This document shows positions 1-64,000 of a stretch of DNA of 64,000 nt, one piece after another. The notes below the pieces were generated by a model. It saw only the letters and a program-made list of their open reading frames with translations. It did no database searches and had not been told where the DNA came from. Position numbers and translations under genes: made by a program. Each line of letters begins with the position of its first letter. The first letter of the stretch is position 1. The stretch lies in the NCBI GenBank assembly GCA_038087875.1, contig CM075996.1, positions 1,800,001 to 1,864,000 on the forward strand, in the 5' to 3' direction. The stretch comes from Malacoraja senta (taxonomy: Eukaryota).

Positions 1-3000
1 CCGGTGTCGGGAGAACCCTCTCAGCGGCTTGGGACACCTGGAACGGCCGCTTCCTTACCGGAGACCGAGGCTTCCGAAGCCAACACTCCAATGCTCCACC
101 ACTGGCGGTCTCGGCGAGAGATCCCAGGCTCCCGTTGTTAAAGTTCAACCCGCAGACGCACAGGTTTATAGGTGAATTGGCTTGGTATAATTATATAATT
201 CTCCCTCACGTGGGTAGGATGGTGCAAGCGCGGGGATCGCTGGTCGGCACGGACTCAAGCCTGTTCCCGTGCTGTATCTCTAAAACTAAAAACTAAAATT
301 TGCTGGTGAAAAATCATGACAACAATTCTGTGTGTAATTGCAACCTGTCTTCTTTTGGCTGCTTTGTGATTCTAGGTAATTTCCAAGCTAATTTTAAAAT
401 TAAGATTTGCTGTATTTGCTCCTGTTGCTATTTAATGGGAAGCATCTTCAGGCCTTGTATAAAATTAAGCATTGATGTCTTGTGCGTTCCATGTTTTAGC
501 GATCGGGAATATCCTCCGACTCTTCAAGACATCATTTACACCCAATATCTTTCTGCCTGGAGGAGGTAGTTGATGCAGGTACAATGACAACATTGAACAA
601 AACACTTGGACAGGCACAGAGATAGGAAAAGGTTACAGGGATGAGCGACAAACACAAGCAAATGACAATAGACAATAGGTGCAGGAGCAGGCCATTCGGA
701 CTGGCTTGGACAGAGAATCTTGGTCAGTGTAGAGGTGTTGGGCCAAAGAGCCTGTTTCCGTACTGTACGACTCCAATTCTCCAATGTTGCCAATTCTTTC
801 ATGGGAAGATGGCTATTTAATTGGGAATCAATTATTCTAGTTTATGGTTTATTGTCAGGTGTACCGAGGTACGATGAGAAGCCTTTGTTGAGTGCTAGCC
901 AGCCAGCGGAAAGACAATACGTGATTACAATCGAGCCGTTCACAGGGTGCAGATACATGATATGGTGAATAACGATTATTGCAAGGTAAAGTCCAGTAAC
1001 GTCCGAACAATGATAGTCCAAGGGTCTCCAATCAGGTAGATCGTAACGTACACAAAAATGCTGGAGAAACTCAGCGGGTGCAGCAGCATCTATGGAGCGA
1101 AGGAAATAGGCAACGTTTCGGGCCGAAACCCTTCTTCAGACTAACTCTGGACGGCTAATAAGTTGTTGGTAGGATCTGTCGGAAAGAACTGCAGATGCTG
1201 GTTTAAATCGAAGGTAGGCTCGAAGGGCCGAAGGGCCTACTCCTGCATCTATTGTCTATTGTCTGTGTGGAAATGGCCATTAGGTCATAAGGAATAGGAG
1301 TAGATTCTAGGCCATTTGGCCCTTCAAGTCTACTCCGCCATTGAATCATGGCTGATCTATCTCTCCCTCCTAACCCCATTCTCCTGCCTTCTCCCCAAAA
1401 CCTCTGACACCCGTACTAATCAAGAATTTATCTATCTCTGCCTTAAAAATATCCACTGACGGCCTCCACAGCCTTCTGTGGCGAAGAATTCCGCAGATTC
1501 ACCACCCTCTGACTAAAGAAATTTCTCCTCATCTCCTTCCTAAAATAATTCCTTTAATTCTGAGGATATGACCTCTAGTCCTAGACTCTCCCACTAGTGG
1601 AAACATCCTCTCCACATCCACTCTATCCAGGCCTGTCACTATTCTGTATGTTTCTATGAGGTTCAATGATAAGGAGAATTAAAGTGTTTAGCAAACGGGA
1701 TATCAGTTACTGTTATCTAATATCTCCATTCTTGCTCACAGCTTCCACAGAATGTTACACATCATTTGCGACTCTGCTTACCAGTTTTTCCAATTAAAAC
1801 AAACTTGTCCGACTGTTCCCATGGATAACTGGGGCTAACCTCCGTCAATGTTTAACCGCAGGGGGTGGAAGAACTAACTTAATGTGCAGAGAGACACTGT
1901 AGATGTTGGAATGTTGAGCAGAACACAAAATGCTGGAGGAACCTAGTGGGTCAGGCAGCATCTGGCGAGGGTAATATGTAGGAAGGAACTGCAGATGCTG
2001 GTTTAAACCGAAGATAGACACTAAAAGCTGGAGTAATCAATGGGTCAGGCAGCAATAGTCAACAGACAATAGACAATAGGTGCAGGAGTAGGCCATTTGG
2101 TCCTTCGAGCCAGCACTGCCATTCAATGTGATCATGGCTGATCATCCCCAATCAGTACCCCGTTCCTGCCTTCTCCCCATATCCCCTGACTCCGCTATTT
2201 TTAAGAGCCCTATCTAGCTCTCTCTTGAAAGCATCCAGAGAACCTGCCTCCACCGCCCTCTGAGGCAGAGAATTCCACAGACTCACCGCTCTCTGTGAGA
2301 AAAAGTGTTTCCTCGTCTCTGTTCTAAATGGCTTACTCCTTATTCTTAAACTGTGTGGCCCCTAGGTTCTGGATTCCCCCAACATCTGGAACATGTTTCC
2401 TGCCTCTAGCGTGTCGAAGCCCTTAACAATCTTATATGTTTCAATGAGATCGCCTCTCATCCTTCTAAACTCCAGAGTGTACAAGCCCAGCCGCTCCATT
2501 CGCTAAGTCTCTAGGCATTCTCTAAGCATCTCTGGACTGGTGTGAAGAAGGGTCTCGACCCGAAACGTCACCTATTCCTTTTCTCCAGAGATGTTGCCTG
2601 ACCCGCTGAGTTAGTTACTCCAGCTTGTTGTGTCTGACTGGGGATGGAATGTTTGGTCTGGTTTGGTTTGGTTTCGTTTGGAGATACAGCATGGAAACGG
2701 GGGGTCTTCGGCCCACCGGGTCCACGCCAACCATCGATCACCCGCCCACACTAGATCTTTGTAATCCCACTTTCCCACTCACTACACACCAGGGGCAATT
2801 AACTGACAATTGGATGTGGGAGGAAACTGGAGCACCTGGAGGAAGCCCCCGCAGTCACAAGGAGGACGTGCAAACTCCGCACAGACAGCACCCGAGGTCA
2901 GGGTCAAACCCTGTTCTCTGGGGCTGTGAGGCAGCAGCTCTACCCGCTGCGCAACCGTGCCGCTCCTAAATATCGAGTGGACAAGCGATATTTCAGGACG

Positions 3001-3444
3001 ATATTTCTGAAGAAGTGTCCCGCCTCTGTCCATCTCTCTCCACAGATGCTGCCTGGCCTGCAGGGTTTCTCCAGCACTTTGTGTTTTAGTTCAGTTTAGT
3101 TAAAGTCTGATCAAAGATAACCCGAGTGCTTCCAATTAGGTAAGAAGGAACTGCAGATGCTGGTTTAAACCAAAGATAGACACAAAAAGCTGGAGTCACT
3201 CAGCGGGTCAGACATCATCTCTGGAGAAAAGGAACAGGTGCCGTTTCGGGTCCAGACCCTTCTTTAGAAGAAGTCTACTGCTGAATTATTCCAGCCTTTG
3301 TATCTATCCTGAAGTAGGTAGTAGCTCATGACCGCTCTCTAGTTGTTGGTAAGATGGTTTAATTTCCTGATTACAGTTGGGAAGAAACTGTCCCCGAATC
3401 TGGAGGTGTGCATTTTCACACTTCCAACTATTTTCACACTACCT

Positions 3445-3895
3445 ATTGAAAGAATGGGTCGACTGGGCTTGTATTCACTGGAATTTAGAGGGATGAGAGG
3501 GGATCTTAGAGAAACATATAAAATTCTTAAGGGATTGGACAGGCTAGATGCAGGAAAAATGTTCCCCATGTTAGGGGGAGTCCAGAACCAAGGGTCACAG
3601 TTTAAGAATAAGGAGTAGGCCAGTTAGGACTGAGATGAGGAAAAACGTTTTCACCCAGAGAGTTGTGAATCTGTGGAATTCTCTGCCACAGAATGCAATG
3701 GAGGCCAATTCACTGGATGTTTTCAAGAGAGAGTTAGATTTTGCTCTTAGGGCTAACGGAATCAAGGGATATGGGGAGAAAGCAGGAACGGGGTACTGAT
3801 TTTGGATGATCAGCCATGATCATATTGAATGGTGGTGCTGGCTCGAAGGGCTGAATGGCCTACTCCTACTCCTACTTTCTATGTTTCTATGTTTG
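3445..3895 (+). mobile_element. CR1/HER1 3' fragment
   Basis: [36 protein letters not shown] plus (TTCTATGT)n tail. Confidence 0.88.
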
Positions 3896-3992
3896 TTTCT
3901 AACTCGAGTTTGGGTTGATTGTAATTATGAAATAATATGATCCAATTTGACTGGGTAGCATGTAAAACAAAGCCTTTCACTGCAGCTTGGTA

Positions 3993-4448
3993 GTAGTAGT
4001 AGGAGTAGTAGGCCCCCCTCGGTCATGACTGACCATGGGTGATGCATCCTGGTCGGATGTAAGCCCGGGCAATGTCATATAGAGGACAGGCTGTTGCCCC
4101 ACGCAGCACGTCCCCCCATCTCCACGTCGCTGATCGATCCAAAGGAACAGCAGGGCCGTTACAGTTTGGCACCAGCGCCGTGGCAGGAGCTTCCAGAGCC
4201 AGGTTGTAGACAACGACGAACTAACTGCCTTAGGGGGCTCCGACTCCGGATTCTCTTGAGGTTTACTCCTGGAGCCTTTTCCATGACTGGATATGGCCAC
4301 AAGGCAGCGCAGGTTTTAAATCAGAGTTTTCCCTCTCCTAGATGGACTGCCTTCCCAAGCTGACGAGCCCCATCTACCCGAGACTCGTGGGGGCGGGAGC
4401 GTCTACCTTCCCGTTCAGGTCTACAGCACCTGCCCACTGCCCAGACAC
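3993..4448 (-). mobile_element. 456-bp RTE-related non-autonomous element with (TAC)n tail and 7-bp TSD
   Basis: TSD CTTGGTA at 3986-3992 and 4449-4455. Minus strand contains GGCAGTCCATCTAGGAGAGGGAAAACTCTGATTTAAAACC, resembling the RTE/BovB 5' UTR motif. Confidence 0.7.
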
Positions 4449-4919
4449 CTTGGTACACGTGACAATAATAAACATTACAATGATAACCAAGATGCCCCAT
4501 CTAAGCTAGTCCCATTTGCCCATGTTTGACCAATATCCCTCTAAACATTTCCTATCCTGCCCAGGTATATTTTAAATGCTGTTATAGTCCCAGCCTCAAC
4601 TACCTCCTCTGGCAGCTCGTTCCATACACCCACCACCCTTTGTGTGAAAAGTTGTCCATCAGGTTCTTACTGAATCAGTTGCCTCTCTTCTTAAAGCTAT
4701 GCCTTTTAGTTCTATATTCCCTTACCCTGGGAAAAATAGTCCATTCCTCTCATGGTATCTTATACATCTATAAGATCACTCCTCATCCTCCTGCGCTCTA
4801 AGGAATAAATTCTGAGCGTGCCCAACCTCTCCCTATAGCTCAGGCCCCTCGAGTCCTGGCAACATCCTCGTAAATCTTCTCTGCACACATTCCAGCTCGA
4901 TGACATTTTCATTGTGTAC

Positions 4920-5145
4920 ATAGACAGAAAAAGCTGGTGTAACTCAGCGGGAAAGGCAGCATCTCTGGAGAGAAGGAACGGGTGACGTTTCGGGTCGAGA
5001 CCTTTCTTCAGAAAGTGTCTGAAGAAGGGTCTCGACCCGAAACGTCACCCATTCCTTCTCTCCAGAGATGCTGCCTGTCCCGCTGAGTTACTCCAGCATT
5101 TTGTGTCTGTCTTTGGATGAAACCAGCGTCTGCAGTCCCTTCCTG
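4920..5145. mobile_element. Palindromic Penelope-derived element with hammerhead-like cores on both strands
   Basis: Arms of about 90 bp invert around 5010-5018. CTGAAGAAGGGTCTCGACCCGAAACGTC on plus (5019-5046) and a near-identical copy on minus (4984-5011). Similar fold-backs at about 12285-12470, 24025-24220, 25667-25965, 40328-40495 and 45470-45670. Confidence 0.8.
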
Positions 5146-5504
5146 CATTCTCCAGTCTGCAGAATGTACACAGATGCACAAATGTATCTACAGTTCTGAG
5201 GAAGGTTCAGTAGTTATGTAAAATCTACTGCATCAAATTATTTATACCGGCAGGGCTGAGCAGATTGTCCAATTACCAGACATTGAGAGGGAGGCAGCGA
5301 TACAGAGTGGGGTTGGGATGGGGAGCAGACACCAGCCCCGACCTCAACAGTCATTACAGGGGTGCTTCACAGAGGCCACCAGGCCAGCCAGGTACCCACA
5401 GGTTGCGCGGAGTGTTGGCAATGGGTTACAGGTGTCCCCATCCTTCACAACAGGCTGCCCAGAGCAAGGTACACACCCTGCAGACTGCACTCACAACTCA
5501 CCCG

Positions 5505-6010
5505 CCACTGCACACACACATCAGAGCACACACATACACACACATACGGATTCAAATACACACATATACACATGCACACACACAGATACATGCACACAGA
5601 TACATGCGCACGCACATACACACGCACACACAGATACACATGCAGATACATGCACACGCAGATACACGCACATGCAGATACACGCACACACAGATACATG
5701 CGCACGCACATACACAAATACACACGCACACACATGCAGATACACGCACACGCAGATACACGCACACACAGATACATGCGCACGCACATACACAGATACA
5801 CATGCACAGATACACGCACATACACAGATACACACGCAGATACACGCACATGCAGATACATGCACATGCAGATACACGCACACGCAGATACACGCACACG
5901 CACATACACACGCACAGATACACGCACACACACAAACAGATACACACATATACACACGTTCACACACAGATACATTCACACACACACGGACATTCCACAC
6001 CACACACAAT
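5505..6010. repeat. Compound (CA)n / CAGATACA-type minisatellite
   Basis: Direct inspection. Similar CA/GT tracts at 20030-20915, 56100-56830, 58890-59050 and 59990-60310. Confidence 0.95.
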
Positions 6011-6876
6011 CCTCTACTCTCTCTCCTTTGCATTGCTTCCCTCATCACCTCTCTCCTTCTCTCCCTTTCTCTGTCCTTCCTCTTTCTCTCTCTTTCTCTT
6101 TGCTCTTTCCCCCGGAGTAGTTATTCTTAGCTCCCCGTTCCCCTCAGACCCCGTGTGTGTGTGTGTGTGTGTACGTATTTGTGTGTGTGTGTGTACGTGT
6201 GTGTGATGCACACATGTGTGTGTGTGCGTGTGTGTGTATGCACACATTTATGTGTGTGTGTGAGAGAGATCATTTATCTCAATGTGCTGCTGCCTTTTCA
6301 TGTCTCTCTGCGCCCTCTGACTGCCACTCGCAGCCTCCCTCGGGTATCGCTTTGCAGCGGGTTCTCGTCAGCAGGCGGGTGTGTGTGTGTCTGTGTGTGT
6401 GTCTGTGTGTGATTAACCCCCTCTCCCAACGCGTCTCTCTCCCTTTCTCCGCTCTCCCTGCACGCCTGCCTCCCCCAGAGCCCGCCCGCCCCAGTGATCA
6501 ACCTCCCTCTCCTCTCCCCCTCTTCTCTTCCCCTACCCTCTCCTCCTCTTCTCTTCCCCTACCCTCTCCTCTCCCCCTCTTCTCGTCTTCTCCTACCCCC
6601 CCCACCCTCTCCCATGTTCTCTTCCCAGCTGCCTTCTGCAGAGGACACTATTCCACTCACTATTCCCCAACCCCTCCACCCCCCAGTGAGCTGCTGATAG
6701 AATACAAAGCGTCCCCCCTCCCCCTCCCCCCCCCACACACACATAATGTCCAACCTGAACTCGTATTAAACAAGGGGGTACGAGGCAGAGAGGGCAAGGT
6801 GGAGCCTTCAAGGATGGATGCTCCCGGGAACAACACGAGTGAATGAACACAGCAAATGGATTCTCTCTCCACTCAC

Positions 6877-6966
6877 CTTCCCGAAGCGACAGTGACTGGC
6901 TTCGCCCTCCTCGGTCCTTGTAATCTCCTCTCTCGCTGTAGATGGAGACCCTCCCTCTCTGTCTCC

Positions 6967-7004
<38 letters not shown>

Positions 7005-7170
7005 CTCGTCTGGTTCGCGTTAGTTTTGACTCCTGTACCGAGCCGCGGCTCCCATCGGCTCCGGGTGTAATCTCGGCCAAACCGACCGACCGACCGACCA
7101 CACGGTCCTCAACTCGAGTGGATGAGCGACAGAGACCCCGGGAGAGGAGACGATGATGACGTTTTCTCTC
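6877..7170 (-). other. Probable non-coding first exon / 5' UTR of an unidentified minus-strand gene
   Basis: CpG-rich unique sequence ending in a consensus donor GAAG|GTGAGT (intron starts at 6876). Contains (GA)n and (GGTC)n tracts. The 5' boundary is a guess. Confidence 0.45.
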
Positions 7171-7667
7171 TCCCTTCCTCTCTCCCTTCCTCTCTCCCTC
7201 CCTCCCTCCCTTCTCCCCTTCCTCTCTCCTTCCCTCTCTCCCTTCCTCTCTCCTTCCCCCTCTTCCTCTCTCCCTTCCTCTCTCTCCCCCCCCCTTTCCC
7301 CCCCGCAGATGGCCGCAGTCCTGTCTGCGGGAATCCAAACACAGCAGTGAAACCCGGAGCAGAAACGCAAGTGAGCGTTCTGGCGCTACCGTAATTTGAG
7401 GCAGAGATGTCTCAGCTTCAGCACCTTATAACTTGCCTTCAAAATGTTGTTTTAAGTTTCAGTTCCCCTTCTCCCCCCCCCCTCTGTTATCAGGCTTCTG
7501 AACGGCCCTTCCATAAGCTGGGGTACTGTCCGATTCACCTCTACCCCATTGCGGACATTGGACTTTGTCTGTGGAACTGATGCACTACAATGCTGAGAAC
7601 TATATCCTGCACTCTGTATCTTCCCCTTTGCTCCATCTATTGTACTGGAGTTTGACTTGATTGTATT

Positions 7668-8055
7668 TAGAAACATAGAAACATAGAAACATAGAAAATA
7701 GGTGCAGGAGTAGGCCATTCGGCCCTTCGAGCCTGCACCGCCATTCAATATGATCATGGCTGATCATCCAACTCAGTATCCCGTACCTGCCTTCTCTCCA
7801 TACCCTCTGATCCCTTTAGCCACAAGGGCCACATCTAGCTCCCTCTTAAATATAGCCAATGAACTGGCCTCGACTACCCTCTGTGGCAGAGAGTTCCACA
7901 GATTCACCACTCTCTGTGTGAAAAAAGTTCTTCTCATCTCGGTTTTAAAGGATTTCCCCCTTATCCTTAAGCTGTGACCCCTTGTCCTGGACTTCCCCAA
8001 CATCGGGAGCAATCTTCCTGCATCTAGCCTGTCCAACCCCTTAAGAATTTTGTAA
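7668..8055 (-). mobile_element. CR1/HER1 3' fragment, young subfamily
   Basis: [39 protein letters not shown] plus (ATAGAAAC)n tail. Near-identical to 18901-19380 (-) and 61643-62192 (+); close to 14247-14768 (-). Confidence 0.9.
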
Positions 8056-8079
8056 GTGATCTATAGGGGGGAAAATGAA

Positions 8080-8608
8080 CTGCAGATGCTGGTGTATACC
8101 AAAGATGGACACAGAGTGCTGGAGTAACTCAGCGGGTCAGGCAGCATCTGTGGAGAACATGGATAGGTGACGTTTCACAGAGTGCTGGAGTAACTCAGCG
8201 CCATGGGTGGAAATCCTGAGGGCGACATGGGGACCGTCCCTCCCATGTCTTGAGAGGTGGGGGACAATCCCCCCCATGTTTTGTAATCCGGATTTTGAAA
8301 TTCGGTGACAAAAAAACTATTAAAATCTCCGCTTTCCGCGTGACAATGGAGGTGTCACTGTCAGCGCTTGTTATATGTCTCTATTAACACCATATTAACA
8401 TGATGTGTCACCACTTGTGCCTTGACCTTCCAAAGTTGTCTGATGTGGGTACAATTACCATTTGAACTAATTGGATGTATTGGTGGATAGGAAAGATTTA
8501 AACGGCTATCGGATTTAATTGGTCAGGTCATTAAGGAATCCACTGGAACGGGTTTCCTGGCTGGCTTTCAGGTAAGTCCCTCACTCACATTATTTAGTAT
8601 GTTTTTCC

Positions 8609-8645
<37 letters not shown>

Positions 8646-9352
8646 CTCCAAGGTTGGTTCTTCTGTTTGCCTTTATTTGCTCCAGTTTTATTTCTTTGTA
8701 TTATTTATCACATTGTAGCTTTTGGAAGATTCAAGCGGGTATCAGACGCTTTCTAAGGGTTGAATCAGCCCATTCGTGGGGCATTTAATCGCCCGGTGTG
8801 GCTTAAAATCAAACTGCTGCATCGAGCCGCTCGAGGCTCCCGATATTGAAGCACCTGCCGGCCGATTTTAAGCCGCGCCGGGCGATGAAAGGTCTGGCGA
8901 ACGGGCAGATTCAAGCCCCACGATTCGGGGCGGACGAAGCTGCTGTTGCTGGAGTTCGGAGTCGGTCACCAACCCGATGTTACCATCCGCCCCACGATTC
9001 GGGGCGGACGAAGCTGCTGTTGCTGGAGTTCGGAGTCGGTCACCACCCGATGTTACCATCCACAGGGCCCGTGTGCGTGTGCGTGTGCGACCACCAATAA
9101 ATTGTTCCCCCCCCCCCATGTTTTGATAGCGATTTCCGCCCTGAGCGGGTCAGGCAGCATCTGTGATGGATAGGTGACGTTTCACAGAGTGCTGGTGTAA
9201 CTCAGCGGGTCAGGCAGCATCTGTGGAGAACATGGATAGGTGACGTTTCACAGAGTGCTGGTGTAAACTCAGCGGGTCAGGCAGCATCTGTGGAGAACAT
9301 GGATAGGTGACGTTTCACAGAGTGCTGGAGTAACTCCAGCGGGTCAGGCAGC
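8080..9352 (-). repeat. Second array of the same 66-bp PLE-derived unit, split by a TIR element (8202-9143)
   Basis: Reverse-complement units at 8108-8200 and 9144-9352. Confidence 0.8.
8202..9143. mobile_element. About 940-bp non-autonomous DNA transposon with imperfect TIRs
   Basis: Left end CATGGGTGGAAATC; right end reverse complement CAGGGCGGAAATC. Interrupts the host repeat ACTCAGCGGGTCAGG with duplication of AGCG. Internal 74-bp tandem duplication at 8917-9060. Confidence 0.65.
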
Positions 9353-10384
9353 AAATTTTGGAGAAAAAGGATGGGTGACGTTTTGTGTTGGGACTCTTCT
9401 TCAAAAAATGGTCTGGAAACCATCAACTTACCCAAGTGATAGAATGATGCCACATGGAAACAGGCCCTCCAAGTCTACATGGACCATTAACCACCCCTTT
9501 ACACCATTGACCAGCTGCATGGAGAACAGAGATGTGTGGTGCCCGTCGGAAACCAGCACCACTGATAGCGTCGCTGAGTTTTCATCGATGATGAATGAAT
9601 ACGCCGTGTCAATGTTAACCCACTTTTTCAGTTTAGTTTAGTTTCAAATTACTTTATTATCGTCATGTGTACCGAGGTACAGTGAAAAGCTTTTTCGTTG
9701 CGTGCTGTCCAGTCAGCGAACCATGAACGAGAACGGCCGTAGTTGAGAGGGGTAAGATTTTTATTGGTACCTGTGGGACAACTTTGTCACTCAAAAGGGT
9801 GGTGGGTACATTGGAACAAGTTGCCAGAGGAAGAGACCATAGCAACATGTCGACAGGTAGGTGGATAGGAAAGGCATAGACAGATGAGGTGAGCTGAGGC
9901 ATCATTTGCAGGCAGGTGAGAGAGGTTAACTTGGCATCATAATTGGTACGGATACTTTGGACTGAAGGGCCTGATTCATAGAAACATAGAAACATAGAAA
10001 ATAGGTGCAGGAGTAGGCCATTCGGCCCTTTGAGCCTGCACCGCCATTCAATATAATCATGGCTGATCATCCAACTCAGTATCCTGTACCTGCCTTCTTT
10101 GATGTACATTTCTATGTTCTATGATCTTGGCTGAACATGGGCAAATGGGACTAGCTTTCTTGGGGCATCTTGGTTAGCATGGACGTGTTGGGCCGAAGGG
10201 CCAGTTTCCATGCTATATGAATCTATGACTCTGGTAGGCAGTTATTCGTGGAGAAAAGTTCCTCTCCCTTTTATGAAATCATATCAATCTTGATCAGTCT
10301 TCACTGTGGCTGATGTGAACTCTGGTAGCTCCACTCTCATGTCCTCCAAACCTCTCCATCTCCATAAGACTCCACACTTCACCG

Positions 10385-10982
10385 GTCAGAGTATTGAGTA
10401 TAGAAGTTGGGAGGTCATGCTGCAGTTGTGTAAGACGCTGGTGAGGCCGCATATAGAATATTGTGTTCCGTTCTGGGCACCATGTTATAGGAAAGATGTT
10501 GTCAAGCTGGAAAGGGTTCAGAGAATATTTACGAGGATGTTGCCAGGAATAGGGGGTCTGAGCTACAAGGAGAGGTTGAGCAGGCTGTGACTCTATTCCT
10601 TGGAGCACAGGAGGATGAGGTCTTATAGAGGTGTATAAAATCATGAGAGGAATAATTCGTGTAAATGAGTCTCTTGCCCAGATTAGGTGAATTGAGGACC
10701 AGAGGATATAGGTTAAAGGTGAAGGGGAAAGATTTAATAGGAATTTGAGGAACTTGTTTACACAAAGGATGGTGGGTGTATGGAACAAGCTGCCAGAGGA
10801 GGTAGTTGAGGCTGGGCCCATCCCAACGTTTAAGAAACAGTTAGACAGGTACATGGATAGGACAAGTTTGGAGGGATATGGGCCAAACGCAAGCAGGTGG
10901 GACTGGTGTAGCTGGGACCTGTTGGCCAGTGTGGGCAAGTTGGGCTGAAGGGCCTGTTTCCACACTGTATCACTCTGTGACT
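10385..10982 (+). mobile_element. CR1 3' fragment of the subfamily sharing its tail with HE1 SINEs
   Basis: KTLVRPHIEYCVPFWAP..RKDVVKLERVQR...; ends GGGCTGAAGGGCCTGTTTCCACACTGTAT. Related copies at about 4480-4910 (-), 24575-25665 (-), 59560-59910 (-), 60918-61447 (+) and 63385-63650 (-). Confidence 0.85.
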
Positions 10983-11379
10983 TTAACCAGGGTTTGGTCC
11001 TAACTCCAAATGCCTCTGGTTCGCTGTCAAATTTGATCTGATTATAATCCCGTGAAGTGCCTTAGGACAGTATAGAGCGCTACAAACATTATATAAATGC
11101 AAATTGCTCTTGTTAAATTATCAGACTAGGGAATTTGATATGATCATGCTGACATCCCTTGCTAACATTGCACAGCTTGTATCCAACCACTGAATTGTTT
11201 TTTAAAGCAAGGGACATGAGAGGAAACACTCAAGGCTGCTGGATTATCACGGAGGGTGGACAGCCGTGCTCTCTGATCTCACAATGCAACAAGATAGTCC
11301 ATGTGTCAATTATGGCAAAAACAAGCCTTCCTCGGCTTCGAAAAGACTTCAAGAATTAATGCACTTAACAAATCGACAG

Positions 11380-11835
11380 AAGCGAATTGTGGACGCAGCC
11401 CAGACTGTCACATACAAACCATCCTCCCTTCCATCGACTCCATCTACACCTCACGCTGCCTCGGCAAGGCCAGCAGCATCATCAAGGACCAGTCTCACCC
11501 CCGGCCACTCCCTCTTCTCCCCGCTCCCATCGGGCAAGAGGTACAGAAGTGTGAAAACGAACGCACACCTCCAGATTCAGAGACAGTTTCTTCCCAGCTG
11601 TTATCAGGCAACTGAACCATCCTACCACAACCAGAGAGCAGTCCTGAACTACTATCTACCTCATTGGTGACCCTCGGACTATCCTTGATCGGACTTTGCT
11701 GGCTTTACCTTGCACTAAACGTTATTCCCTTATCATGTATCTGTACACTGTAAATGGCTCGATTGTAATCATGTATTGTCTTTCCGCAGACGGTGAGTAG
11801 CTTTCACTGTGTCTCAGTGCACGTGACAATAAAAT
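11380..11835 (+). mobile_element. Rex1/Babar-derived 3' fragment (abundant third subfamily)
   Basis: QRIVDAAQ...LPSIDSIYTSRCLGKASSIIKDQSHPGHSLFSPLPSGKRYRS and a conserved 3' UTR. Other copies at about 18285-18615 (-), 30555-30990 (-), 12135-12280 (-), 45755-46030 (-), 48171-48415 (+) and 52262-52480 (-). Confidence 0.8.
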
Positions 11836-14800
11836 CAATTAAACTGAAGGAACTGCAGATGCTGCAAGCTTGCGTAGAAGACCAAATGCGTACAGGTTTG
11901 CAGGTTAATATTGTAATGCAAAAATTGTAAATTGTTGCTAGTGTGTGTGGGATAGTATTCGTGTGCGCGATTGCTGGTTGGCGTGGACTCGGTGGGCCGA
12001 AGGGCCTGTTTCCGTGCTGTATCTCTAAACTAAGGCAGTGTGTTGGAAATCCCCTTAGCGGGTCTTCAGGCAGTGTGTATGGGCTGGCCCTTTCCCTTGA
12101 AGCAAAGTAACAGTAAAGTTTGGAGTTTAATAGTTGAGTTGAGTTTATTGTCACGTGTACCGAGGTACAGTGAAAAGCTTTTTGTTGCGTGCTAACCAGT
12201 CAGCGGAAAGACAATACATGATTACAATCGAGCCGTCCACAGTGTACAGATACGGGATAAAGGGAATAAAATGAATAACGGGAGGTAGACACAAAATGCT
12301 GGAGTAACTCAGCGGGACAGGCAGCATCTCTGGAGAGAAGGAACGGGTGACGTTTCAGGTCGAGACCCTTCTTCAGTCTGAAGAAACGACACCCGTTCCT
12401 TCTCTCCAGAGATGCTGCCTGCCCTGCTGAGTTACACCAGCATTTTGTGTCTAACTTTGATTTAAACGAGCATGTAAGTAAGTAAGTTTATTGGCCAAGT
12501 ATTCACATACAAGGAATTCGCCTTGGTGCTCCGCCCACAATTAACAACATGACATACAGTGACAGTAACGAATGACTCAGAAAACACTAAACATTAATAA
12601 TAATATAACATTAATGATAAAACACCATTCAGTTCTGCAGTTCAATTCTGCAGTTCTTTCCTACGAATAATGTTTAGTGCAAGATAATATCCAGTAAAGT
12701 CCCATCAAAGATTGTCCGAGGGTCTCCAGCGAGGTGGATGGTAGTTCAGGACTGCTCTCTAGTTGTTGGTTGGATTCTTCCTGGACCTGACCAATGGTTT
12801 AGAGATGGTACCTCATCCCTGCCCTTAAGAAACCAATACAACTCCTCTCATGTTTCAGTTTAATAAGTGGCAATAAAAAGTGTTTTACTGTGATATAAAA
12901 GAGAACTTGAAACTTAATTGATTATAAAGTGAGAATATAAAATTGAGGTGGATGTCAGAATCGCAGCCGTGACTGGTGGAAGGAAGGATTGACTGTGTTG
13001 GCTGGTAATGAAGGTGGCTGTGTTAATGTTTAGCTTAGTTTAGTTTAGAGATACAGCATGGAAACAGGCCCTTCAGCCCACCGAGTCCATGCTGACCATC
13101 GGCCACTGCCATTCTATCGTGGCTGATCTATTGTTCACAAGTTCACAAGTTACAGGAGCAGAATCAGGCCATTCGGCCCATCACGTCTACTCCGCCATTC
13201 AATCATGGCTGATCTGTCTCTCCCTCCTAACCCCGTTCTCCTGCCTACTCCCTCTAACTTCTGACACCCGCACTAATCAAGAATCTATCTATCTCTGTCT
13301 TAAAAATAGCCACTGACTTTCCCTCTCAACCCCATTCTCCACAAGAATCTCAGCTTTAAAAATATCAATTGACTTGGCCTCCACATCCTTCTGTGGCAAT
13401 GGATTCCACAGATTCACCACCCTGAATAAAAACATTCCCTCTCCTTTCTAAAGGTACGCCCTTTAATTCTGAGGCTGTGCCCTCTGGTCCAAGACTCTGC
13501 CACTAGTGGAAACATCTTCTCGACATCCGCTCTGGCCAAGTCAATGGATCTTTTTAAGGCAGAGATAGACAGATTCTTGATCAGTACGGGTGTCAGAGGT
13601 TTATGGGGAGAAGGCAAGAGAATGGGGTTAGGAGGGAGAGATAGATCAGCCATGATTGAATGGTGGAGTAGACTTGATGGGCCGAATGGCCTATCACTTA
13701 CGACCTTACGACCTTTCTGCTTACCATTGTATTGTCATGTGTCCCAGTTAGAACAATGAGATTCTTACTTGCAGCAGCACAACAGAATATGTAAACATAG
13801 CACACTGTAAACAGTATAATAAATGAGAACAGAAAAGTTCAGTATATACGATACGATAGAACTTTAGTCATATATACACACACTAAACTTTTTTGTTCTA
13901 ATTTAATATACTGTTTAGAGTGTACTATGTTTACATATTCTGTTGTGCTGCTGCAAGTAAGAATTTAATTGTTCTATCTGGGACACAGGACCATAAAACA
14001 ATTAGCAGAAAGGTCATAAGACTCTCCCCATGACAGCACTGAGACTGAAGATCTGGTTATCATCCAATTGGCTCTTGGTGTGAGCTCGCTGTGTACAAAT
14101 TGGCCACTGCTATGCCTCCAACTTCAGAAGCTCTTCAGTGGCTGCAAAGTGCTGTCAGATGTTCTGAATTTCTCTCTACGAATGCAAATGTTTCTCTTAC
14201 GTTGCTTCTGTGGAGTTGCTCATTCGCAAACAGCAGCTGGTATGACATAGAAACATAGAAATTAGGTGCAGGAGTAGGCCATTCGGCCCTTCGAGCCTGC
14301 ACCGCCATTCAATATGATCATGGCTGATCATCCAACTCAGTATCCCGTACCTGCCTTCTCTCCATACCCCCTGATCCCTTTAGCCACAAGGGCCACATCT
14401 AACTCCCTCTTAAATATAGCCAATGAACTGGCCTCAACTACATTCTCTGGCAGAGAATTCCAGAGATTCACCACTCTCTGTGTAAAAAATGATTTTCTCA
14501 TCTCAGTCCTAAAAGATTTCCCCTTTATCCTTAAACTGTGACACCTTGTTCTGGACTTCCCAAACATCGGGAACAATCTTCCTGCATCTAGCCTGTCCAA
14601 CCCCTTAAGAAGTTTCTATAAGATCCCCCCTCAATCTTCTAAATTCTAGCGAGTACAAGCCGAGTCTATCCAGTCTTTCTTCATATGAAAGTCCTGACAT
14701 CCCAGCAATCAGTCTGGTGAACCTTCTCTGTAATCCCTCAATGGCAAGAATGTCCTTCCTCAGATTAGAATATTGGTATCATATTCAGCACAGTTATTAT

Positions 14801-17009
14801 GGGCCGAAGGGCCTGTTCTTTAGATTTTAGACTTTAGCGATATTGCTTTAGAGGCCTGCTCCTGTGCCATTTTTGTGTGCTGCACTATTCTATGTTCTAC
14901 ATTCCAACTTCACCTTTACATAACAGTATTGAATCTGAGGAATTCATTGCCACAGATGGCTGTGGAGGCCATCAATAGGTATTTTTAAAGCAGAGATTGA
15001 TAGATTCGTAATTAGTAACGGTGTGAAAATGTTACCGGGAGAATGGGGTTGAGAGGGAAAAATAGATCAGCCATGATTGAGGGGCGGAGTAGAATTGATG
15101 GGCCGAATGGCCCAATTCTGTTCCTACAATTTGTGAACTTGGGAATGGGGTTGAGGGGAAAAAATACATCAGCCGTGATTGAATGGTGGAGTAGATGGGC
15201 TGAATGGCCTAATTCTGCGCCTAAAGTCTTATGGCCATAAGGTCCACCTTTAAATTGCCTAATGAAATCCCCACGATGTCCATCAATTGTGACTGTGCCT
15301 TGTAATGTTGCCATAACTTTTCCCCCACACCTGGTACTCGCACTTTGAGTGTTTCGTGATCAATGTTAACGAAACAAAATGCATGCCCTGTTTGGGAGAT
15401 ATGCATAATTTATTCAGCATTCCATTTTTAATGTTTTAATTTGCATAAGACACGTGAATCCAATATATTGGATTCAATTAAAAGGAATGGCAGGGAAGCA
15501 TAATGGGTTCGCAAGAAGACAGTCATAATTTGCTCGTTAAATTAAATTATCCATGGGCCGAGGCAAAAGACTCGGACGGCGCCATCTGCTTATTTCTCTG
15601 TAGCTCTAGACTGGATAGGGAGCTCGGTGGCTTCGGAGGTTCGTCGCTGTGTTAATTTGCATGCCAAGGACACGTAAGTGGGACAGGCCCATTAAAGTGG
15701 ATCGGCTGGCAAGCTGATCTTTCACTAGCTTGGACACAAAATGCTGGCGTAGCTCAGCGGGACGGGTAGCAGCATCGCTGGGGAGAAGGAATGGGTGGCG
15801 TTTCGGGTCGAGACTGAGTCTGAAGAAAGGGTCTTCGCCCGAAACGCCACAGCTGCCTGTCCCGCTGAGTTTCTGTGTCTATCTTTGATTTAAACCAAGC
15901 AGCTCTTTCCTACACACTTCCTTTAGATTAGTTTAGAGATACAGCGCGGAAACAGGCCCCTTCGGCCCACCGAGTCCCTACCGACCAACGATCCCCGCAC
16001 ACTAACACTATCCCACACACACACACACACACACATGGGCCAGTTTACAACGTAAACAAAGCCAATGTACTTAATATAGAGAGATATAGGACTGAAGATG
16101 CTGGTTTGTACCTGAGATAGACACCAAACCCTGGAGTAACTCAGCGGGTCAGGCGGCATTAAGGATGAATTATGTTTTGGGGTTGGAACCCTTCTTCAGA
16201 AAGGGAGAGGTTGTTGTCCTGACAACATGTTGCTAAACTCTCTATCACTTCCCCATCCTCTGTCTTGGGACAAGGGTTGGCGTCTTTCTTGGATAGTCTG
16301 GTTTAACCAGGGGATTGAAAATTAATCTTGCAAAAACAACATCAGAGTTGTAAAAATTCACGTTCTTCGATCAGTTTAGAATTTTAGTCACAAAAAAATT
16401 AGTAATAGGTGTATAAAGCTTTTCATCATTCTTTGCCTTGAACAAATTTCTCCTCTCAGTGTTCCTCCTTGTAAGAAAAGCAATTATAATTCCTGCAGTT
16501 TCTTCATACTATTGATGTTCTTCCCCAGAGTACCTGAGAAATATATCTCAGAATATGAAGATTCAAACCATTCTGTCCAAGTGGATAAAAGTGGATTTAA
16601 GGTTAATTCTAATACTCAGTTACAGTTACAGTTCCAAAGAAAAAAATATGTAGGAAGGAGGTGCAGATGCTGGTTTACACCAAAGATAGACACAAAACGC
16701 TGGAGTAACTCAGCGGGACAGGCAGCATCTCTGGGGATAGGGAACGGGTGTGACATTTTGGGCCGAGACACTTCTTCAGACTCCATGTCTCGACCCGAAA
16801 CGTCACCTATTCGTTTTCCCCGAAAAGGAAAAGCACTGCGGCTATCTGCCTTATCTATTCCCCTCATGATTTTATAAACCTTTATAAGGTCACCCCTTGG
16901 CTTCCTTCCATCCAAAGTAAACTCTCCCACCTCTCCTTATTACTCAAGCTCTCTGGTCCTGATATCTCCCCACTGAATCTTTTCCGCACCCCCTCCATCT
17001 TGTTGAGCA

Positions 17010-17470
17010 ATAGACAATAGGTGCAGGAGTAGGCCATTCGGCCCTTCGAGCCAGCACCGCCATTCAATGTGATCATGGCTGATCATCCAACTCAGTATCC
17101 CGTTCCTGCCTTCTCCCCATATCCCCTGACTCCGCTATCTTTAAGAGCCCTATCTAGCTCTCTCTTGAAAGTATCCAGAGAATCGGCCTCCACCGCCCTC
17201 TGAGGCAGAGAATTCCACAGACTCACAACTCTCTGTGTGAAAACGTGTTTCCTCGTCTCCGTTCTAAATGGCTTACCCCTTATTCTTAAAGTCTGGCCCC
17301 TGGTTCTGGACTCCCCCAACATCGGGAACATGTTTCCTGCCTCTAGCGTGTCCAAACCCTTAAAAATCTTATATGTTTCAATGAGATTCCCTCTCATCCT
17401 TCTAAATTCCAGAGTGTACAAGCCCAGCTGCTCCATTCTCTCAGCATATGACAGTCCCGCCATCCCGGGA
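17010..17470 (-). mobile_element. CR1 3' fragment, (CTATTGT)n-tailed subfamily
   Basis: ORF 17092..17463 is the CR1 ORF2 C-terminus. Related copies at about 2055-2500 (-), 33240-33692 (+), 44889-45226 (-) and 52500-52737 (+). Confidence 0.88.
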
Positions 17471-17624
17471 CCACGTGGATGAGACGTGACCTGCAGTGGA
17501 GCAGCGATACTTTAGTTTAGTTTATTACAGTTGTCACGTGCATCGAGGTACAGTGAAAAGCTTTTTTGTTGCATGCTATCCAGTCAATGAAAAGCCTACA
17601 CATGATTACAATCGAGCCATCTCT

Positions 17625-17848
17625 TGTGAATGTGTGTGAATGTGTATGAGTGATTGGTGGTGGTCGGAGGGGCCGTAGGCGCAGATTAGCAGCCACGCTT
17701 CCGTCAGTCTGCCCCAGGGCAGCTGTGGCTACAGAAGTAGCTCACCACCACCGAGTGTGACTGAGGAGTGAATGAATAATGCGATGTAAAGCGCCTTGAG
17801 TATTAGAAAGGCGCTATATAAATCCCATCCATTATTATTATTATTATC
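17625..17848 (+). mobile_element. 5'-truncated SINE with L2-type 3' tail and (TTA)n end
   Basis: Core GGTGGTCGGAGGGGCC...CAGTCTGCCCCAGGGCAGCTGTGGCTAC; tail stem AGCGCCTT/AAGGCGCT + ATATAAAT; (ATT)n. Resembles fish SINEs from memory only. Confidence 0.65.
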
Positions 17849-20800
17849 TAGGAAACACTTTTTCTCACAGAGAGTGGTGAGTCTGTGGAATTCACATTGA
17901 ATGGCGGTGCTGGCTCAAAGGGCCAAATGGCCTGCTCCTGCACCTATTGTCTATTGTCTATTGTCCACAGTGTACATATACAGGATAAAAGGTATATTAT
18001 TTAGTGCAAAATACATTCTGATAAAATGCGATTAAAGATAGCTCAAGGTCTCCAATGAGGTAGATGGGAGGTCAGGACTGCGCTCTAGTTGGTGAGAGGC
18101 AGGTTCTCTGGATGCTTTCAAGAGAGAGCTAGACAGGGCTCTTAAAGATAGCGGAGTCAGGGGATATGGGGAGAAGGCAGGAACTGGGTATTGATTGGGG
18201 ATGATCAGCCATGATCACCTTGAATGGCGGTGCTGGCTCGAAGGGCTGAATGGCCTCCTCCTGCACCTATTGCCTATCGTCATAACGTCCGATCAAAGAT
18301 AGTCTAAAGGTCACCAATGAGGTAGATAGTAGTTCAGGACAGCTCTCTGGGTGTGGTAGGATGGTTCAGTTGCCTGATAACAGCTGGGAAGAAACGGTCC
18401 CTGAATCTGGAGGTGTGTGTGTGCGTTTTCACACTTCTGTACCTCTTGCCCGATGGGAGAGGGGAGAAGAGGGAGTGGCCGGGGTGAGACTGGTCCTTGA
18501 TGATGCTGCTGGCCTTGGCGAGGCAGCGTGAGGTGTAGATGGAGTCAGTGGAAGGGAGATTGCTTTGTGTGATGGTCTGGGCTGCGTCTACAATTCTCTG
18601 CAATTTCTTGCGGGCTTAGTCACCACGGGCGCTGTCTGTACGGAGTTTGCACGTTCTCCCCGTGACCTGCGTGGGTTTTCTCCGGGATCTCCGGTTCCCC
18701 CCAACACTCCAAAGACGTGCAGGTTTGTAGGTTCATTGGCTCGGCGTAAGTGTAAATTGTCCCTGGTGTGTGTAGGATAGTGTTAATGTGCGGGGATCGC
18801 TGGTCAGCGCGGACTGGGTGGGCCGAAGGGCCTGTTTCCGCGCTGTATCTCTAAACTGAAGTTGCTGCAGTGAACTTTGTAGATGGTACACGGGGCAATC
18901 ATAGAAACATAGAAACATAGAAATTAGGTGCAGGAGTAGGCCATTCGGCCCTTCGAGCCTGCACCGCCATTCAATATGATCATGGCTGATCATCCAACTC
19001 AGTATCCCGTACCTGCCTTCTCTCCATACCCTCTGATCCCTTTAGCCACAAGGGCCACATCTAACTCCCTCTTAAATATAGCCAATGAACTGGCCTCGAC
19101 TACCCTCTGTGGCAGAGAGTTCCAGAGATTCACTACTCTGTGTGTGAAAAAAGTTCTTCTCATCTCGGTTTTAAAGGATTTCCCCCTTATCCTTAAGCTG
19201 TGACCCCTTGTCCTGGACTTCCCCAACATCGGGAGCAATCTTCCTGCATCTAGCCTGTCCAACCCCTAAAGAATTTTGTAAGTTTCTATAAGATCCCCTC
19301 TCAATCTCCTAAATTCTAGAGAGTATAAACCAAGTCTATCCAGTCTTTCTTCATAAGACAGTCCTGACATCCCAGGAATCATGAAATAGAGGGAGGAGAG
19401 GATGGACTTCAAGTGAAGTCCATGTCTCTCAGCCCACTCTGCCTCGCCGCCATGCAAGAGGAGCTTCAAATGAATGTAAAACCAGTGATGTGAGCTGTAC
19501 TTGGCAAGGCAGCAACACGAATGCTTTACAAGTGCGAGTTATTGCAAAAGGCAGCCTCAAATCCCAGGATAATTCTCTCCGCTAATTCCGCTTCCATCAC
19601 TAACTTCTGATATATATATATATTATTTTTTTTAATCGCAGGTCTGTTATTTCTGGAAAGCTTGCAAAAAGTGTCACTTTCACGCCATTTAAATCATCCT
19701 TATGTAATTTAACCCACTTGATGAGCTGGAGTTATGTATGCGTCCATGTACCGGGGAATTAGTGCACTTGCACAGCGCTGCCCAACACTGACAACAGAGG
19801 ACACCTGAGTCGTTGCCGTGCCGCTTGGAACAGAGAAATATCCCAACAATGAGGAATAAACAGTACATGGAGCGGTAGAGCACAGAAACAGGCCATTCGG
19901 CCCACAATGTCTGTGCCGAACATGATGCCAAGATTAACTCTTGTCTACCCTCGCGTGATCCATATCCCTCCATTCCTGCGCGTCACTTGCCTATCCAAAA
20001 GTTCAGAAGCCTGGTGGTGTTTACAAAGTTACATGTGTTTATGTATATATGTGCCCACATGCTTGGATGTGTGTGTGTGTGTTGGTGTAGATGTATGTGT
20101 GTGTGTGTGTACATCTGTGTGTGGCATGCGTAAATATGTGTGTGTATCTGTGCATGCAAGCATATGTACATCTGTGTGTGTGTGTGCATGTGTTGGTTTA
20201 TGTACATACGTTTATGTATGTGAGTGTCTGTCTATATTTGTCTATGTGTGAGTATATGTGTGTGTGTATATGTGTGTGTGTGTGACTAAGTGTGTTCATG
20301 GGTGAGTGTGTGCATGTGTGAGTGTGCATGGGTAAGTGTGTGCATGTGTGAATGTGTGAGTGTATATTTGTCTATGTGTGAGTTTATGTGTGTATGTGTG
20401 TGTGACTGTGTGACTGTCTGTGTCACTGCGAGTGTGTGCATGTGTGAGTGTGTGCATGTGTGAGTGTGTGCATGTGTGAGTGTGTGAGTGTGTGCGTGAG
20501 TGTGTGCATGTGTGAATGTGTGAGTGTGTGTGTGTATATTTGTCTATGTGTGTCTATGTATGAGTGTTTCTGTTTGTCTGCACGTTAATATGAGTGTACA
20601 CGTGTGTGTGTGTGAGTGCGTGTACACGTGTGTGTGTGTGAGTGCGTGTACACGTGTGTGTGTGTGAGTGCGTGTACACGTGTGTGTGCGCCCACGAGTG
20701 AGTGTGTGCGTGTGTGACTGTGTACACGTGTGTGTGCGTGTGTACACGTGTGTGTGCGCGCGTGAGTGAGTGTGTGCGTGTGTACACGTGTGTGTGTGCA

Positions 20801-22828
20801 CATGTGTGTGTGTGTGTGTACACGTGTGTGCGCGCCCACGAGTGAGTGTGTGCGTGTGTACACGTGTGTGTGCGCGTGTACACGTGTGTGTACGCGTGAG
20901 TGAGTGTGTGTGTGTCTCTGTCTGTCTATTTTATCCCCATGGGTAGGGGCTGTCTGGCTTCAGGGTTAAAGCTCTTGTGCTGTAAGTGTTAACGGGGAAG
21001 GTGGTCTCACAGACACAGATAGCCCAGCCCCACTAGAACGAGAGCCCTCGACTATCGAGGCTGCCAGCTGATTCCACCAGTTTCTATTTTCCTAGTTGTT
21101 TAAAATAACAATGGCAGGCTGCAGTGTTGAGCGGGATCTATAATGCAGTGTTCTGGTGCGGCTGTGTTCAATTGTGTTGGGGGAGGGGGGGATCAGAGAC
21201 ATTGCCACATGATCCTAGAGCCGGGCGGTGGTGCAGCGGTAGAGTTGCTGCCTCACAGCGCCGGAGACCCGGGTTCGATCCTGACTACGGGTACTGTCTG
21301 TACGGAGTTTGTACCCGTGACCTACATGGGGGGGTTTTCTCCGAAATCTTCAATTTCCCTCCCACACTCCAAAGATTGTAAAGTGCCCCCCAGTGTGTGT
21401 AGGATAGTGCGGACTTGGTGCCCCGAAGGGCCTGTTTCCGCGCTGTATCTATAGTCCAAATTAAACGGCGCTGTCTGTGCCCCAAAGGCCCTTGTTTGAT
21501 TCGCGGAAACAGCACGGAAACAGGCCCTTCGGCCCCACCGAGTCCACGCCGACCATCGATCACACTAGTTCCATGTTACCCCACTTTCTCATTCTCTCCC
21601 TACACACTAGGGACAATTTACAGAGGGCCAATTAACCTACAAATCTGAAGAAGGTTCCCGACCCGAAACGTTGCCCATCGTTTCTCTCCTGATCCGCTAA
21701 GTTACTCCAGCACTTTGTATCTATATTCGGTATAAACCAGCACCTGCAGTTCCTGTCTCGGGCGGCGTGGTGGCTCAGCGGGTAGAGCTGCTGTCTCGCA
21801 GCGCCAGAGACCCGGGTTCGATCATGACCACGGGTGTTATCTGTACGGAGTTTTCACGTTCTCCCCGTGACCTGCGTGGGTTTTCTCCGGATGCCCCGGT
21901 TTCCTCCCACACTCGAAAGACGTGCAGGTTTGTAGGCTAATTGGCTTCTGTATCAATCTAAACCTAATCTAAACCTGTCCCTAGTGTGTGTGTGTGTGTG
22001 TGTGGGGGATAGTGTTAGTGTGTGGGCCGAAGGGCCTGTTTCCGTGCTGTATCACCAAACAGTATACAGGGTGGAGGGAGGACGAGATGCAGAAACCTCA
22101 AAGACTGTGGGATGGATAGCGAGAGTTATCTGGCTGGGATAGCAAGCTAAACACTTGATGTGTAGGAAAGAACTGCAGAAGCAGTTGGTTTAATCGAAGG
22201 TAGACAAAAAAACGCTGGAGCAACTCAGCGGGACAGGCAGCATCTCTGGGGTGAAGGAAGGAATGGGTGATGTTTCGGGTCGAGACCCTTCTAAACACGA
22301 GGTGTGCTTTTACGTTCCTTGTTCCCACGTTGCAACGTTGGGAAGAAGCTAATCTGAGATGGAATCTGTTCCGCACTGCCAGGGAAACCATTCCTCACAT
22401 CTCCAGACAGTTCTCCCTTGCTGTGGGCTTGCTAATGCAGCCGTCTTGTCTGGCAGAGTCGCGGTTGAATAAGTGAAGATTGCTAAAAGGAGTTTGCGAC
22501 GAGATAGATGGCAGAGATAGATCGTAAACAATGGGCAGAAGAGTACTCGGAAGTACAGCGTGGTACAACGGCAAGTGGGCTTTTGGAAAGCAGACTATTG
22601 CTTCTAGGAACACATTGCTAAGAGTTACAGTCTGGGAGGCTCAAGGGATGACAGCCGCGTTAAATGATGGCAGCAGAATCTTCCCTGATGGTAGGAAGGA
22701 AAGACTTGGCTTATTATATATAACACATCTTTCAGAACCTCAGGATATCTCCAAAGTTATGCGCTGCCCGGAACAATAACTACAACTGAGTAGGTAATTA
22801 AGCATTAATTTACTAATTATTTATGTGT

Positions 22829-23093
22829 CAGAAAGAACTGCAGATGCTGGAAAAATCGAAGGTAGACAAAAATGCTGGAGAAACTCAGCGGGTGAGGCAG
22901 CATCTATGGAGCGAAGTTTCTGGTCGAGACCTTTCTTCAGACTGATGTGAGGGTGGGGGGGGGGGGGGGGAAGAAGAAAGGAAGAGGCGGAGACAGTGGG
23001 CTGTGGGAGAGCTGGGAAGGGGAGGGGAAGGAGGGAGAAAGCAAGGACTACCTGAAATTGGAGAAGTCAATGTTCATACCGCTGGGGTGTAAA
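22829..23093 (-). mobile_element. Penelope-like element 3' end (same family as 24830-25445)
   Basis: Reverse complement matches the end of the GIY-YIG ORF (..GMNIDFSNF) and the downstream terminal repeat. Confidence 0.8.
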
Positions 23094-23103
23094 TTTACTA
23101 ATT

Positions 23104-23720
23104 AACTCCACAGTCAAAAAGGCACAACATAGGATGTACTTCCTACGGCAGCTGAGGAAGCACAACCTGCCGCAGGCAATGATGGTCCAATTCTACACGG
23201 CCATCGTAGAGTCTGTTCTCACCTTCCCCATCATGGTCTGGTTTGGCTCAGCCCCCAAGCACGATATCCGGAGGCTACATCGAATCGTCCGATCAGCAGA
23301 GAAGGTTATTGGCTGCAACCTTCCCTCCATTGTTGAACTGTACACTGCAAGGGCCAGGAAGCGAGCGGGCAAGATCATCTCTGACCCCTCTCACCCTGGC
23401 CACAAACTCTTTGAATCACTTCCCTCTGGAAGGCGACTCCGGACTGTCAAAGCTGCCACAGCCAGACATAAAAACAGTTTTTATCCACGAGTAGTTGCTC
23501 CACTCAACAGCCAATAATCTGTAGCCTCCCTTTGATCTGGTATTTTGTTGGTTCACATGCTTGATCAATGGTGTTTTATCATTAATGTTTTATTATTATT
23601 AATGGTTAGTGTTTTCTGAGTCATTCGTAACTGTCACTGTATGTCATGTTGTTACTTGTGGGCGGAGCACCAAGACAAATTCCTTGTATGTGAATAATTG
23701 GCCAATAAACTTACTTACTT
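23104..23720 (+). mobile_element. Rex1/Babar-type LINE 3' fragment, second subfamily, (TTAC)n tail
   Basis: ORF 23134..23517 MYFLRQLRKHNLP...FYTAIVESVLT...HPGHKLFESLPSGRR. Related minus copies at about 12475-12630, 32005-32085 and 50143-50510. Confidence 0.85.
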
Positions 23721-24829
23721 CCTTAACTTCGAACTTGGTACATCACCGAAACTTACGTGAAATGGCTGCAGCCGAACAAACAGTGTCCCAACCGGGTGCC
23801 AGGACTGAGCTACAGGTAGAGCTTGGGCAGGCAAGGACTTTATTCCTTGGAGCGCTAGAGGGTGAATGGAGATCTTTCTAAGTTGTGTAAAATCATGAGG
23901 GGAATAGATGGAGTGAATAGATGGTGTGATGGGGGTGGGGGGGGGGGCAATCACTCTATTTAACCAACGCTCAGGCCTGGCTGTGCTACCTTGTCATGGT
24001 GCGAGGCTGGCATTTTGAATCATGTGTAGGAAGGAACTGCAGATGCTGGTTTAAATCAAAGACGGACATAACATGCAGGAGTAACTCAGCGGGACAGGCA
24101 GCGTCTCTGGAGAGAAGGAATGGGTGACTTCGGGTCGAGACCCTTCTTCAGACGTCACCCATTCCTTCTCTCCAGAGGTGCTGCCTGTCCCCTGCTGAGT
24201 TACTCCAGCATTTTGTGTCCAACTTTGAATCACTTGTCCATTTTCACCGAGTTTGTTACCTTCAGTCTGTGTCATTCCTACTCTCCCCTCCCACCTCCCC
24301 ACCTCCCCTCCCCATCCTATTGGGAAACAAGCAGCTAGCCATCAACGTTCACCTCTAGTGTCACAGGAATGGAGAGATTTATGTCCCGAGTCTGCATATT
24401 GGGAATTTGTAAGAGCTTTTAATTAAGCATTCATGTTAGCAATGAATAAACATCAATAACCTCAAAATGTACTTGGTTGCCTCACAGCCCAATTAACACC
24501 AGCAAGCATGTTTTGTAAAGTGCCTAGCATTAGGTTTTAGGGTTAAGGGTTAGCATCAGGCTCTGAGTTATTAGAGTCATAGAGTGATACAGTGTGGAAA
24601 CAGGCTATTTGTCCCAACTTGCCCACACAGGCCAACTTGCCCCAGCTGCACTAGTCCCACCTGCCCGCGTTTGGTCCAAATCCCTTCAAACCTGTCCTAT
24701 CCATGTACCTGTCTATCTGTTTCTAAAACATTGGGATAGTCTCAGCCTCAACTACCTCCTCTGGCAGCTCGTTCCATACACCCACCACCCTTTGTGTGAA
24801 AAAGTTACACAAGTTAATTGGGAATCTTT

Positions 24830-25445
24830 CCCGGGCACTTTCCCTTGCAACCGCAGGAGATGCTACACTTGTCGCTTTACCTCCCCCCTCGACTCTATTC
24901 AAGGGCCCAAGCAGTCGTTCCAGGTGCGACAGAGGTTCACCTGCATCTCCTCCAACCTCATCTATTGCATCCGCTGCTCTAGATGTCAGCTGATCTACAT
25001 CGGTGAGACCAAGCGTAGGCTTGGCGATCGTTTCGCCGAACACCTCCGCTCGGTCCGCATTAACCGACCTGATCTCCCGGTGGCTCAGCACTTCAACTCC
25101 CCCTCCCATTCCGAATCCGACCTTTCTGCCCTGGGCCTCCTCCATGGCCAGAGTGAGCACCACCGGAAATTGGAGGAGCAGCACCTCATATTCCGCTTGG
25201 GCAGTCTGCACCCCAACGGTATGAACATTGACTTCTCCAATTTCCAGGTAGTCCTTGCTGTCTCCTCCCCTTCTCAGCTCTCCCTCAGCCCTCTTGCTCC
25301 TCCTCTTCCTTTCTCCTTTCTTCCCCCCCACCCCCCAACCCCACATCAGTCTGAAGAAGGGTTTCGGCCCGAAACGTTGCCTATTTCCTTCGCTCCATAG
25401 ATGCTGCTGCACCCGCTGAGTTTCTCCAGCACTTTTGTCTACCTT
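24830..25445 (+). mobile_element. Penelope-like element (Neptune-type) 3' fragment: Cys-rich linker + GIY-YIG endonuclease + terminal repeat with hammerhead-like motif; nested in a CR1 fragment
   Basis: ORF 24594..25400 contains CNRRRCYTC...NLIYCIRCSRCQLIYIGETKRRLGDRFAEH...HFN...E QHLIFRLGSLHPNGMN, typical of PLE GIY-YIG domains. It is followed at 25351 by CTGAAGA A GGGTTTCGGCCC GAAACGTT. The CR1 sequence resumes at about 25446. Confidence 0.88.
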
Positions 25446-26224
25446 AAATATGTTCCCCTTCACCTTAAACCTATGTACTCTGTTCCTCGATTCACCTACT
25501 CTGGGCAAGAGACTCTGTGCATCTATTCCACTTATGATTTTATACACCTCTATAAGATCACCTCTTCAGGGCTCCAAGGAATAGAGTCCCAGCCTACTCA
25601 ACCTCTCCCTATAGCTCACACCCTCTAGCCCTGGCAACATCGTTGTAAATCTTCTCTGTACCCTTGATAGACACAAAATGCTGGAATAACTCAATGGGTC
25701 AGACAGCAACTCTTGAGAGAGGGAATGGGTGACGTTTCGGGTCGAGACCCTTCTTCAGAATTGTTTGAATAGGAATCTGAGGGTTAACTTTTTCACACAA
25801 AGGGTGGTGGGCGTATAGAACAAGCTGCCAGAGGAAGTCTTTTCGTAAGGGTCTCGACCCGAAATGTCACCCATTCCTTCTCTCCAGGGATGTTGCCTGT
25901 CCCGCTGAGTTACTCCAGCATTTTGTGTCTATCTTTGGTTTGAACCAGCATCTGCAGTTCCTTCCCACAAAATTCTCTGTACTCTTTCCAGCTTGACAAC
26001 ATCTTTCCTGTAACACGGTGCCCAGAACCGAACACAATAATTCTTGCGCCGTTCTGTCCTATGTTGAACTGGAAGGTCCTTGAGGAACCAAGTTGTGGCC
26101 ATGATCTGCTGCGTGTCCACGGCGGGTTGGTGAATGGAGAGAGACTTGTCAGAGAACAGCTGGAGTTAGATTGAGGAGTGGAAGGAGACAAGAGGGACGT
26201 AAATCTACGAGTGATGAACAAGCC

Positions 26225-26400
26225 TGTCAAACATCTGTTGAAGCCAGAAGGAGCAGCCAGCATGGGTTAGGATGCTGCAGGTCACACCTCATGAATCTAA
26301 TGGAGTTCTTGCAGGAAGTAAATTAACAAATGAAGGATATTCAGTGAACAGAGCATATGTGTGATCTTGGACGGTTCACCACAAATGTTCTTTGAGTGCA
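26225..26400 (+). mobile_element. Highly decayed ancient CR1 RT fragment
   Basis: AGCCAGCATGGGTTAGGATGCTGCAGGTCACACCTCATGAATCTAATGGAGTTCTTGCAGGAAGTA translates SQHGLGCCRSHLMNLMEFLQEV, versus [22 protein letters not shown] in the young CR1 at 42.8 kb. Confidence 0.65.
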
Positions 26401-27255
26401 CACATCCAGAAGATCACGTCTTGTACAGGATAAATTTATGTTGAGCCAAACACTACTCTCTTTTCAGTGAAGCTGGTGGGTGATTGGAACGTACTGCCGA
26501 GTGGAGGAAGATATGATAGTGGTGTTGAAGAGGATTTTAGATAGGCACATGGATATGTTCATAGGAGCAGAGTTAGGCCAATCGGCCCATTGATTCAATC
26601 ATGGCTGATCTATCTTTCCCTTTCATCCGCATTCTCCCCGTAACCCCTGACTGACACCCGTATTAATCAAGAATCTCTGCTTTAAAAATATCCACTGACT
26701 TGGCCTCCACAGCCGTCTGTGGCAATGGATTCCACAGATTCACCGCCCTCTGGCTAAAGCAATTCCTCCTCATCTCGTTTCTGAAGCTGCGTGGGGAATG
26801 TCATGTGCAGGAAGAGGAGGTTAGTTTAACTTGGCATGGTGTTCAACATGGTCATTGTGGGCCAAAGGGCCAGCTCCTATGCTGTACTGTTCTATGTTTT
26901 GTCTTCTGTTTTAATTGCTTTTGTAAAATAGGAAACGAGGCATCCGAACTGTACACATCAAGTTCCCATACACAGCTGTATGGTAATAACTGGGTAACAG
27001 TCCCCATTGAAAGCTCTTGTCTGCCGACACATAGTGAAAAGCTTAGTTTCCCTGCTATCCAGTCAAATCATACTCTACCTGAGTGAAACCAAGCAGTTCA
27101 CAAGTACGACTGGAATTGCAAAGAGTGTAGAGAATGTACAGTATTACTGCTTTGAGGTTATAGATAAACGCAGATATAAAAAAGTTCAAGTGCCAGAGGG
27201 AGGTAGGTTGGAAGATAGGCCAGCAGGGTGACGCTGCGGTAGAGTTGCTGCCTTA

Positions 27256-27414
27256 AGGGCCTGTCCCACTTGGGAGTCATTTGCGTGTAATTTACGCTAC
27301 ATCATTTACGCGTCATGCCACACATGTGGTACGCATTACGCTCGCACGGGACGTACAAAATATCCGCGTGCCATCTGCGTGATGCGCAAATGACGCCCAA
27401 GTGGGACAGGCCCT
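27256..27414. mobile_element. PIF/Harbinger-type MITE inserted in an HE1 SINE head
   Basis: TIR AGGGCCTGTCCCACTTGGG / CCCAAGTGGGACAGGCCCT. TTA TSD (27253-27255, 27415-27417). The empty-site form GTTGCTGCCTTACAG is seen at about 38569. Confidence 0.88.
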
Positions 27415-28610
27415 TTACAGAGCTTGCAGCAACTCTGAGCCTATGACCTCTAGTCGCTCTTGTGAAAACATCGTCTCCACATCCACTCTATCCAAGCCTT
27501 TCACTATTCGGTAAGTTTCAATGAGGTTCCCCCTCATCCTTATAAACTCCAGCGAGTACAGGCCCAGCGCCGTCAAACGCTCATCATATGTTAAGCACCA
27601 ATGAGATACCACCACTGGTGAAGTGACAGATATCACTAGTGGGTGGCACAGTGGCACAGCGGTAGAGTTGCTGCCTTATACAGCGCTTGCAGCTCCAGAG
27701 ATCCGGGTTCGATCCCGACTATGTGTGCTGTCTGTACAGAGTATGGGCTGTATGTTTCTTCCGAGATCTTCGGTTTCCTCCCACACCACACGCCAAAGAC
27801 CTACTGCTTTGTAGGCTAATTGGCTTGGTATAAATGTAAATTGTCTCTAGTGTGTGTAGGGTGGTGTTAATGTGCGGGGATCGCTGGTTGGAGTGGACTC
27901 GGTGGGCCGAAGGGCCTGTTGTCGTGCTGTATCTCTAAACTAAACTAAATCAGGACGACACCCCAGCTTATTCGAGGACCATTCAGTAGGCTGATAGGTA
28001 GAAGCAGGTTATCAGGAGGAGGACATTCGGCCCATCGAGACCGCCCACTGTTCTCTGAGCCAATGCAATTCATCTCTCTTCTTTCTACATTCCTAATATT
28101 CTTGTTTAAACAAAATCTATTGATCTGAAAATTAATTATTAATTGAGCAAACACTTATTGCTTTGTGGCCTTCAGGACATCAATGCTTTGATTCACAGAC
28201 CTGACAAGGCAAATAATTCATGATACGCAGACTTAAAATGAGCTTGACATTTCTATGATGGAATGTTTCCATGCATATACTTTTTTGGTCTCTTTAGACT
28301 TTGGAGATACAGAGCGGGAACAGAACCCCGAGTCCGCGCCGACCAGCGATCACCCCTGTACGTTGGCACATGAGGGATAATTAACCAATTTTTTCCCGAA
28401 ACCAATTACCGTATTGGAGTGTGCGTCTTTGGAGTGTGGGAGGAAACCGGAGCGCCCGGAGAAAACCCACGCAGGTCACGGGGAGAAGGTACAAACTCCG
28501 CACAGACAGCGCCCGTGGTCAGGATGGAACCCGGGTTTCTGGCGCTGTGAGGCAAGCAGCTCTACCCGCTGCACCGACCTCTCTTGCGGGGTAAATTCGT
28601 GACTGGTTCG

Positions 28611-28897
28611 CAAGTTCAAGTGAGTTTATTGTCATGTGTCCCTGATAGGACAATGAAATTCTTGCTTTGCTTCAGCACAACAGAACATAGTAGGCATTGA
28701 CTACAAAACAGATCAGTGTGTCCATATACCATTATATAAATATATACACACATGAATAAATAAACTGATCAAGTGCAAATAACAGTTAATTGGCTAATAA
28801 AGTTCAGTGTTTTGTCCGAGCCAGGTTTAATAGCCTGATGGCTGTGGGGAAGTAGCTATTCCTGAACCTGGTCGTTGCAGTCTTCAGGCTCCTGTAC
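28611..28897 (-). mobile_element. Short 3' copy of the same Rex1/Babar family as 46859-48170
   Basis: Near-identical to 46875-47131 (caagtgagtttattgtcatgtgtccctgatagg...ggctcctgta). Confidence 0.85.
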
Positions 28898-29414
28898 TCC
28901 ATCAATGCATTTCCAGATGGGGTTTTTTTCACAGGTGGTTGCAATTGATAGGAGAAAATTGTCATTGTGAAGTTGCGAAACGCGGACTAAGATATCTTAG
29001 GGGAGCTACGGGCGACAGACAGCATAAGAAACGTGTAATTAATTTCCCCTTTCCCACACCACAGCATATGAAATTGGACACGGGAATGCATTGAATGGCT
29101 TTAAGAGCTTTTATGATAATGCAATTAATGCCAAAGTAAGGTTAACTTTGAGGATTATAATAAACACTCAGGGATACATTACAAATTGACAACCCTAGAT
29201 TTTGTAGACACAACTGTAAATTAAGTGCATTACCAATCTCTGCTTCTTAAAGATGTGTTGAACACTCAAGTGAACAGTGACGAGCAAGGTGATGTCTAAT
29301 TTTAACTCAACCTTGTGCTGGAACGAGGACCCACTGGTGTTGAAATAAGTTCCCTGTTTCCATTTTCTTATCTCAATGCTCAGTCTGAACTCACTATTCA
29401 TTCTGGGCAAGTCT

Positions 29415-29718
29415 TTAGTTTGGAGATACAGCGCGGAAACAGGCCCTTCGGCCCACCGCGTCCGCGTCGACCAGTCCCCGCACACTAACACTATCCTACA
29501 CACACCAGGGACAATTTACACTTATACCAAGCCAATTAACCTACAAACCTGCACGTCTTTGGAGTGTGGGAGGGAACCGAAGATCTCGGAGAAAACCCAC
29601 GCAGGGGTCACGGGGAGAACGTGCAAACTCCGTACAGACAGCACCCGAGGTCAGGATCGAACCCGGGTCTCTGGCGCTGAGAGGTAGCAACTCTACCCGC
29701 TGCCCCACTGTGTCACCC
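29415..29718 (-). mobile_element. HE1-type V-SINE, full length
   Basis: Reverse-complement copy. Further minus copies at about 2665-2965, 15923-16070, 21505-21645, 28295-28578, 36070-36268 and 40855-41148. Confidence 0.85.
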
Positions 29719-30170
29719 TGAGCGATTGGTTTCCCAGTACACTTGTTGTACACTCAGTAAACATATAAATCCTTTTTAATGACGGGAACATGGGACTAAC
29801 ATTGATGGAGAATTGTGGTCGGAATGGATGAGTAGGGCCGAATGGCCTGTTTCTGTGCTGTATGAGTCTATGTGGTTCTTGACCCTCGGAGAGTAGTGGC
29901 TCCTAAAATGATGATTGGGTTTAATATCAAGGTGTGGAATTACGGTCCACGCTCAAATTCCTTCATCAACAGCATTTAAATGCCATTTGCCAGGCAGCAC
30001 GGTGGGGCAGCGGGTAGAGCTGCTGCCTCACAGCGCCAGAGACCCGGGTTCGATCCTGACTACGGGTCCTGTCCGTACGGAGTTTGTACCTTCTCCCCGT
30101 GACCTGCGTGGGTTTTCTCCGGGTTCTCTGGTTTTCACCCACACTCCAAAGACGTGCAGGTTTGTAAGTT

Positions 30171-30308
30171 CTTCTTCTCGCGTATGGCGTGCACAGCCTA
30201 AAGTTGTAGAACAACTTGTTCTATTTGATCTTATTTGATTGTGCACGCCGGGTCGATTGCATTCGTCGAAACAGGGCGGACCAGGTGAAGGTTGCAATCT
30301 CCCACCCC
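30171..30308 (-). mobile_element. 138-bp non-autonomous retroposon with a 5' HDV-like ribozyme, a 3' stem-loop and a short (GAA)n tail, nested in an HE1-type SINE (possibly Ingi/Vingi-dependent)
   Basis: Interrupts an otherwise contiguous HE1 SINE. Flanked by an 11-bp TSD GTTTGTAAGTT (30160-30170) / GTTTGCAAGTT (30309-30319). The minus strand ends ...GCCATACGCGAGAAGAAG. 10-bp stem GGCGTGCACA (30186-30195) / TGTGCACGCC (30240-30249). Confidence 0.85.
30255..30308 (-). ncRNA. Minimal HDV-like (CPEB3-like) self-cleaving ribozyme, 54 nt
   Basis: Minus strand reads GGGGUGG GA GAUUGCA ACC UUCACCU GGU CCGCCCU GU UUCGA CGAA UGCAAUC. P1 is 7 bp with a G1-U wobble, P2 is a perfect 7 bp, P3 is ACC/GGU, L3 is UUCACCU (CPEB3 has UUCACGU). 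J4/2 is CGAA with the catalytic-C position at 30265. P4 is reduced to a short loop. Confidence 0.8.
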
Positions 30309-32313
30309 GTTTGCAAGTTAATTGGCTTGGTATAAGTTGTAAATTGTCCCTCGTGTGTGTAGGATAGTGTTAATGTGCGGGGATCGCTGGTCGGTACAGA
30401 CTCAGTGGGCCGAAGGGCCTGTTTCCGCTCAGTATCTCTATACTAAACTACAGAACATGGATAGGATAAGTTTCAGTTTCGGTTTCTTCTCAGCAACCAT
30501 CAGGCTATTGAACACTACAAACACCAAGGCCGCACGGTGGCACAGCAGTAATGTTGTCAATGAGATAGATGACAGCTCAGGACCGCTCTCTAGTTGGTGG
30601 TAGGATGGTTCAGTTGCCTGATAACAGCCGGGAAGAAACTGTCTCTGAATCTGGAGGTGTGTGCGTTCGTTTTCACACTTCTGTACCTCTTGCCCGATGG
30701 GAGAGGGGAGAAGGGGGAGTGGCCGGGGTGAGACTGGTCCTTGATGATGCTGCTGGCCTTGCCGAGGCAGCGCGAGGTGCAGATGGAGTCGATGGAGCGG
30801 AGGTTGGTTTGTGCGATGGTCTGGGCTGCGTCCACAATTCGCTGTAATTTCTTGCGGGTCTTGAACGGAGCTGTTCCCAAACCGTGCTGTGGTGCATCCC
30901 GATAGAATGATTTCTAGGGCGTATCTGTAGACGTTGGCAGGAGTTGTTGGGGTCATTGCCGAACGCCCTGCGTCTTCTAAGGAAGTAGAGGCTAAGTGAG
31001 CGGTGAAGCAAAGTTTGGCTGGAGGAATAAACCACAACGATGTTGGTGCCATTGCCTAATGAGATGTGAATGTGGAACAGGACATCGCCCGCTGAGCACC
31101 GCGGGGTGGAATCGCGTTCCAAGCCGCTCCGCCCATCCCCACAGCTGTTGACCCGCACCTGCACAGGATCTCAATGATAACGCTTGATCTGGCAGCTGCC
31201 ACCAGCTGTTGGAGAGGTCCTGCCCCTTCACAGAGGAACTCGCTTCGCCCCGTTTTATAAATCCTGTTGGCCTCCGCAGTTGGTGTTCATACGCTCATAG
31301 GTCAGAGGAGTAGAATTAGGCCATTCGGCCCATCAAGTCTACTCCGGCATTCAATCATGGCCGATCTATCTCTCCCTCCTAACCCCATTCTCCTGCCTTC
31401 TCCCCGTAACCCCTGACACCCGCACTAATCAAGGACCTGTCAATCTCCACTTTAAAAATACCCAATGACTTGGCATCCACCAGCAGAGACGATAGTGCCT
31501 TTTCAGAGACTTTTGGATAGGCACATGGATATGCAGGGAATGGAGGGATACGGATTATGTACAAGCAGGGAAGAGTTGTCCTCCTATCATGTTCGGCACA
31601 AACATTGTGGGCTAACGGACAATTATACTTGTGGACAAATTGTGGCCCTCAATATCAACTCCATCTGCACCTCACAGGAAAGCAGGCAAGATAATCAAGG
31701 ACCTTTCTCACCCCGGTCTTTCACTCTTCTCTCCGCTCCCGTCCGACAGAAGGTACAGAAGCTTGAAAGCGCGCACCACCAGACTCAGGAACAGCTTCTT
31801 CCCCTCTGTTATCAGGTCCTTCCGTAAGCTCGGGTGTAGTACCGATCATCCAATCTACCTCATGGCGGGCATTGGACTTTTTCTCTGGAACTATCATGCT
31901 ACATTGCTGAGAAACCATATTCTGCATTCTGGTATCTTTCTCTTTGCTCTACCTATAGTACTGGGGTCAAGGAAAGAGCGTTCACGTCGCGGCCCTGTTT
32001 CCACTGAATGAATGAATAAGTTTATTGTCCAAGTATTCACATACAAGGAATTTGCCTTGGTGCTCCGCCCACAAGTGACAACATGGAGTTAGGAGCGACA
32101 CATAAAAACATCTTTCCACCGCTACGCACAAGAAACGGAAGAACGCAAGACGCCATTGTATGCAGGTGCCGAGAAATGTGTTCAGCTCTGGCTGAACAAT
32201 CTCTAATCTTGTGAAGGGGACTCGATAAGAAGAAGGCCTATAGTACTTGTGTTTGGATCGATTGTACTCGTGTGCAGTTGTGTCTAGTTTCACTGGATAG
32301 CACGCAAACCTAA

Positions 32314-32502
32314 AGGGCCTGTCCCACTTGGGCGTCATTTGCGCGTCACGCAGATGGCACGCGAAGGTTTTGTACGTCCCAAAATCTTGGGGCGCCGTGC
32401 GGGACCGCGCCTCACTGCCTGCGTCACCACGCACCATGCGTGCATCACGTAAATGATGTCGCGTAAATTGCGCGCAAATGACTCCCAAGTGGGACTGGCC
32501 CT
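32314..32502. mobile_element. PIF/Harbinger-type MITE (same family as 27256-27414, opposite orientation)
   Basis: Same TIRs; TAA TSD (32311-32313, 32503-32505). Confidence 0.88.
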
Positions 32503-32939
32503 TAAGTCTTTCACTGCATCTTAGTACAGGTGGCGATAATAAACCAATACCTTTACTTCCAGGAAACTGTGCATTTGTACTCCAAGATCTGCACAATACT
32601 TATCAAATTCTACCCAGTGTGGTCCCAAAGTAGGAGCAAGACAACCATCTAGTGCTGTGACAGCAGTACTACAAGCAAACCCAGTCCCTGGGAATTCAAA
32701 GGCGCTGGGCCTGTACTCGCTGGAGTTTAGAAGGATGAGTGGGGGGGGAAACCTCACTGAAAGTTACCGAATAGTGAAAGGCCTGGCGAGAGTGGATATG
32801 GAGAGGATGTTTCCACTAGTGGGAGAGCCTAGGACCAGAGGGCACAGCCTCAGAATAGAAGGACGTTCCTTTAGAAAGGAGATGGGGAGGAATGTCTTTA
32901 GCCAGAGGGTGGTGAACCTGTGGAATTTATTGCCAGAGA

Positions 32940-33066
32940 GGGGATCACGACAGAAGCCTCCTCGTGGCGATCCCCGGAAACGACGACGTCAATTACGTCA
33001 ACATATTGGATGACGACAGATGCCAACTGCGAGCTCCATGTCGTCTGACACACGAGCGAATGAAAC
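32940..33066 (+). mobile_element. 127-bp non-autonomous retroposon beginning with an R2/HDV-like ribozyme core, nested in a CR1 3' fragment
   Basis: Interrupts CR1 tail sequence ttgccacagacggc. 8-bp TSD GCCAGAGA (32932-32939) / GCCACAGA (33067-33074). 5' end: GGGGATC (P1) ...GCC TCCTCGT GGC (P3/L3) GATCCCC (P1') GG (P1.1). 3' stem GACGACA/TGTCGTC followed by ACACACG. Confidence 0.75.
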
Positions 33067-33812
33067 GCCACAGACGGCGGTGGAGGACCAAGTCATTGGG
33101 CATTTCTGAAGCGGAGATTTACACATTTTTATTGAAGGGTCATCAAGGTTTAAGGCAGGAGAATGGGGGTTGAGAGGGTCAGATAGAGCAGCCATGATTG
33201 AATGGCGGAGTAGACTTGATGGTAAGGTTTAGACAAGGTTAATTCCCGGGACCGTCATATGCTGAGAGAATGGAGCAGCTGGCTTGTACACTCTGGAGTT
33301 TAGAAGGATGAGAGGGCATCTTATTGAAACATATAAGATTATTAAGGGTTTGGACACGCTAGAGGCAGGAAACATGTTCCCGATGTTGGGGGAGTCCAGA
33401 ACCAGGGGCCACACACAGTTTAAGAATAAGGGGTAAGCCATTTAGAACGGAGACGAGGAAACTCTTTTTCACACAGAGAGTTGTGAGTCTGTGGAATTCT
33501 CTGCCTCAGAGGCCGGTTCTCTGGATACTTTCAAGAGAGAGCTAGATAGGGCTCTTAAAGATAGCGGAGTCAGGGGGATATGGGGAGAAGGCAGGAACGG
33601 GGTACTGATTGGGGATGATCAGCCATGATCACAGTGAATGGCGGTGCTGGCTCGAAGGGCCGAACGGCCTACTCCTGCACCTATTGTCTATTGAGGGGCC
33701 TAATTCTGCTCCTATGACTTACGAACATGAAAGCAGACCATGGAAAGCTGTCAACTTGAAATCCCTCTCTCTAGTTACCTGAAGAAAACCAAACATCTCA
33801 TACCTCCGGGAG

Positions 33813-34055
33813 AAGTCAAGTCAAGTCACTTTTATTTCTATAGCACCTTTAAAAAACAACTCTCGTTGGCCAAAGTGCTTTACATTGGTGGAGATACTAA
33901 CGTTATACAACAGTGGTCCATAGATTAAGTACAAACATCACTACATACATACAGCCCTCGCTCAGAGGACGTCAAAAAAGGCTTGGGAGTAGAGATGAGT
34001 TTTAAGTCTCGATTTAAAGGAGTCGATGGAGGGGGCAGTTCTGATGGGAAGAGGT
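33813..34055 (-). mobile_element. L2-clade LINE extreme 3' end with (TTGAC)n tail
   Basis: Minus strand encodes PIRTAPSIDSFKSRLKTHLYSQAF, followed by the TGTAAAGCACTTTG...GGTGCTATAGAAATAAA tail. Confidence 0.75.
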
Positions 34056-34542
34056 GATGGGGTCTTCACACGGAGCTAATCAATTTCCCGGCAGTCTCTC
34101 TCACACAGAACCATCAAAAGACCTTTCCCACTGAAAGCTCCCTCCAGTCGGGCTCAAAGATCGGAAGTGTGATCCCAACAGTCAGTGAAGCGTTATATTA
34201 CTAAACAGTGGGGTCACCCTCCTGATAAATAATAGATTACAGCAGTTGATAATCAGAGGCAAACTGCGCAGTGTTAATTGCTCGGGAAAAGGTCAGAAAA
34301 ACATTAGATGTTTATATTAATTATAATTGTTTTCTTCTTTTCATCTCCGCCGCTCTCATTAACCCTGTTTTTTTTATATCATATCAAGGCCGACTGAAGT
34401 TTTCAGTCTAATCAGTCTCTAATTAGGATCTCACATCGGCCTGTACAGTCTCACTGGCATGGCCAAAGTTGTACCAAGGTATTGAATTATTAAGGGGTCC
34501 AAGGGGCAACTTTTTCCACACAGGGTGATTAAAAAACACTTG

Positions 34543-34829
34543 CGGCACGGTGGGGCAGCGGGTAGAGCTGCTGCCTCACAGCGCCAGAGACCCGGGTTCG
34601 ATCCTGACTGCGGGTGCTGTCTGTACGGAGTTTGTACGTTCTCCCTGTGACCGCGTGGGTTTTCTCCTGGATCTCAGGTTTCCTCCCACACTACAAAGAT
34701 AAGCAGGTTTGTAGGTTAATTAGCTCGGTATAATTGCAAATTGTTTTAGTGTGCGGGGATCGCTGATCGGCACAGACTCGATGGGCTGAAGGGCCTGTTT
34801 CCATGCTGTATCTCTCAACTAAACTAAAC
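34543..34829 (+). mobile_element. HE1-type V-SINE, full length
   Basis: Same A/B boxes, central domain and (CTAAA)n tail. Further plus copies at about 150-298, 18620-18860, 21222-21450, 21761-22060, 27640-27950, 38544-38836 and 48640-49222. Confidence 0.85.
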
Positions 34830-35572
34830 CTCTCTTTCTCCCCCTCTTCATTTTTCTGATCATCTCTTTTCTCCCTCTCATCTTTCCTCTGTTCCCTTCC
34901 TCAATTCTCTTCCATCTCTCACCTCTCTTTGTCTCTTAACCCCTTCCCCTCTGTCCCTCTCTCTGCTTCTACAGAATCTCCCTCTCCTTTCTCTCTCTCT
35001 GTCTCCCCTCCCTCTCTCTCTCTCCCCCTCCCTCTCTCTCTCTCCCCCTCCCTCCCTCTCTCCCCCCTCCCTCTCTCTCTCTCCCCCTCCCTCTCTCTCT
35101 CTCTCCCCCTCCCTCTCTCTGTCTCTCCTCCCTCTCTCCCTCTCTCTCTCCCTCCCTCTCTCTCTCCCTCCCTCTCTCTCTCCCTCCCTCTCTCTCTCCC
35201 CTCCCTCTCTCTGTCTCCCACTCTCTCTCTCTCCCCTCCCTCTCTCTGTCTCCCACTCTCTCTCTCTCCCCTCCCTCTCTCTGTCTCCCCTCCCTCTCTC
35301 TCTCTCCCCCTCCCTCTCTCTCTCTCCCACTCTCTCTCTCTCCCTCCCTCTCTCTCTCCCCTCCCTCTCTCTCTCCCCTCCCTCTCTCTGTCTCCCCTCC
35401 CTCTCTCTCTCTCCCCCTCCCTCTCTCTCTCTCTCTCCCCCTCCCCCTCTCTCCCCCTCTCTCTCTCCCCCCCCTCTCTCTCACCCCCCCCTCTCTCTCA
35501 CCCCCCTCTCTCTCTCCCTCCCTCTCTCCCCCCTCTCTCTCTCTCCCTCTCCACTTCTTTCCCTTTCTCTCT
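34830..35572. repeat. Long polypyrimidine (CT/CCCT)n tract
   Basis: Direct inspection. A mirror polypurine tract lies at 54380-54900 and (GAGAGAGAC)n/(CA)n at 53733-54022. Confidence 0.95.
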
Positions 35573-36300
35573 CGGGCAAGAGGAATTAATGGAGGTCCCA
35601 GCTGAGAGGACCGCTTCATTACTTCAATTAACTTGGGCGGGGAGAGAAGGGCAGAGAGCGTGGATTCTGCACAGAGCAGGCAACCCATCACGGGATCCGC
35701 ACACATACGTGATCAGCCCTTGGCGTGTTCCATGTTCAGAATCCCAGCACAGGCACTAATTATTCGTCCTGGAGACACCTCCCCTCCGATACACACCCGA
35801 GTGTCTTCATCATGTCCATGTGATGTGAGCAGAATTAGGCCATTCGGCCCATCAAGTCTACACCGCCATTCAACCATGGCTGATCTATCTCTCCCTCTCA
35901 ACCCCATTCTCCTGCCTTCTCCCCGTAACCCCTGACACCTGTACTAATATCTATCTATCTCTGCCTTGGATATATCCCGCTTAACATTGCCTGAGGGGAA
36001 CAGTTTGCGTTACCTGCGATCAACGGGCAGCGTGATGGAGACAACGTCCCTGCTGCCCACCTCCTTCAGACTTCAGAGATACAGCGCAGAAACAGGCCCT
36101 TCGGCCCATCGCGTCCGTGCCGACCAGCGATCCCCACACACTAACACTATCCTACACACACTATTACCAAGCCAATGTACATGCAAACCTGTACGTCTTT
36201 GGAGTGCTGGAGGAAACCGGAGCACCCGGAGAAAACCCACGCAGGTCACGGGGAGAACGTACAAACGTACAAAGTCATGAGAGGAATAGATTGGGTAGAT

Positions 36301-37203
36301 AAATAAGGACTAAATAAGGACAAAACGGAGATAATTGTTTTTGGTGCTAAAAAATAAAGGCTTGAAGTAACCCAACACCTTCACTCTCTGTCCCTGAAAA
36401 CTTCAAACAAAGCCAGAAATCTCGGGGTTATTATGGATTCAGATTTACATTTCGACAGTCACATCAAATCAGTAACAAAATCGGCCTACTATCACCTAGC
36501 AAGACTAAGAGGACTCATGTCAGCTCAAGACTTAGCAAAACTTGTACATGCCTTTATTACTAGTAGGCTAGATTATTGTAACGGTCTCCTTGCAGGTCTT
36601 CCGGAAAAAAACTGTCAGGCAGCTACAGCTTGTTCAGAACGCTGTTGCTAGAGTTCTAACAAAGACCAACAAAATTGAACACATTACACCAATTCTTAAA
36701 TCCTTACATTGGCTCCCTGTATGTCAGAGAATTGATTTCAAAATCCTGCTGCTCACCTATAAATCACTACATGGTTTAGGGCCAAAGTATATCACTGACA
36801 TGCTTCCACTATATAAGCCTTCTAGACCGATCGCTAAGATCTTCTGAGACCAATCTGTTAGTGATTCCAGAGTAAATACAAAACATGGGAAAGCAGGATT
36901 TAGTTACTTTGCAACAAATAGCTGGAATAAACTTCCTGAAGATTTAAGACTTGCCCCGACTTTCACCACTTTTAAAACAAGACTGAAAACTTTTGTTTAA
37001 TTTAGCTTTCAGCTAAATCTTAACTACATTGCACTTTTAACTTTTGCACTTTTCTATAATGCATTTTTAACTTCGCTTTTCTTTTCTTTTAATTCTTCTA
37101 TTTTATTTAATTTTATTATTTCATTTTATTGTATGACATGTTTTTATGTGAAGCACTTTGAGTCTGCCTCGTGTATGAATGGTGCTATATAAATAAAGTT
37201 ACA
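36301..37203 (+). mobile_element. L2-clade LINE 3' fragment (frameshifted), nested in a CR1 fragment
   Basis: ARNLGVIMDSDL, LVHAFITSRLDYCN, LQLVQNAVARVL, HITPILKSLHWLPV..RIDFKILLL, FKTRLKT. L2-type 3' end GTGAAGCACTTTGAG...GTGCTATATAAATAAA. Flanks 36276-36300 and 37206+ are contiguous CR1 sequence. Confidence 0.9.
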
Positions 37204-37431
37204 GTTGCAGAGTCTCCTGCCCAGAGTAGGGGAATCGAGGACCAGAGGACATAGGTTCAAGATGAAGGGGAAAAGATGAAATCGGAATCCGAGGGTAATT
37301 TTTTCACACAGAGGGTGGTGGGTGTATGGAACGAGCTGCCAGAGGAGGTAGTTGAGGCTGGGACTATCCCAACGTTTAAGAAACAGTTAGACAGGTACAT
37401 GGATAGGACAGGTTTGGAGGTGTAGCTGGGA

Positions 37432-37713
37432 CAGGGGTGGGGAACCTGCGTCCTTAAGGCCTTCTAGGCCATTAAGTGTGGCCTTTTGAATGAATCCAAA
37501 TTTTGTAGATCAAATCCTTTTATTTTTATTGATATGTTTTTGTTTGTCTTTTATTATTTTTGTTTTAATCTTAAAATGAACGTACTTAAAATACCAAAGA
37601 GTAAAAGGAGATTCAACGAAATAACCCTATATCTAATTGAAGTTTCTTGGATGCGGCCTTATTAGATTACAGCTAACTTAATGCGGCCTTCCAACATGAA
37701 AAGGTACCCCAGC
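37432..37713. mobile_element. hAT-like MITE running into the assembly gap
   Basis: Left end CAGGGGTGGGGAACCT. The sequence before the gap, AAAAGGTACCCCAGC, resembles the start of the complementary TIR. AT-rich interior. TSD not checkable. Confidence 0.55.
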
Positions 37714-37913
37714 NNNNNNNNNNNNNNNNNNNNNNNNNNNNNNNNNNNNNNNNNNNNNNNNNNNNNNNNNNNNNNNNNNNNNNNNNNNNNNNNNNNNNNN
37801 NNNNNNNNNNNNNNNNNNNNNNNNNNNNNNNNNNNNNNNNNNNNNNNNNNNNNNNNNNNNNNNNNNNNNNNNNNNNNNNNNNNNNNNNNNNNNNNNNNNN
37901 NNNNNNNNNNNNN
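37714..37913. other. Assembly gap (200 N)
   Basis: Run of N. Confidence 1.
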
Positions 37914-39715
37914 CACCCGAGGTCGGGGCCAATTTGAAGCCTCCGCAGCCAGTCGCCACAAAGTAAGTATCAGGAATTCTGTTGCAGTTTGGGTTTCAGT
38001 TTAGTTTATTGTCACGTGTAGCGAGGTACAGCGAAAAGCTTTTGTTGCGTGCCATCCAGCCAGCAGCGAGACAATGCATGATTACAATCGAGCCATTCAC
38101 AGTGTATAGATGCACGATAAGGGAATAACGTTTAGAGACATAGGAAAATAGATATAGGCCATACGGCCCTTCGAGCCAGCACCGCCATTCAATATGATCA
38201 TGGCTGATCATCCAAAATCAGTACCCTGTTCCTGCTATTTCCCCATACCCCTTGATTCCTTTAGCCCTAATAACTAAATCTAACTCTCTCTTGTAAAGTG
38301 CAAGGTTGCTTCGTGCAACCTAGTGCAATCTCTAGTGTAGTCCGCTCCTAGAACTTACGAACTTATGAAGAGGTGACGTTTCGGGTCGAAACCCTTCTTC
38401 AGAATAACACAGACTGAAACAGAAAGTTGGAGCCTGCGATGGAACTTGCTTGGATGGAGTAAAATGGAATCGATGAATTCATGATGAACGAGGATAATCA
38501 TAGGAGGGGGAAAGTGTCAAATGAAAATGCCGGCAGAACTGTAGGCGGCATGCTGGCACAGCGGTAGAGTTGCTGCCTTACAGCGCGTGCAGCGCCAGAG
38601 ACCCGGGTTCGATCCCGACTACGGGCGCTGTCTGTGCGGAGTTTGTACGTTCTCCCCGTGACCTGTGTGGGTTTTCACAGATTTACCGATCTCCAGTTTC
38701 CTCCCACACTCCAAAGACGTACAGGTTCGTCGGTTCATTGGCTTGTTAAATGTAAAGATTGTGTTAATGTGTGGTCGGTGCGGACTTGGTGGGCCGAAGG
38801 GCCCGTTTCTGCGCTGCATCTCCAACCTAAACTAAACCGATGGGCAAAACGAACTGATTCTGAGCCGAAACGTCGATTTGAAAAAACCGAAAACGTGAAA
38901 AATGTAAAACTGTGGAGATTTTTCACAACTTTGGGTTTTAATCCCATGATTTATTTTTTTAAAAGGAGCATTGCATTGATTTCAACTTTTTTTAAATATT
39001 AAGGGGAAGTGACTTGGTGAGTCCAGGGACATATTTAAACAATTGTAACCAAGCCTTTCGAAAGTGAATTAAGGAAAACATAGAGGGCGGTGGAAAATTT
39101 GTAAAATTGTAATTACTAAATTGTTCATTTTAATTTCGAGATAGATTAGATTTAAGATAAGATTTGAGATGACAAGGGTACAGAGTTGGAGAGCAGTCAG
39201 CCATTAAATGATTGTACAGGTTCACAAACTTAAATGACTTATCTTCTCGAGACCAGCACACAAATTAAAATTAACAATTTTAAATGTGTTCCTAGTCCCA
39301 GACTCCCTGACAAAATCCTGTCGCTTCCCTTTAGTATATTTAAAACTCAATATCAATTTAATGCTTCCCTTCTGATAATAGTGGGAGGGTTTGCTTTGCA
39401 CAAAATGGCTGCTGTTGCATCTGAAGTTACAATAGTGGCCACACTTACAAAGGAGTATTAAAATGGTTGTAAAATTCGGGAACACCTCAGATCAAGGTAT
39501 CTGCGAGACGTAGAAGCAAGCAACTGCAGTTGCTGGCTTACACAAAAGGACACAAAGTGCTGGAGTAACTCAGAGGGTCAGGCAACTTCTCTGGTGACCT
39601 ATCGGGTCAGGAACCTTCTTCAGACTGATTGTAGGAGGGGCGGTGGGAGAGGAAGGGGTAAAGAATGCTTTCTTCCCTCCCCCCCCACCCACAATCAGCG
39701 TGAAGAAGGGTCCCG

Positions 39716-40190
39716 ACCTGAAACGTCACCTATCCATGTTCTCCAGAGATGCTGCCTGACCCGCTGAGTTACTCCAGCACTCTGTGAAACGTCACCTATC
39801 CATGTTCTCCACAGATGCTGCCTGACCCGCTGAGTTGCTCCAGCACTCTGTGAAACGTTACCTATCCATGTTCTCCACAGATGCTGCCTGACCCGCTGAG
39901 TTACTCCAGCACTCTGTGAAACGTCACCTATCCATGTTCTCCAGAGATGCTGCCTGACCCGCTGAGTTACTCCAGCACTCTGTGAAACGTTACCTATCAC
40001 CTATCCATGTTCTCCAGAGATGCTGCCTGACCTGCTGAGTTACTCCAGCACTCTGTGAAACGTCACCTATCTATGTTCTCCACAGATGCTGCCTGACCCG
40101 CTGAGTTACTCCAGCACTCTGTGAAACGTCACCTATCCATGTTCTCCTCAGATACTGCTTGACCCGCTGAGTTACTCCAGCACTCTGTGT
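39716..40190 (+). repeat. Tandem array of about 7 x 66-bp unit derived from the PLE terminal repeat
   Basis: Unit CTCTGTGAAACGTCACCTATCCATGTTCTCCACAGATGCTGCCTGACCCGCTGAGTTACTCCAGCA. It appears as the 22-aa repeat in spurious ORF 39695..40000. Confidence 0.9.
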
Positions 40191-40647
40191 CTTTATTTTG
40201 CCATGGGGAAGAAGGCACAGGAGCCTGAGAACCCTAACCTCCAGGTTCAAGAACAGCTTCTTCCCAACAACCATCAGGCTATTGAACGCTGCACAACACC
40301 AACCGCAACCCAACTACTATGAACTTTAGACACAAAATGCTGGAGTAACTCAGCGGGAAAGGCCAGACTGACCTTCAGTCTGAAGAAGGGTCTCGACCCG
40401 AAACATCACCCATTCCTTCTCTCCAGACATGCTGCCCGCCCCGCTGAGTTACTCCAGCATTTTGTGTCTATCTTTGGTTTAAACCAGCAGTTCCTTTATA
40501 CATACAATGAACTTGTACAGGTTTCTCTAAATACTACGCCTTGCACTGTACTTTATTATAATTTAGCAAGTATAATTTATTGTACTATACTGTATATTAT
40601 TGTATGTTTGTTGCATTGTTGTGTGAATGAGTCTGCAAAGTAAGTAA

Positions 40648-40804
40648 AGGGCCTGTCCCATTTACGCGATTTTTTCGGCGACTGGTGGCACCCGTCATAG
40701 TCGCAGCAGGTCGCCGAAAATGTGCAACATGTTGAAAATCCAACTCTTTGGGCAACTACTCACGACCATACAGGCATCACCTCACGACATGTCGGGCAGG
40801 CCCA
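40648..40804. mobile_element. Harbinger-type MITE, related subfamily with degenerate right TIR
   Basis: AGGGCCTGTCCCA left end; GGGCAGGCCCA right end; TAA on both sides. Confidence 0.6.
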
Positions 40805-41581
40805 TAAGGATCTCATCGTTCCATTCCTGGTGCGCATGTCTTTTTAGTTTTTTGTTTTCGAGATACTGCGTGGACACAGGCCCTTCAGCCCACAGAGTCT
40901 GTGCTGACCAGCGATCACCTGAAATCCAATTCTATTGTACCCACTTGGGACTATTTACAAAACGCAATTAACCTACAAACCTGCACGTCTTTGGAATGTG
41001 GGAGGAAACCGGAGCACCCGGAGAAAACCCACGCAGGTCACGGGGAGTACGTACAAACTCCGTACAGACAGCACCCGTAGTCAGGACCGAACCAGGGTCT
41101 CTGGCGCTGTGAGGCAGCAACTCTACCCGCTGCGCCACCGTGCCGCCCAAAATGACAATGAAACACTCTTGTCTCTTGACCCTTGGCCCTCAACCCTAGA
41201 TTACCAAGATTCGGTGCCAGAGGCACCCTTGACCTTATTATAGAGACATTACCACCAATCAGGGTCTGAGATAACAGCAGAGCAATGAATGAAAATGGGA
41301 GCCATCAAACCCAGACTAAAAAATAATAGGTCAAAATATTTTCCAAATAGGTGAGAAAGTACAAAACCTGTGATACTTTGAGGTCATGTCCAGGTCTCCC
41401 CAAGTTAGGCATCAGGATAAATAATTAAAAAGGCAAAGAAGGATCTCGACCCAAAACGTCACCCTTTCCTTCTCTCCAGAGATGCTTCCCGTCCCGCTGA
41501 GTTACTCCAGCATTTTGTGTCTAACAATTCAGCAACCTTTCTCCGAGGCAGGCTTGAATATAAGGAATTGGGATTTATATA

Positions 41582-44500
41582 CATAGACACATAGAAAATA
41601 GGTGCAGGAGTAGGCCATTCGGCCCTTCGAGCCTGCACCGCCATTCAATATGATCATGGCTGATCATCCAACTCAGTATCCCGTACCTGCCTTCTCTCCA
41701 TACCCCCTGATCCCTTTAGCCACAAGGGCCACATCTAACTCCCTCTTAAATATAGCCAATGAACTGGCCTCAACTATCCTCTGTGGCAGAGAGTTCCAGA
41801 GATTCACCACTCTCTGTGTGAAAAAGTTTTTTCTCATCTCGGCCTTAAAGGATTTCCCCCTAATCCTTAAGCTGTGACCCCTTGTCCTGGACTCCCCCAA
41901 CATCGGGAACAATCTTCCTGCATCTAGCCTGTCCAACCCATAAGAATTTTGTACGTTTCTATAAGATCCCCTCTCAATCTCCTAAATTCTAGCGAGTATA
42001 AGCCAAGTCTATCCAGTCTTTCTTCATATGAAAGACCTGACATCCCAGGAATCAGTCTGGTGAACCTTCTCTGCACTCCCTCTATGGCTATAATGTCCTT
42101 CCTCAGATTTGGAGACCAAAACTGTACGCAATACTCCAGGTGTGGTCTCACCAAGACCCTGTACAACTGCAGTAGAACCTCCCTGCTCCTATACTCAAAT
42201 CCTTTTGCTATGAAAGCTAACATACCATTCGCTTTCTTCACTGCCTGCTGCACCTGCATGCCTACTTTCAATGACTGGTGTACCATGACACCCAGGTCTC
42301 GCTGCATCTCCCCTTTTCCTAATCGGCCACCATTTAGATAATAGTCTACTTTCCTGTTTTTGCCACCAAAGTGGATAACCTCACATTTATCCACATTATA
42401 CTGCATCTGCCAAATATTTACCCAGCCTATCCAAGTCACCTTGCAGTCTCTTAGCATCCTCCTCACAGCTAACACTGCCCCCCAGCTTAGTGTCATCCGC
42501 AAACTTGGAGATGTTGCCTTCAATTCCCTCATCCAGTTCATTAATATAAATTGTAAATAGCTGGGGTCCCAGCACTGAGCCTTGCGGTACCCCACTAGTC
42601 ACTGCCTGCCATTGTGAAAAGGACCCGTTTACTCCTACTCTTTGCTTCCTGTTTGCCAGCCAGTTCTCTATCCACATCAATACTGAACCCCCAATACCGT
42701 GTGCTTTAAGTTTGTATACTAATCTCTTATGTGGGACCTTGTCAAAAGCCTTCTGAAAGTCCAGATACAACACATCCACTGGTTCTCCCCTATCCACTCT
42801 ACTAGTTACATCCTCGAAAAATTCTATAAGATTCGTCAGACATGATTTACCTTTCGTAAATCCATGCTGACTTTGTCCAATGATTTCACCACTTTCCAAA
42901 TGTGCTGCTATCCCATCTTTAATAACTGACTCTAGCAGTTTCCCCACTACCGATGTTAGACTAACTGGTCTGTAATTCCCCGTTTTCTCTCTCCCTCCCT
43001 TCTTAAAAAGTGGGGTTACGTTTGCTACCCTCCAATCCTCAGGAACTACTCCAGAATCTAAAGAGTTTTGAAAAATTATCACTAATGCATCCACTATTTC
43101 TGGAGCTACTTCCTTAAGTACTCTGGGATGCAGCCTATCTGGCCCTGGTGATTTATCGGCCTTTAATCCATTCAATTTACCCAACACCACTTCCCGACTA
43201 ACCTGGATTTCACTCAGTTCCTCTATTTCCTTTGACCCGCGGTCCCCTGCTATTTCCGGCAGATTATTTATGTCTTCCTTAGTGAAGACGGAACCAAAGT
43301 AGTTATTCAATTGGTCTGCCATATCCTTGTTCCCCATGATCAATTCACCTGTTTCTGACTGCAAGGGACCTACATTTGTTTTAACTAATCTCTTTCTCTT
43401 CACATATCTATAAAAACGTTTGCAGTCAGTTTTTAGGTTCCCTGCCAGTTTTCTTTCATAATCTATTTTCCCTTTCCTAATTAAGCCCTTTGTCCTCCTC
43501 TGCTTGTCTCTGAATTTCTCCCAGTCCTCTGGTATGCTGCTTTTTCTGGTTAATTTGTACGCATCATCTTTTGCTTTGATACCATCCCTGATTTCCCTTG
43601 TTATCCACGGATGCACTACCTTCCCTGATTTATTCTTTTGCCAAACTGGGATGAACAATATTTGTAGTTCATCCATGCAGTCTTTAAATGCCTTCCATTG
43701 CATTTCCACCGTCAACCCTTTTAGAACTAATTGCCAGTCAATCTTGGCCAATTCATGTCTCATACCCTCAAAGTTACCTTTCTTTAAGTTCAGAACCGTT
43801 GTTTCTGAATTAACAATGTCACTCTCCATCCTAATGAAGAACTCAACCATATTATGGTCACTCTTGCCCAAGGGGGCACGCACAACAAGACTGCTAACTA
43901 ACCCTTCCTCATTACTCAATACCCAGTCTAGAATAGCCTGCTCTCTCGTTGGTTCCTCTACATGTTGGTTTAGATAACTATCCCGCATACATTCCAAGAA
44001 ATCCTCTTCCTCAGCACCCCTGCCAATTTGATTCACCCAATCTATATGTAGATTGAAGTCACCCATTATAACTGTTTTGCCTTTGTTGCACGCATTTCTA
44101 ATTTCCTGTTTGATGCCATCCCCAACTTCACTACTACTGCTAGGTGGCCTGTACACAACACCCACCAGCGTTTTCTGCCCCTTAGTGTTTCGCAGCTCTA
44201 CCCATACCGATTCCCATCCTCCAAGCTAATGTTCTTCCTTTCCACTGCGTTAATCTCCTCTCTAACCAGCAACGCTACCCCACCTCCTTTTCCTTTCTGT
44301 CTATCCCTCCTGAATATTGAATATCCCTGGATGTTCAGCTCCCAGCCTTGGTCACCCTGGAGCCATGTCTCCGTGATCCCAACTATATCATAATCATTAA
44401 TTGCTATCTGCACGTTCAACTCATCCACCTTATTACGAATGCTCCTTGCATTGAGACACAAAGCCTTCAGGCTTGTTTTTACAACGCTCTTACCCCTTAT

Positions 44501-44731
44501 ACAATTATGTTGAAAAGTGGCCCTTTTTGATTTTTGCCCTGGATTTGTCTGCCTGCCACTTTTACTTTTCACCTTGCTACCTATTGCTTCCGCCCGCATT
44601 TTACACCCCTCTGTTTCTCTGCTCACCCATTTAAGAACCCCACCACCTCTTATTCTCTGTTTATTATTGTTTTCTTCTTTCCCCCCTACATGTTGGGTCT
44701 GAGTGCTTTCCTTCTCTGCCTCCTGCCTCAC
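41582..44731 (-). mobile_element. CR1 (HER1-like) LINE, about 3.1 kb, nearly complete ORF2 with 3' UTR and octamer-repeat tail
   Basis: Four overlapping minus-strand ORFs cover the APE endonuclease (CLNARSIRNK, GITETW, GDFN, LDWVL, SDH) and RT ([40 protein letters not shown]). The 3' tail is (CTATGTTT)-like at about 41582. Confidence 0.95.
41673..44731 (-). pseudogene. Frameshifted CR1 ORF2 (apurinic endonuclease + reverse transcriptase)
   Basis: ORFs 44198..44731, 42396..44165, 41924..42595 and 41673..41936 are consecutive pieces of one protein, joined by three frameshifts near 44200, 42420 and 41938. Confidence 0.9.
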
Positions 44732-46265
44732 ACACTGTCTAATAGCATTCTCTATTTGAGTCCCTTGGCTATCCCTCTATATGATAGCCTTGGTCAGGAT
44801 AACTGCATTAATCTCCAGGCATGGTACGACAGCAGGGGTAGATTGGTCTTGGAAGGTGTAGAGTGCAGGCCCGGATGGAGGAATGTGGACAATAGACAAT
44901 AGACAATAGGTGCAGGAGTAGGTCATTCGGCCCTTCGAGCCAGCACTGCCATTCAATGTGATCATGGCTGATCATCCCCAATCAGTAGCCCGTTCCTGCC
45001 TTCTCCCCATATCCCCTGACTCCGCTATCTTTAAGAACCCCATCTAGCTCTCTCTTGAAAGTATCCAGAGAACCGGCCTCCACCGCCCTCTGAGGCAGAG
45101 AATTCCACAGACTCACCACTCTCTGTGAGGACAAGTGTTTCCTCGTCTCCGTTCTAAATGGCTTACCCCTTATTCTTAAACTGAGTGTGGCCCCTGGTTC
45201 TGGACTCCCCCGACATCGGGAACATGGACAGGGTAGCGGTGGGTGCCGGAGGTCAGCAGGGACCCGCCGTCGAGGCCAAAGAGGGACAATTGGAGACTAC
45301 TATGTAACTTGGTCAGCACCCTATGCATACCTTGCAAAGAACCTCACGGTGACGTCACACGTGATAATGAAGTACCGATCAAACAAATTACGACGATTGG
45401 CTACACAAAACACTTTCTTGCTTGACGTCAAATAAACGTAAAGGATATTGAACAGCATGAAGATTCTGTGCAGGAGGGAACTGCAGATGCTGGTTTGCAC
45501 CGAGGATAAACACAAAATGCCGGAGTAACTCAGCGGGACAGGCAGCATCTCTGGAGAGAAGGAATTGGTGACTTTTCGAGTCTGAAGGAGGGTCTCGACC
45601 CAAAACGTCACCCATTCCTTCTCTCCAGAGATGCTGCCCGTCCCGCTGAGTTACTTCAGCATTTTGTGTCTGTGAAGATTCTGTATTTGTGCTCGTCCCA
45701 TTTGCCTGCATTTGGCCCATAGCCTTCTAAACCCTTCCTATCCATGTATCTGTCAGTTTAGTTTACTGTCACGTGTACCGAGGTACAGTGAAAAGCTTTT
45801 GTTGCGTGCTAACCAGTCAGCAGAAAGACAATACATGATTACAATCGAGCCGTCCACGGTGTACAGATACAGGATAAAGGGAATAACGTTTAGTGCAAGG
45901 TAAAGCCAGTAAAGTCAGATCAAGGATAGTCCGAGGGTCACCAATGTGTTAGATAGTAGTTCAGCACTGCTATCTGCTTGTGGTAGGATGGTTCAGTTGC
46001 CTGATAACAGCTGGGAAGAAACTGTCTCTGAAATGTCCAATTGTCCACATGTATTGTATCTGTTTCTCCAGCATATTGAAGGAGATGGAAGATACCAGTG
46101 ATGAGAGGAGATGATGGTGTAAGTGAACAAGGTGCATTTTCACATCTTTCTAGTAGTTTCATCCCACCAGTAAAAAAAAATTCAGACTAATTTTAATGTA
46201 TATTTGACATTTACAGTATGTAGTTAATTGAACTTAAATTTCCCAGCTACTGAAGTTTGGATTTG

Positions 46266-46367
46266 TATTTGGGTCTGAGGAAGGGTTTCGGCCCGAAACG
46301 TTGCCTATCTCCTTCGCTCCATAGATGCTGCTGCACCCGCTGAGTTTCTCCAGCATTTTTGTCTACC
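46266..46367 (+). mobile_element. 102-bp Penelope-derived mini-element with minimal hammerhead motif and 10-bp TSD
   Basis: TSD TTTGGATTTG at 46256-46265 and 46368-46377. The paralogous inverted copy has a single CAAATCCAAA (48942-48951), i.e. the empty site. Motif CTGAGGA A GGGTTTCGGCCC GAAACGTT at 46275-46302. Confidence 0.85.
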
Positions 46368-46858
46368 TTTGGATTTGAATTGATGTTCCCAGTTTTAAGT
46401 TCGAGCCTACAGAAAGCTGGACAATAACTAAACCATCTTGCGTCCACTGTGTGAGAGCAAACCAAGAGATCCCAGGGGCTACTAATCACAGTTTCTTCCC
46501 AGCTGTTATCAGGCAACTGAACCATCCTACCACAACCGGAGAGCGGTCCTGAGCTACCATGTACCTCATTGGAGACCCTCAGACTATCTTCAATCAGAGA
46601 GAGGTTTAACAGGCAAGTACTTTATTCCTTGGAGCGCAGGAGGCTGAGGGGTGATACAGAGGTTTGTAAAATCATGAGGGGAATAGATCGGGGGGATGCA
46701 CAGACCCTTTTACCCAGAGTAGTGGGATCAGTGTGGAGTCGCCCCCCCCCCCCCCCCCGGCCACTCCCTCTTCTCCCCTCTCCCATCAGGCAAAAGGCAC
46801 AGAAGCATGAAAACGCACACCTCCAGATTCAGGGACAGTTTCTTCCCAGCTGTTATCA

Positions 46859-48170
46859 AGTTCAAGTTCAAATTCAAGTGAGTTTATTGTCATGTGTCCC
46901 TGATAGGACAATGAAATTCTTGCTTTGCTTCAGCACAACAGAACATAGTAGGCATTGACTACAAGGCATTCTATAAATATATACACACATGAATCAATAT
47001 ACTGATAAAGTGCAAATAACAGTATTGGCTAATAAAGTTCAGTGTTATGTCCAAGCCAGGTTTAATAGCCTGATGGCTGTGGGGAAGTAGCTATTCCTGA
47101 ACCTGGTCGTTGCAGTCTTCAGGCTCCTGTACCTTCTACCTGAAGGTAGTAGGGAGATGAGTGTGTGGCCAGGATGGTGTGGGTCCTTGATGATACTGCC
47201 AGCCTTTTTGAGGCAGCGACTGCGATAGATCCCCTCGATGGAAGGGAGGTCAGAGCCAATGATGGACTGGGCAGTGTTTACTACTTTTTGTAGTCTTTTC
47301 CTCTCCAGGGCGCTCAAGTTGCCGAACCAAGCCACGATGCAACCGGTCAGCATGCTCTCTACTGTGCACCTGTAGAAGTTAGAGAGAGTCATCCTTGACA
47401 AACCGACTCTCCGTAATCTTCTCAGGAAGTAGAGGCGCTGATGTGCTTTCTTAATAATGGCATCGGTGTTCTCGGACCAGGAAAGATCTTCAGAGATGTG
47501 CACGCCCAGGAATTTGAAGCTCTTGACCCTTTCAACCATCGACCCGTTGATATAAACGGGACTGTGGCTCCCCATCCTACTCCTTCCAAAGTCCACAATC
47601 AGTTCCTTGGTTTTGCTGGTGTTGAGGGCCAGGTTATTGTGCTGGCACCATATGGACTGTTGCTCGATCTCTCTTCTATACTCTGACTCATCCCCATCAC
47701 TGATACGTCCCACAACAGTGGTGTCGTCAGCGAACTTGATGATGGAGTTCGCACTATGTCCGGCTACGCAGTCATGAGTATAGAGTGAGTACAGCAGGGG
47801 GCTGAGCACGCAGCCTTGAGGTGCTCCCGTGCTGATTGTTATCGAGTCTGACACATTTCCACCAATACGAACAGACTGTGGTCTGAGAGTGAGGAAGTCG
47901 AGGATCCAATTGCAGAGGGATGCGCAGAGACCCAGTTCTGCGAGTTTGGTAACCAGCTTGGAGAGGATGATTGTATTAAATGCCGAGCTGTAATCGATGA
48001 ATAACAGTCTGACATATGAGTTTTTGTTGTCCAAGTGGTCCAGAGCGGAGTGGAGGGCCAGCGAGATCGCATCCACCGTTGATCTGTTGTGGCGGTAAGC
48101 AAACTGCAGTGGGTCCAGGTTTTTGTCGAGGTAGGAGTTGATCTGCGTCATGATCAACCTCTCAAAGCAC
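46859..48170 (-). mobile_element. Rex1/Babar-clade LINE, 5'-truncated, with uninterrupted RT ORF and (TTGAAC)n tail
   Basis: ORF 47045..48196: [60 protein letters not shown]. Inserted into gctgttATCA|ggcaac of an older element, with ATCA on both sides (46855-46858, 48171-48174). Confidence 0.9.
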
Positions 48171-48751
48171 ATCAGGCAACTGAACCATCCTACCACAACC
48201 AGAGAGCAGTCCTGAGCTACTATCTACCTCATTGGTGACCCTCAGACTATCCTTGATCAGACTTTGCTGGCTTTACCTTGCACTAAACATTATTCCCTTA
48301 TCCTGTATCTGTACACTGTGGACGGCTCGATTGTAATCATGTATTGTCTTTCCGCTGACTGGTTAGCATGCAACTAAAGCAACCTCGGTACAGGTGACAA
48401 TAAACTAAACTGAACTAATCACTTCGGGATATTAAGCTAGGTTGTTTTTTAGAAGCTATTCCTCTTTGCCAACTGTAAAAGAGCACACATTTCTTATTAG
48501 GAGCCCCCTTTGTCTTGAATCTGTTAAAATACCAGAAATTGGAATTAGCTATGATCCTGTGGTTGACCTCGTGGTCAATCCCACTTCTCACAACTGACTG
48601 TCATCTATATACAAATGAAAAATCAGGCGTAATAATCCTATTGGCATGGTGGGTGAGAGGTAGTGGTGCTGCCATACAGCTCCAGCGATCCTGATTCCAT
48701 CCTGACTACCGGTGCTGTTTGTACAGTTTTGTACAGTTTTGTACAGTTTTG

Positions 48752-49112
48752 TAGAGGTAGATGGTAGCTCAGGACCGCTCTCCGGTTGTGGTAGGATGGT
48801 TCAGTTGCCTGATAACAGCTGGGAAGAAACTGTGATTAGTAGCCCCTGGGATCTCTTGGTTTGCTCTCACAGTGGGCGCAAGAGGGTTTAGTTATTGTCC
48901 AGCTATCCATAGGCTCGAACTTAAAACTGGGAACATCAATTCAAATCCAAACTTCAGTAGCTGGGAAATTTAATTTCAATTAATTACATAAATGTCAAAT
49001 AAATAAAAATGTAGTCTGAAGTTTTTTTTACTGGTGGGATGAAACTACTGGAAAGATGTGAAAATGCACCTTGTTCACTTACACCATCGTCTCCTCTCAC
49101 CACCCCTGGTAT
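48752..49112 (-). repeat. Inverted duplicate of 46092-46567, inserted inside an HE1 SINE
   Basis: Reverse complement aligns by eye over about 360 bp of mostly unique sequence. The SINE head is at 48640-48730 and resumes at about 49113. (GTACAGTTTT)x3 sits at the left junction. Confidence 0.9.
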
Positions 49113-51820
49113 CTCCTGGTGACCTGCGTGGGTTTTCTGGTCTTTCTACGGGATCGCTGGTCAGCGCGGACTAAGTGGGCCGGGGGACCTGTTTCCACGC
49201 TGTATCTCCAAACTAAACTAAACCTGGACAAGTACATGGATAGGAAAGGCTTAGAGGGATATGGGCCAAATGCAAGCAAATGGGACTACCATAGATGGGG
49301 GTGTCCTGACCGGCATGGACAAGTTGGGCCGAAGGGCCAGTTTCCGTGCTGTGTGGCTCTATACCTAATTGAAAGGGGGAGTGCAGGGAAATGATAAGGG
49401 ACTGGGTTTAATTGGACTGTTCCTTGATGATGGGCAGAATGGCCAGCCTCTGCACACAAGGCGCTGGATGGGTAGTGAGATGGTGCAATCAACCTCTAAA
49501 GGTCGAAATCAAAAATAAACAATCACAAAATAAATAGCAGAGATTGATGATAGGTGTTAACCAGTGGAGGAGAATACAGTCAACTAATCGAGGCGAGATT
49601 CCAACTCTCCCCATTGTGAATACAGGGGGGTAAAGAATAAAAGGACGTTCCTTTAGAAAGGAGGAGGAATTTCTTTAGCCAGAGGGTGGTGAATCTGTGG
49701 AATTCATTGCCACAGACGGCTGTGGAAGCCAAGTCAATGGATATTTTTAAGGCGGAGATTGACAGATTCTTGATTAGTACGGGTGTCAGGGGTTATGGGG
49801 AGAAGGCATGAGAATGGGATCGAGAGGGAAAGATAGATCAGCCATGATTGAATGGTGGAGTTGACTCGATGGGCCGAATGGCCTAATTATGCTCCTATAA
49901 CTTATGGCGATGAACTAATGAGGAAAGGGTGGGGAGTGGTGGCAAATTATTGGATCAATTACATCTTTATCCAGGGAGTAATTAGATCATGGAGTTTGCT
50001 ATAATTTTGTAGATTTCACAGGATGGAAAAAATCATAGAGGGCTTAGCTTTAAGGGAATGGAGAGATGTGGATTATGTGGAGGCAGGTAAGAGAGTTGGT
50101 CTTGCAATCATGTTCCAAGATTGGCATACAGTAAGATCATAAAAGTAAGTAAGTAAGTAAGTTTATTGGCCAAGTATTCACATACAAGGAATTTGCCTTG
50201 GTGCTCCGCCCACAAGTAACAACATGACATACAGTGACAGTTACGAATGACTCAGAAAACACTAACCATTAATAATAATAAAACATTAATGATAAAACAC
50301 CATCGATCAAGCATGTGAACCAACAAAATACCAGATCAAAGGGGGGCTGCAGATTTTTGGCTGTTGAGTAGAGCAACTACTCGTGGATAAAAACTGTGTT
50401 TATGTCTGGCTGTGGCAGCTTTGACAGTCCGGAGTCGCCTTCCAGAAGGAAGTGATTCAAAGAGTTTGTGGCCAGGGTGAGAGGGGTCAGAGGTGATCTT
50501 GCCCGCTCGGCAAGATCATAAGATCATGTGATAGGAGCAGAATTAGGCCATTCGGCCCATCAAGTCTACTCCGCCATTTAATCATGGCTGATCTATCTCT
50601 CCCTCCTAACCCCATTCCCCTGCCTTCTCCCCATAACCCCCGACACCCGCACTAATCTAGAATCTATCTCTGCCTTAAAAAATATCCACTGACTTGGCGA
50701 AGAATTCCACAGATTCAACAGATTGTGGGCCGAATGGCCTGCCCTTGTGCTGTACTGTTCTATGCTCTATGTTCCGCAACGAGATGGGCGAAGGATGGGT
50801 TGAGGGGGGGGGGGTTAAAGGAAGAGCGATAGCAAGATGAGGGAGTTGATCCAACCAGCCCCGGCGGTCTCGATGTTAGGGAACGGACCAAGTTTACGCA
50901 GGAGGTCCCCTTACTTAATGGTATCTTGCTTCTCCGAGCGTGGACCGTTTGCACAAGAATTCATTCGCTGCCTTCCATATCTGGTCCGGCAACGGTTGGA
51001 CATTAATAGGTGGTTTGCTTAGCACCAAACCAAGCCAGCCTGTAAAACAAGGTCCAGTTGAAAATATATTTTCCAAGTGAGACCGTGACAGGGAAGGGAG
51101 ATAAAGGATTGGCGGCGGTTTAAGTGCAACTGTTGTGGACTGTAACCGTGCACCACCGACTCGATCCATTGCACGATCGAAATCGATATGGAGACATCTT
51201 CTGCCCGACCCATGGACAACCGACTCTCTGGTACGACCCGGTCACAACTTTGAATTGACCTGGTTGAGAAGTTGGACTAGCTATTTATTTTCTTTTTAAT
51301 TCCCAGGATTCTCACTAATTTGTATATATTTTATTCCCAGTCCTTTAAAAAATAACTTTCTTCAGCCCCTTCGTTCACAATGGGGATAGCTGAGAGGATG
51401 CCCCCAATATGTTGGCTGTGTGTGTGTGTGTGTGTGTGTGTGTTTGTGCATTGGAAAGCACTTGCGGACACTGATTGCTCTACATTGCGCCGTTGAACGA
51501 AATTTCGTTGCGGCCCTGCGGAAGAGGGCAAGGGGCGAGAGGACAGGTGTGCCCACCTGGCCAGAAGTCAGGCCTATGGCCACCTGGTCCCACAACACAC
51601 CCACACACCTGTGACAACCGTGCCGCCTCGCCTCGCGCCGGAACCACTCCACACACCTTTAACACACTTGCCATCCTGAACTCCACCTGATGTGTCTATC
51701 CCCTCGCTCTCTTTCCACAAAGAGGGTGGTGGGTGCATGGAACAAGCTGTCAGAGGAGGTAGTTGAGGCTGGGACTATCCCAGCGTTCAAAAGAAGCAGT
51801 TGGACAGGTACATGGGTAGG

Positions 51821-52025
51821 TACACAAAAAATGCTGGAGAAACTCAGCGGGTGCAGCAGCATCTATGGAGCGAAGGAAATAGGCAACGTTTCGGGCTGAA
51901 ACCCCCCCATCAGTCTGAAGACGTTGCCTATTTCCTTCGCTCCATAGATGCTGCTGCACCCGCTGTGTTTCTCCAGCATTTTTGTCTACCTTCGATTTTC
52001 CAGCATCTGCAGTTCCTTCTTAAAC
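51821..52025. mobile_element. Fold-back (head-to-head) Penelope-derived mini-element with 17-bp TSD, nested in a CR1 3' tail
   Basis: TSD ACAGGTACATGGGTAGG at 51804-51820 and 52026-52042. Two inverted arms of the PLE terminal repeat. Confidence 0.85.
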
Positions 52026-53873
52026 ACAGGTACATGGGTAGGACAGGTTTGGAGGGATATGGACCAAACGCGGGCAGGTGGGACTAGCGTAGCTGGGACA
52101 TGTTGGCCGGTGTGGGCGCGTTGGGCCGAAGGGCCTGTTTCCATGCTGTATCACTCTATGCCAACTTTCCTCGTCGCACGCAATTCCGCGAAACACTGCG
52201 TGCCAAGTGACATTTCCACGTCTTATACAACTCCGGTAAAATGTCAGAAATTGGATGTCATTGTTCAGTTCAGTCTAGTTTATTGTCACATGTACCGAGG
52301 TATGGTGAAAAGCCTTTTGTCGCATGCTAACCAGTCAGCGGAAAGACAATACATGATTACAATCGAGCCATTTACAGTGTACAGATACACGATAAGGGAA
52401 TAACGTTTAGTGCAAGGTGAAGCCAGCAAAGTCCGGTCAAGGATAGTCCGAGGGTCACCAATGAGGTAGATAGTAGTTCAGGCCATTCTTTATGTTGCTT
52501 CTTCACCCAGAGAGTGGTGAGTCTGTGGAATTCTCTGCCTCAGAGGGCGGTGGAGGCAGGTTCTCTGGATGCTTCACAAGAGAGAGCTTGATAGGGCTCT
52601 TAAAGATAGCGGAGTCATGGGATATGGGGAGAAGGCAGGAACGGGGTACTGATTGGGGATGATCAGCCATGATCACAGTGAATGGCGGTGCTGGCTCGAA
52701 GGGCCGAATGGCCTACTCCTGCACCTATTGTCTATTGACTATAAATGTGGTTTTAAATAATGTGTTGTATGTGAGGGCTATCGAACTAATTGTCCATTCT
52801 CTGTTCAATTGCTATTTTGGTGGTTGCGGGGCGAGGGACAGAGGGTTTAACAACGTGAGTTACATCGTTCGGTATTTAATCGCTGATATAAACATATGAT
52901 AAAAAGTCATATTGTGGGTGACGGGGGCCAGTGTGTGGATCACCTTTATCTGCAGCAGCCACGGGACGAGCCAGGAGATATGTGAACGCTCCCGCCCAAC
53001 AGCCGCTTTCGACGGTGGACTACTTTGGAAGACACACACATACACACTCACACTCACACACACTCACACACACACACACACAAACTCCTTGGGTGCAAGT
53101 GTGTAAAATTAGCGCGGAGCTGGGAACGTGGCGACGAGGTATGTCGACCAGGAAATGCTCGTGAAATCTCCTGAAATCCGATGCTTGCCAACAAATTATA
53201 TGGATGCAGACAAGTTAGTGTTTTTCTTGCACTTGTGCGCACGACGGGTGTTACACGTCTTACACGTTTCTGGCACTATTAGCACAGTGACACACCCAAC
53301 AATACATGACACTAACGCACGCACACAAGGGAACACACTTGCATTCAAACATAGTCAGACATAAACACCAGCAACGTGTTGCACTAACACACCTGTTCAC
53401 TATTGTTCACAAGCATATATATGTTGTCACACACACGGTGGTAAACACAACCAGCTACTAATAAAACGTGACCGATATAGGTACAAACCTGTGTACGTTA
53501 GTGCAGTGATTCACACTCACACACGCGTGTACACACTCGTGCGTTTCAGCGCACCAGCAACTCGACCAGAAACACACTCACCGTGTAATCAGATGCACGA
53601 GTGTAAACAGACACTGACACTAGTTCAAAATCAAACAGGTGAATGTTCACCATCAGACACAACTGTGTTGTGTGACGGGCGGGGAAACACAATCGAGACA
53701 CGAGCACACTAAAGCTCACAGCTGTACACGATGAGAGAGAGACGGAGAGAGACGGAGAGAGACGGAGAGAGACGGAGAGAGACGGAGAGAGACGGAGAGA
53801 GACAGAGAGAGACAGAGAGAGACAGAGAGAGACAGAGAGAGACAGAGAGAGAGCAAGAGAGACAGAGAGAGAC

Positions 53874-54023
<150 letters not shown>

Positions 54024-56109
54024 TGAATGCAGGGACATTAACACGCGGGATTCACCCACAAGCGCCAAACTGAGATCTCAACCATTTACTATCCATGCAA
54101 CTGAGCCTCACATCAGTTTGAACACACACACCAGTAGCGCACAAACATCCCAATGCAAAGTGCAACCCACTAACACGCTCACACTGTCTCTCACACACTC
54201 GACCGGCGCAGAGGTAACTCGTTATTCGTCGAAAACAAGTTGCCTCGTCCGCTTTTGCTTCTGCACACAATTTCTCAGTTTGTCAATGGGGGAAATAGCC
54301 CACGCCATTTTATACACTTCTCATCTACATCAATCTTCCCCTGAAAGCCGTGAGATATAAGGGGTGAGACAGGTTGGCAGATGGAGAGAGAAGAGAGAGA
54401 GAGAGGGGGGGGGAGAGAGAGGAGGGGGAGAGAGAGGGAGGGGAGAGAGAGAGAGGAGAGAGAGAGAGGGAGAGGGAGAGGGGGGGGGAGGGAGGGAGAG
54501 AGAGAGGAGGGAGGGAGAGAGGAGAGGGGAGAGGGGGAGGGAGGAAGAGATGAGGAGAGAGCGGGGAGGGGAGAGAAGAGAGAGAGAGAGGGAGAGAGAG
54601 AGGAGAGAGAGGGAGGAGGGAGAGAGGGAGAGAGGGGGAGGAGGGGAGAGGGGGAGAGAGAGGGTAAGACAGAGAGGAGAGGGAGAACACAGAATGCCAG
54701 ACACAGAGTGCTGGTCAGGGAGACAGAGAGAGAGAGAGAGAGGGGAGACAGAGACAGACAGACAGACAGACACATACGGGAGAGACGGGGACAGAGACAG
54801 AGAGAGACAGGAGCGACAGGAGAGACAGGGAGAGAGAGCGAGAACGATGGGCAGATATGGAGACAGAGATTGAGAGACAGGGAGAGAGACAGAGGGGGAA
54901 GTAGATAGATAAAAGGCCGAGTGAGATGAACATAGGCCTCTCTCTGATCCATTATATAAATGAACACGTAGTTCCCAAGCTGAGAAAATTTAAAAAGATG
55001 TATGTTTGGCTTTGACTAAGAAGTAACATGATATTCATTCCTGTAGGGCCTATTGACAATCAGATTTTAAGTTAATACAGAGGTGTGTAGTCGCGGCCTT
55101 TATCGTTGGAGATGTGGTGGGAATGTTGGCTGTAAATTGTCCCCCAGGTTATGGGGTACCTTCCAACTCATTTGGCGACCAGAAAGTGGGGAGTGAATGG
55201 TTGGGTGTGCGTTGCGCCTGTGCCTCAAGTAGCAACGTTGCGCTGGTCCAATCTTCGACATGGATGGTGAAGAAATCACTGGCACTCGCTCTCACAATAA
55301 AACCACCTCTGCTTTCAAAAAAAAAAAAACGAAAGGTTGATTTAGGAAAAGGTCTGGGATTTCATCTGGCTGTTCGGTGTAAAATGGATCAAATTGTTTT
55401 TTTGTTATTTTTAAACAACACATTTCGAGAGAGTATTGGGGGTTTCCATAGGGTCGGTCTGCGCTCTGACGCAGCCAGACAGTCAGGTTAATTTTCACCC
55501 ACTGTTGGAGAATTAAATGCAACATGGCTCAGACTGCCGGAAAATCTTGGAAACAAAATGTATAATGGTTTAAATGTCAGTTTTTTTCCTCCTTTTAATT
55601 AGTCCCCTGGCTTAATGATTTTTTTTTTTTGTAAACTCTTACTATAAAACTGGGCAAAGATTATTTTTGCCACTCCGAGCGCAGGCGGTAAACAGAAAGG
55701 TGATATTGCCTGTGATGCAACAAAGGGCTACAGTGTGTAAGTGACAGCACGGGTAAACGTGTAAGTGTCAATGCAAGTTACAGAAAACACTAAAGTGCAT
55801 GTTACGCTGCGTGTTGGGAACGGGCGCATTAAGACGTGCGTTAGTGTGTGAATGGAAAGATTCCGTTAACATTGCGTGTGTGTATGTGTGCGGTGAAATG
55901 AGGGTGTAGCAGACTGCGTGTGGCGTTGAGTAATCTGCCAGAGTAGACTGCGTGTGCGTTGAGTAATCTGCCAGAGTTAAATGATGTGCGAGTCTGTGTG
56001 CGTTAAATGATCTGCGGGCGAGGGTGTGTGTGTGCCAAAATATTGGTGTGTGCGTGTGCGCTAGCTTGTGGTGGGACTTGTGCTCTTGAAGATGTACATG
56101 TTTGTGTGC

Positions 56110-56156
<47 letters not shown>

Positions 56157-56747
56157 TGTCTGTCTGTGTGCGTGAGACTGTGTGTGTGTGTGTGTGTGTC
56201 TCTGTCTGTCTGTGCGTGAGACTGTGTGTGCTTGTGTGTGTGTGTGTGTGTGTGTGTGTCTGTCTGTGTGCGTGAGACTGTGTGTGTGTGTCTCTGTCTG
56301 TCTGTGCGTGAGACTGTGTGTGCTTGTGTGTGTGTCTCTGTGTGTGCTTGTGTGTGTGTCTCTGTCTGTGTCTGCGCGTGAGACTGTGTGTGCTTGTGTG
56401 TGTGTGCTTGTGTGTGTGTGTGTGTGCTTGTGTGTGTGTGTGCTTGTGTGTGTGTGTGTGTGTGTGCTTGTGTGTGTGTGTGTGTGTGTGTGTGCTTGTG
56501 TGTGTGTGTCTCTCTGTCTGTGCCTGTGCGTGAGATTCTGTGTGTGTGTGTGTGCGTGTGTCTCTGTCTGTGCGTGAGACTGTGTGAGCTTGTGTGTGTG
56601 TGCTTGTGTGTGTATGTGTGTGTGCTTGTCAGTGTATGTGTATGTGCGTGTGTGTGCGTGTGTGTGTGTGTGTATGTGCGTGCGTCTGTGTGTATGTGCG
56701 TGTGTGTGTGTGTGCGTGTGTGTGTGTATGTGTGCTTGTCAGTGTGT

Positions 56748-56829
<82 letters not shown>

Positions 56830-57200
56830 TTGAGTGGAATGGTGCAAGTTGGGCTGTGCCAAGCAACCAAACAGAGTGTTGGGCAATGTTCGCCTCTTTG
56901 CACACTTGACTAAAATGGATCACATTAGTACCCTAATGATCACCCTTCTATATCCCCGCACCCTGCTGAATGGTTGATTTGCAGCATTTGCCGCCTTTGA
57001 TTACTGTTTTGCTGCTGTTTGGTTTGGTGAGGCTGGTGTTGGCTCTGTGGGAGCGCACTGCCAGCCGCCCGCAAGTCTCTGGCCTTGGTCGCTCTAAACT
57101 GCAGTTCGCAGCTTGGAAGGGAAACGGGGGCTTTAACCTGGAACTTGGTGGTGACATTGATTGTGGAGTTTGTTTTAAAAAGGATGATGTCCTAGTGTTT

Positions 57201-57322
57201 TGGGGGTCGGGGTCGGGAGGGGTGGGTGGAGTGGGGTGGGGTGGAGTGGGGTGGGGTGGAGTGGGGTGGGGGGGTGGGGTGGGGAGGGGTGGGGTGGGGT
57301 GGGGTGGGGTGGGGTGGGGTGT
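57201..57322 (+). repeat. (GGGGT)n G-rich repeat, G-quadruplex-forming potential
   Basis: More than 15 G-runs of 3-7 nt separated by 1-3 nt. Confidence 0.85.
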
Positions 57323-58889
57323 GACTACCTCGCCATCCTCACCCCAGAAGCCAACGTCAATCCCTGCCCCCATAGCACAGAGTGCTGGAGTAACCAAGCA
57401 CTTTGCAACCCAAGTCCAATTTACAGCCAGTGGAACTACTTCGCCGAGCCTCAGCCGGTCGGACAGCATCTGTGGAGGCGACGTTTCAGATCGGGAACCT
57501 TCTTCAGACATCAACCTTCGCCAGCATTGACTCATTCTAGACAAGGCTGAGATTGAAGTTGGCTTTAACTAGGACGTGTGATCTTATTTGGGAGTGAAGT
57601 GGTGATTGGGACTAGGGGGGGTGGTGGCTGCACAAAAGCCACGCGTCCAGTTTCTCCCCCAACCTCATCTCTCCACCCATCGCCTCGCCTCCCTCCCCAT
57701 CTCAAAGCTACATCTCCAGTGCAACCCCCTGGATCATCTGGTGGAGTTTGGTTGCTGGAGCCACGGAGGAGAGGGTGGATGGTTTTGGATGCTCCAGCGT
57801 TGTCAGTGACCACCCTCAAACGCTTTTTGTGGTAAGGGCTTCCCGACCAGGTATTGGGAGACACAGAAAGCCCAGACCGCAAAAAGATCCGAGGGGGACT
57901 TGTCTTCTGTCTTCGTGGCCTTGCGGGTGGCGGTGATCCCTGCATCCATCCTCACTCAGCCTTCGCCGCTCTCGGCTTCAAGGGACCTTTCTCCCATCGC
58001 CGAGGACTTTCCTCGGGCTCCTTAATCTCTGCCGCTCGGTAAAGAAGTGCGCCGTGAGTCCCCCGTCACACCATACCCCATCCCCATTGCCCACGGTGGG
58101 GCCAGCGCAGCTAGCTAGACCATTCTCCCTTGCTCTCGCATTCGACTTCATTCCCCCCCCTCCCCTCTCTCTGTCTCTTCCCCGGCTCCCTCCCCGCCGC
58201 TGCTCCTCTCCCTCTCGCAGTCTGGTGAATCTGCGTAAAAAAAGCTTCTAACCTTCAACCTGAATCAGTTCATTAAATAGCCGTGCGTGCGCATGTGCAA
58301 AGCGTCAAGGCACGTTGTTCTTAACCTATCGCGTCCGCTCCTTGTAAAAGGCTCAGCCTCTTCAAGACACCCTTTGCGAGCCGGGCTTCAGAAACTGTCC
58401 CCCCCCCGCCCCCCTCCCTGCCTACCCACAGCCTTGACAAGCCACCTACCCGCGCCAACCTTCCATCCCCAACCCTTTGGCAAAGATGAACCCACCCTCG
58501 CACACCTTGCCAACCAGCACAGCCTCCAACGTGGGTCACAAGATCCACGCCCATCTACCAAAGGGTTTCGACACCACCCACCCCACCCCCCCCCCCCAAT
58601 GGCACAGCCGACACCACCGCTTTCCAATCCCCATCCATTCCTCACCCTCCCACACGTTCACCTCCCGCAACCCATCGGACATTGGCTTCCCCCCCCCCCA
58701 AACGCCTCTCTCCAATCTCATCTTCCACACAATCTCCCACAAGCCATTCGACCCCGCGCTTCTGCAAACCCGCCGCAGTCCTCTCCTTGGTACCACCCAG
58801 CCAAGAACCATTTGCTCACCGTCCTCCCTCTCCCTCTCCCTCTCCCTCTCCCTCTCTAGCTCATGGGTTTACACACTCGCCCCCCCCCA

Positions 58890-58971
<82 letters not shown>

Positions 58972-58972
58972 T

Positions 58973-59055
<83 letters not shown>

Positions 59056-60178
59056 CGGTGCCTTCAGTTCTGGACACCAAGCTCGAGGCTCGGGACTTTC
59101 CGAAAAACAAATGTAAAATGGTTGCAGGGCTTCAGTTACGTAAAGTGGTTAGACAGGAGAAGGTGACATCTTCCTTCTTAAAGGAAGTTAAGGGAGAATT
59201 ATTTGAGGATTTCGACATTATGAAGCATTTTAACTCTTGTCAAACGGGTTCTAATGGCGAGCAGATTGGGAGCCATGTAATTGCGAAATGAACCAAATGG
59301 AAGAAAAATAGAGTTCTTTTCTGCCCCCCTGCCAGTTGTGATCTGGCAGAATGTTCCTGGAAACATATTTCATGGAAGAATTGGACAAATGCTTTACTGG
59401 AGAAGGGAATGTTTTCGGGGTTGAAAGCAAGATGTTGACCTGATTGGGTAGTACGGAGATGATAAGATAGGGCCGAGTGGTCTCTTTGTGAAGACTTTAC
59501 CACGGTTAATTTGCTGCAGTGAGGTATATTTCCCTTCGCTAGACTAACATTGTAGCGTCGTAGAGTCGTACAGAAGGGAAACAGGCCGACAAAAATGCCT
59601 CGTCTAGGCTAGTCCCATTTTCCCGCGTTTGGCCCGTATCCCTTCAAACATTTTCCATCCATGTACCCGTTCAAATGTCTTTTAAATATTGTTATATTGC
59701 CTACCTCACATATCTCAGCTTATTCCACACACCCACCACCTTCTGTGTGAAAAGATTGTCCCTCAGGTTCCTATTAAATCTTTCCCCTCTCACCTTAAAC
59801 CTACGTCCCCTGGTTCTTGATTCAGTACTCTGGGTACAAGAGTCTGTGCGTTTACCCTACCTCCTCCCCTCATTGGTTTTTACAGCTCTATAAGATCACC
59901 CCTCATCCTCGTTCAAAGCGGTCTTCGGTCAGGTTACCTTGCTTACTAAATATTGAGATGTTTACACGTCCCTTGGCTCCGACTGTAACAAACACACACA
60001 CACACACACACACACACATAGTATTTCTCTTTCCTTCGCCCACTCACTTTTTTCACACAGAGAGACACACAAACATACAAACACACACGCATGTACATAC
60101 ACACACCCGTGCACATACACAAACACACACACAGTCACACACACACCGAAACACCTATATACACACACACCGAAACAC

Positions 60179-60219
<41 letters not shown>

Positions 60220-60229
60220 TACATACACA

Positions 60230-60270
<41 letters not shown>

Positions 60271-61642
60271 CCTGTACACCTATACACACGGGCACACACA
60301 TACACACACAGAAGTAGTGCATTATCAAGTTACCCTGTGATATATCGCATGTTTATGATATGGTGCGTTTGTCATAAACAGGTACAGGATCTATTTGTGG
60401 AAGAAGGAACTGCAGATGCTGGTTTAAACCGAAGATAGGCACAAAAGAAGAAGGGTCTCGACCCGAAACGTCACCCATTCCTTCTCTCCAGAGATGCTGC
60501 CTGTCCCGCTGAGATACTCCAGCATTTTGTGTCTATCTTCAGGATCCGTTTGTGTCAGGTAACACTCTCCGCAACGTCTGTTTGTTAAAACATCTACTTA
60601 TCTCCTGCCTTTCTATCTAGCCTCAGAGGTTAAATGTAACCAAGGGGCGGCCGATGTACATCATGTCTAATGGAGACACGACACACTGCGGAGACTGAAA
60701 TCTGGAGCAAAAACACTCAAAGTGCTGGAGAAACCCAGTGGGTCGGTCAGCGTCTGTGGAGGGAATGGACAAACAATGATTCGGGTCGAGATCCATTTTC
60801 ATACTCCAGTCCGAAGAAGGGGTTCGGCCCGAAACGTTACCTATTTCCTTCGCTCCATAGATGCTGCTGCACCCGCTGAGTTTCTCCAGCATTTTTGTCT
60901 ACCTTCCATTTTCATACTAATTGGCGAGGCTGCATTTGGAGTATTCTGTTGAGTTTTGCTCACCCTGTTAAGGGAAAGATGTTTGTTCATCTGGAAAGGG
61001 TGATGAGAATATTTACGTGAATGTTGCCAGGACTCGATGGCGTGAGCTATCATGGCAGGCTTTTTAAGACTTTATTCCTTGGATCGCAGGAGGACGGGTG
61101 ATCTTATAGAAGTGTATATGATCATGAGCGTGGAAATGGGTGAACGCACAGAATATTTTACCCAGAGAAGAGGATTCGTTAACCAGAGGACGTGTGAGGG
61201 GAAAGATTTAATAGGAAACATTTAATTTTACACAAAGGTGTGGTGGGTAAATGGAATGAGCTGCCAGTGGAGGTATTTGAGGCAGGGACTCTCACATTTG
61301 GATAAGTACATGGATGGGTTAGGTTTAGAGGGATATGGGCCAAACGCAGATATGTGGGGCTAGTGCAGATGGGACACGTTGGTCGGTTTGGGTAAGTTGG
61401 GGTGAAGGGCCTGTTCCATTGTTGTATGGCTGCATGACTCTATGACTCAGTCAGACTGACCCGCAGGGCTCACCGCAGCAACTTGTGCTTTCCACACCAC
61501 GTTTACATTGTACCTTCTCCAGACACCAGCTTCAGCAGATGTGCGCCTTGACTTCACATCTGGAGGAGATGGTGGACCTCCTCGAATCAGATGCGCTGCC
61601 ACCAGACCCTTGGTCCACGTGGTCTCGGGATGAGGACGCCTT

Positions 61643-62192
61643 GCGTACAGTTTTGGTCTCCAAATCTGAGGAAGGACATTATTGCCATAGAGGGAGTGCA
61701 GAGAAGGTTCACCAGACTGATTCCTGGGATGTCAGGACTGTCTTATGAAGAAAGACTGGATAGACTTGGTTTATACTCTCTAGAATTTAGGAGGTTGAGA
61801 GGGGATCTTATAGAAACTTACAAAATTCTTAAGGGGTTGGACAGGCTAGATGCAGGAAGATTGCTCCCGATGTTGGGGAAGTCAGGACAAGGGGTCACAG
61901 GTTAAGGATAAGGGGAAATCCTTTAAAACCGAGATGAGAAGAACTTTTTTCACACAGAGAGTGGTGAATCTCTGGAACTCTCTGCCACAGAGGGTAGTCG
62001 AGGCCAGTTCATTGGCTATATTAAGAGGGAGCTAGATGTGGCCCTTGTGGCTAAAGGGATCAGAGGGTATGGAGAGAAGGCAGGTACGGATACTGAGTTG
62101 GATGATCAGCCATGATCATATTGAATGGCGGTGCAGGCTCGAAGGCCGAATGGCCTACTCCTGCACCTAATTTCTATGTGTTCTATGTCTAT
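61643..62192 (+). mobile_element. CR1/HER1 3' fragment
   Basis: [29 protein letters not shown]...[10 protein letters not shown] with frameshifts and 3' UTR. Confidence 0.9.
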
Positions 62193-63659
62193 GTTTCGAC
62201 TGGAAACCTCCTTCACCAAATCAAAGGTGGGAATTTTGGAGACAGTCTGTGGGCATGTGCGCCATAAACCCCCCCCCCCCCTCTCCCCCCTCCTCCCGCA
62301 TATCTCCAAACACATGGGGATTTCCATTGGCCTGTTCAATGGAGGATCTACCAACTTCACTGACACCACTTTCCTGGGAAACCCGCGATCATGCTCACTG
62401 CAAACTACCTATTGGGATTGAAGAGTCGTGGACCAGAGGGTCGTAGCCTCAAAATAAAAGGACGTTCCTTTAGACAGGAGATGAAGAAGAATTTCTTTAG
62501 TCTGAGGGGTGGACTTCATTGGCCACAGAGGGCTGTGGAGGCCAAGTCAATCGATATGTTTTAAGGCGAAGATTGACAGATTCTTGACTAGTAAAGGGTG
62601 TAATTGAGTTATGGGGAGAAGGCAGGAGAATGGGAGTGATAGGTCAGTCATGATTGGATGGCAGAGTAGACTTGGTGGGCCGAATGGCCTTATTCTGATC
62701 CTAGAATTTATGAACTTACGAATGCATTGAAAAACCTACCCGTTCTAGACAAATGGGTGATAGGTAAAGGTTGACCTCTAAGCAATAATTTCTTCCCTTC
62801 TGGGGTATGCCCCATGTGCGTACAATGTTAAGCGTTTCTATTCTCCTAATATCCTCCCATTCCTAGGCCCTCTGGTGTCCTAACTTACATTAGGGAACAT
62901 TTCTATTTCACTATCTCAACCAGAATCTGTCTCCAGGCGAGCAAGGAGCAGCAAAGAGTGCTTCTTAACTCAGACGTGGATGGGCAGAAGGGGGCGGGAG
63001 GGCATCCCACTGCTTCAAGCTAACACCCCACGCAGGCCAGCATGGGTTCCAACATTTGTTCACCGCTACACGGTGAAGGTGTACCCATGAGAACGCTCCC
63101 TCACCGCTGCGCCTCTACAGAGATTGGACATCACCGCGGGGTGAAGACAGCACAGGAGAATGGTTCTGCTTAAATAACAGGGGGACACCAGGCAAGTGGG
63201 ACAAGCCTTCACATCAACCGTGTGTAGCTTCTGTCCTTAGAGATTGGATTCCCTCGCCTCCAACTCACGCCCACATCCACACCCACGGGGTCAAATCAAT
63301 GGGAATAGGGAGGAACGCCGTGAAAGAGTAGATAGTCTGTCTTTACTCTAATATACCACTCTGCTGAGTTAGAGAGTCATTGTCATAGCCCTTCGGCCCA
63401 ACTCGCCCACACTGGCCAACATGTCCCAGCTACACTCGTCCCACCTGCCTGCGTTTGGTCCATATCCCTCCAAACCTGTCCTATCCATGTACATGTCTAA
63501 CTGTTTCTTAAACGTCCCAGCCTAAACTACCTCCTCTGGCAGCTCGTTCCATACACCCACCACCCTGTGTGTGAAAAAGTTACCCCTCAGATTCCTATTA
63601 AATTATTTCCCCTTCACCTTAAGCCGAAGTCCTCGATTCTCCTACTCTGGCGAGAATGT

Positions 63660-64000
63660 CTCTCTATGTGAGTTAATTGGCGTTAACTACTCGCCGGGTG
63701 TGGTTCGAGGCGGCGAGAGAGGGTCGGAATAGCCTTGTTAAAAGTTGTCCAACGAGATGGGATAGAGATTTACAGCGGGCCCATTGCCACGCCCCCTTCA
63801 ATACGAGGAAGTAAACAATCTCATTGCGTTTATCGGAAACTGCTTTCGTCGGAGCTCTGAGCTGCAGCGCTACTCGAAATAAAACACCAAGAGATGGCGA
63901 GACAATCGCTCAATTCCTTCCTTCTAAGTCTGCGCTCGCTTCTTCTGGGCAATTGCAATGTTTCTATATATTAATGTATCCTCGCCCACAACCACCGCCC
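63660..64000. promoter_or_regulatory. Promoter-like CpG-enriched patch
   Basis: KLF/SP motif GCCACGCCCCC (63786-63796), overlapping ETS/FOX AGGAAGTAAACA (63806-63817), YY1-like AGATGGCG (about 63892). Confidence 0.4.

Follow-up and report, generated by a model that had tools for sequence, protein, structure and literature searches.

Ribozyme-terminated LINEs and their deletion derivatives are already known from insects (R2) and from trypanosomes (L1Tc/NARTc). In the trypanosomatids, according to the accessible parts of the sources, an HDV-like ribozyme forms the 5' end that L1Tc and its internally deleted partner NARTc (also RIME and ingi) have in common, and this ribozyme frees the RNA from co-transcripts. 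[quoted passage not shown] In the accessible part of Kojima 2018 (PMC5786205), RTE, Ingi, Vingi and R2 are given as the clades that yield bipartite non-autonomous LINEs; the ribozyme-bearing clades listed there are R1, R2, R4, RTE, Ingi as well as LOA, and Vingi is absent from that list. Vingi elements are compact single-ORF APE-type LINEs of ~3.1 kb without RNase H (Vingi-2_Gav has 3128 bp), and bipartite derivatives made of 5' and 3' deletion products are described for them, namely the Vingi-1_EE derivatives, SINE2-1_ACar and SINE2-1_AMi (PMC5786205 and PMC13708176, accessible portions). At the level of the ribozyme fold itself, drz-Mtgn-1 and the theta ribozymes of gut phages are P4-less double pseudoknots with self-scission in vitro (theta-ribozyme preprint, accessible portion).

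Here we analyse a 138-nt retroposon, named family S, one copy of which lies in a window of 64,000 nucleotides of Malacoraja senta (contig CM075996.1, positions 1,800,001 to 1,864,000; all short coordinates below refer to this window). S has thousands of copies with a 5' end fixed at its first base, G1, and its first 54 nt can be drawn as a P4-less ribozyme of the HDV/CPEB3 type. Both of its termini recur in a ~3.1-kb LINE of the same genome.

Structure of the insert and its surroundings

The minus-strand insert from 30308 to 30171 was recognised by sequence reading as one copy of S. The first-pass annotation had described a minus-strand insert of 138 bp that splits a repeat, carries an 11-bp duplication with one mismatch and has G1 (30308) next to that duplication, and all of these points were recovered. 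Direct reading and an automated duplication search agree on 11 nt with 1 mismatch, and the upstream copy of the duplication ends at 30309. Both flanks are part of a repeat with a very large number of copies, as judged from very high word depth in four runs. Contigs of other runs contain the empty-site form, in which 30160 is joined to 30309, so the window copy is an insertion into a repeat. No tRNA was detected in the flanking host repeat by ARAGORN, and the name HE1, which the first pass had given to this repeat, does not occur in the accessible portions of the Kojima 2018 supplement (PMC5786205) or of PMC5499810. The features of the locus are as follows.

30320–30440, plus strand: host repeat, second half, approximate limits (reading and read/contig layout)
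30309–30319, minus strand: upstream copy of the target-site duplication, AACTTGCAAAC, adjoining G1 (read from sequence)
30255–30308, minus strand: P4-less HDV/CPEB3-type ribozyme fold, S positions 1–54 (pairings read; covariation; model R1)
30308–30302 with 30279–30273, minus strand: P1, GGGGUGG/CCGCCCU, with G1–U36 (pairings read; in the minimum-free-energy fold)
30301–30300, minus strand: J1/2, GA (read from sequence)
30299–30293 with 30261–30255, minus strand: P2, GAUUGCA/UGCAAUC (pairings read)
30292–30290 with 30282–30280, minus strand: P3, ACC/GGU (pairings read; in the minimum-free-energy fold)
30289–30283, minus strand: L3, UUCACCU, with C at 30284, a position that is G in most of the family (read from sequence)
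30272–30271, minus strand: GU after P1 (read from sequence)
30270–30266, minus strand: 5-nt loop UUCGA where P4 would sit (read from sequence)
30265–30262, minus strand: J4/2, CGAA, with the putative catalytic C at 30265 (read from sequence)
30227–30254, minus strand: S positions 55–82, derived from the LINE G 5' UTR (copies L121 and L124 compared with S copies)
30186–30249, minus strand: long hairpin with a 10-bp stem, S positions 60–69 (30249–30240) with 114–123 (30195–30186) (ViennaRNA fold)
30171–30209, minus strand: S positions 100–138, common with the LINE G 3' terminus (alignment of L095, L097 and L109–L111 with S; translation)
30160–30170, minus strand: downstream copy of the target-site duplication, AACTTACAAAC (read from sequence and automated search)
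29990–30159, plus strand: host repeat, first half, called "HE1 SINE" in the first pass (word depth, empty-site joints and reading)

Every pairing element that had been named for the head (P1, P2, P3, L3, GU, the UUCGA loop and J4/2) is present by direct reading. When all 138 nt were folded with ViennaRNA, the structure of minimum free energy contained P1, P3 and the long 3' hairpin, which also has an inner 7-bp stem. Reading and fold together also bear out the 10-bp stem-loop followed by CCAUACG and (GAA)n with which S had been said to end. Positions 100–138 comprise the last codons of a LINE ORF, its TAG stop (109–111), GCTGTGCACGCCATACGC and the (GAA)n tail.

Copy number, 5' ends and duplications of the S family

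A similarity search of the animal's own genome returned 934 first-look candidates, and the 40 that were scored are all full or near-full length with 96–100% identity. The 5' core 28-mer of S (positions 10–37) has at least 9,140 genome matches and the 3' core 28-mer (positions 103–130) at least 10,238, both at up to 3 mismatches, against 0 matches for the reversed-pattern controls of both; the expectation that many genomic copies would be found is thus borne out. The ribozyme core is also present in about nine of every ten copies with the 3' end, so 5' truncation of S is rare.

The ends were read in a sample of 51 copies, made up of 31 copies from the similarity search and 20 spaced along the listed exact G-type 28-mer matches of chromosome 1. 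The start is GGGGTGG in 46 of the 51 copies and differs by one substitution in the other five, while the flanks differ from copy to copy; the 5' ends are therefore fixed at G1, as had been anticipated. In 38 of the 51 copies, a duplication of 9–15 nt (mode 12, at most 1 mismatch) runs up to precisely the base that precedes G1, and these duplications differ between copies. Within the sample, the pairs L029/L030 and L016/L023 have common flanks and are segmental duplicates, not separate insertions. The length of the (GAA)n tail also varies across the sample.

Two conventional classes were tried for S and rejected. A MITE or DNA transposon is ruled out by the lack of inverted repeats, the varying length of the duplication and the (GAA)n tail. 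A tRNA-SINE is ruled out by the absence of a small-RNA head: no tRNA, 5S, 7SL or snRNA head was found by Rfam in 28000–32500 and none by ARAGORN, so that S does not have the feature that marks a strict SINE.

Evidence for the HDV-type fold

The Rfam CPEB3 model (RF00622) has at least 56 matches in the genome at E<=0.01 among the 59 scored of 102,231 first-look candidates, and at least 39 among these 59 lie above the curated cut-off, the best with 64.2 bits. The matches fall into several families, named A, B, C, D and E, which score 36–64 bits on RF00622 (gathering score 35). S lies below that score, with no match at E<=10. The Rfam scan left S unmatched in the 4.5 kb from 28000 to 32500 at E<=10 and in the whole window at E<=1, and the CPEB3 model has two matches near S in the window, at 31955–32023 and 32929–33000.

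A covariance model, R1, was built from 13 non-S ribozymes (alignment A2). With filters off over 10 kb, R1 matches exactly 30255–30308 on the minus strand, end to end, with 22.3 bits and a rough E of ~5e-5, and the next background match reaches 10.0 bits; with default filters, R1 missed S. The Infernal and Rfam check that had been proposed for this locus thus came out in two halves, as the public CPEB3 model has no match on S, whereas the model made from the other families of this genome finds it at its precise coordinates.

The pairings were further examined in alignment A1, which contains 18 ribozymes from S and families A–E (six families, all of this genome) and in which the full pseudoknot was counted. 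Standard pairs fill 94.3% of the pair cells, against 38–48% when the 3' partners are slid by 1–3 columns. Compensatory changes on both sides were found in 16 of the 24 pairs (P2 6/7, P1 3/7, P3 2/3) and the covariation score was reached by 0 of 500 shuffles, statistics that are generous because the ~six lineages include few independent ones and the structure was drawn knowing the HDV fold. Covariation in P1, P2 and P3, which had been put forward as a check, is therefore present across six families. The P1.1 C–G pair is kept without change in all 17 of the distinct rows, the J4/2 C (C44) is nearly invariant and A46 and A47 are invariant; the second base of J4/2 varies (G, U, A, C) within S and across the aligned families. 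By alignment A1 and by reading, S has P1, P2, P3 and P1.1 of the nested double pseudoknot, with the strands in canonical order.

Within the ribozyme, the variants present in at least 5 of 61 S copies are confined to positions 8 (J1/2), 25 (L3), 32, 41 (loop) and 45 (the second J4/2 base). The change at position 32 (G>A) keeps the pair with U5 by turning U–G into U–A, and none of these variants breaks a helix.

Collectively, the thousands of copies, the fixed G1, the covarying fold and the R1 match confirm that S is real and more than chance, and the cross-family covariation together with the R1 match at the exact coordinates rejects a chance fold. The fold, its conservation in the family and the fixed genomic 5' ends would fit cleavage just 5' of G1, which we infer from these three features.

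Variation at L3 position 25

The conserved G of L3 in HDV-like ribozymes partners a U of L3 at the metal site. In the window copy this position (30284) is C, and the first-pass annotation had cautioned that the family has G there. This caveat proved correct, as C25 is the minority allele: the exact S 28-mer with G25 (L3 UUCACGU) has 2,414 genome matches and that with C25 has 111, and four other runs, in their reads and contigs, likewise show the G type as the majority letter at 30284. From these counts and majority letters, the master of the S family has a canonical L3, and the window copy belongs to a minority C25 subfamily.

At least 12 insertions of C25 copies are independent of one another, each starting exactly at G1 and having a duplication of its own. 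Either C25 ribozymes may keep some activity, or the 5' end may be settable in another way. These insertions form the strongest argument internal to the data that the 5' end may be set by other means besides cleavage, or that some activity persists in C25 ribozymes.

Sister LINEs and the parent of S

Related LINEs that are intact carry complete CPEB3-type ribozymes, with up to 64 bits on RF00622. Family A is the 5' end of a ~3.2-kb LINE (LINE A), and in three copies the ribozyme G1 adjoins the duplication (ATCACAACCT, ACCTTAGTAAT and ACAGAACAAAA). LINE A has a single ORF in which only the Pfam domains Exo_endo_phos and RVT_1 are found, there are copies whose frame is intact over 1008 and 1014 aa, and its tail is ACGAAAAGAAGAAG, reading ...ACACGAAAAGAAGAAG. 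Its protein is 50–63% identical to homologues from amphioxus, sea urchin, Anolis, fishes and insects, and many of these homologues lie on contigs of ~3.1–3.3 kb. Family B consists of ~175-bp elements with a P4-less ribozyme, and these also bear the 3' end ...GGACTCGAAGAAG of another LINE, F. LINE F has ~50% amino-acid identity to LINE A and an HDV-type head with L3 UCCCCGU and with P3 ACC/GGU as in S.

LINE A has the compact single-ORF APE+RT organisation without RNase H that is a feature of Vingi. In the accessible part of the PMC5786205 supplement, the 5' ends of Vingi-2_Gav, Vingi-4_Crp and Vingi-1_BF and a region of Vingi-2_SPur contain the blocks AGCGTTC(A/T)CGTCGCG, CC(C)TGTCAG and CTGCGAAT(T/C)CT. 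Families A and D contain these three blocks too, as does the Rfam CPEB3 consensus, and the blocks of the LINE A ribozyme are those of the Repbase Vingi 5' ends printed in that supplement. The alligator element SINE2-1_AMi, in the same portion of the supplement, ends in ...GGACACGAAAAAGGAAAGGA, close to the LINE A tail.

The LINE that shares its ends with S was reached from the 3' side. In some copies with the exact S 3' core and without the exact 5' core, unrelated sequence is followed by no more of S than its final ~40 nt. A variant 3' end, TGATCTACAACTTTAGGCTGTGCACGCC, has 668 genome matches at up to 1 mismatch, and in longer copies (L109–L111 and L095) a 3' end of this type is the end of an ORF, with the translation ...WLTLNRIRT...CDCGHPDQTIPHIVNDC... 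The element represented by these copies is named LINE G. Its stop codon TAG falls inside S positions 109–111, and S positions 100–138 (39 nt) equal the 3' end of the LINE G copies. The LINE G C-terminus carries a CxCG...H...C motif and, aligned with that of LINE A at the homologous place, shows 37% identity over 78 aa. Scored LINE G copies are all decayed, with longest open frames of 406–436 aa, and the element is known from fragments.

Several candidates for the remainder of LINE G were set aside. Four LINE matches with ~50% identity to LINE A proved to be family F, and two loci ~3.2 kb upstream of LINE G 3' ends, taken as possible 5' ends, are unrelated sequence. A tblastn search with the LINE A protein gave no match in the LINE G 5' region, the ribozyme is absent from three of four predicted LINE G 5' regions, and none of 60 pattern matches was a LINE in which non-S sequence comes after a ribozyme identical to that of S, most of them being a deletion subfamily of S (...GCAATCAAAT...).

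One near-full-length LINE G locus was found, at ~194036881–194039950(+) of G000:C1 and ~3.1 kb long, its continuity resting on coordinates from separate searches and 401 nt that were read. On one strand, it carries an S-type ribozyme without the first 8 nt (with G25 and J4/2 CUAA), then AACCCG.GGTGCACAA.CAAATA.GAT as after the ribozyme in S, then an endonuclease N-terminus LNVAGMS..K.E...D...LQETH (LNVxGxS...LQETH, a motif identified by eye), a G-type RT and finally a G-type C-terminus. S positions 55–82 extend the match to this copy past the ribozyme. Furthermore, two variants of S, L107 and L108, join the same 5' and 3' parts of LINE G in fusions of greater length.

The search for a LINE with both termini of S, which had been suggested as a check, was thus answered by LINE G, in which the 3' terminus is common with S in the aligned copies and the 5' terminus is common through a single copy that lacks the first 8 nt. 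On this evidence, S is quite probably an internal-deletion (bipartite) non-autonomous derivative of a ~3.1-kb APE+RT LINE, G, with a ribozyme-type head. It would retain the first ~80 nt or more of that LINE, comprising the 54-nt ribozyme and the beginning of the 5' UTR, and its final 39 nt, made up of the ORF end, a short 3' UTR and the (GAA)n tail. Because both termini are common with LINE G, S is better described as an internally deleted LINE than as a strict SINE. The earlier description of S as a ribozyme-headed SINE mobilised by a LINE therefore stands as regards the LINE partner and fails as regards the SINE, for which the small-RNA head is lacking. The relation between LINE G and LINE A fits two Vingi-like elements, and the 5' blocks that LINE A has in common with printed Vingi ends would agree with the Vingi-like partner named in the first pass.

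Possible mechanism and alternatives

A copy of S would be transcribed within a longer host or read-through transcript. The ribozyme would then fold and cut just 5' of G1, so that the RNA would start at the first base and keep the whole ribozyme. The reverse transcriptase of a LINE, presumably one with the same 3' end, would recognise this common 3' end or the tail and copy the RNA into a staggered nick, and target-primed reverse transcription would leave the duplications of 9–15 nt; the sharing of the 3' end, the tails and the duplications themselves are observed. Nick-primed copying of this kind belongs to the established enzymology of LINEs. Judged by sequence analysis, the overall interpretation offered by the first-pass annotation is supported, with cleavage, release from read-through transcripts and the lack of a promoter as its predicted parts.

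The RNA reads bear on the cleavage step. One run of RNA-seq on poly(A) RNA from a related organism, together with three contig runs, showed no pile-up of molecule starts or ends on the stretch, with strands and copies merged, and 154 reads of the poly(A) run, merged in the same way, continue past G1 into unlike sequence. As the strands are mixed, the copies are many and a standard library may miss 5'-OH ends, this result weighs only weakly against cleavage.

The absence of a start pile-up at G1 in that poly(A) run is one of three points that speak for another reading, in which the head, though ribozyme-like, acts as a structural element or a promoter and is no active nuclease. The 5' end would then come from a transcription start at G1, driven by an internal promoter comparable to Pr77, or from faithful full-length reverse transcription, and RNA stability, protein binding or translation would be the reason for keeping the fold. 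The second point is that the C25 subfamily still has exact 5' ends, and the third that in L1Tc/NARTc one 77-nt segment is both promoter and ribozyme, according to the accessible literature. This third point cuts both ways, as a promoter role is compatible with cleavage. Against an inactive head, the core letters (L3 UUCACGU, P1.1 C–G, J4/2 C followed by AA) are kept across families whose helices have changed wholly, the sister-family scores on the model of a ribozyme with proven activity go as high as 64 bits, and the subfamily variants of S avoid the stems and the core. We regard an inactive head as unlikely, and a self-cleaving head as the reading that the kept core letters favour. That S is an ordinary SINE or a DNA-transposon fragment whose HDV-like pairing arose by chance is scarcely credible, since the ease of finding helices of 3–7 bp and the missing Rfam match are outweighed by the lack of a tRNA, 5S, 7SL or snRNA head and of inverted repeats, the varying duplications and (GAA)n tail, the covarying P1, P2 and P3, the exact R1 match and the termini in common with LINE G.

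Comparison with CPEB3 and other known systems

S, read as an internally deleted LINE with a predicted self-cleaving head, resembles the mammalian CPEB3 ribozyme (RF00622) in its fold, in L3 UUCACGU (the S majority), in the GU after P1 and in J4/2 CGAA. It differs from CPEB3 in the sequences of P2 and P3, in the absence of P4 and in being a multicopy terminus as opposed to a single conserved intronic locus. The absence of P4 in S and LINE G also sets them apart from the Vingi LINEs and their derivatives. The suggestion that the closeness of S to CPEB3 bears on the origin of that ribozyme thus holds for the core letters, which are alike, but the link runs much more strongly through the sister families A and D than through S.

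In a family D copy (L042), 54 of 67 CPEB3 consensus positions are identical by manual count on the alignment, P2 and P4 included. The identity of this copy to CPEB3 extends to helices in which only pairing should matter.

Tentatively, and as a possibility on which we would not yet rely, CPEB3-type ribozymes may be the ancestral 5' terminus of Vingi across deuterostomes; the mammalian CPEB3 intronic ribozyme may then be a domesticated LINE 5' end, and the 54-nt P4-less form may be enough to fix a vertebrate retroposon's 5' end in vivo, over thousands of retrotransposition events. Traces of Vingi are listed among human repeats as X12_LINE in the accessible part of the source. The scores of the sister LINEs, the 54/67 identity of L042, the Vingi 5' blocks in crocodilians, amphioxus and sea urchin and the presence of X12_LINE together make the origin of the CPEB3 ribozyme directly testable. 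In the accessible portions of the literature covered, which does not extend to Kojima 2011 and Ruminski 2011, no published link was found between CPEB3 and Vingi or between Vingi and ribozymes. Vingi-1 with its native 5' UTR is now a gene-insertion tool (2026 review, accessible part), and a previously unrecognised self-cleaving module, if present in that 5' UTR, would matter for gene-insertion designs.

With regard to the P4-less form, S adds a natural predicted P4-less ribozyme in a eukaryotic mobile element, and the minimal forms in the accessible sources came earlier from metagenomes and phages. The drz-Mtgn-1 and theta ribozymes are found in metagenomes and in phages, beside tRNAs, whereas S is the head of a vertebrate retroposon with core letters of the CPEB3 type. 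Minimal P4-less HDV-like ribozymes are also said to have been described by Riccitelli in 2014.

Among the mobile elements, R2 is site-specific, inserts into rDNA and uses a restriction-like endonuclease, whereas S is a dispersed element and the endonuclease of its partner is of the APE type. Another parallel is NARTc/L1Tc, in which, as in S, a LINE and an internally deleted partner have a common ribozyme-type 5' end; in the accessible literature, these elements belong to the Ingi clade of protists, and their 77-nt head is also a promoter (Pr77), a function that S is not known to have. S differs from them in its vertebrate host, its CPEB3-type sequence without P4, its length of 138 nt and its ~9,000 copies, and it adds to the known systems a high-copy vertebrate case of a non-autonomous LINE with a predicted ribozyme terminus.

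Additional ribozyme-headed elements in the window

The features of the window considered in this section are as follows.

Features of the window, with coordinates and strand
31963-32236, plus strand: second short retroposon with a ribozyme head, a family B copy, scored with Rfam CPEB3 (RF00622) and R1
32940-~33067, plus strand: third short element with a ribozyme head, lying within another repeat, scored with the same two models
30249-30240 and 30195-30186: the two arms of the 10-bp stem of S, at positions 60-69 and 114-123 of the element
57817-57892, minus strand: mir-129 precursor, a conserved microRNA gene of the usual kind, scoring 76.3 bits where the gathering score is 48.6

The family B copy scores 28.1 bits with Rfam CPEB3 and 41.6 bits with R1, the covariance model built from 13 ribozymes outside the S family. 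Its duplication, CCTATAGTACT, adjoins G1, the first base of the ribozyme, and its tail is GATAAGAAGAAG. The P4-less ribozyme is interrupted by an unrelated insert of ~108 nt between UUCCAC and AUCUUUCC, and uninterrupted B copies, ~137-179 bp long and with duplications, are found elsewhere in the genome. The 3' end of B copies is matched by LINE F.

The third element, with 25.8 bits (Rfam CPEB3) and 29.6 bits (R1), is an older ribozyme-headed insertion. Its pairings were read as P1 GGGGAUC/GAUCCCC and P3 GCC/GGC, with GG following P1 and an HDV-type L3, UCCUCGU. A first look gave 802 candidates for its family; among the 40 of these that were scored, identity is 72-89%, the window copy itself excepted, and most start at G1.

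Relations of S to LINE G and LINE F

The two stem arms of S originate at opposite termini of its parent LINE, LINE G, in the 5' UTR and at the 3' end. One arm, GGCGTGCACA, lies shortly after the ribozyme, and the other, UGUGCACGCC, shortly before the tail. The full-length LINE G RNA could therefore fold as a 5'-3' panhandle, which, if formed, might bear on LINE G replication or on how deletion derivatives arise.

The 3' UTR of LINE F terminates in ...GAGATTGCAACGGACTCGAAGAAG (3' ends L092, L093 and L115-L118). An 11-mer of this UTR, GAGATTGCAAC, is identical to positions 9-19 of S, a segment that includes the 5' strand of P2; this identity may be due to chance.

Genomic spread and RNA reads of S

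Contig C1, about 20% of the assembly, carries just 2 of the 100 listed S copies with C at element position 25, in L3 (111 in total). For copies with the majority G, the first 100 places listed are all on C1, none of them beyond 97 Mb. Many C-type copies form clusters a few megabases wide on C2, C3, C4 and C20, and segmental duplicates occur among them (L029/L030 and L016/L023).

Over 30171-30308 in X24, a poly(A) RNA-seq run from a related organism, read pairs whose first mate maps to the minus strand outnumber those whose first mate maps to the plus strand ~1.3-1.9-fold, a ratio that describes first-mate direction and not transcript strand. Both mate directions are near equal over the flanking repeat. 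The minus excess could come from S copies lying preferentially in one orientation within transcripts, or from S-specific RNA.

Family D and the mammalian CPEB3 ribozyme

One copy of the sister family D, L044 (region G000:C3:83740660-83740738), is 253 bp long with a duplication. Its tail is A-rich and not (GAA)n, which suggests that the LINE partner or the tail type differs in family D. By sequence, family D is the nearest family to the mammalian CPEB3 consensus.

What the first reader, a model, noticed from the sequence alone, without database searches (positions are those of the whole stretch)
46256..46377. Filled versus empty site shows a 102-bp hammerhead-bearing Penelope mini-element inserted with a 10-bp TSD
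Seen: one copy of a local inverted duplication carries the insert between two TTTGGATTTG. The other copy (48942-48951) has the decamer once. The insert starts a few nt before CUGAGGA-A-GGGUUUCGGCCC-GAAACGUU, and here stem I can form (UGGGU 46270-46274 with GCCUA 46303-46307). Known: PLE terminal repeats carry minimal type I hammerheads with a palindromic ACGU stem III that act as dimers. Inference: these short units move on their own using the Neptune-type enzyme, like retrozymes.
Basis: partly seen in the sequence, partly recalled or inferred. Interest (0 to 1): 0.7.

Follow-up and report, generated by a model that had tools for sequence, protein, structure and literature searches.

The report
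Stub of a Penelope retrotransposon end
A 102-base scrap from the end of a common jumping gene was pasted into this fish genome, leaving a 10-base duplication; it is a clean but ordinary example of how Penelope-type retrotransposons insert, not a shown self-cutting mobile RNA.

Summary
In detail: 102 bp (46266-46367) lie between two identical decamers, and the inverted paralogue has the decamer once. Contigs of two other species indicate only the empty junction, so this is an insertion. 95 of the 102 bp are the terminal repeat (pLTR) of a Neptune-like Penelope element; a 92/95-identical copy follows a GIY-YIG remnant at 25349. The retrozyme reading is not supported. The predicted cleavage site lies inside the unit; 0 of 42 window copies start there; this copy is single; and three of the five stem-I pairs use junction bases that the family lacks. 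Copies end at two 3' sites about 38 nt apart (the known PLE 'tail'), and 12 of 13 head-to-head pairs carry the tail on one arm only. All of this is described PLE architecture. Best reading: a minimal, target-primed, internally initiated pLTR stub. Still open: 20 of 42 copies start within two bases, just before the hammerhead core at an initiator-like palindrome, so solo pLTRs may propagate themselves without cleavage. The scan noted the same kind of palindromic stubs in a shark genome (e1-7858806).

The parts
46256..46265 (+). left copy of the 10-bp target-site duplication
46266..46272 (+). 7-nt 5' junction sequence, not part of the family; supplies 3 of the 5 'stem I' pairs
   Evidence: loose ends before 46273 end in CATCA in 4 of 4 runs; not seen before the other window copies printed
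46273..46367 (+). 95-bp tail-less pLTR stub of a Neptune-like Penelope element (subfamily A)
   Evidence: 92/95, 91/95 and 90/95 identical to copies at 25349, 1141 and 60809
46275..46302 (+). minimal type I hammerhead core: CUGAGGA, bulged A, 4-bp helix II with UUCG loop, GAAA, palindromic ACGU; predicted cut after 46302 (GUU)
   Evidence: layout compared with PMC4209133; no Rfam hammerhead hit
46368..46377 (+). right copy of the TSD; first 2 nt also match the element's continuation (priming microhomology)
46089..46577 (+). copy 1 (filled) of a local inverted duplication
48752..49115 (-). copy 2 (empty); single decamer at 48942-48951
24840..25252 (+). 3' remnant of the partner ORF: CX4CxxC linker and GIY-YIG endonuclease
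   Evidence: Pfam GIY-YIG E 1.4e-4, 22.6 bits, at the cut-off; elasmobranch homologues up to 79% identical
25253..25445 (+). pyrimidine-rich 3' region and ORF-linked pLTR with the native CATCAG-TCTGA junction; 2-bp stem I
51818..52027 (.). head-to-head pair of subfamily A arms, tail on the + arm only, flanked by a 17-bp direct repeat that overlaps both element ends

Best explanation
A minimal insertion made by the protein of a Neptune-like Penelope element. Shown: the insert is that element's terminal repeat, it is new at this site, and it has a 10-bp TSD, 2-4 nt of 3' microhomology and a 7-nt 5' junction. Inferred from PLE biochemistry: the GIY-YIG endonuclease made staggered nicks 10 bp apart; the reverse transcriptase primed on the nick at the nearer of two internal start sites in the pLTR RNA (hence no 'tail'); it copied an uncleaved RNA through the hammerhead and stopped after 95 nt at the CATCAG-TCTGA junction, a 5' hotspot; repair joined that end and filled the gaps. 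The hammerhead is a passenger here and cleavage is not needed. The template was most likely RNA of a longer PLE copy, which makes the stub mainly a dead end.
For: Filled/empty pair. Other species: one contig each over the right flank, both running 13 and 7 letters past the decamer into non-insert sequence; in run X3 a left-flank contig overlaps it by exactly 30 letters across the decamer (table 8). Identity to the pLTR after a GIY-YIG remnant; a zebra-shark protein reads through into a translation of the same motif (P0009). 3' ends of 41 copies: 18 at +92..100, 19 at +124..134, 4 elsewhere; 12 of 13 head-to-head pairs have the tail on one arm only. Direct repeats scoring 8 or more at 6 of 22 units against 8 of 462 mismatched flank pairings. 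Same features published for PLEs: 8-10 bp TSDs, inverted pLTR, optional tail (PMC3846280, PMC8557442); two internal RT starts that define the tail, with hammerhead mutants inserting normally (PMC11167929); solo minimal hammerheads attributed to truncated PLEs (PMC4209133).
Against: 5' ends are far from random: 20 of 42 copies start at +1/+2 and only 5 of 42 reach 10 or more nt upstream, which also fits a short RNA with its own start. The family is very abundant (51,612-60,867 contigs laid per run) with no full-length ORF in the window. A few head-to-tail joins of the whole 95-bp unit exist (4 contigs in X1, 3 in X3; letters between not known). No explicit skip-112 joint row was displayed (36 joint rows hidden), so the empty state in other species is inferred from contig ends. 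No RT of this family was seen; the biochemistry comes from a Poseidon-clade element.
Confidence: 0.6

Rival explanations
1. Self-propagating solo pLTR, SINE-like but without ribozyme action. An initiator-like TCAGTC just before the core starts transcription, the RT-binding and internal start sites lie about 95 and 135 nt downstream, so any such transcript is copied back to its own 5' end and regenerates the unit with both ends fixed.
For: 20 of 42 starts at +1/+2; TCAGTC fits the initiator consensus (recalled); D. virilis Penelope has an internal promoter in its pLTR (PMC2377424); RT start is independent of the RNA 3' end (PMC11167929); pLTR sequences alone supported integration in trans in a rotifer (PMC3846280); a 66-67-bp tandem derivative with the same junction sits at three window loci.
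Against: Most stubs, this one included, have lost the TCA of the initiator. Only 2 of 7 subfamily-A copies start at +1/+2. Centres of the head-to-head pairs all differ, so no single palindromic master is being copied. RNA reads: both orientations about equal, 99% run on into unlike sequence, no begin/end pile-up (polyA library of another organism, 6% read). The same hotspot is explained by the 9-bp palindrome TCAG-T-CTGA acting as a joining site.
Confidence: 0.27
2. Repair-mediated templated insertion, or mobilisation by another enzyme (CR1/L2 RT, polymerase theta), of an abundant repeat RNA or DNA at a staggered break.
For: 7-nt junction filler that resembles the target decamer; 3' microhomology; L2/CR1-type RT remnants nearby.
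Against: Both ends coincide with family-wide boundaries seen in 4 of 4 runs and in the window; TSDs of 9-17 bp recur at other units.
Confidence: 0.06
3. Retrozyme: tandem transcripts are cut by dimeric hammerheads into ~100-nt monomers or circles that PLE RT reinserts.
For: Catalytic core and helix II are kept (92% of cells paired); rare head-to-tail joins; vertebrate retrozymes derive from pLTRs and leave monomers (bioRxiv 2026.07.22.740005).
Against: Cut site is internal (+30); 0 of 42 copies start there. Helix I pairs 3-5 form in only 3 of 16 copies each, and no covariation above shuffles. Helix I probability about 0 in the whole insert and 0.07-0.08 in the isolated core; the double-hammerhead fold is -18.5 against -33.2 kcal/mol for the best dimer. 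The nearest same-strand core (45582) has lost G12. The window's tandem arrays lack CUGANGA in repeated units.
Confidence: 0.05
4. Deletion from copy 2 between two chance decamers.
For: Copy 1 has diverged more than copy 2 from the two other species on the right flank, so its history is not simple.
Against: The segment equals a repeat unit with family-wide ends and differs from the majority letter at about 2 of 95 positions; two other species show only the empty junction; a chance decamer at that distance is rare.
Confidence: 0.02

Closest known systems
EN+ Penelope-like element insertions with pLTR, inverted pLTR and optional tail (Arkhipova et al. 2013, PMC3846280; Craig et al. 2021, PMC8557442)
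   Same: TSD of 8-10 bp, head-to-head pLTRs with a palindrome at the junction, 30-40 bp tail at one end only, foreign DNA captured between solo pLTRs, filled versus empty site used as proof.
   Different: Reduced to one 95-bp arm with no ORF; the units are very abundant, and half of the window's copies start within two bases.
Poseidon_Ac of Anolis (Frangieh et al. 2024, PMC11167929)
   Same: Two internal RT start sites downstream of the hammerhead, with the tail between them; uncleaved RNA as template.
   Different: Different clade (a Zn-finger-like linker is present here); PAc primed without homology in vitro, whereas junctions here show 2-4 nt microhomology; PAc's ORF starts inside the hammerhead, which was not shown here.
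Minimal type I hammerheads of metazoan PLEs (Cervera and De la Pena 2014, PMC4209133)
   Same: CUGANGA and GAAA core, bulged base before helix II, palindromic ACGU, mostly solo copies, some opposite-strand pairs.
   Different: Native helix I only 2 bp (4-5 bp typical there; 2 bp in D. virilis); U at position 17 in this subfamily.
Animal non-LTR retrozymes (Cervera and De la Pena 2020, PMC7229834; Li et al. 2026, bioRxiv 2026.07.22.740005)
   Same: Non-coding, type I hammerhead, pLTR origin, TSD longer than 4 bp.
   Different: Retrozymes are tandem arrays with a complete hammerhead in each unit and give circular RNA; this is a single unit with an internal cut site and no RNA evidence.

Membership tests
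EN+ PLE (Neptune-like) pLTR insertion | Sequence is the terminal repeat of a GIY-YIG-ending ORF | tested here: met
   92/95 identical to 25349-25443, which follows the GIY-YIG remnant
EN+ PLE (Neptune-like) pLTR insertion | C-terminal GIY-YIG preceded by CX2-5CxxC linker, RT upstream | tested here: met
   CX4CxxC in P0001; homologues P0006 and P0020 carry RVT_1 then GIY-YIG; linker in 41 of 45 long relatives. The RT itself is not in the window; the motif is shared by Neptune and Nematis (PMC8557442)
EN+ PLE (Neptune-like) pLTR insertion | Clade placement by RT phylogeny | not tested
   No reference set of named clades was at hand; 'Neptune-like' rests on domain order, linker and a vertebrate host
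EN+ PLE (Neptune-like) pLTR insertion | Optional 30-40 bp tail, at one end only; inverted pLTRs | tested here: met
   Bimodal 3' ends (18 and 19 of 41); 12 of 13 pairs discordant
EN+ PLE (Neptune-like) pLTR insertion | Variable-length TSD | tested here: met
   10 bp here; 6 of 22 units versus 8 of 462 controls
EN+ PLE (Neptune-like) pLTR insertion | pLTR overlaps the first codons of the ORF | tested here: inconclusive
   An ATG frame is open through the tail in one subfamily-A copy but stops in most B copies; no match to the N-termini of 45 long relatives, none of them close
Minimal type I hammerhead | Core CUGANGA / GAAA / palindromic helix III and helix II | tested here: met
   Helix II 92%, helix III 87.5% of cells paired in 16 copies; no covariation above shuffles
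Minimal type I hammerhead | Helix I of 4-5 bp | tested here: inconclusive
   5 bp (two G-U) in this copy only, from junction bases; 1-2 bp in the other 7 of 8 regex-matched cores; not favoured in folding
Minimal type I hammerhead | Self-cleavage as dimer or with protein | not testable with these tools
   Needs an assay
Non-LTR retrozyme | Two or more tandem units, each with a complete hammerhead | tested here: not met
   Single unit; the two arrays examined repeat a 66-67-bp piece without CUGANGA
Non-LTR retrozyme | RNA unit delimited by self-cleavage, expressed as circles | tested here: inconclusive
   DNA ends do not map to the cut site (0 of 42); no begin/end pile-up in one polyA run, which would miss circles
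Classical SINE | tRNA, 5S or 7SL-derived Pol III head | tested here: not met
   No such Rfam match over 46200-46450 at E up to 10

The most novel reading that the evidence does not exclude
In skates and rays the 95/135-nt solo pLTR has become a mass non-autonomous retroposon that needs neither a Pol III head nor ribozyme cleavage: its 5' end is a Pol II start at the initiator-like TCAGTC beside the hammerhead core, and its 3' ends are the two internal RT start sites. Each asymmetric head-to-head pair would then record a dimeric PLE protein priming both target strands, one at each start site, making these stubs a genome-wide readout of the PLE integration intermediate.
Probability: 0.25. Interest if true: 0.55.

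Novelty: new member of a known kind. Interest (0 to 1): 0.25.

Why it matters
As it stands, a tidy filled/empty example of known PLE behaviour and a usable lineage marker. Its value is as material: tens of thousands of ORF-less stubs with two 3' ends, a sharp 5' hotspot and one-sided tails could test how PLEs prime and resolve both strands, and whether pLTR hammerheads do anything in mobilisation. Both questions are open in the papers read.

Tried and rejected
No whole genome is held, so the genome survey was replaced by a window census and one read-laying run. Rfam hammerhead models did not hit the insert. Folding gave no stability signal (z 0.31 for the insert). Covariation in 16 cores did not exceed shuffles. 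Searching for the ORF N-terminus among 171 proteins found only chance short matches. The idea that the 7-nt junction is a spliced 5' exon (the native upstream looks like a polypyrimidine tract plus CAG) found no support: only 23 RNA reads reach 46272 against 1,673 at 46279, and no other copy printed shares it. The junction matches the reverse complement of the tail end at 6 of 7 letters, a possible vestigial second arm, but this is post hoc and local re-copying of the decamer fits as well. Cap-templated G before the start was considered; such cases are explained by the partner arm. Paper searches for a description of this repeat in skates found none (0 papers; 1 unrelated; some searches gave general papers); the library lacks most subscription journals and Repbase/Dfam were not searched, so this is no proof that it is undescribed. 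Lunse et al. 2016 on dimeric cleavage was not held; only its title was seen. Supplements of the bioRxiv preprint, which list the chondrichthyan retrozyme families, could not be seen and may include this family.

Full report
Observation. The decamer TTTGGATTTG stands at 46256-46265 and 46368-46377 with 102 bp between, and once at 48942-48951 on the minus strand, inside an inverted paralogue. The paralogues agree at 162 of 170 ungapped columns to the left and 182 of 188 to the right. Outside two simple-repeat clusters this is the only non-low-complexity 10-mer repeated at that distance in the window. The window is vertebrate (mir-129 above its gathering score). The closest named proteins to its GIY-YIG remnant are from skates, then rays and sharks, so a skate-like host is inferred. 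No whole genome is held.

Direction of the event. I laid 4 of the 22 listed runs on 46020-46490. In runs X2 and X3 (organisms B and C) a single contig covers the right flank. It shares copy 2's letters and runs 13 and 7 letters beyond the start of the decamer into sequence unlike the insert. In X3 a left-flank contig continues 13 letters past the decamer; 7+10+13 = 30 letters is the overlap expected of neighbouring contigs built from 31-mers, so the two span an empty site. In X1 (organism A, best holder, perhaps the source sample) a contig identical to copy 1 stops at 46368, as expected where a filled and an empty junction branch; this reading depends on my interpretation of the table's strand convention. 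No explicit skip joint was displayed (36 joint rows hidden) and X1 has a coverage hole at 46212-46259, so these are inferences from contig ends. Together with the paralogue they make insertion the parsimonious event. The insert departs from the majority letter at about two of 95 positions (46279, 46309; two more, 46332-46333, are split near half), so it is fairly young.

What the insert is. Bases 46273-46367 are 92/95 identical to 25349-25443, which follows a pyrimidine-rich stretch and the end of an ORF remnant with a CX4CxxC linker and a GIY-YIG domain (Pfam E 1.4e-4, at the cut-off). Homologues carry RT followed by GIY-YIG (P0006, P0020), and a zebra-shark protein reads through into a translation of the same motif (P0009). 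That is the layout of Neptune or Nematis PLEs (PMC8557442, passages seen); I did not place it on an RT tree. At 88% likeness 51,612, 60,867 and 59,078 contigs and 6,287 of 7,335,232 RNA reads were laid. Contig counts are not copy numbers, but the family is plainly very abundant.

Ends. Loose ends before 46273 have consensuses ending in CATCA in 4 of 4 runs (agreement 0.35-0.40), and only 23 RNA reads reach 46272 against 1,673 at 46279. So 46266-46272 is junction sequence, not element. Behind 46369 the family continues into about 38 further bases, so the first two bases of the right decamer could be element or target: a priming microhomology. A profile from 12 window copies gave 52 hits; I merged 10 internal tandem units into their arrays and set ends by hand for the remaining 42. 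With G46273 as +1: 20 of 42 start at +1/+2, 22 within -2..+2, 5 reach 10 or more bases upstream, and 0 start within 2 nt of the post-cleavage position +31. Among the 7 subfamily-A copies only 2 start at +1/+2, so the hotspot is mostly a subfamily-B signal. Of 41 defined 3' ends, 18 fall at +92..100, 19 at +124..134 and 4 elsewhere. Of 13 head-to-head pairs, 12 have the extension on one arm only (binomial P 0.002; hand calls that include one interrupted tail, one arm cut at +49 and one very short arm), and their centres all differ. Direct repeats scoring 8 or more flank 6 of 22 units against 8 of 462 mismatched flank pairings; examples are 9, 12, 12 (one mismatch) and 17 bp, several overlapping the element end by 2-4 nt.

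The hammerhead. Core, bulged A, 4-bp helix II with a tetraloop and palindromic ACGU match the minimal PLE motif (PMC4209133, abstract, results and discussion read). In 16 aligned cores helix II is 92% and helix III 87.5% paired, without covariation above shuffles; helix I is 49% paired, its outer three pairs forming in 7, 3 and 3 of 16 (many of these copies have unrelated flanks there). Folding does not favour the ribozyme: helix I probability about 0 in the insert and 0.07-0.08 in the isolated core; double-hammerhead -18.5 against -33.2 kcal/mol for the best dimer (tertiary contacts and protein help are not modelled). The nearest same-strand core has lost G12. In the polyA run, read orientations were about equal, 99% of reads ran on into unlike sequence and no begin/end pile-up was listed. 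That run is of another organism, 6% was read, and polyA selection would miss circles.

How it most likely works. Shown: identity with the pLTR, a new insertion, TSD, microhomology, family-wide ends. Inferred: staggered nicking by the GIY-YIG domain, target-primed reverse transcription from the nearer of two internal start sites, copying of uncleaved RNA through the hammerhead, termination at the CATCAG-TCTGA junction and end joining with 7 extra bases. The inference rests on the anole element, where RT starts at two internal sites that bound the genomic tail, both strands are cut and extended, and hammerhead mutants insert normally (PMC11167929, abstract, main text and start of methods read). 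It also rests on rotifer elements with 8-10 bp TSDs, inverted pLTRs, 5' palindromes and a one-sided tail (PMC3846280, passages). Why 5' ends cluster is open: the site is at once a 9-bp palindrome, an initiator-like hexamer (consensus recalled) and a look-alike of a splice acceptor. D. virilis Penelope has both an internal promoter and an intron in this region (PMC2377424, passages). I give 0.6 to dead-end stubs of longer RNAs and 0.27 to self-propagating solo pLTRs; both use the same enzyme.

Comparison. It works like, and belongs with, EN+ PLE pLTR insertions. It fails the retrozyme test: those are tandem units each with a full hammerhead, expressed as circles (PMC7229834, passages and one section; bioRxiv 2026.07.22.740005, parts 1-3 of 5, which also reports retrozymes in one chondrichthyan, their monomers and their pLTR origin). 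Against my reading, rare head-to-tail joins of the whole unit exist (4 contigs in X1, 3 in X3), and a 66-67-bp tandem derivative recurs at three loci, though without the CUGANGA box. A review (PMC6765202, passages) adds nothing contrary.

Verdict. Real, ordinary in kind: a new member of a known kind, interest 0.25. The sharp 5' hotspot and the one-sided tails in ORF-less stubs are what would repay a genome-wide look.

Noticed in passing
window 25666-25970: Two head-to-head pLTR arms (one with tail, one without) enclose 87 bp of unrelated repeat sequence, and the whole is flanked by a 14-bp direct repeat with one mismatch: host DNA captured between solo pLTRs.
   Followed up: partly
window 39719-40189, 9144-9383, 8074-8200: Tandem arrays of a 66-67-bp piece of the pLTR (from GAAAC to just before the nearer 3' end), 7.0 and 3.7 copies plus one junction, with the same joint at three loci; repeated units lack the CUGANGA box.
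   Followed up: partly
window 51818-52027, 45467-45672, 24023-24228, 40327-40503: Head-to-head pLTR pairs with 9-17 bp target duplications, each with the tail on one arm only and a different centre.
   Followed up: yes
window 25290-25350: Polypyrimidine tract plus CAG directly before the hammerhead core looks like a splice acceptor; a spliced 5' exon could complete helix I, as described for D. virilis Penelope.
   Followed up: no
window 31955-32023 and 32929-33000 (+): Two HDV/CPEB3-like ribozyme matches below the gathering score (28.1 and 25.8 bits), about 1 kb apart.
   Followed up: partly
window 57817-57892 (-): mir-129 precursor, 76.3 bits, above its gathering score.
   Followed up: no
window 46250-46255: The target flank just left of the TSD reads CTGAAG, the same hexamer that opens the family's hammerhead core; possibly chance.
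   Followed up: no
window 42396-44225 (-) and 47045-48223 (-): LINE ORF remnants: endonuclease plus RT, and RT with ALKBH8_N-like domain.
   Followed up: no
window 46378-46490: Both window paralogues share letters at 46430 and 46438 that differ in two other species, while copy 1 alone carries five or six changes; duplication after the species split or gene conversion could explain it.
   Followed up: no
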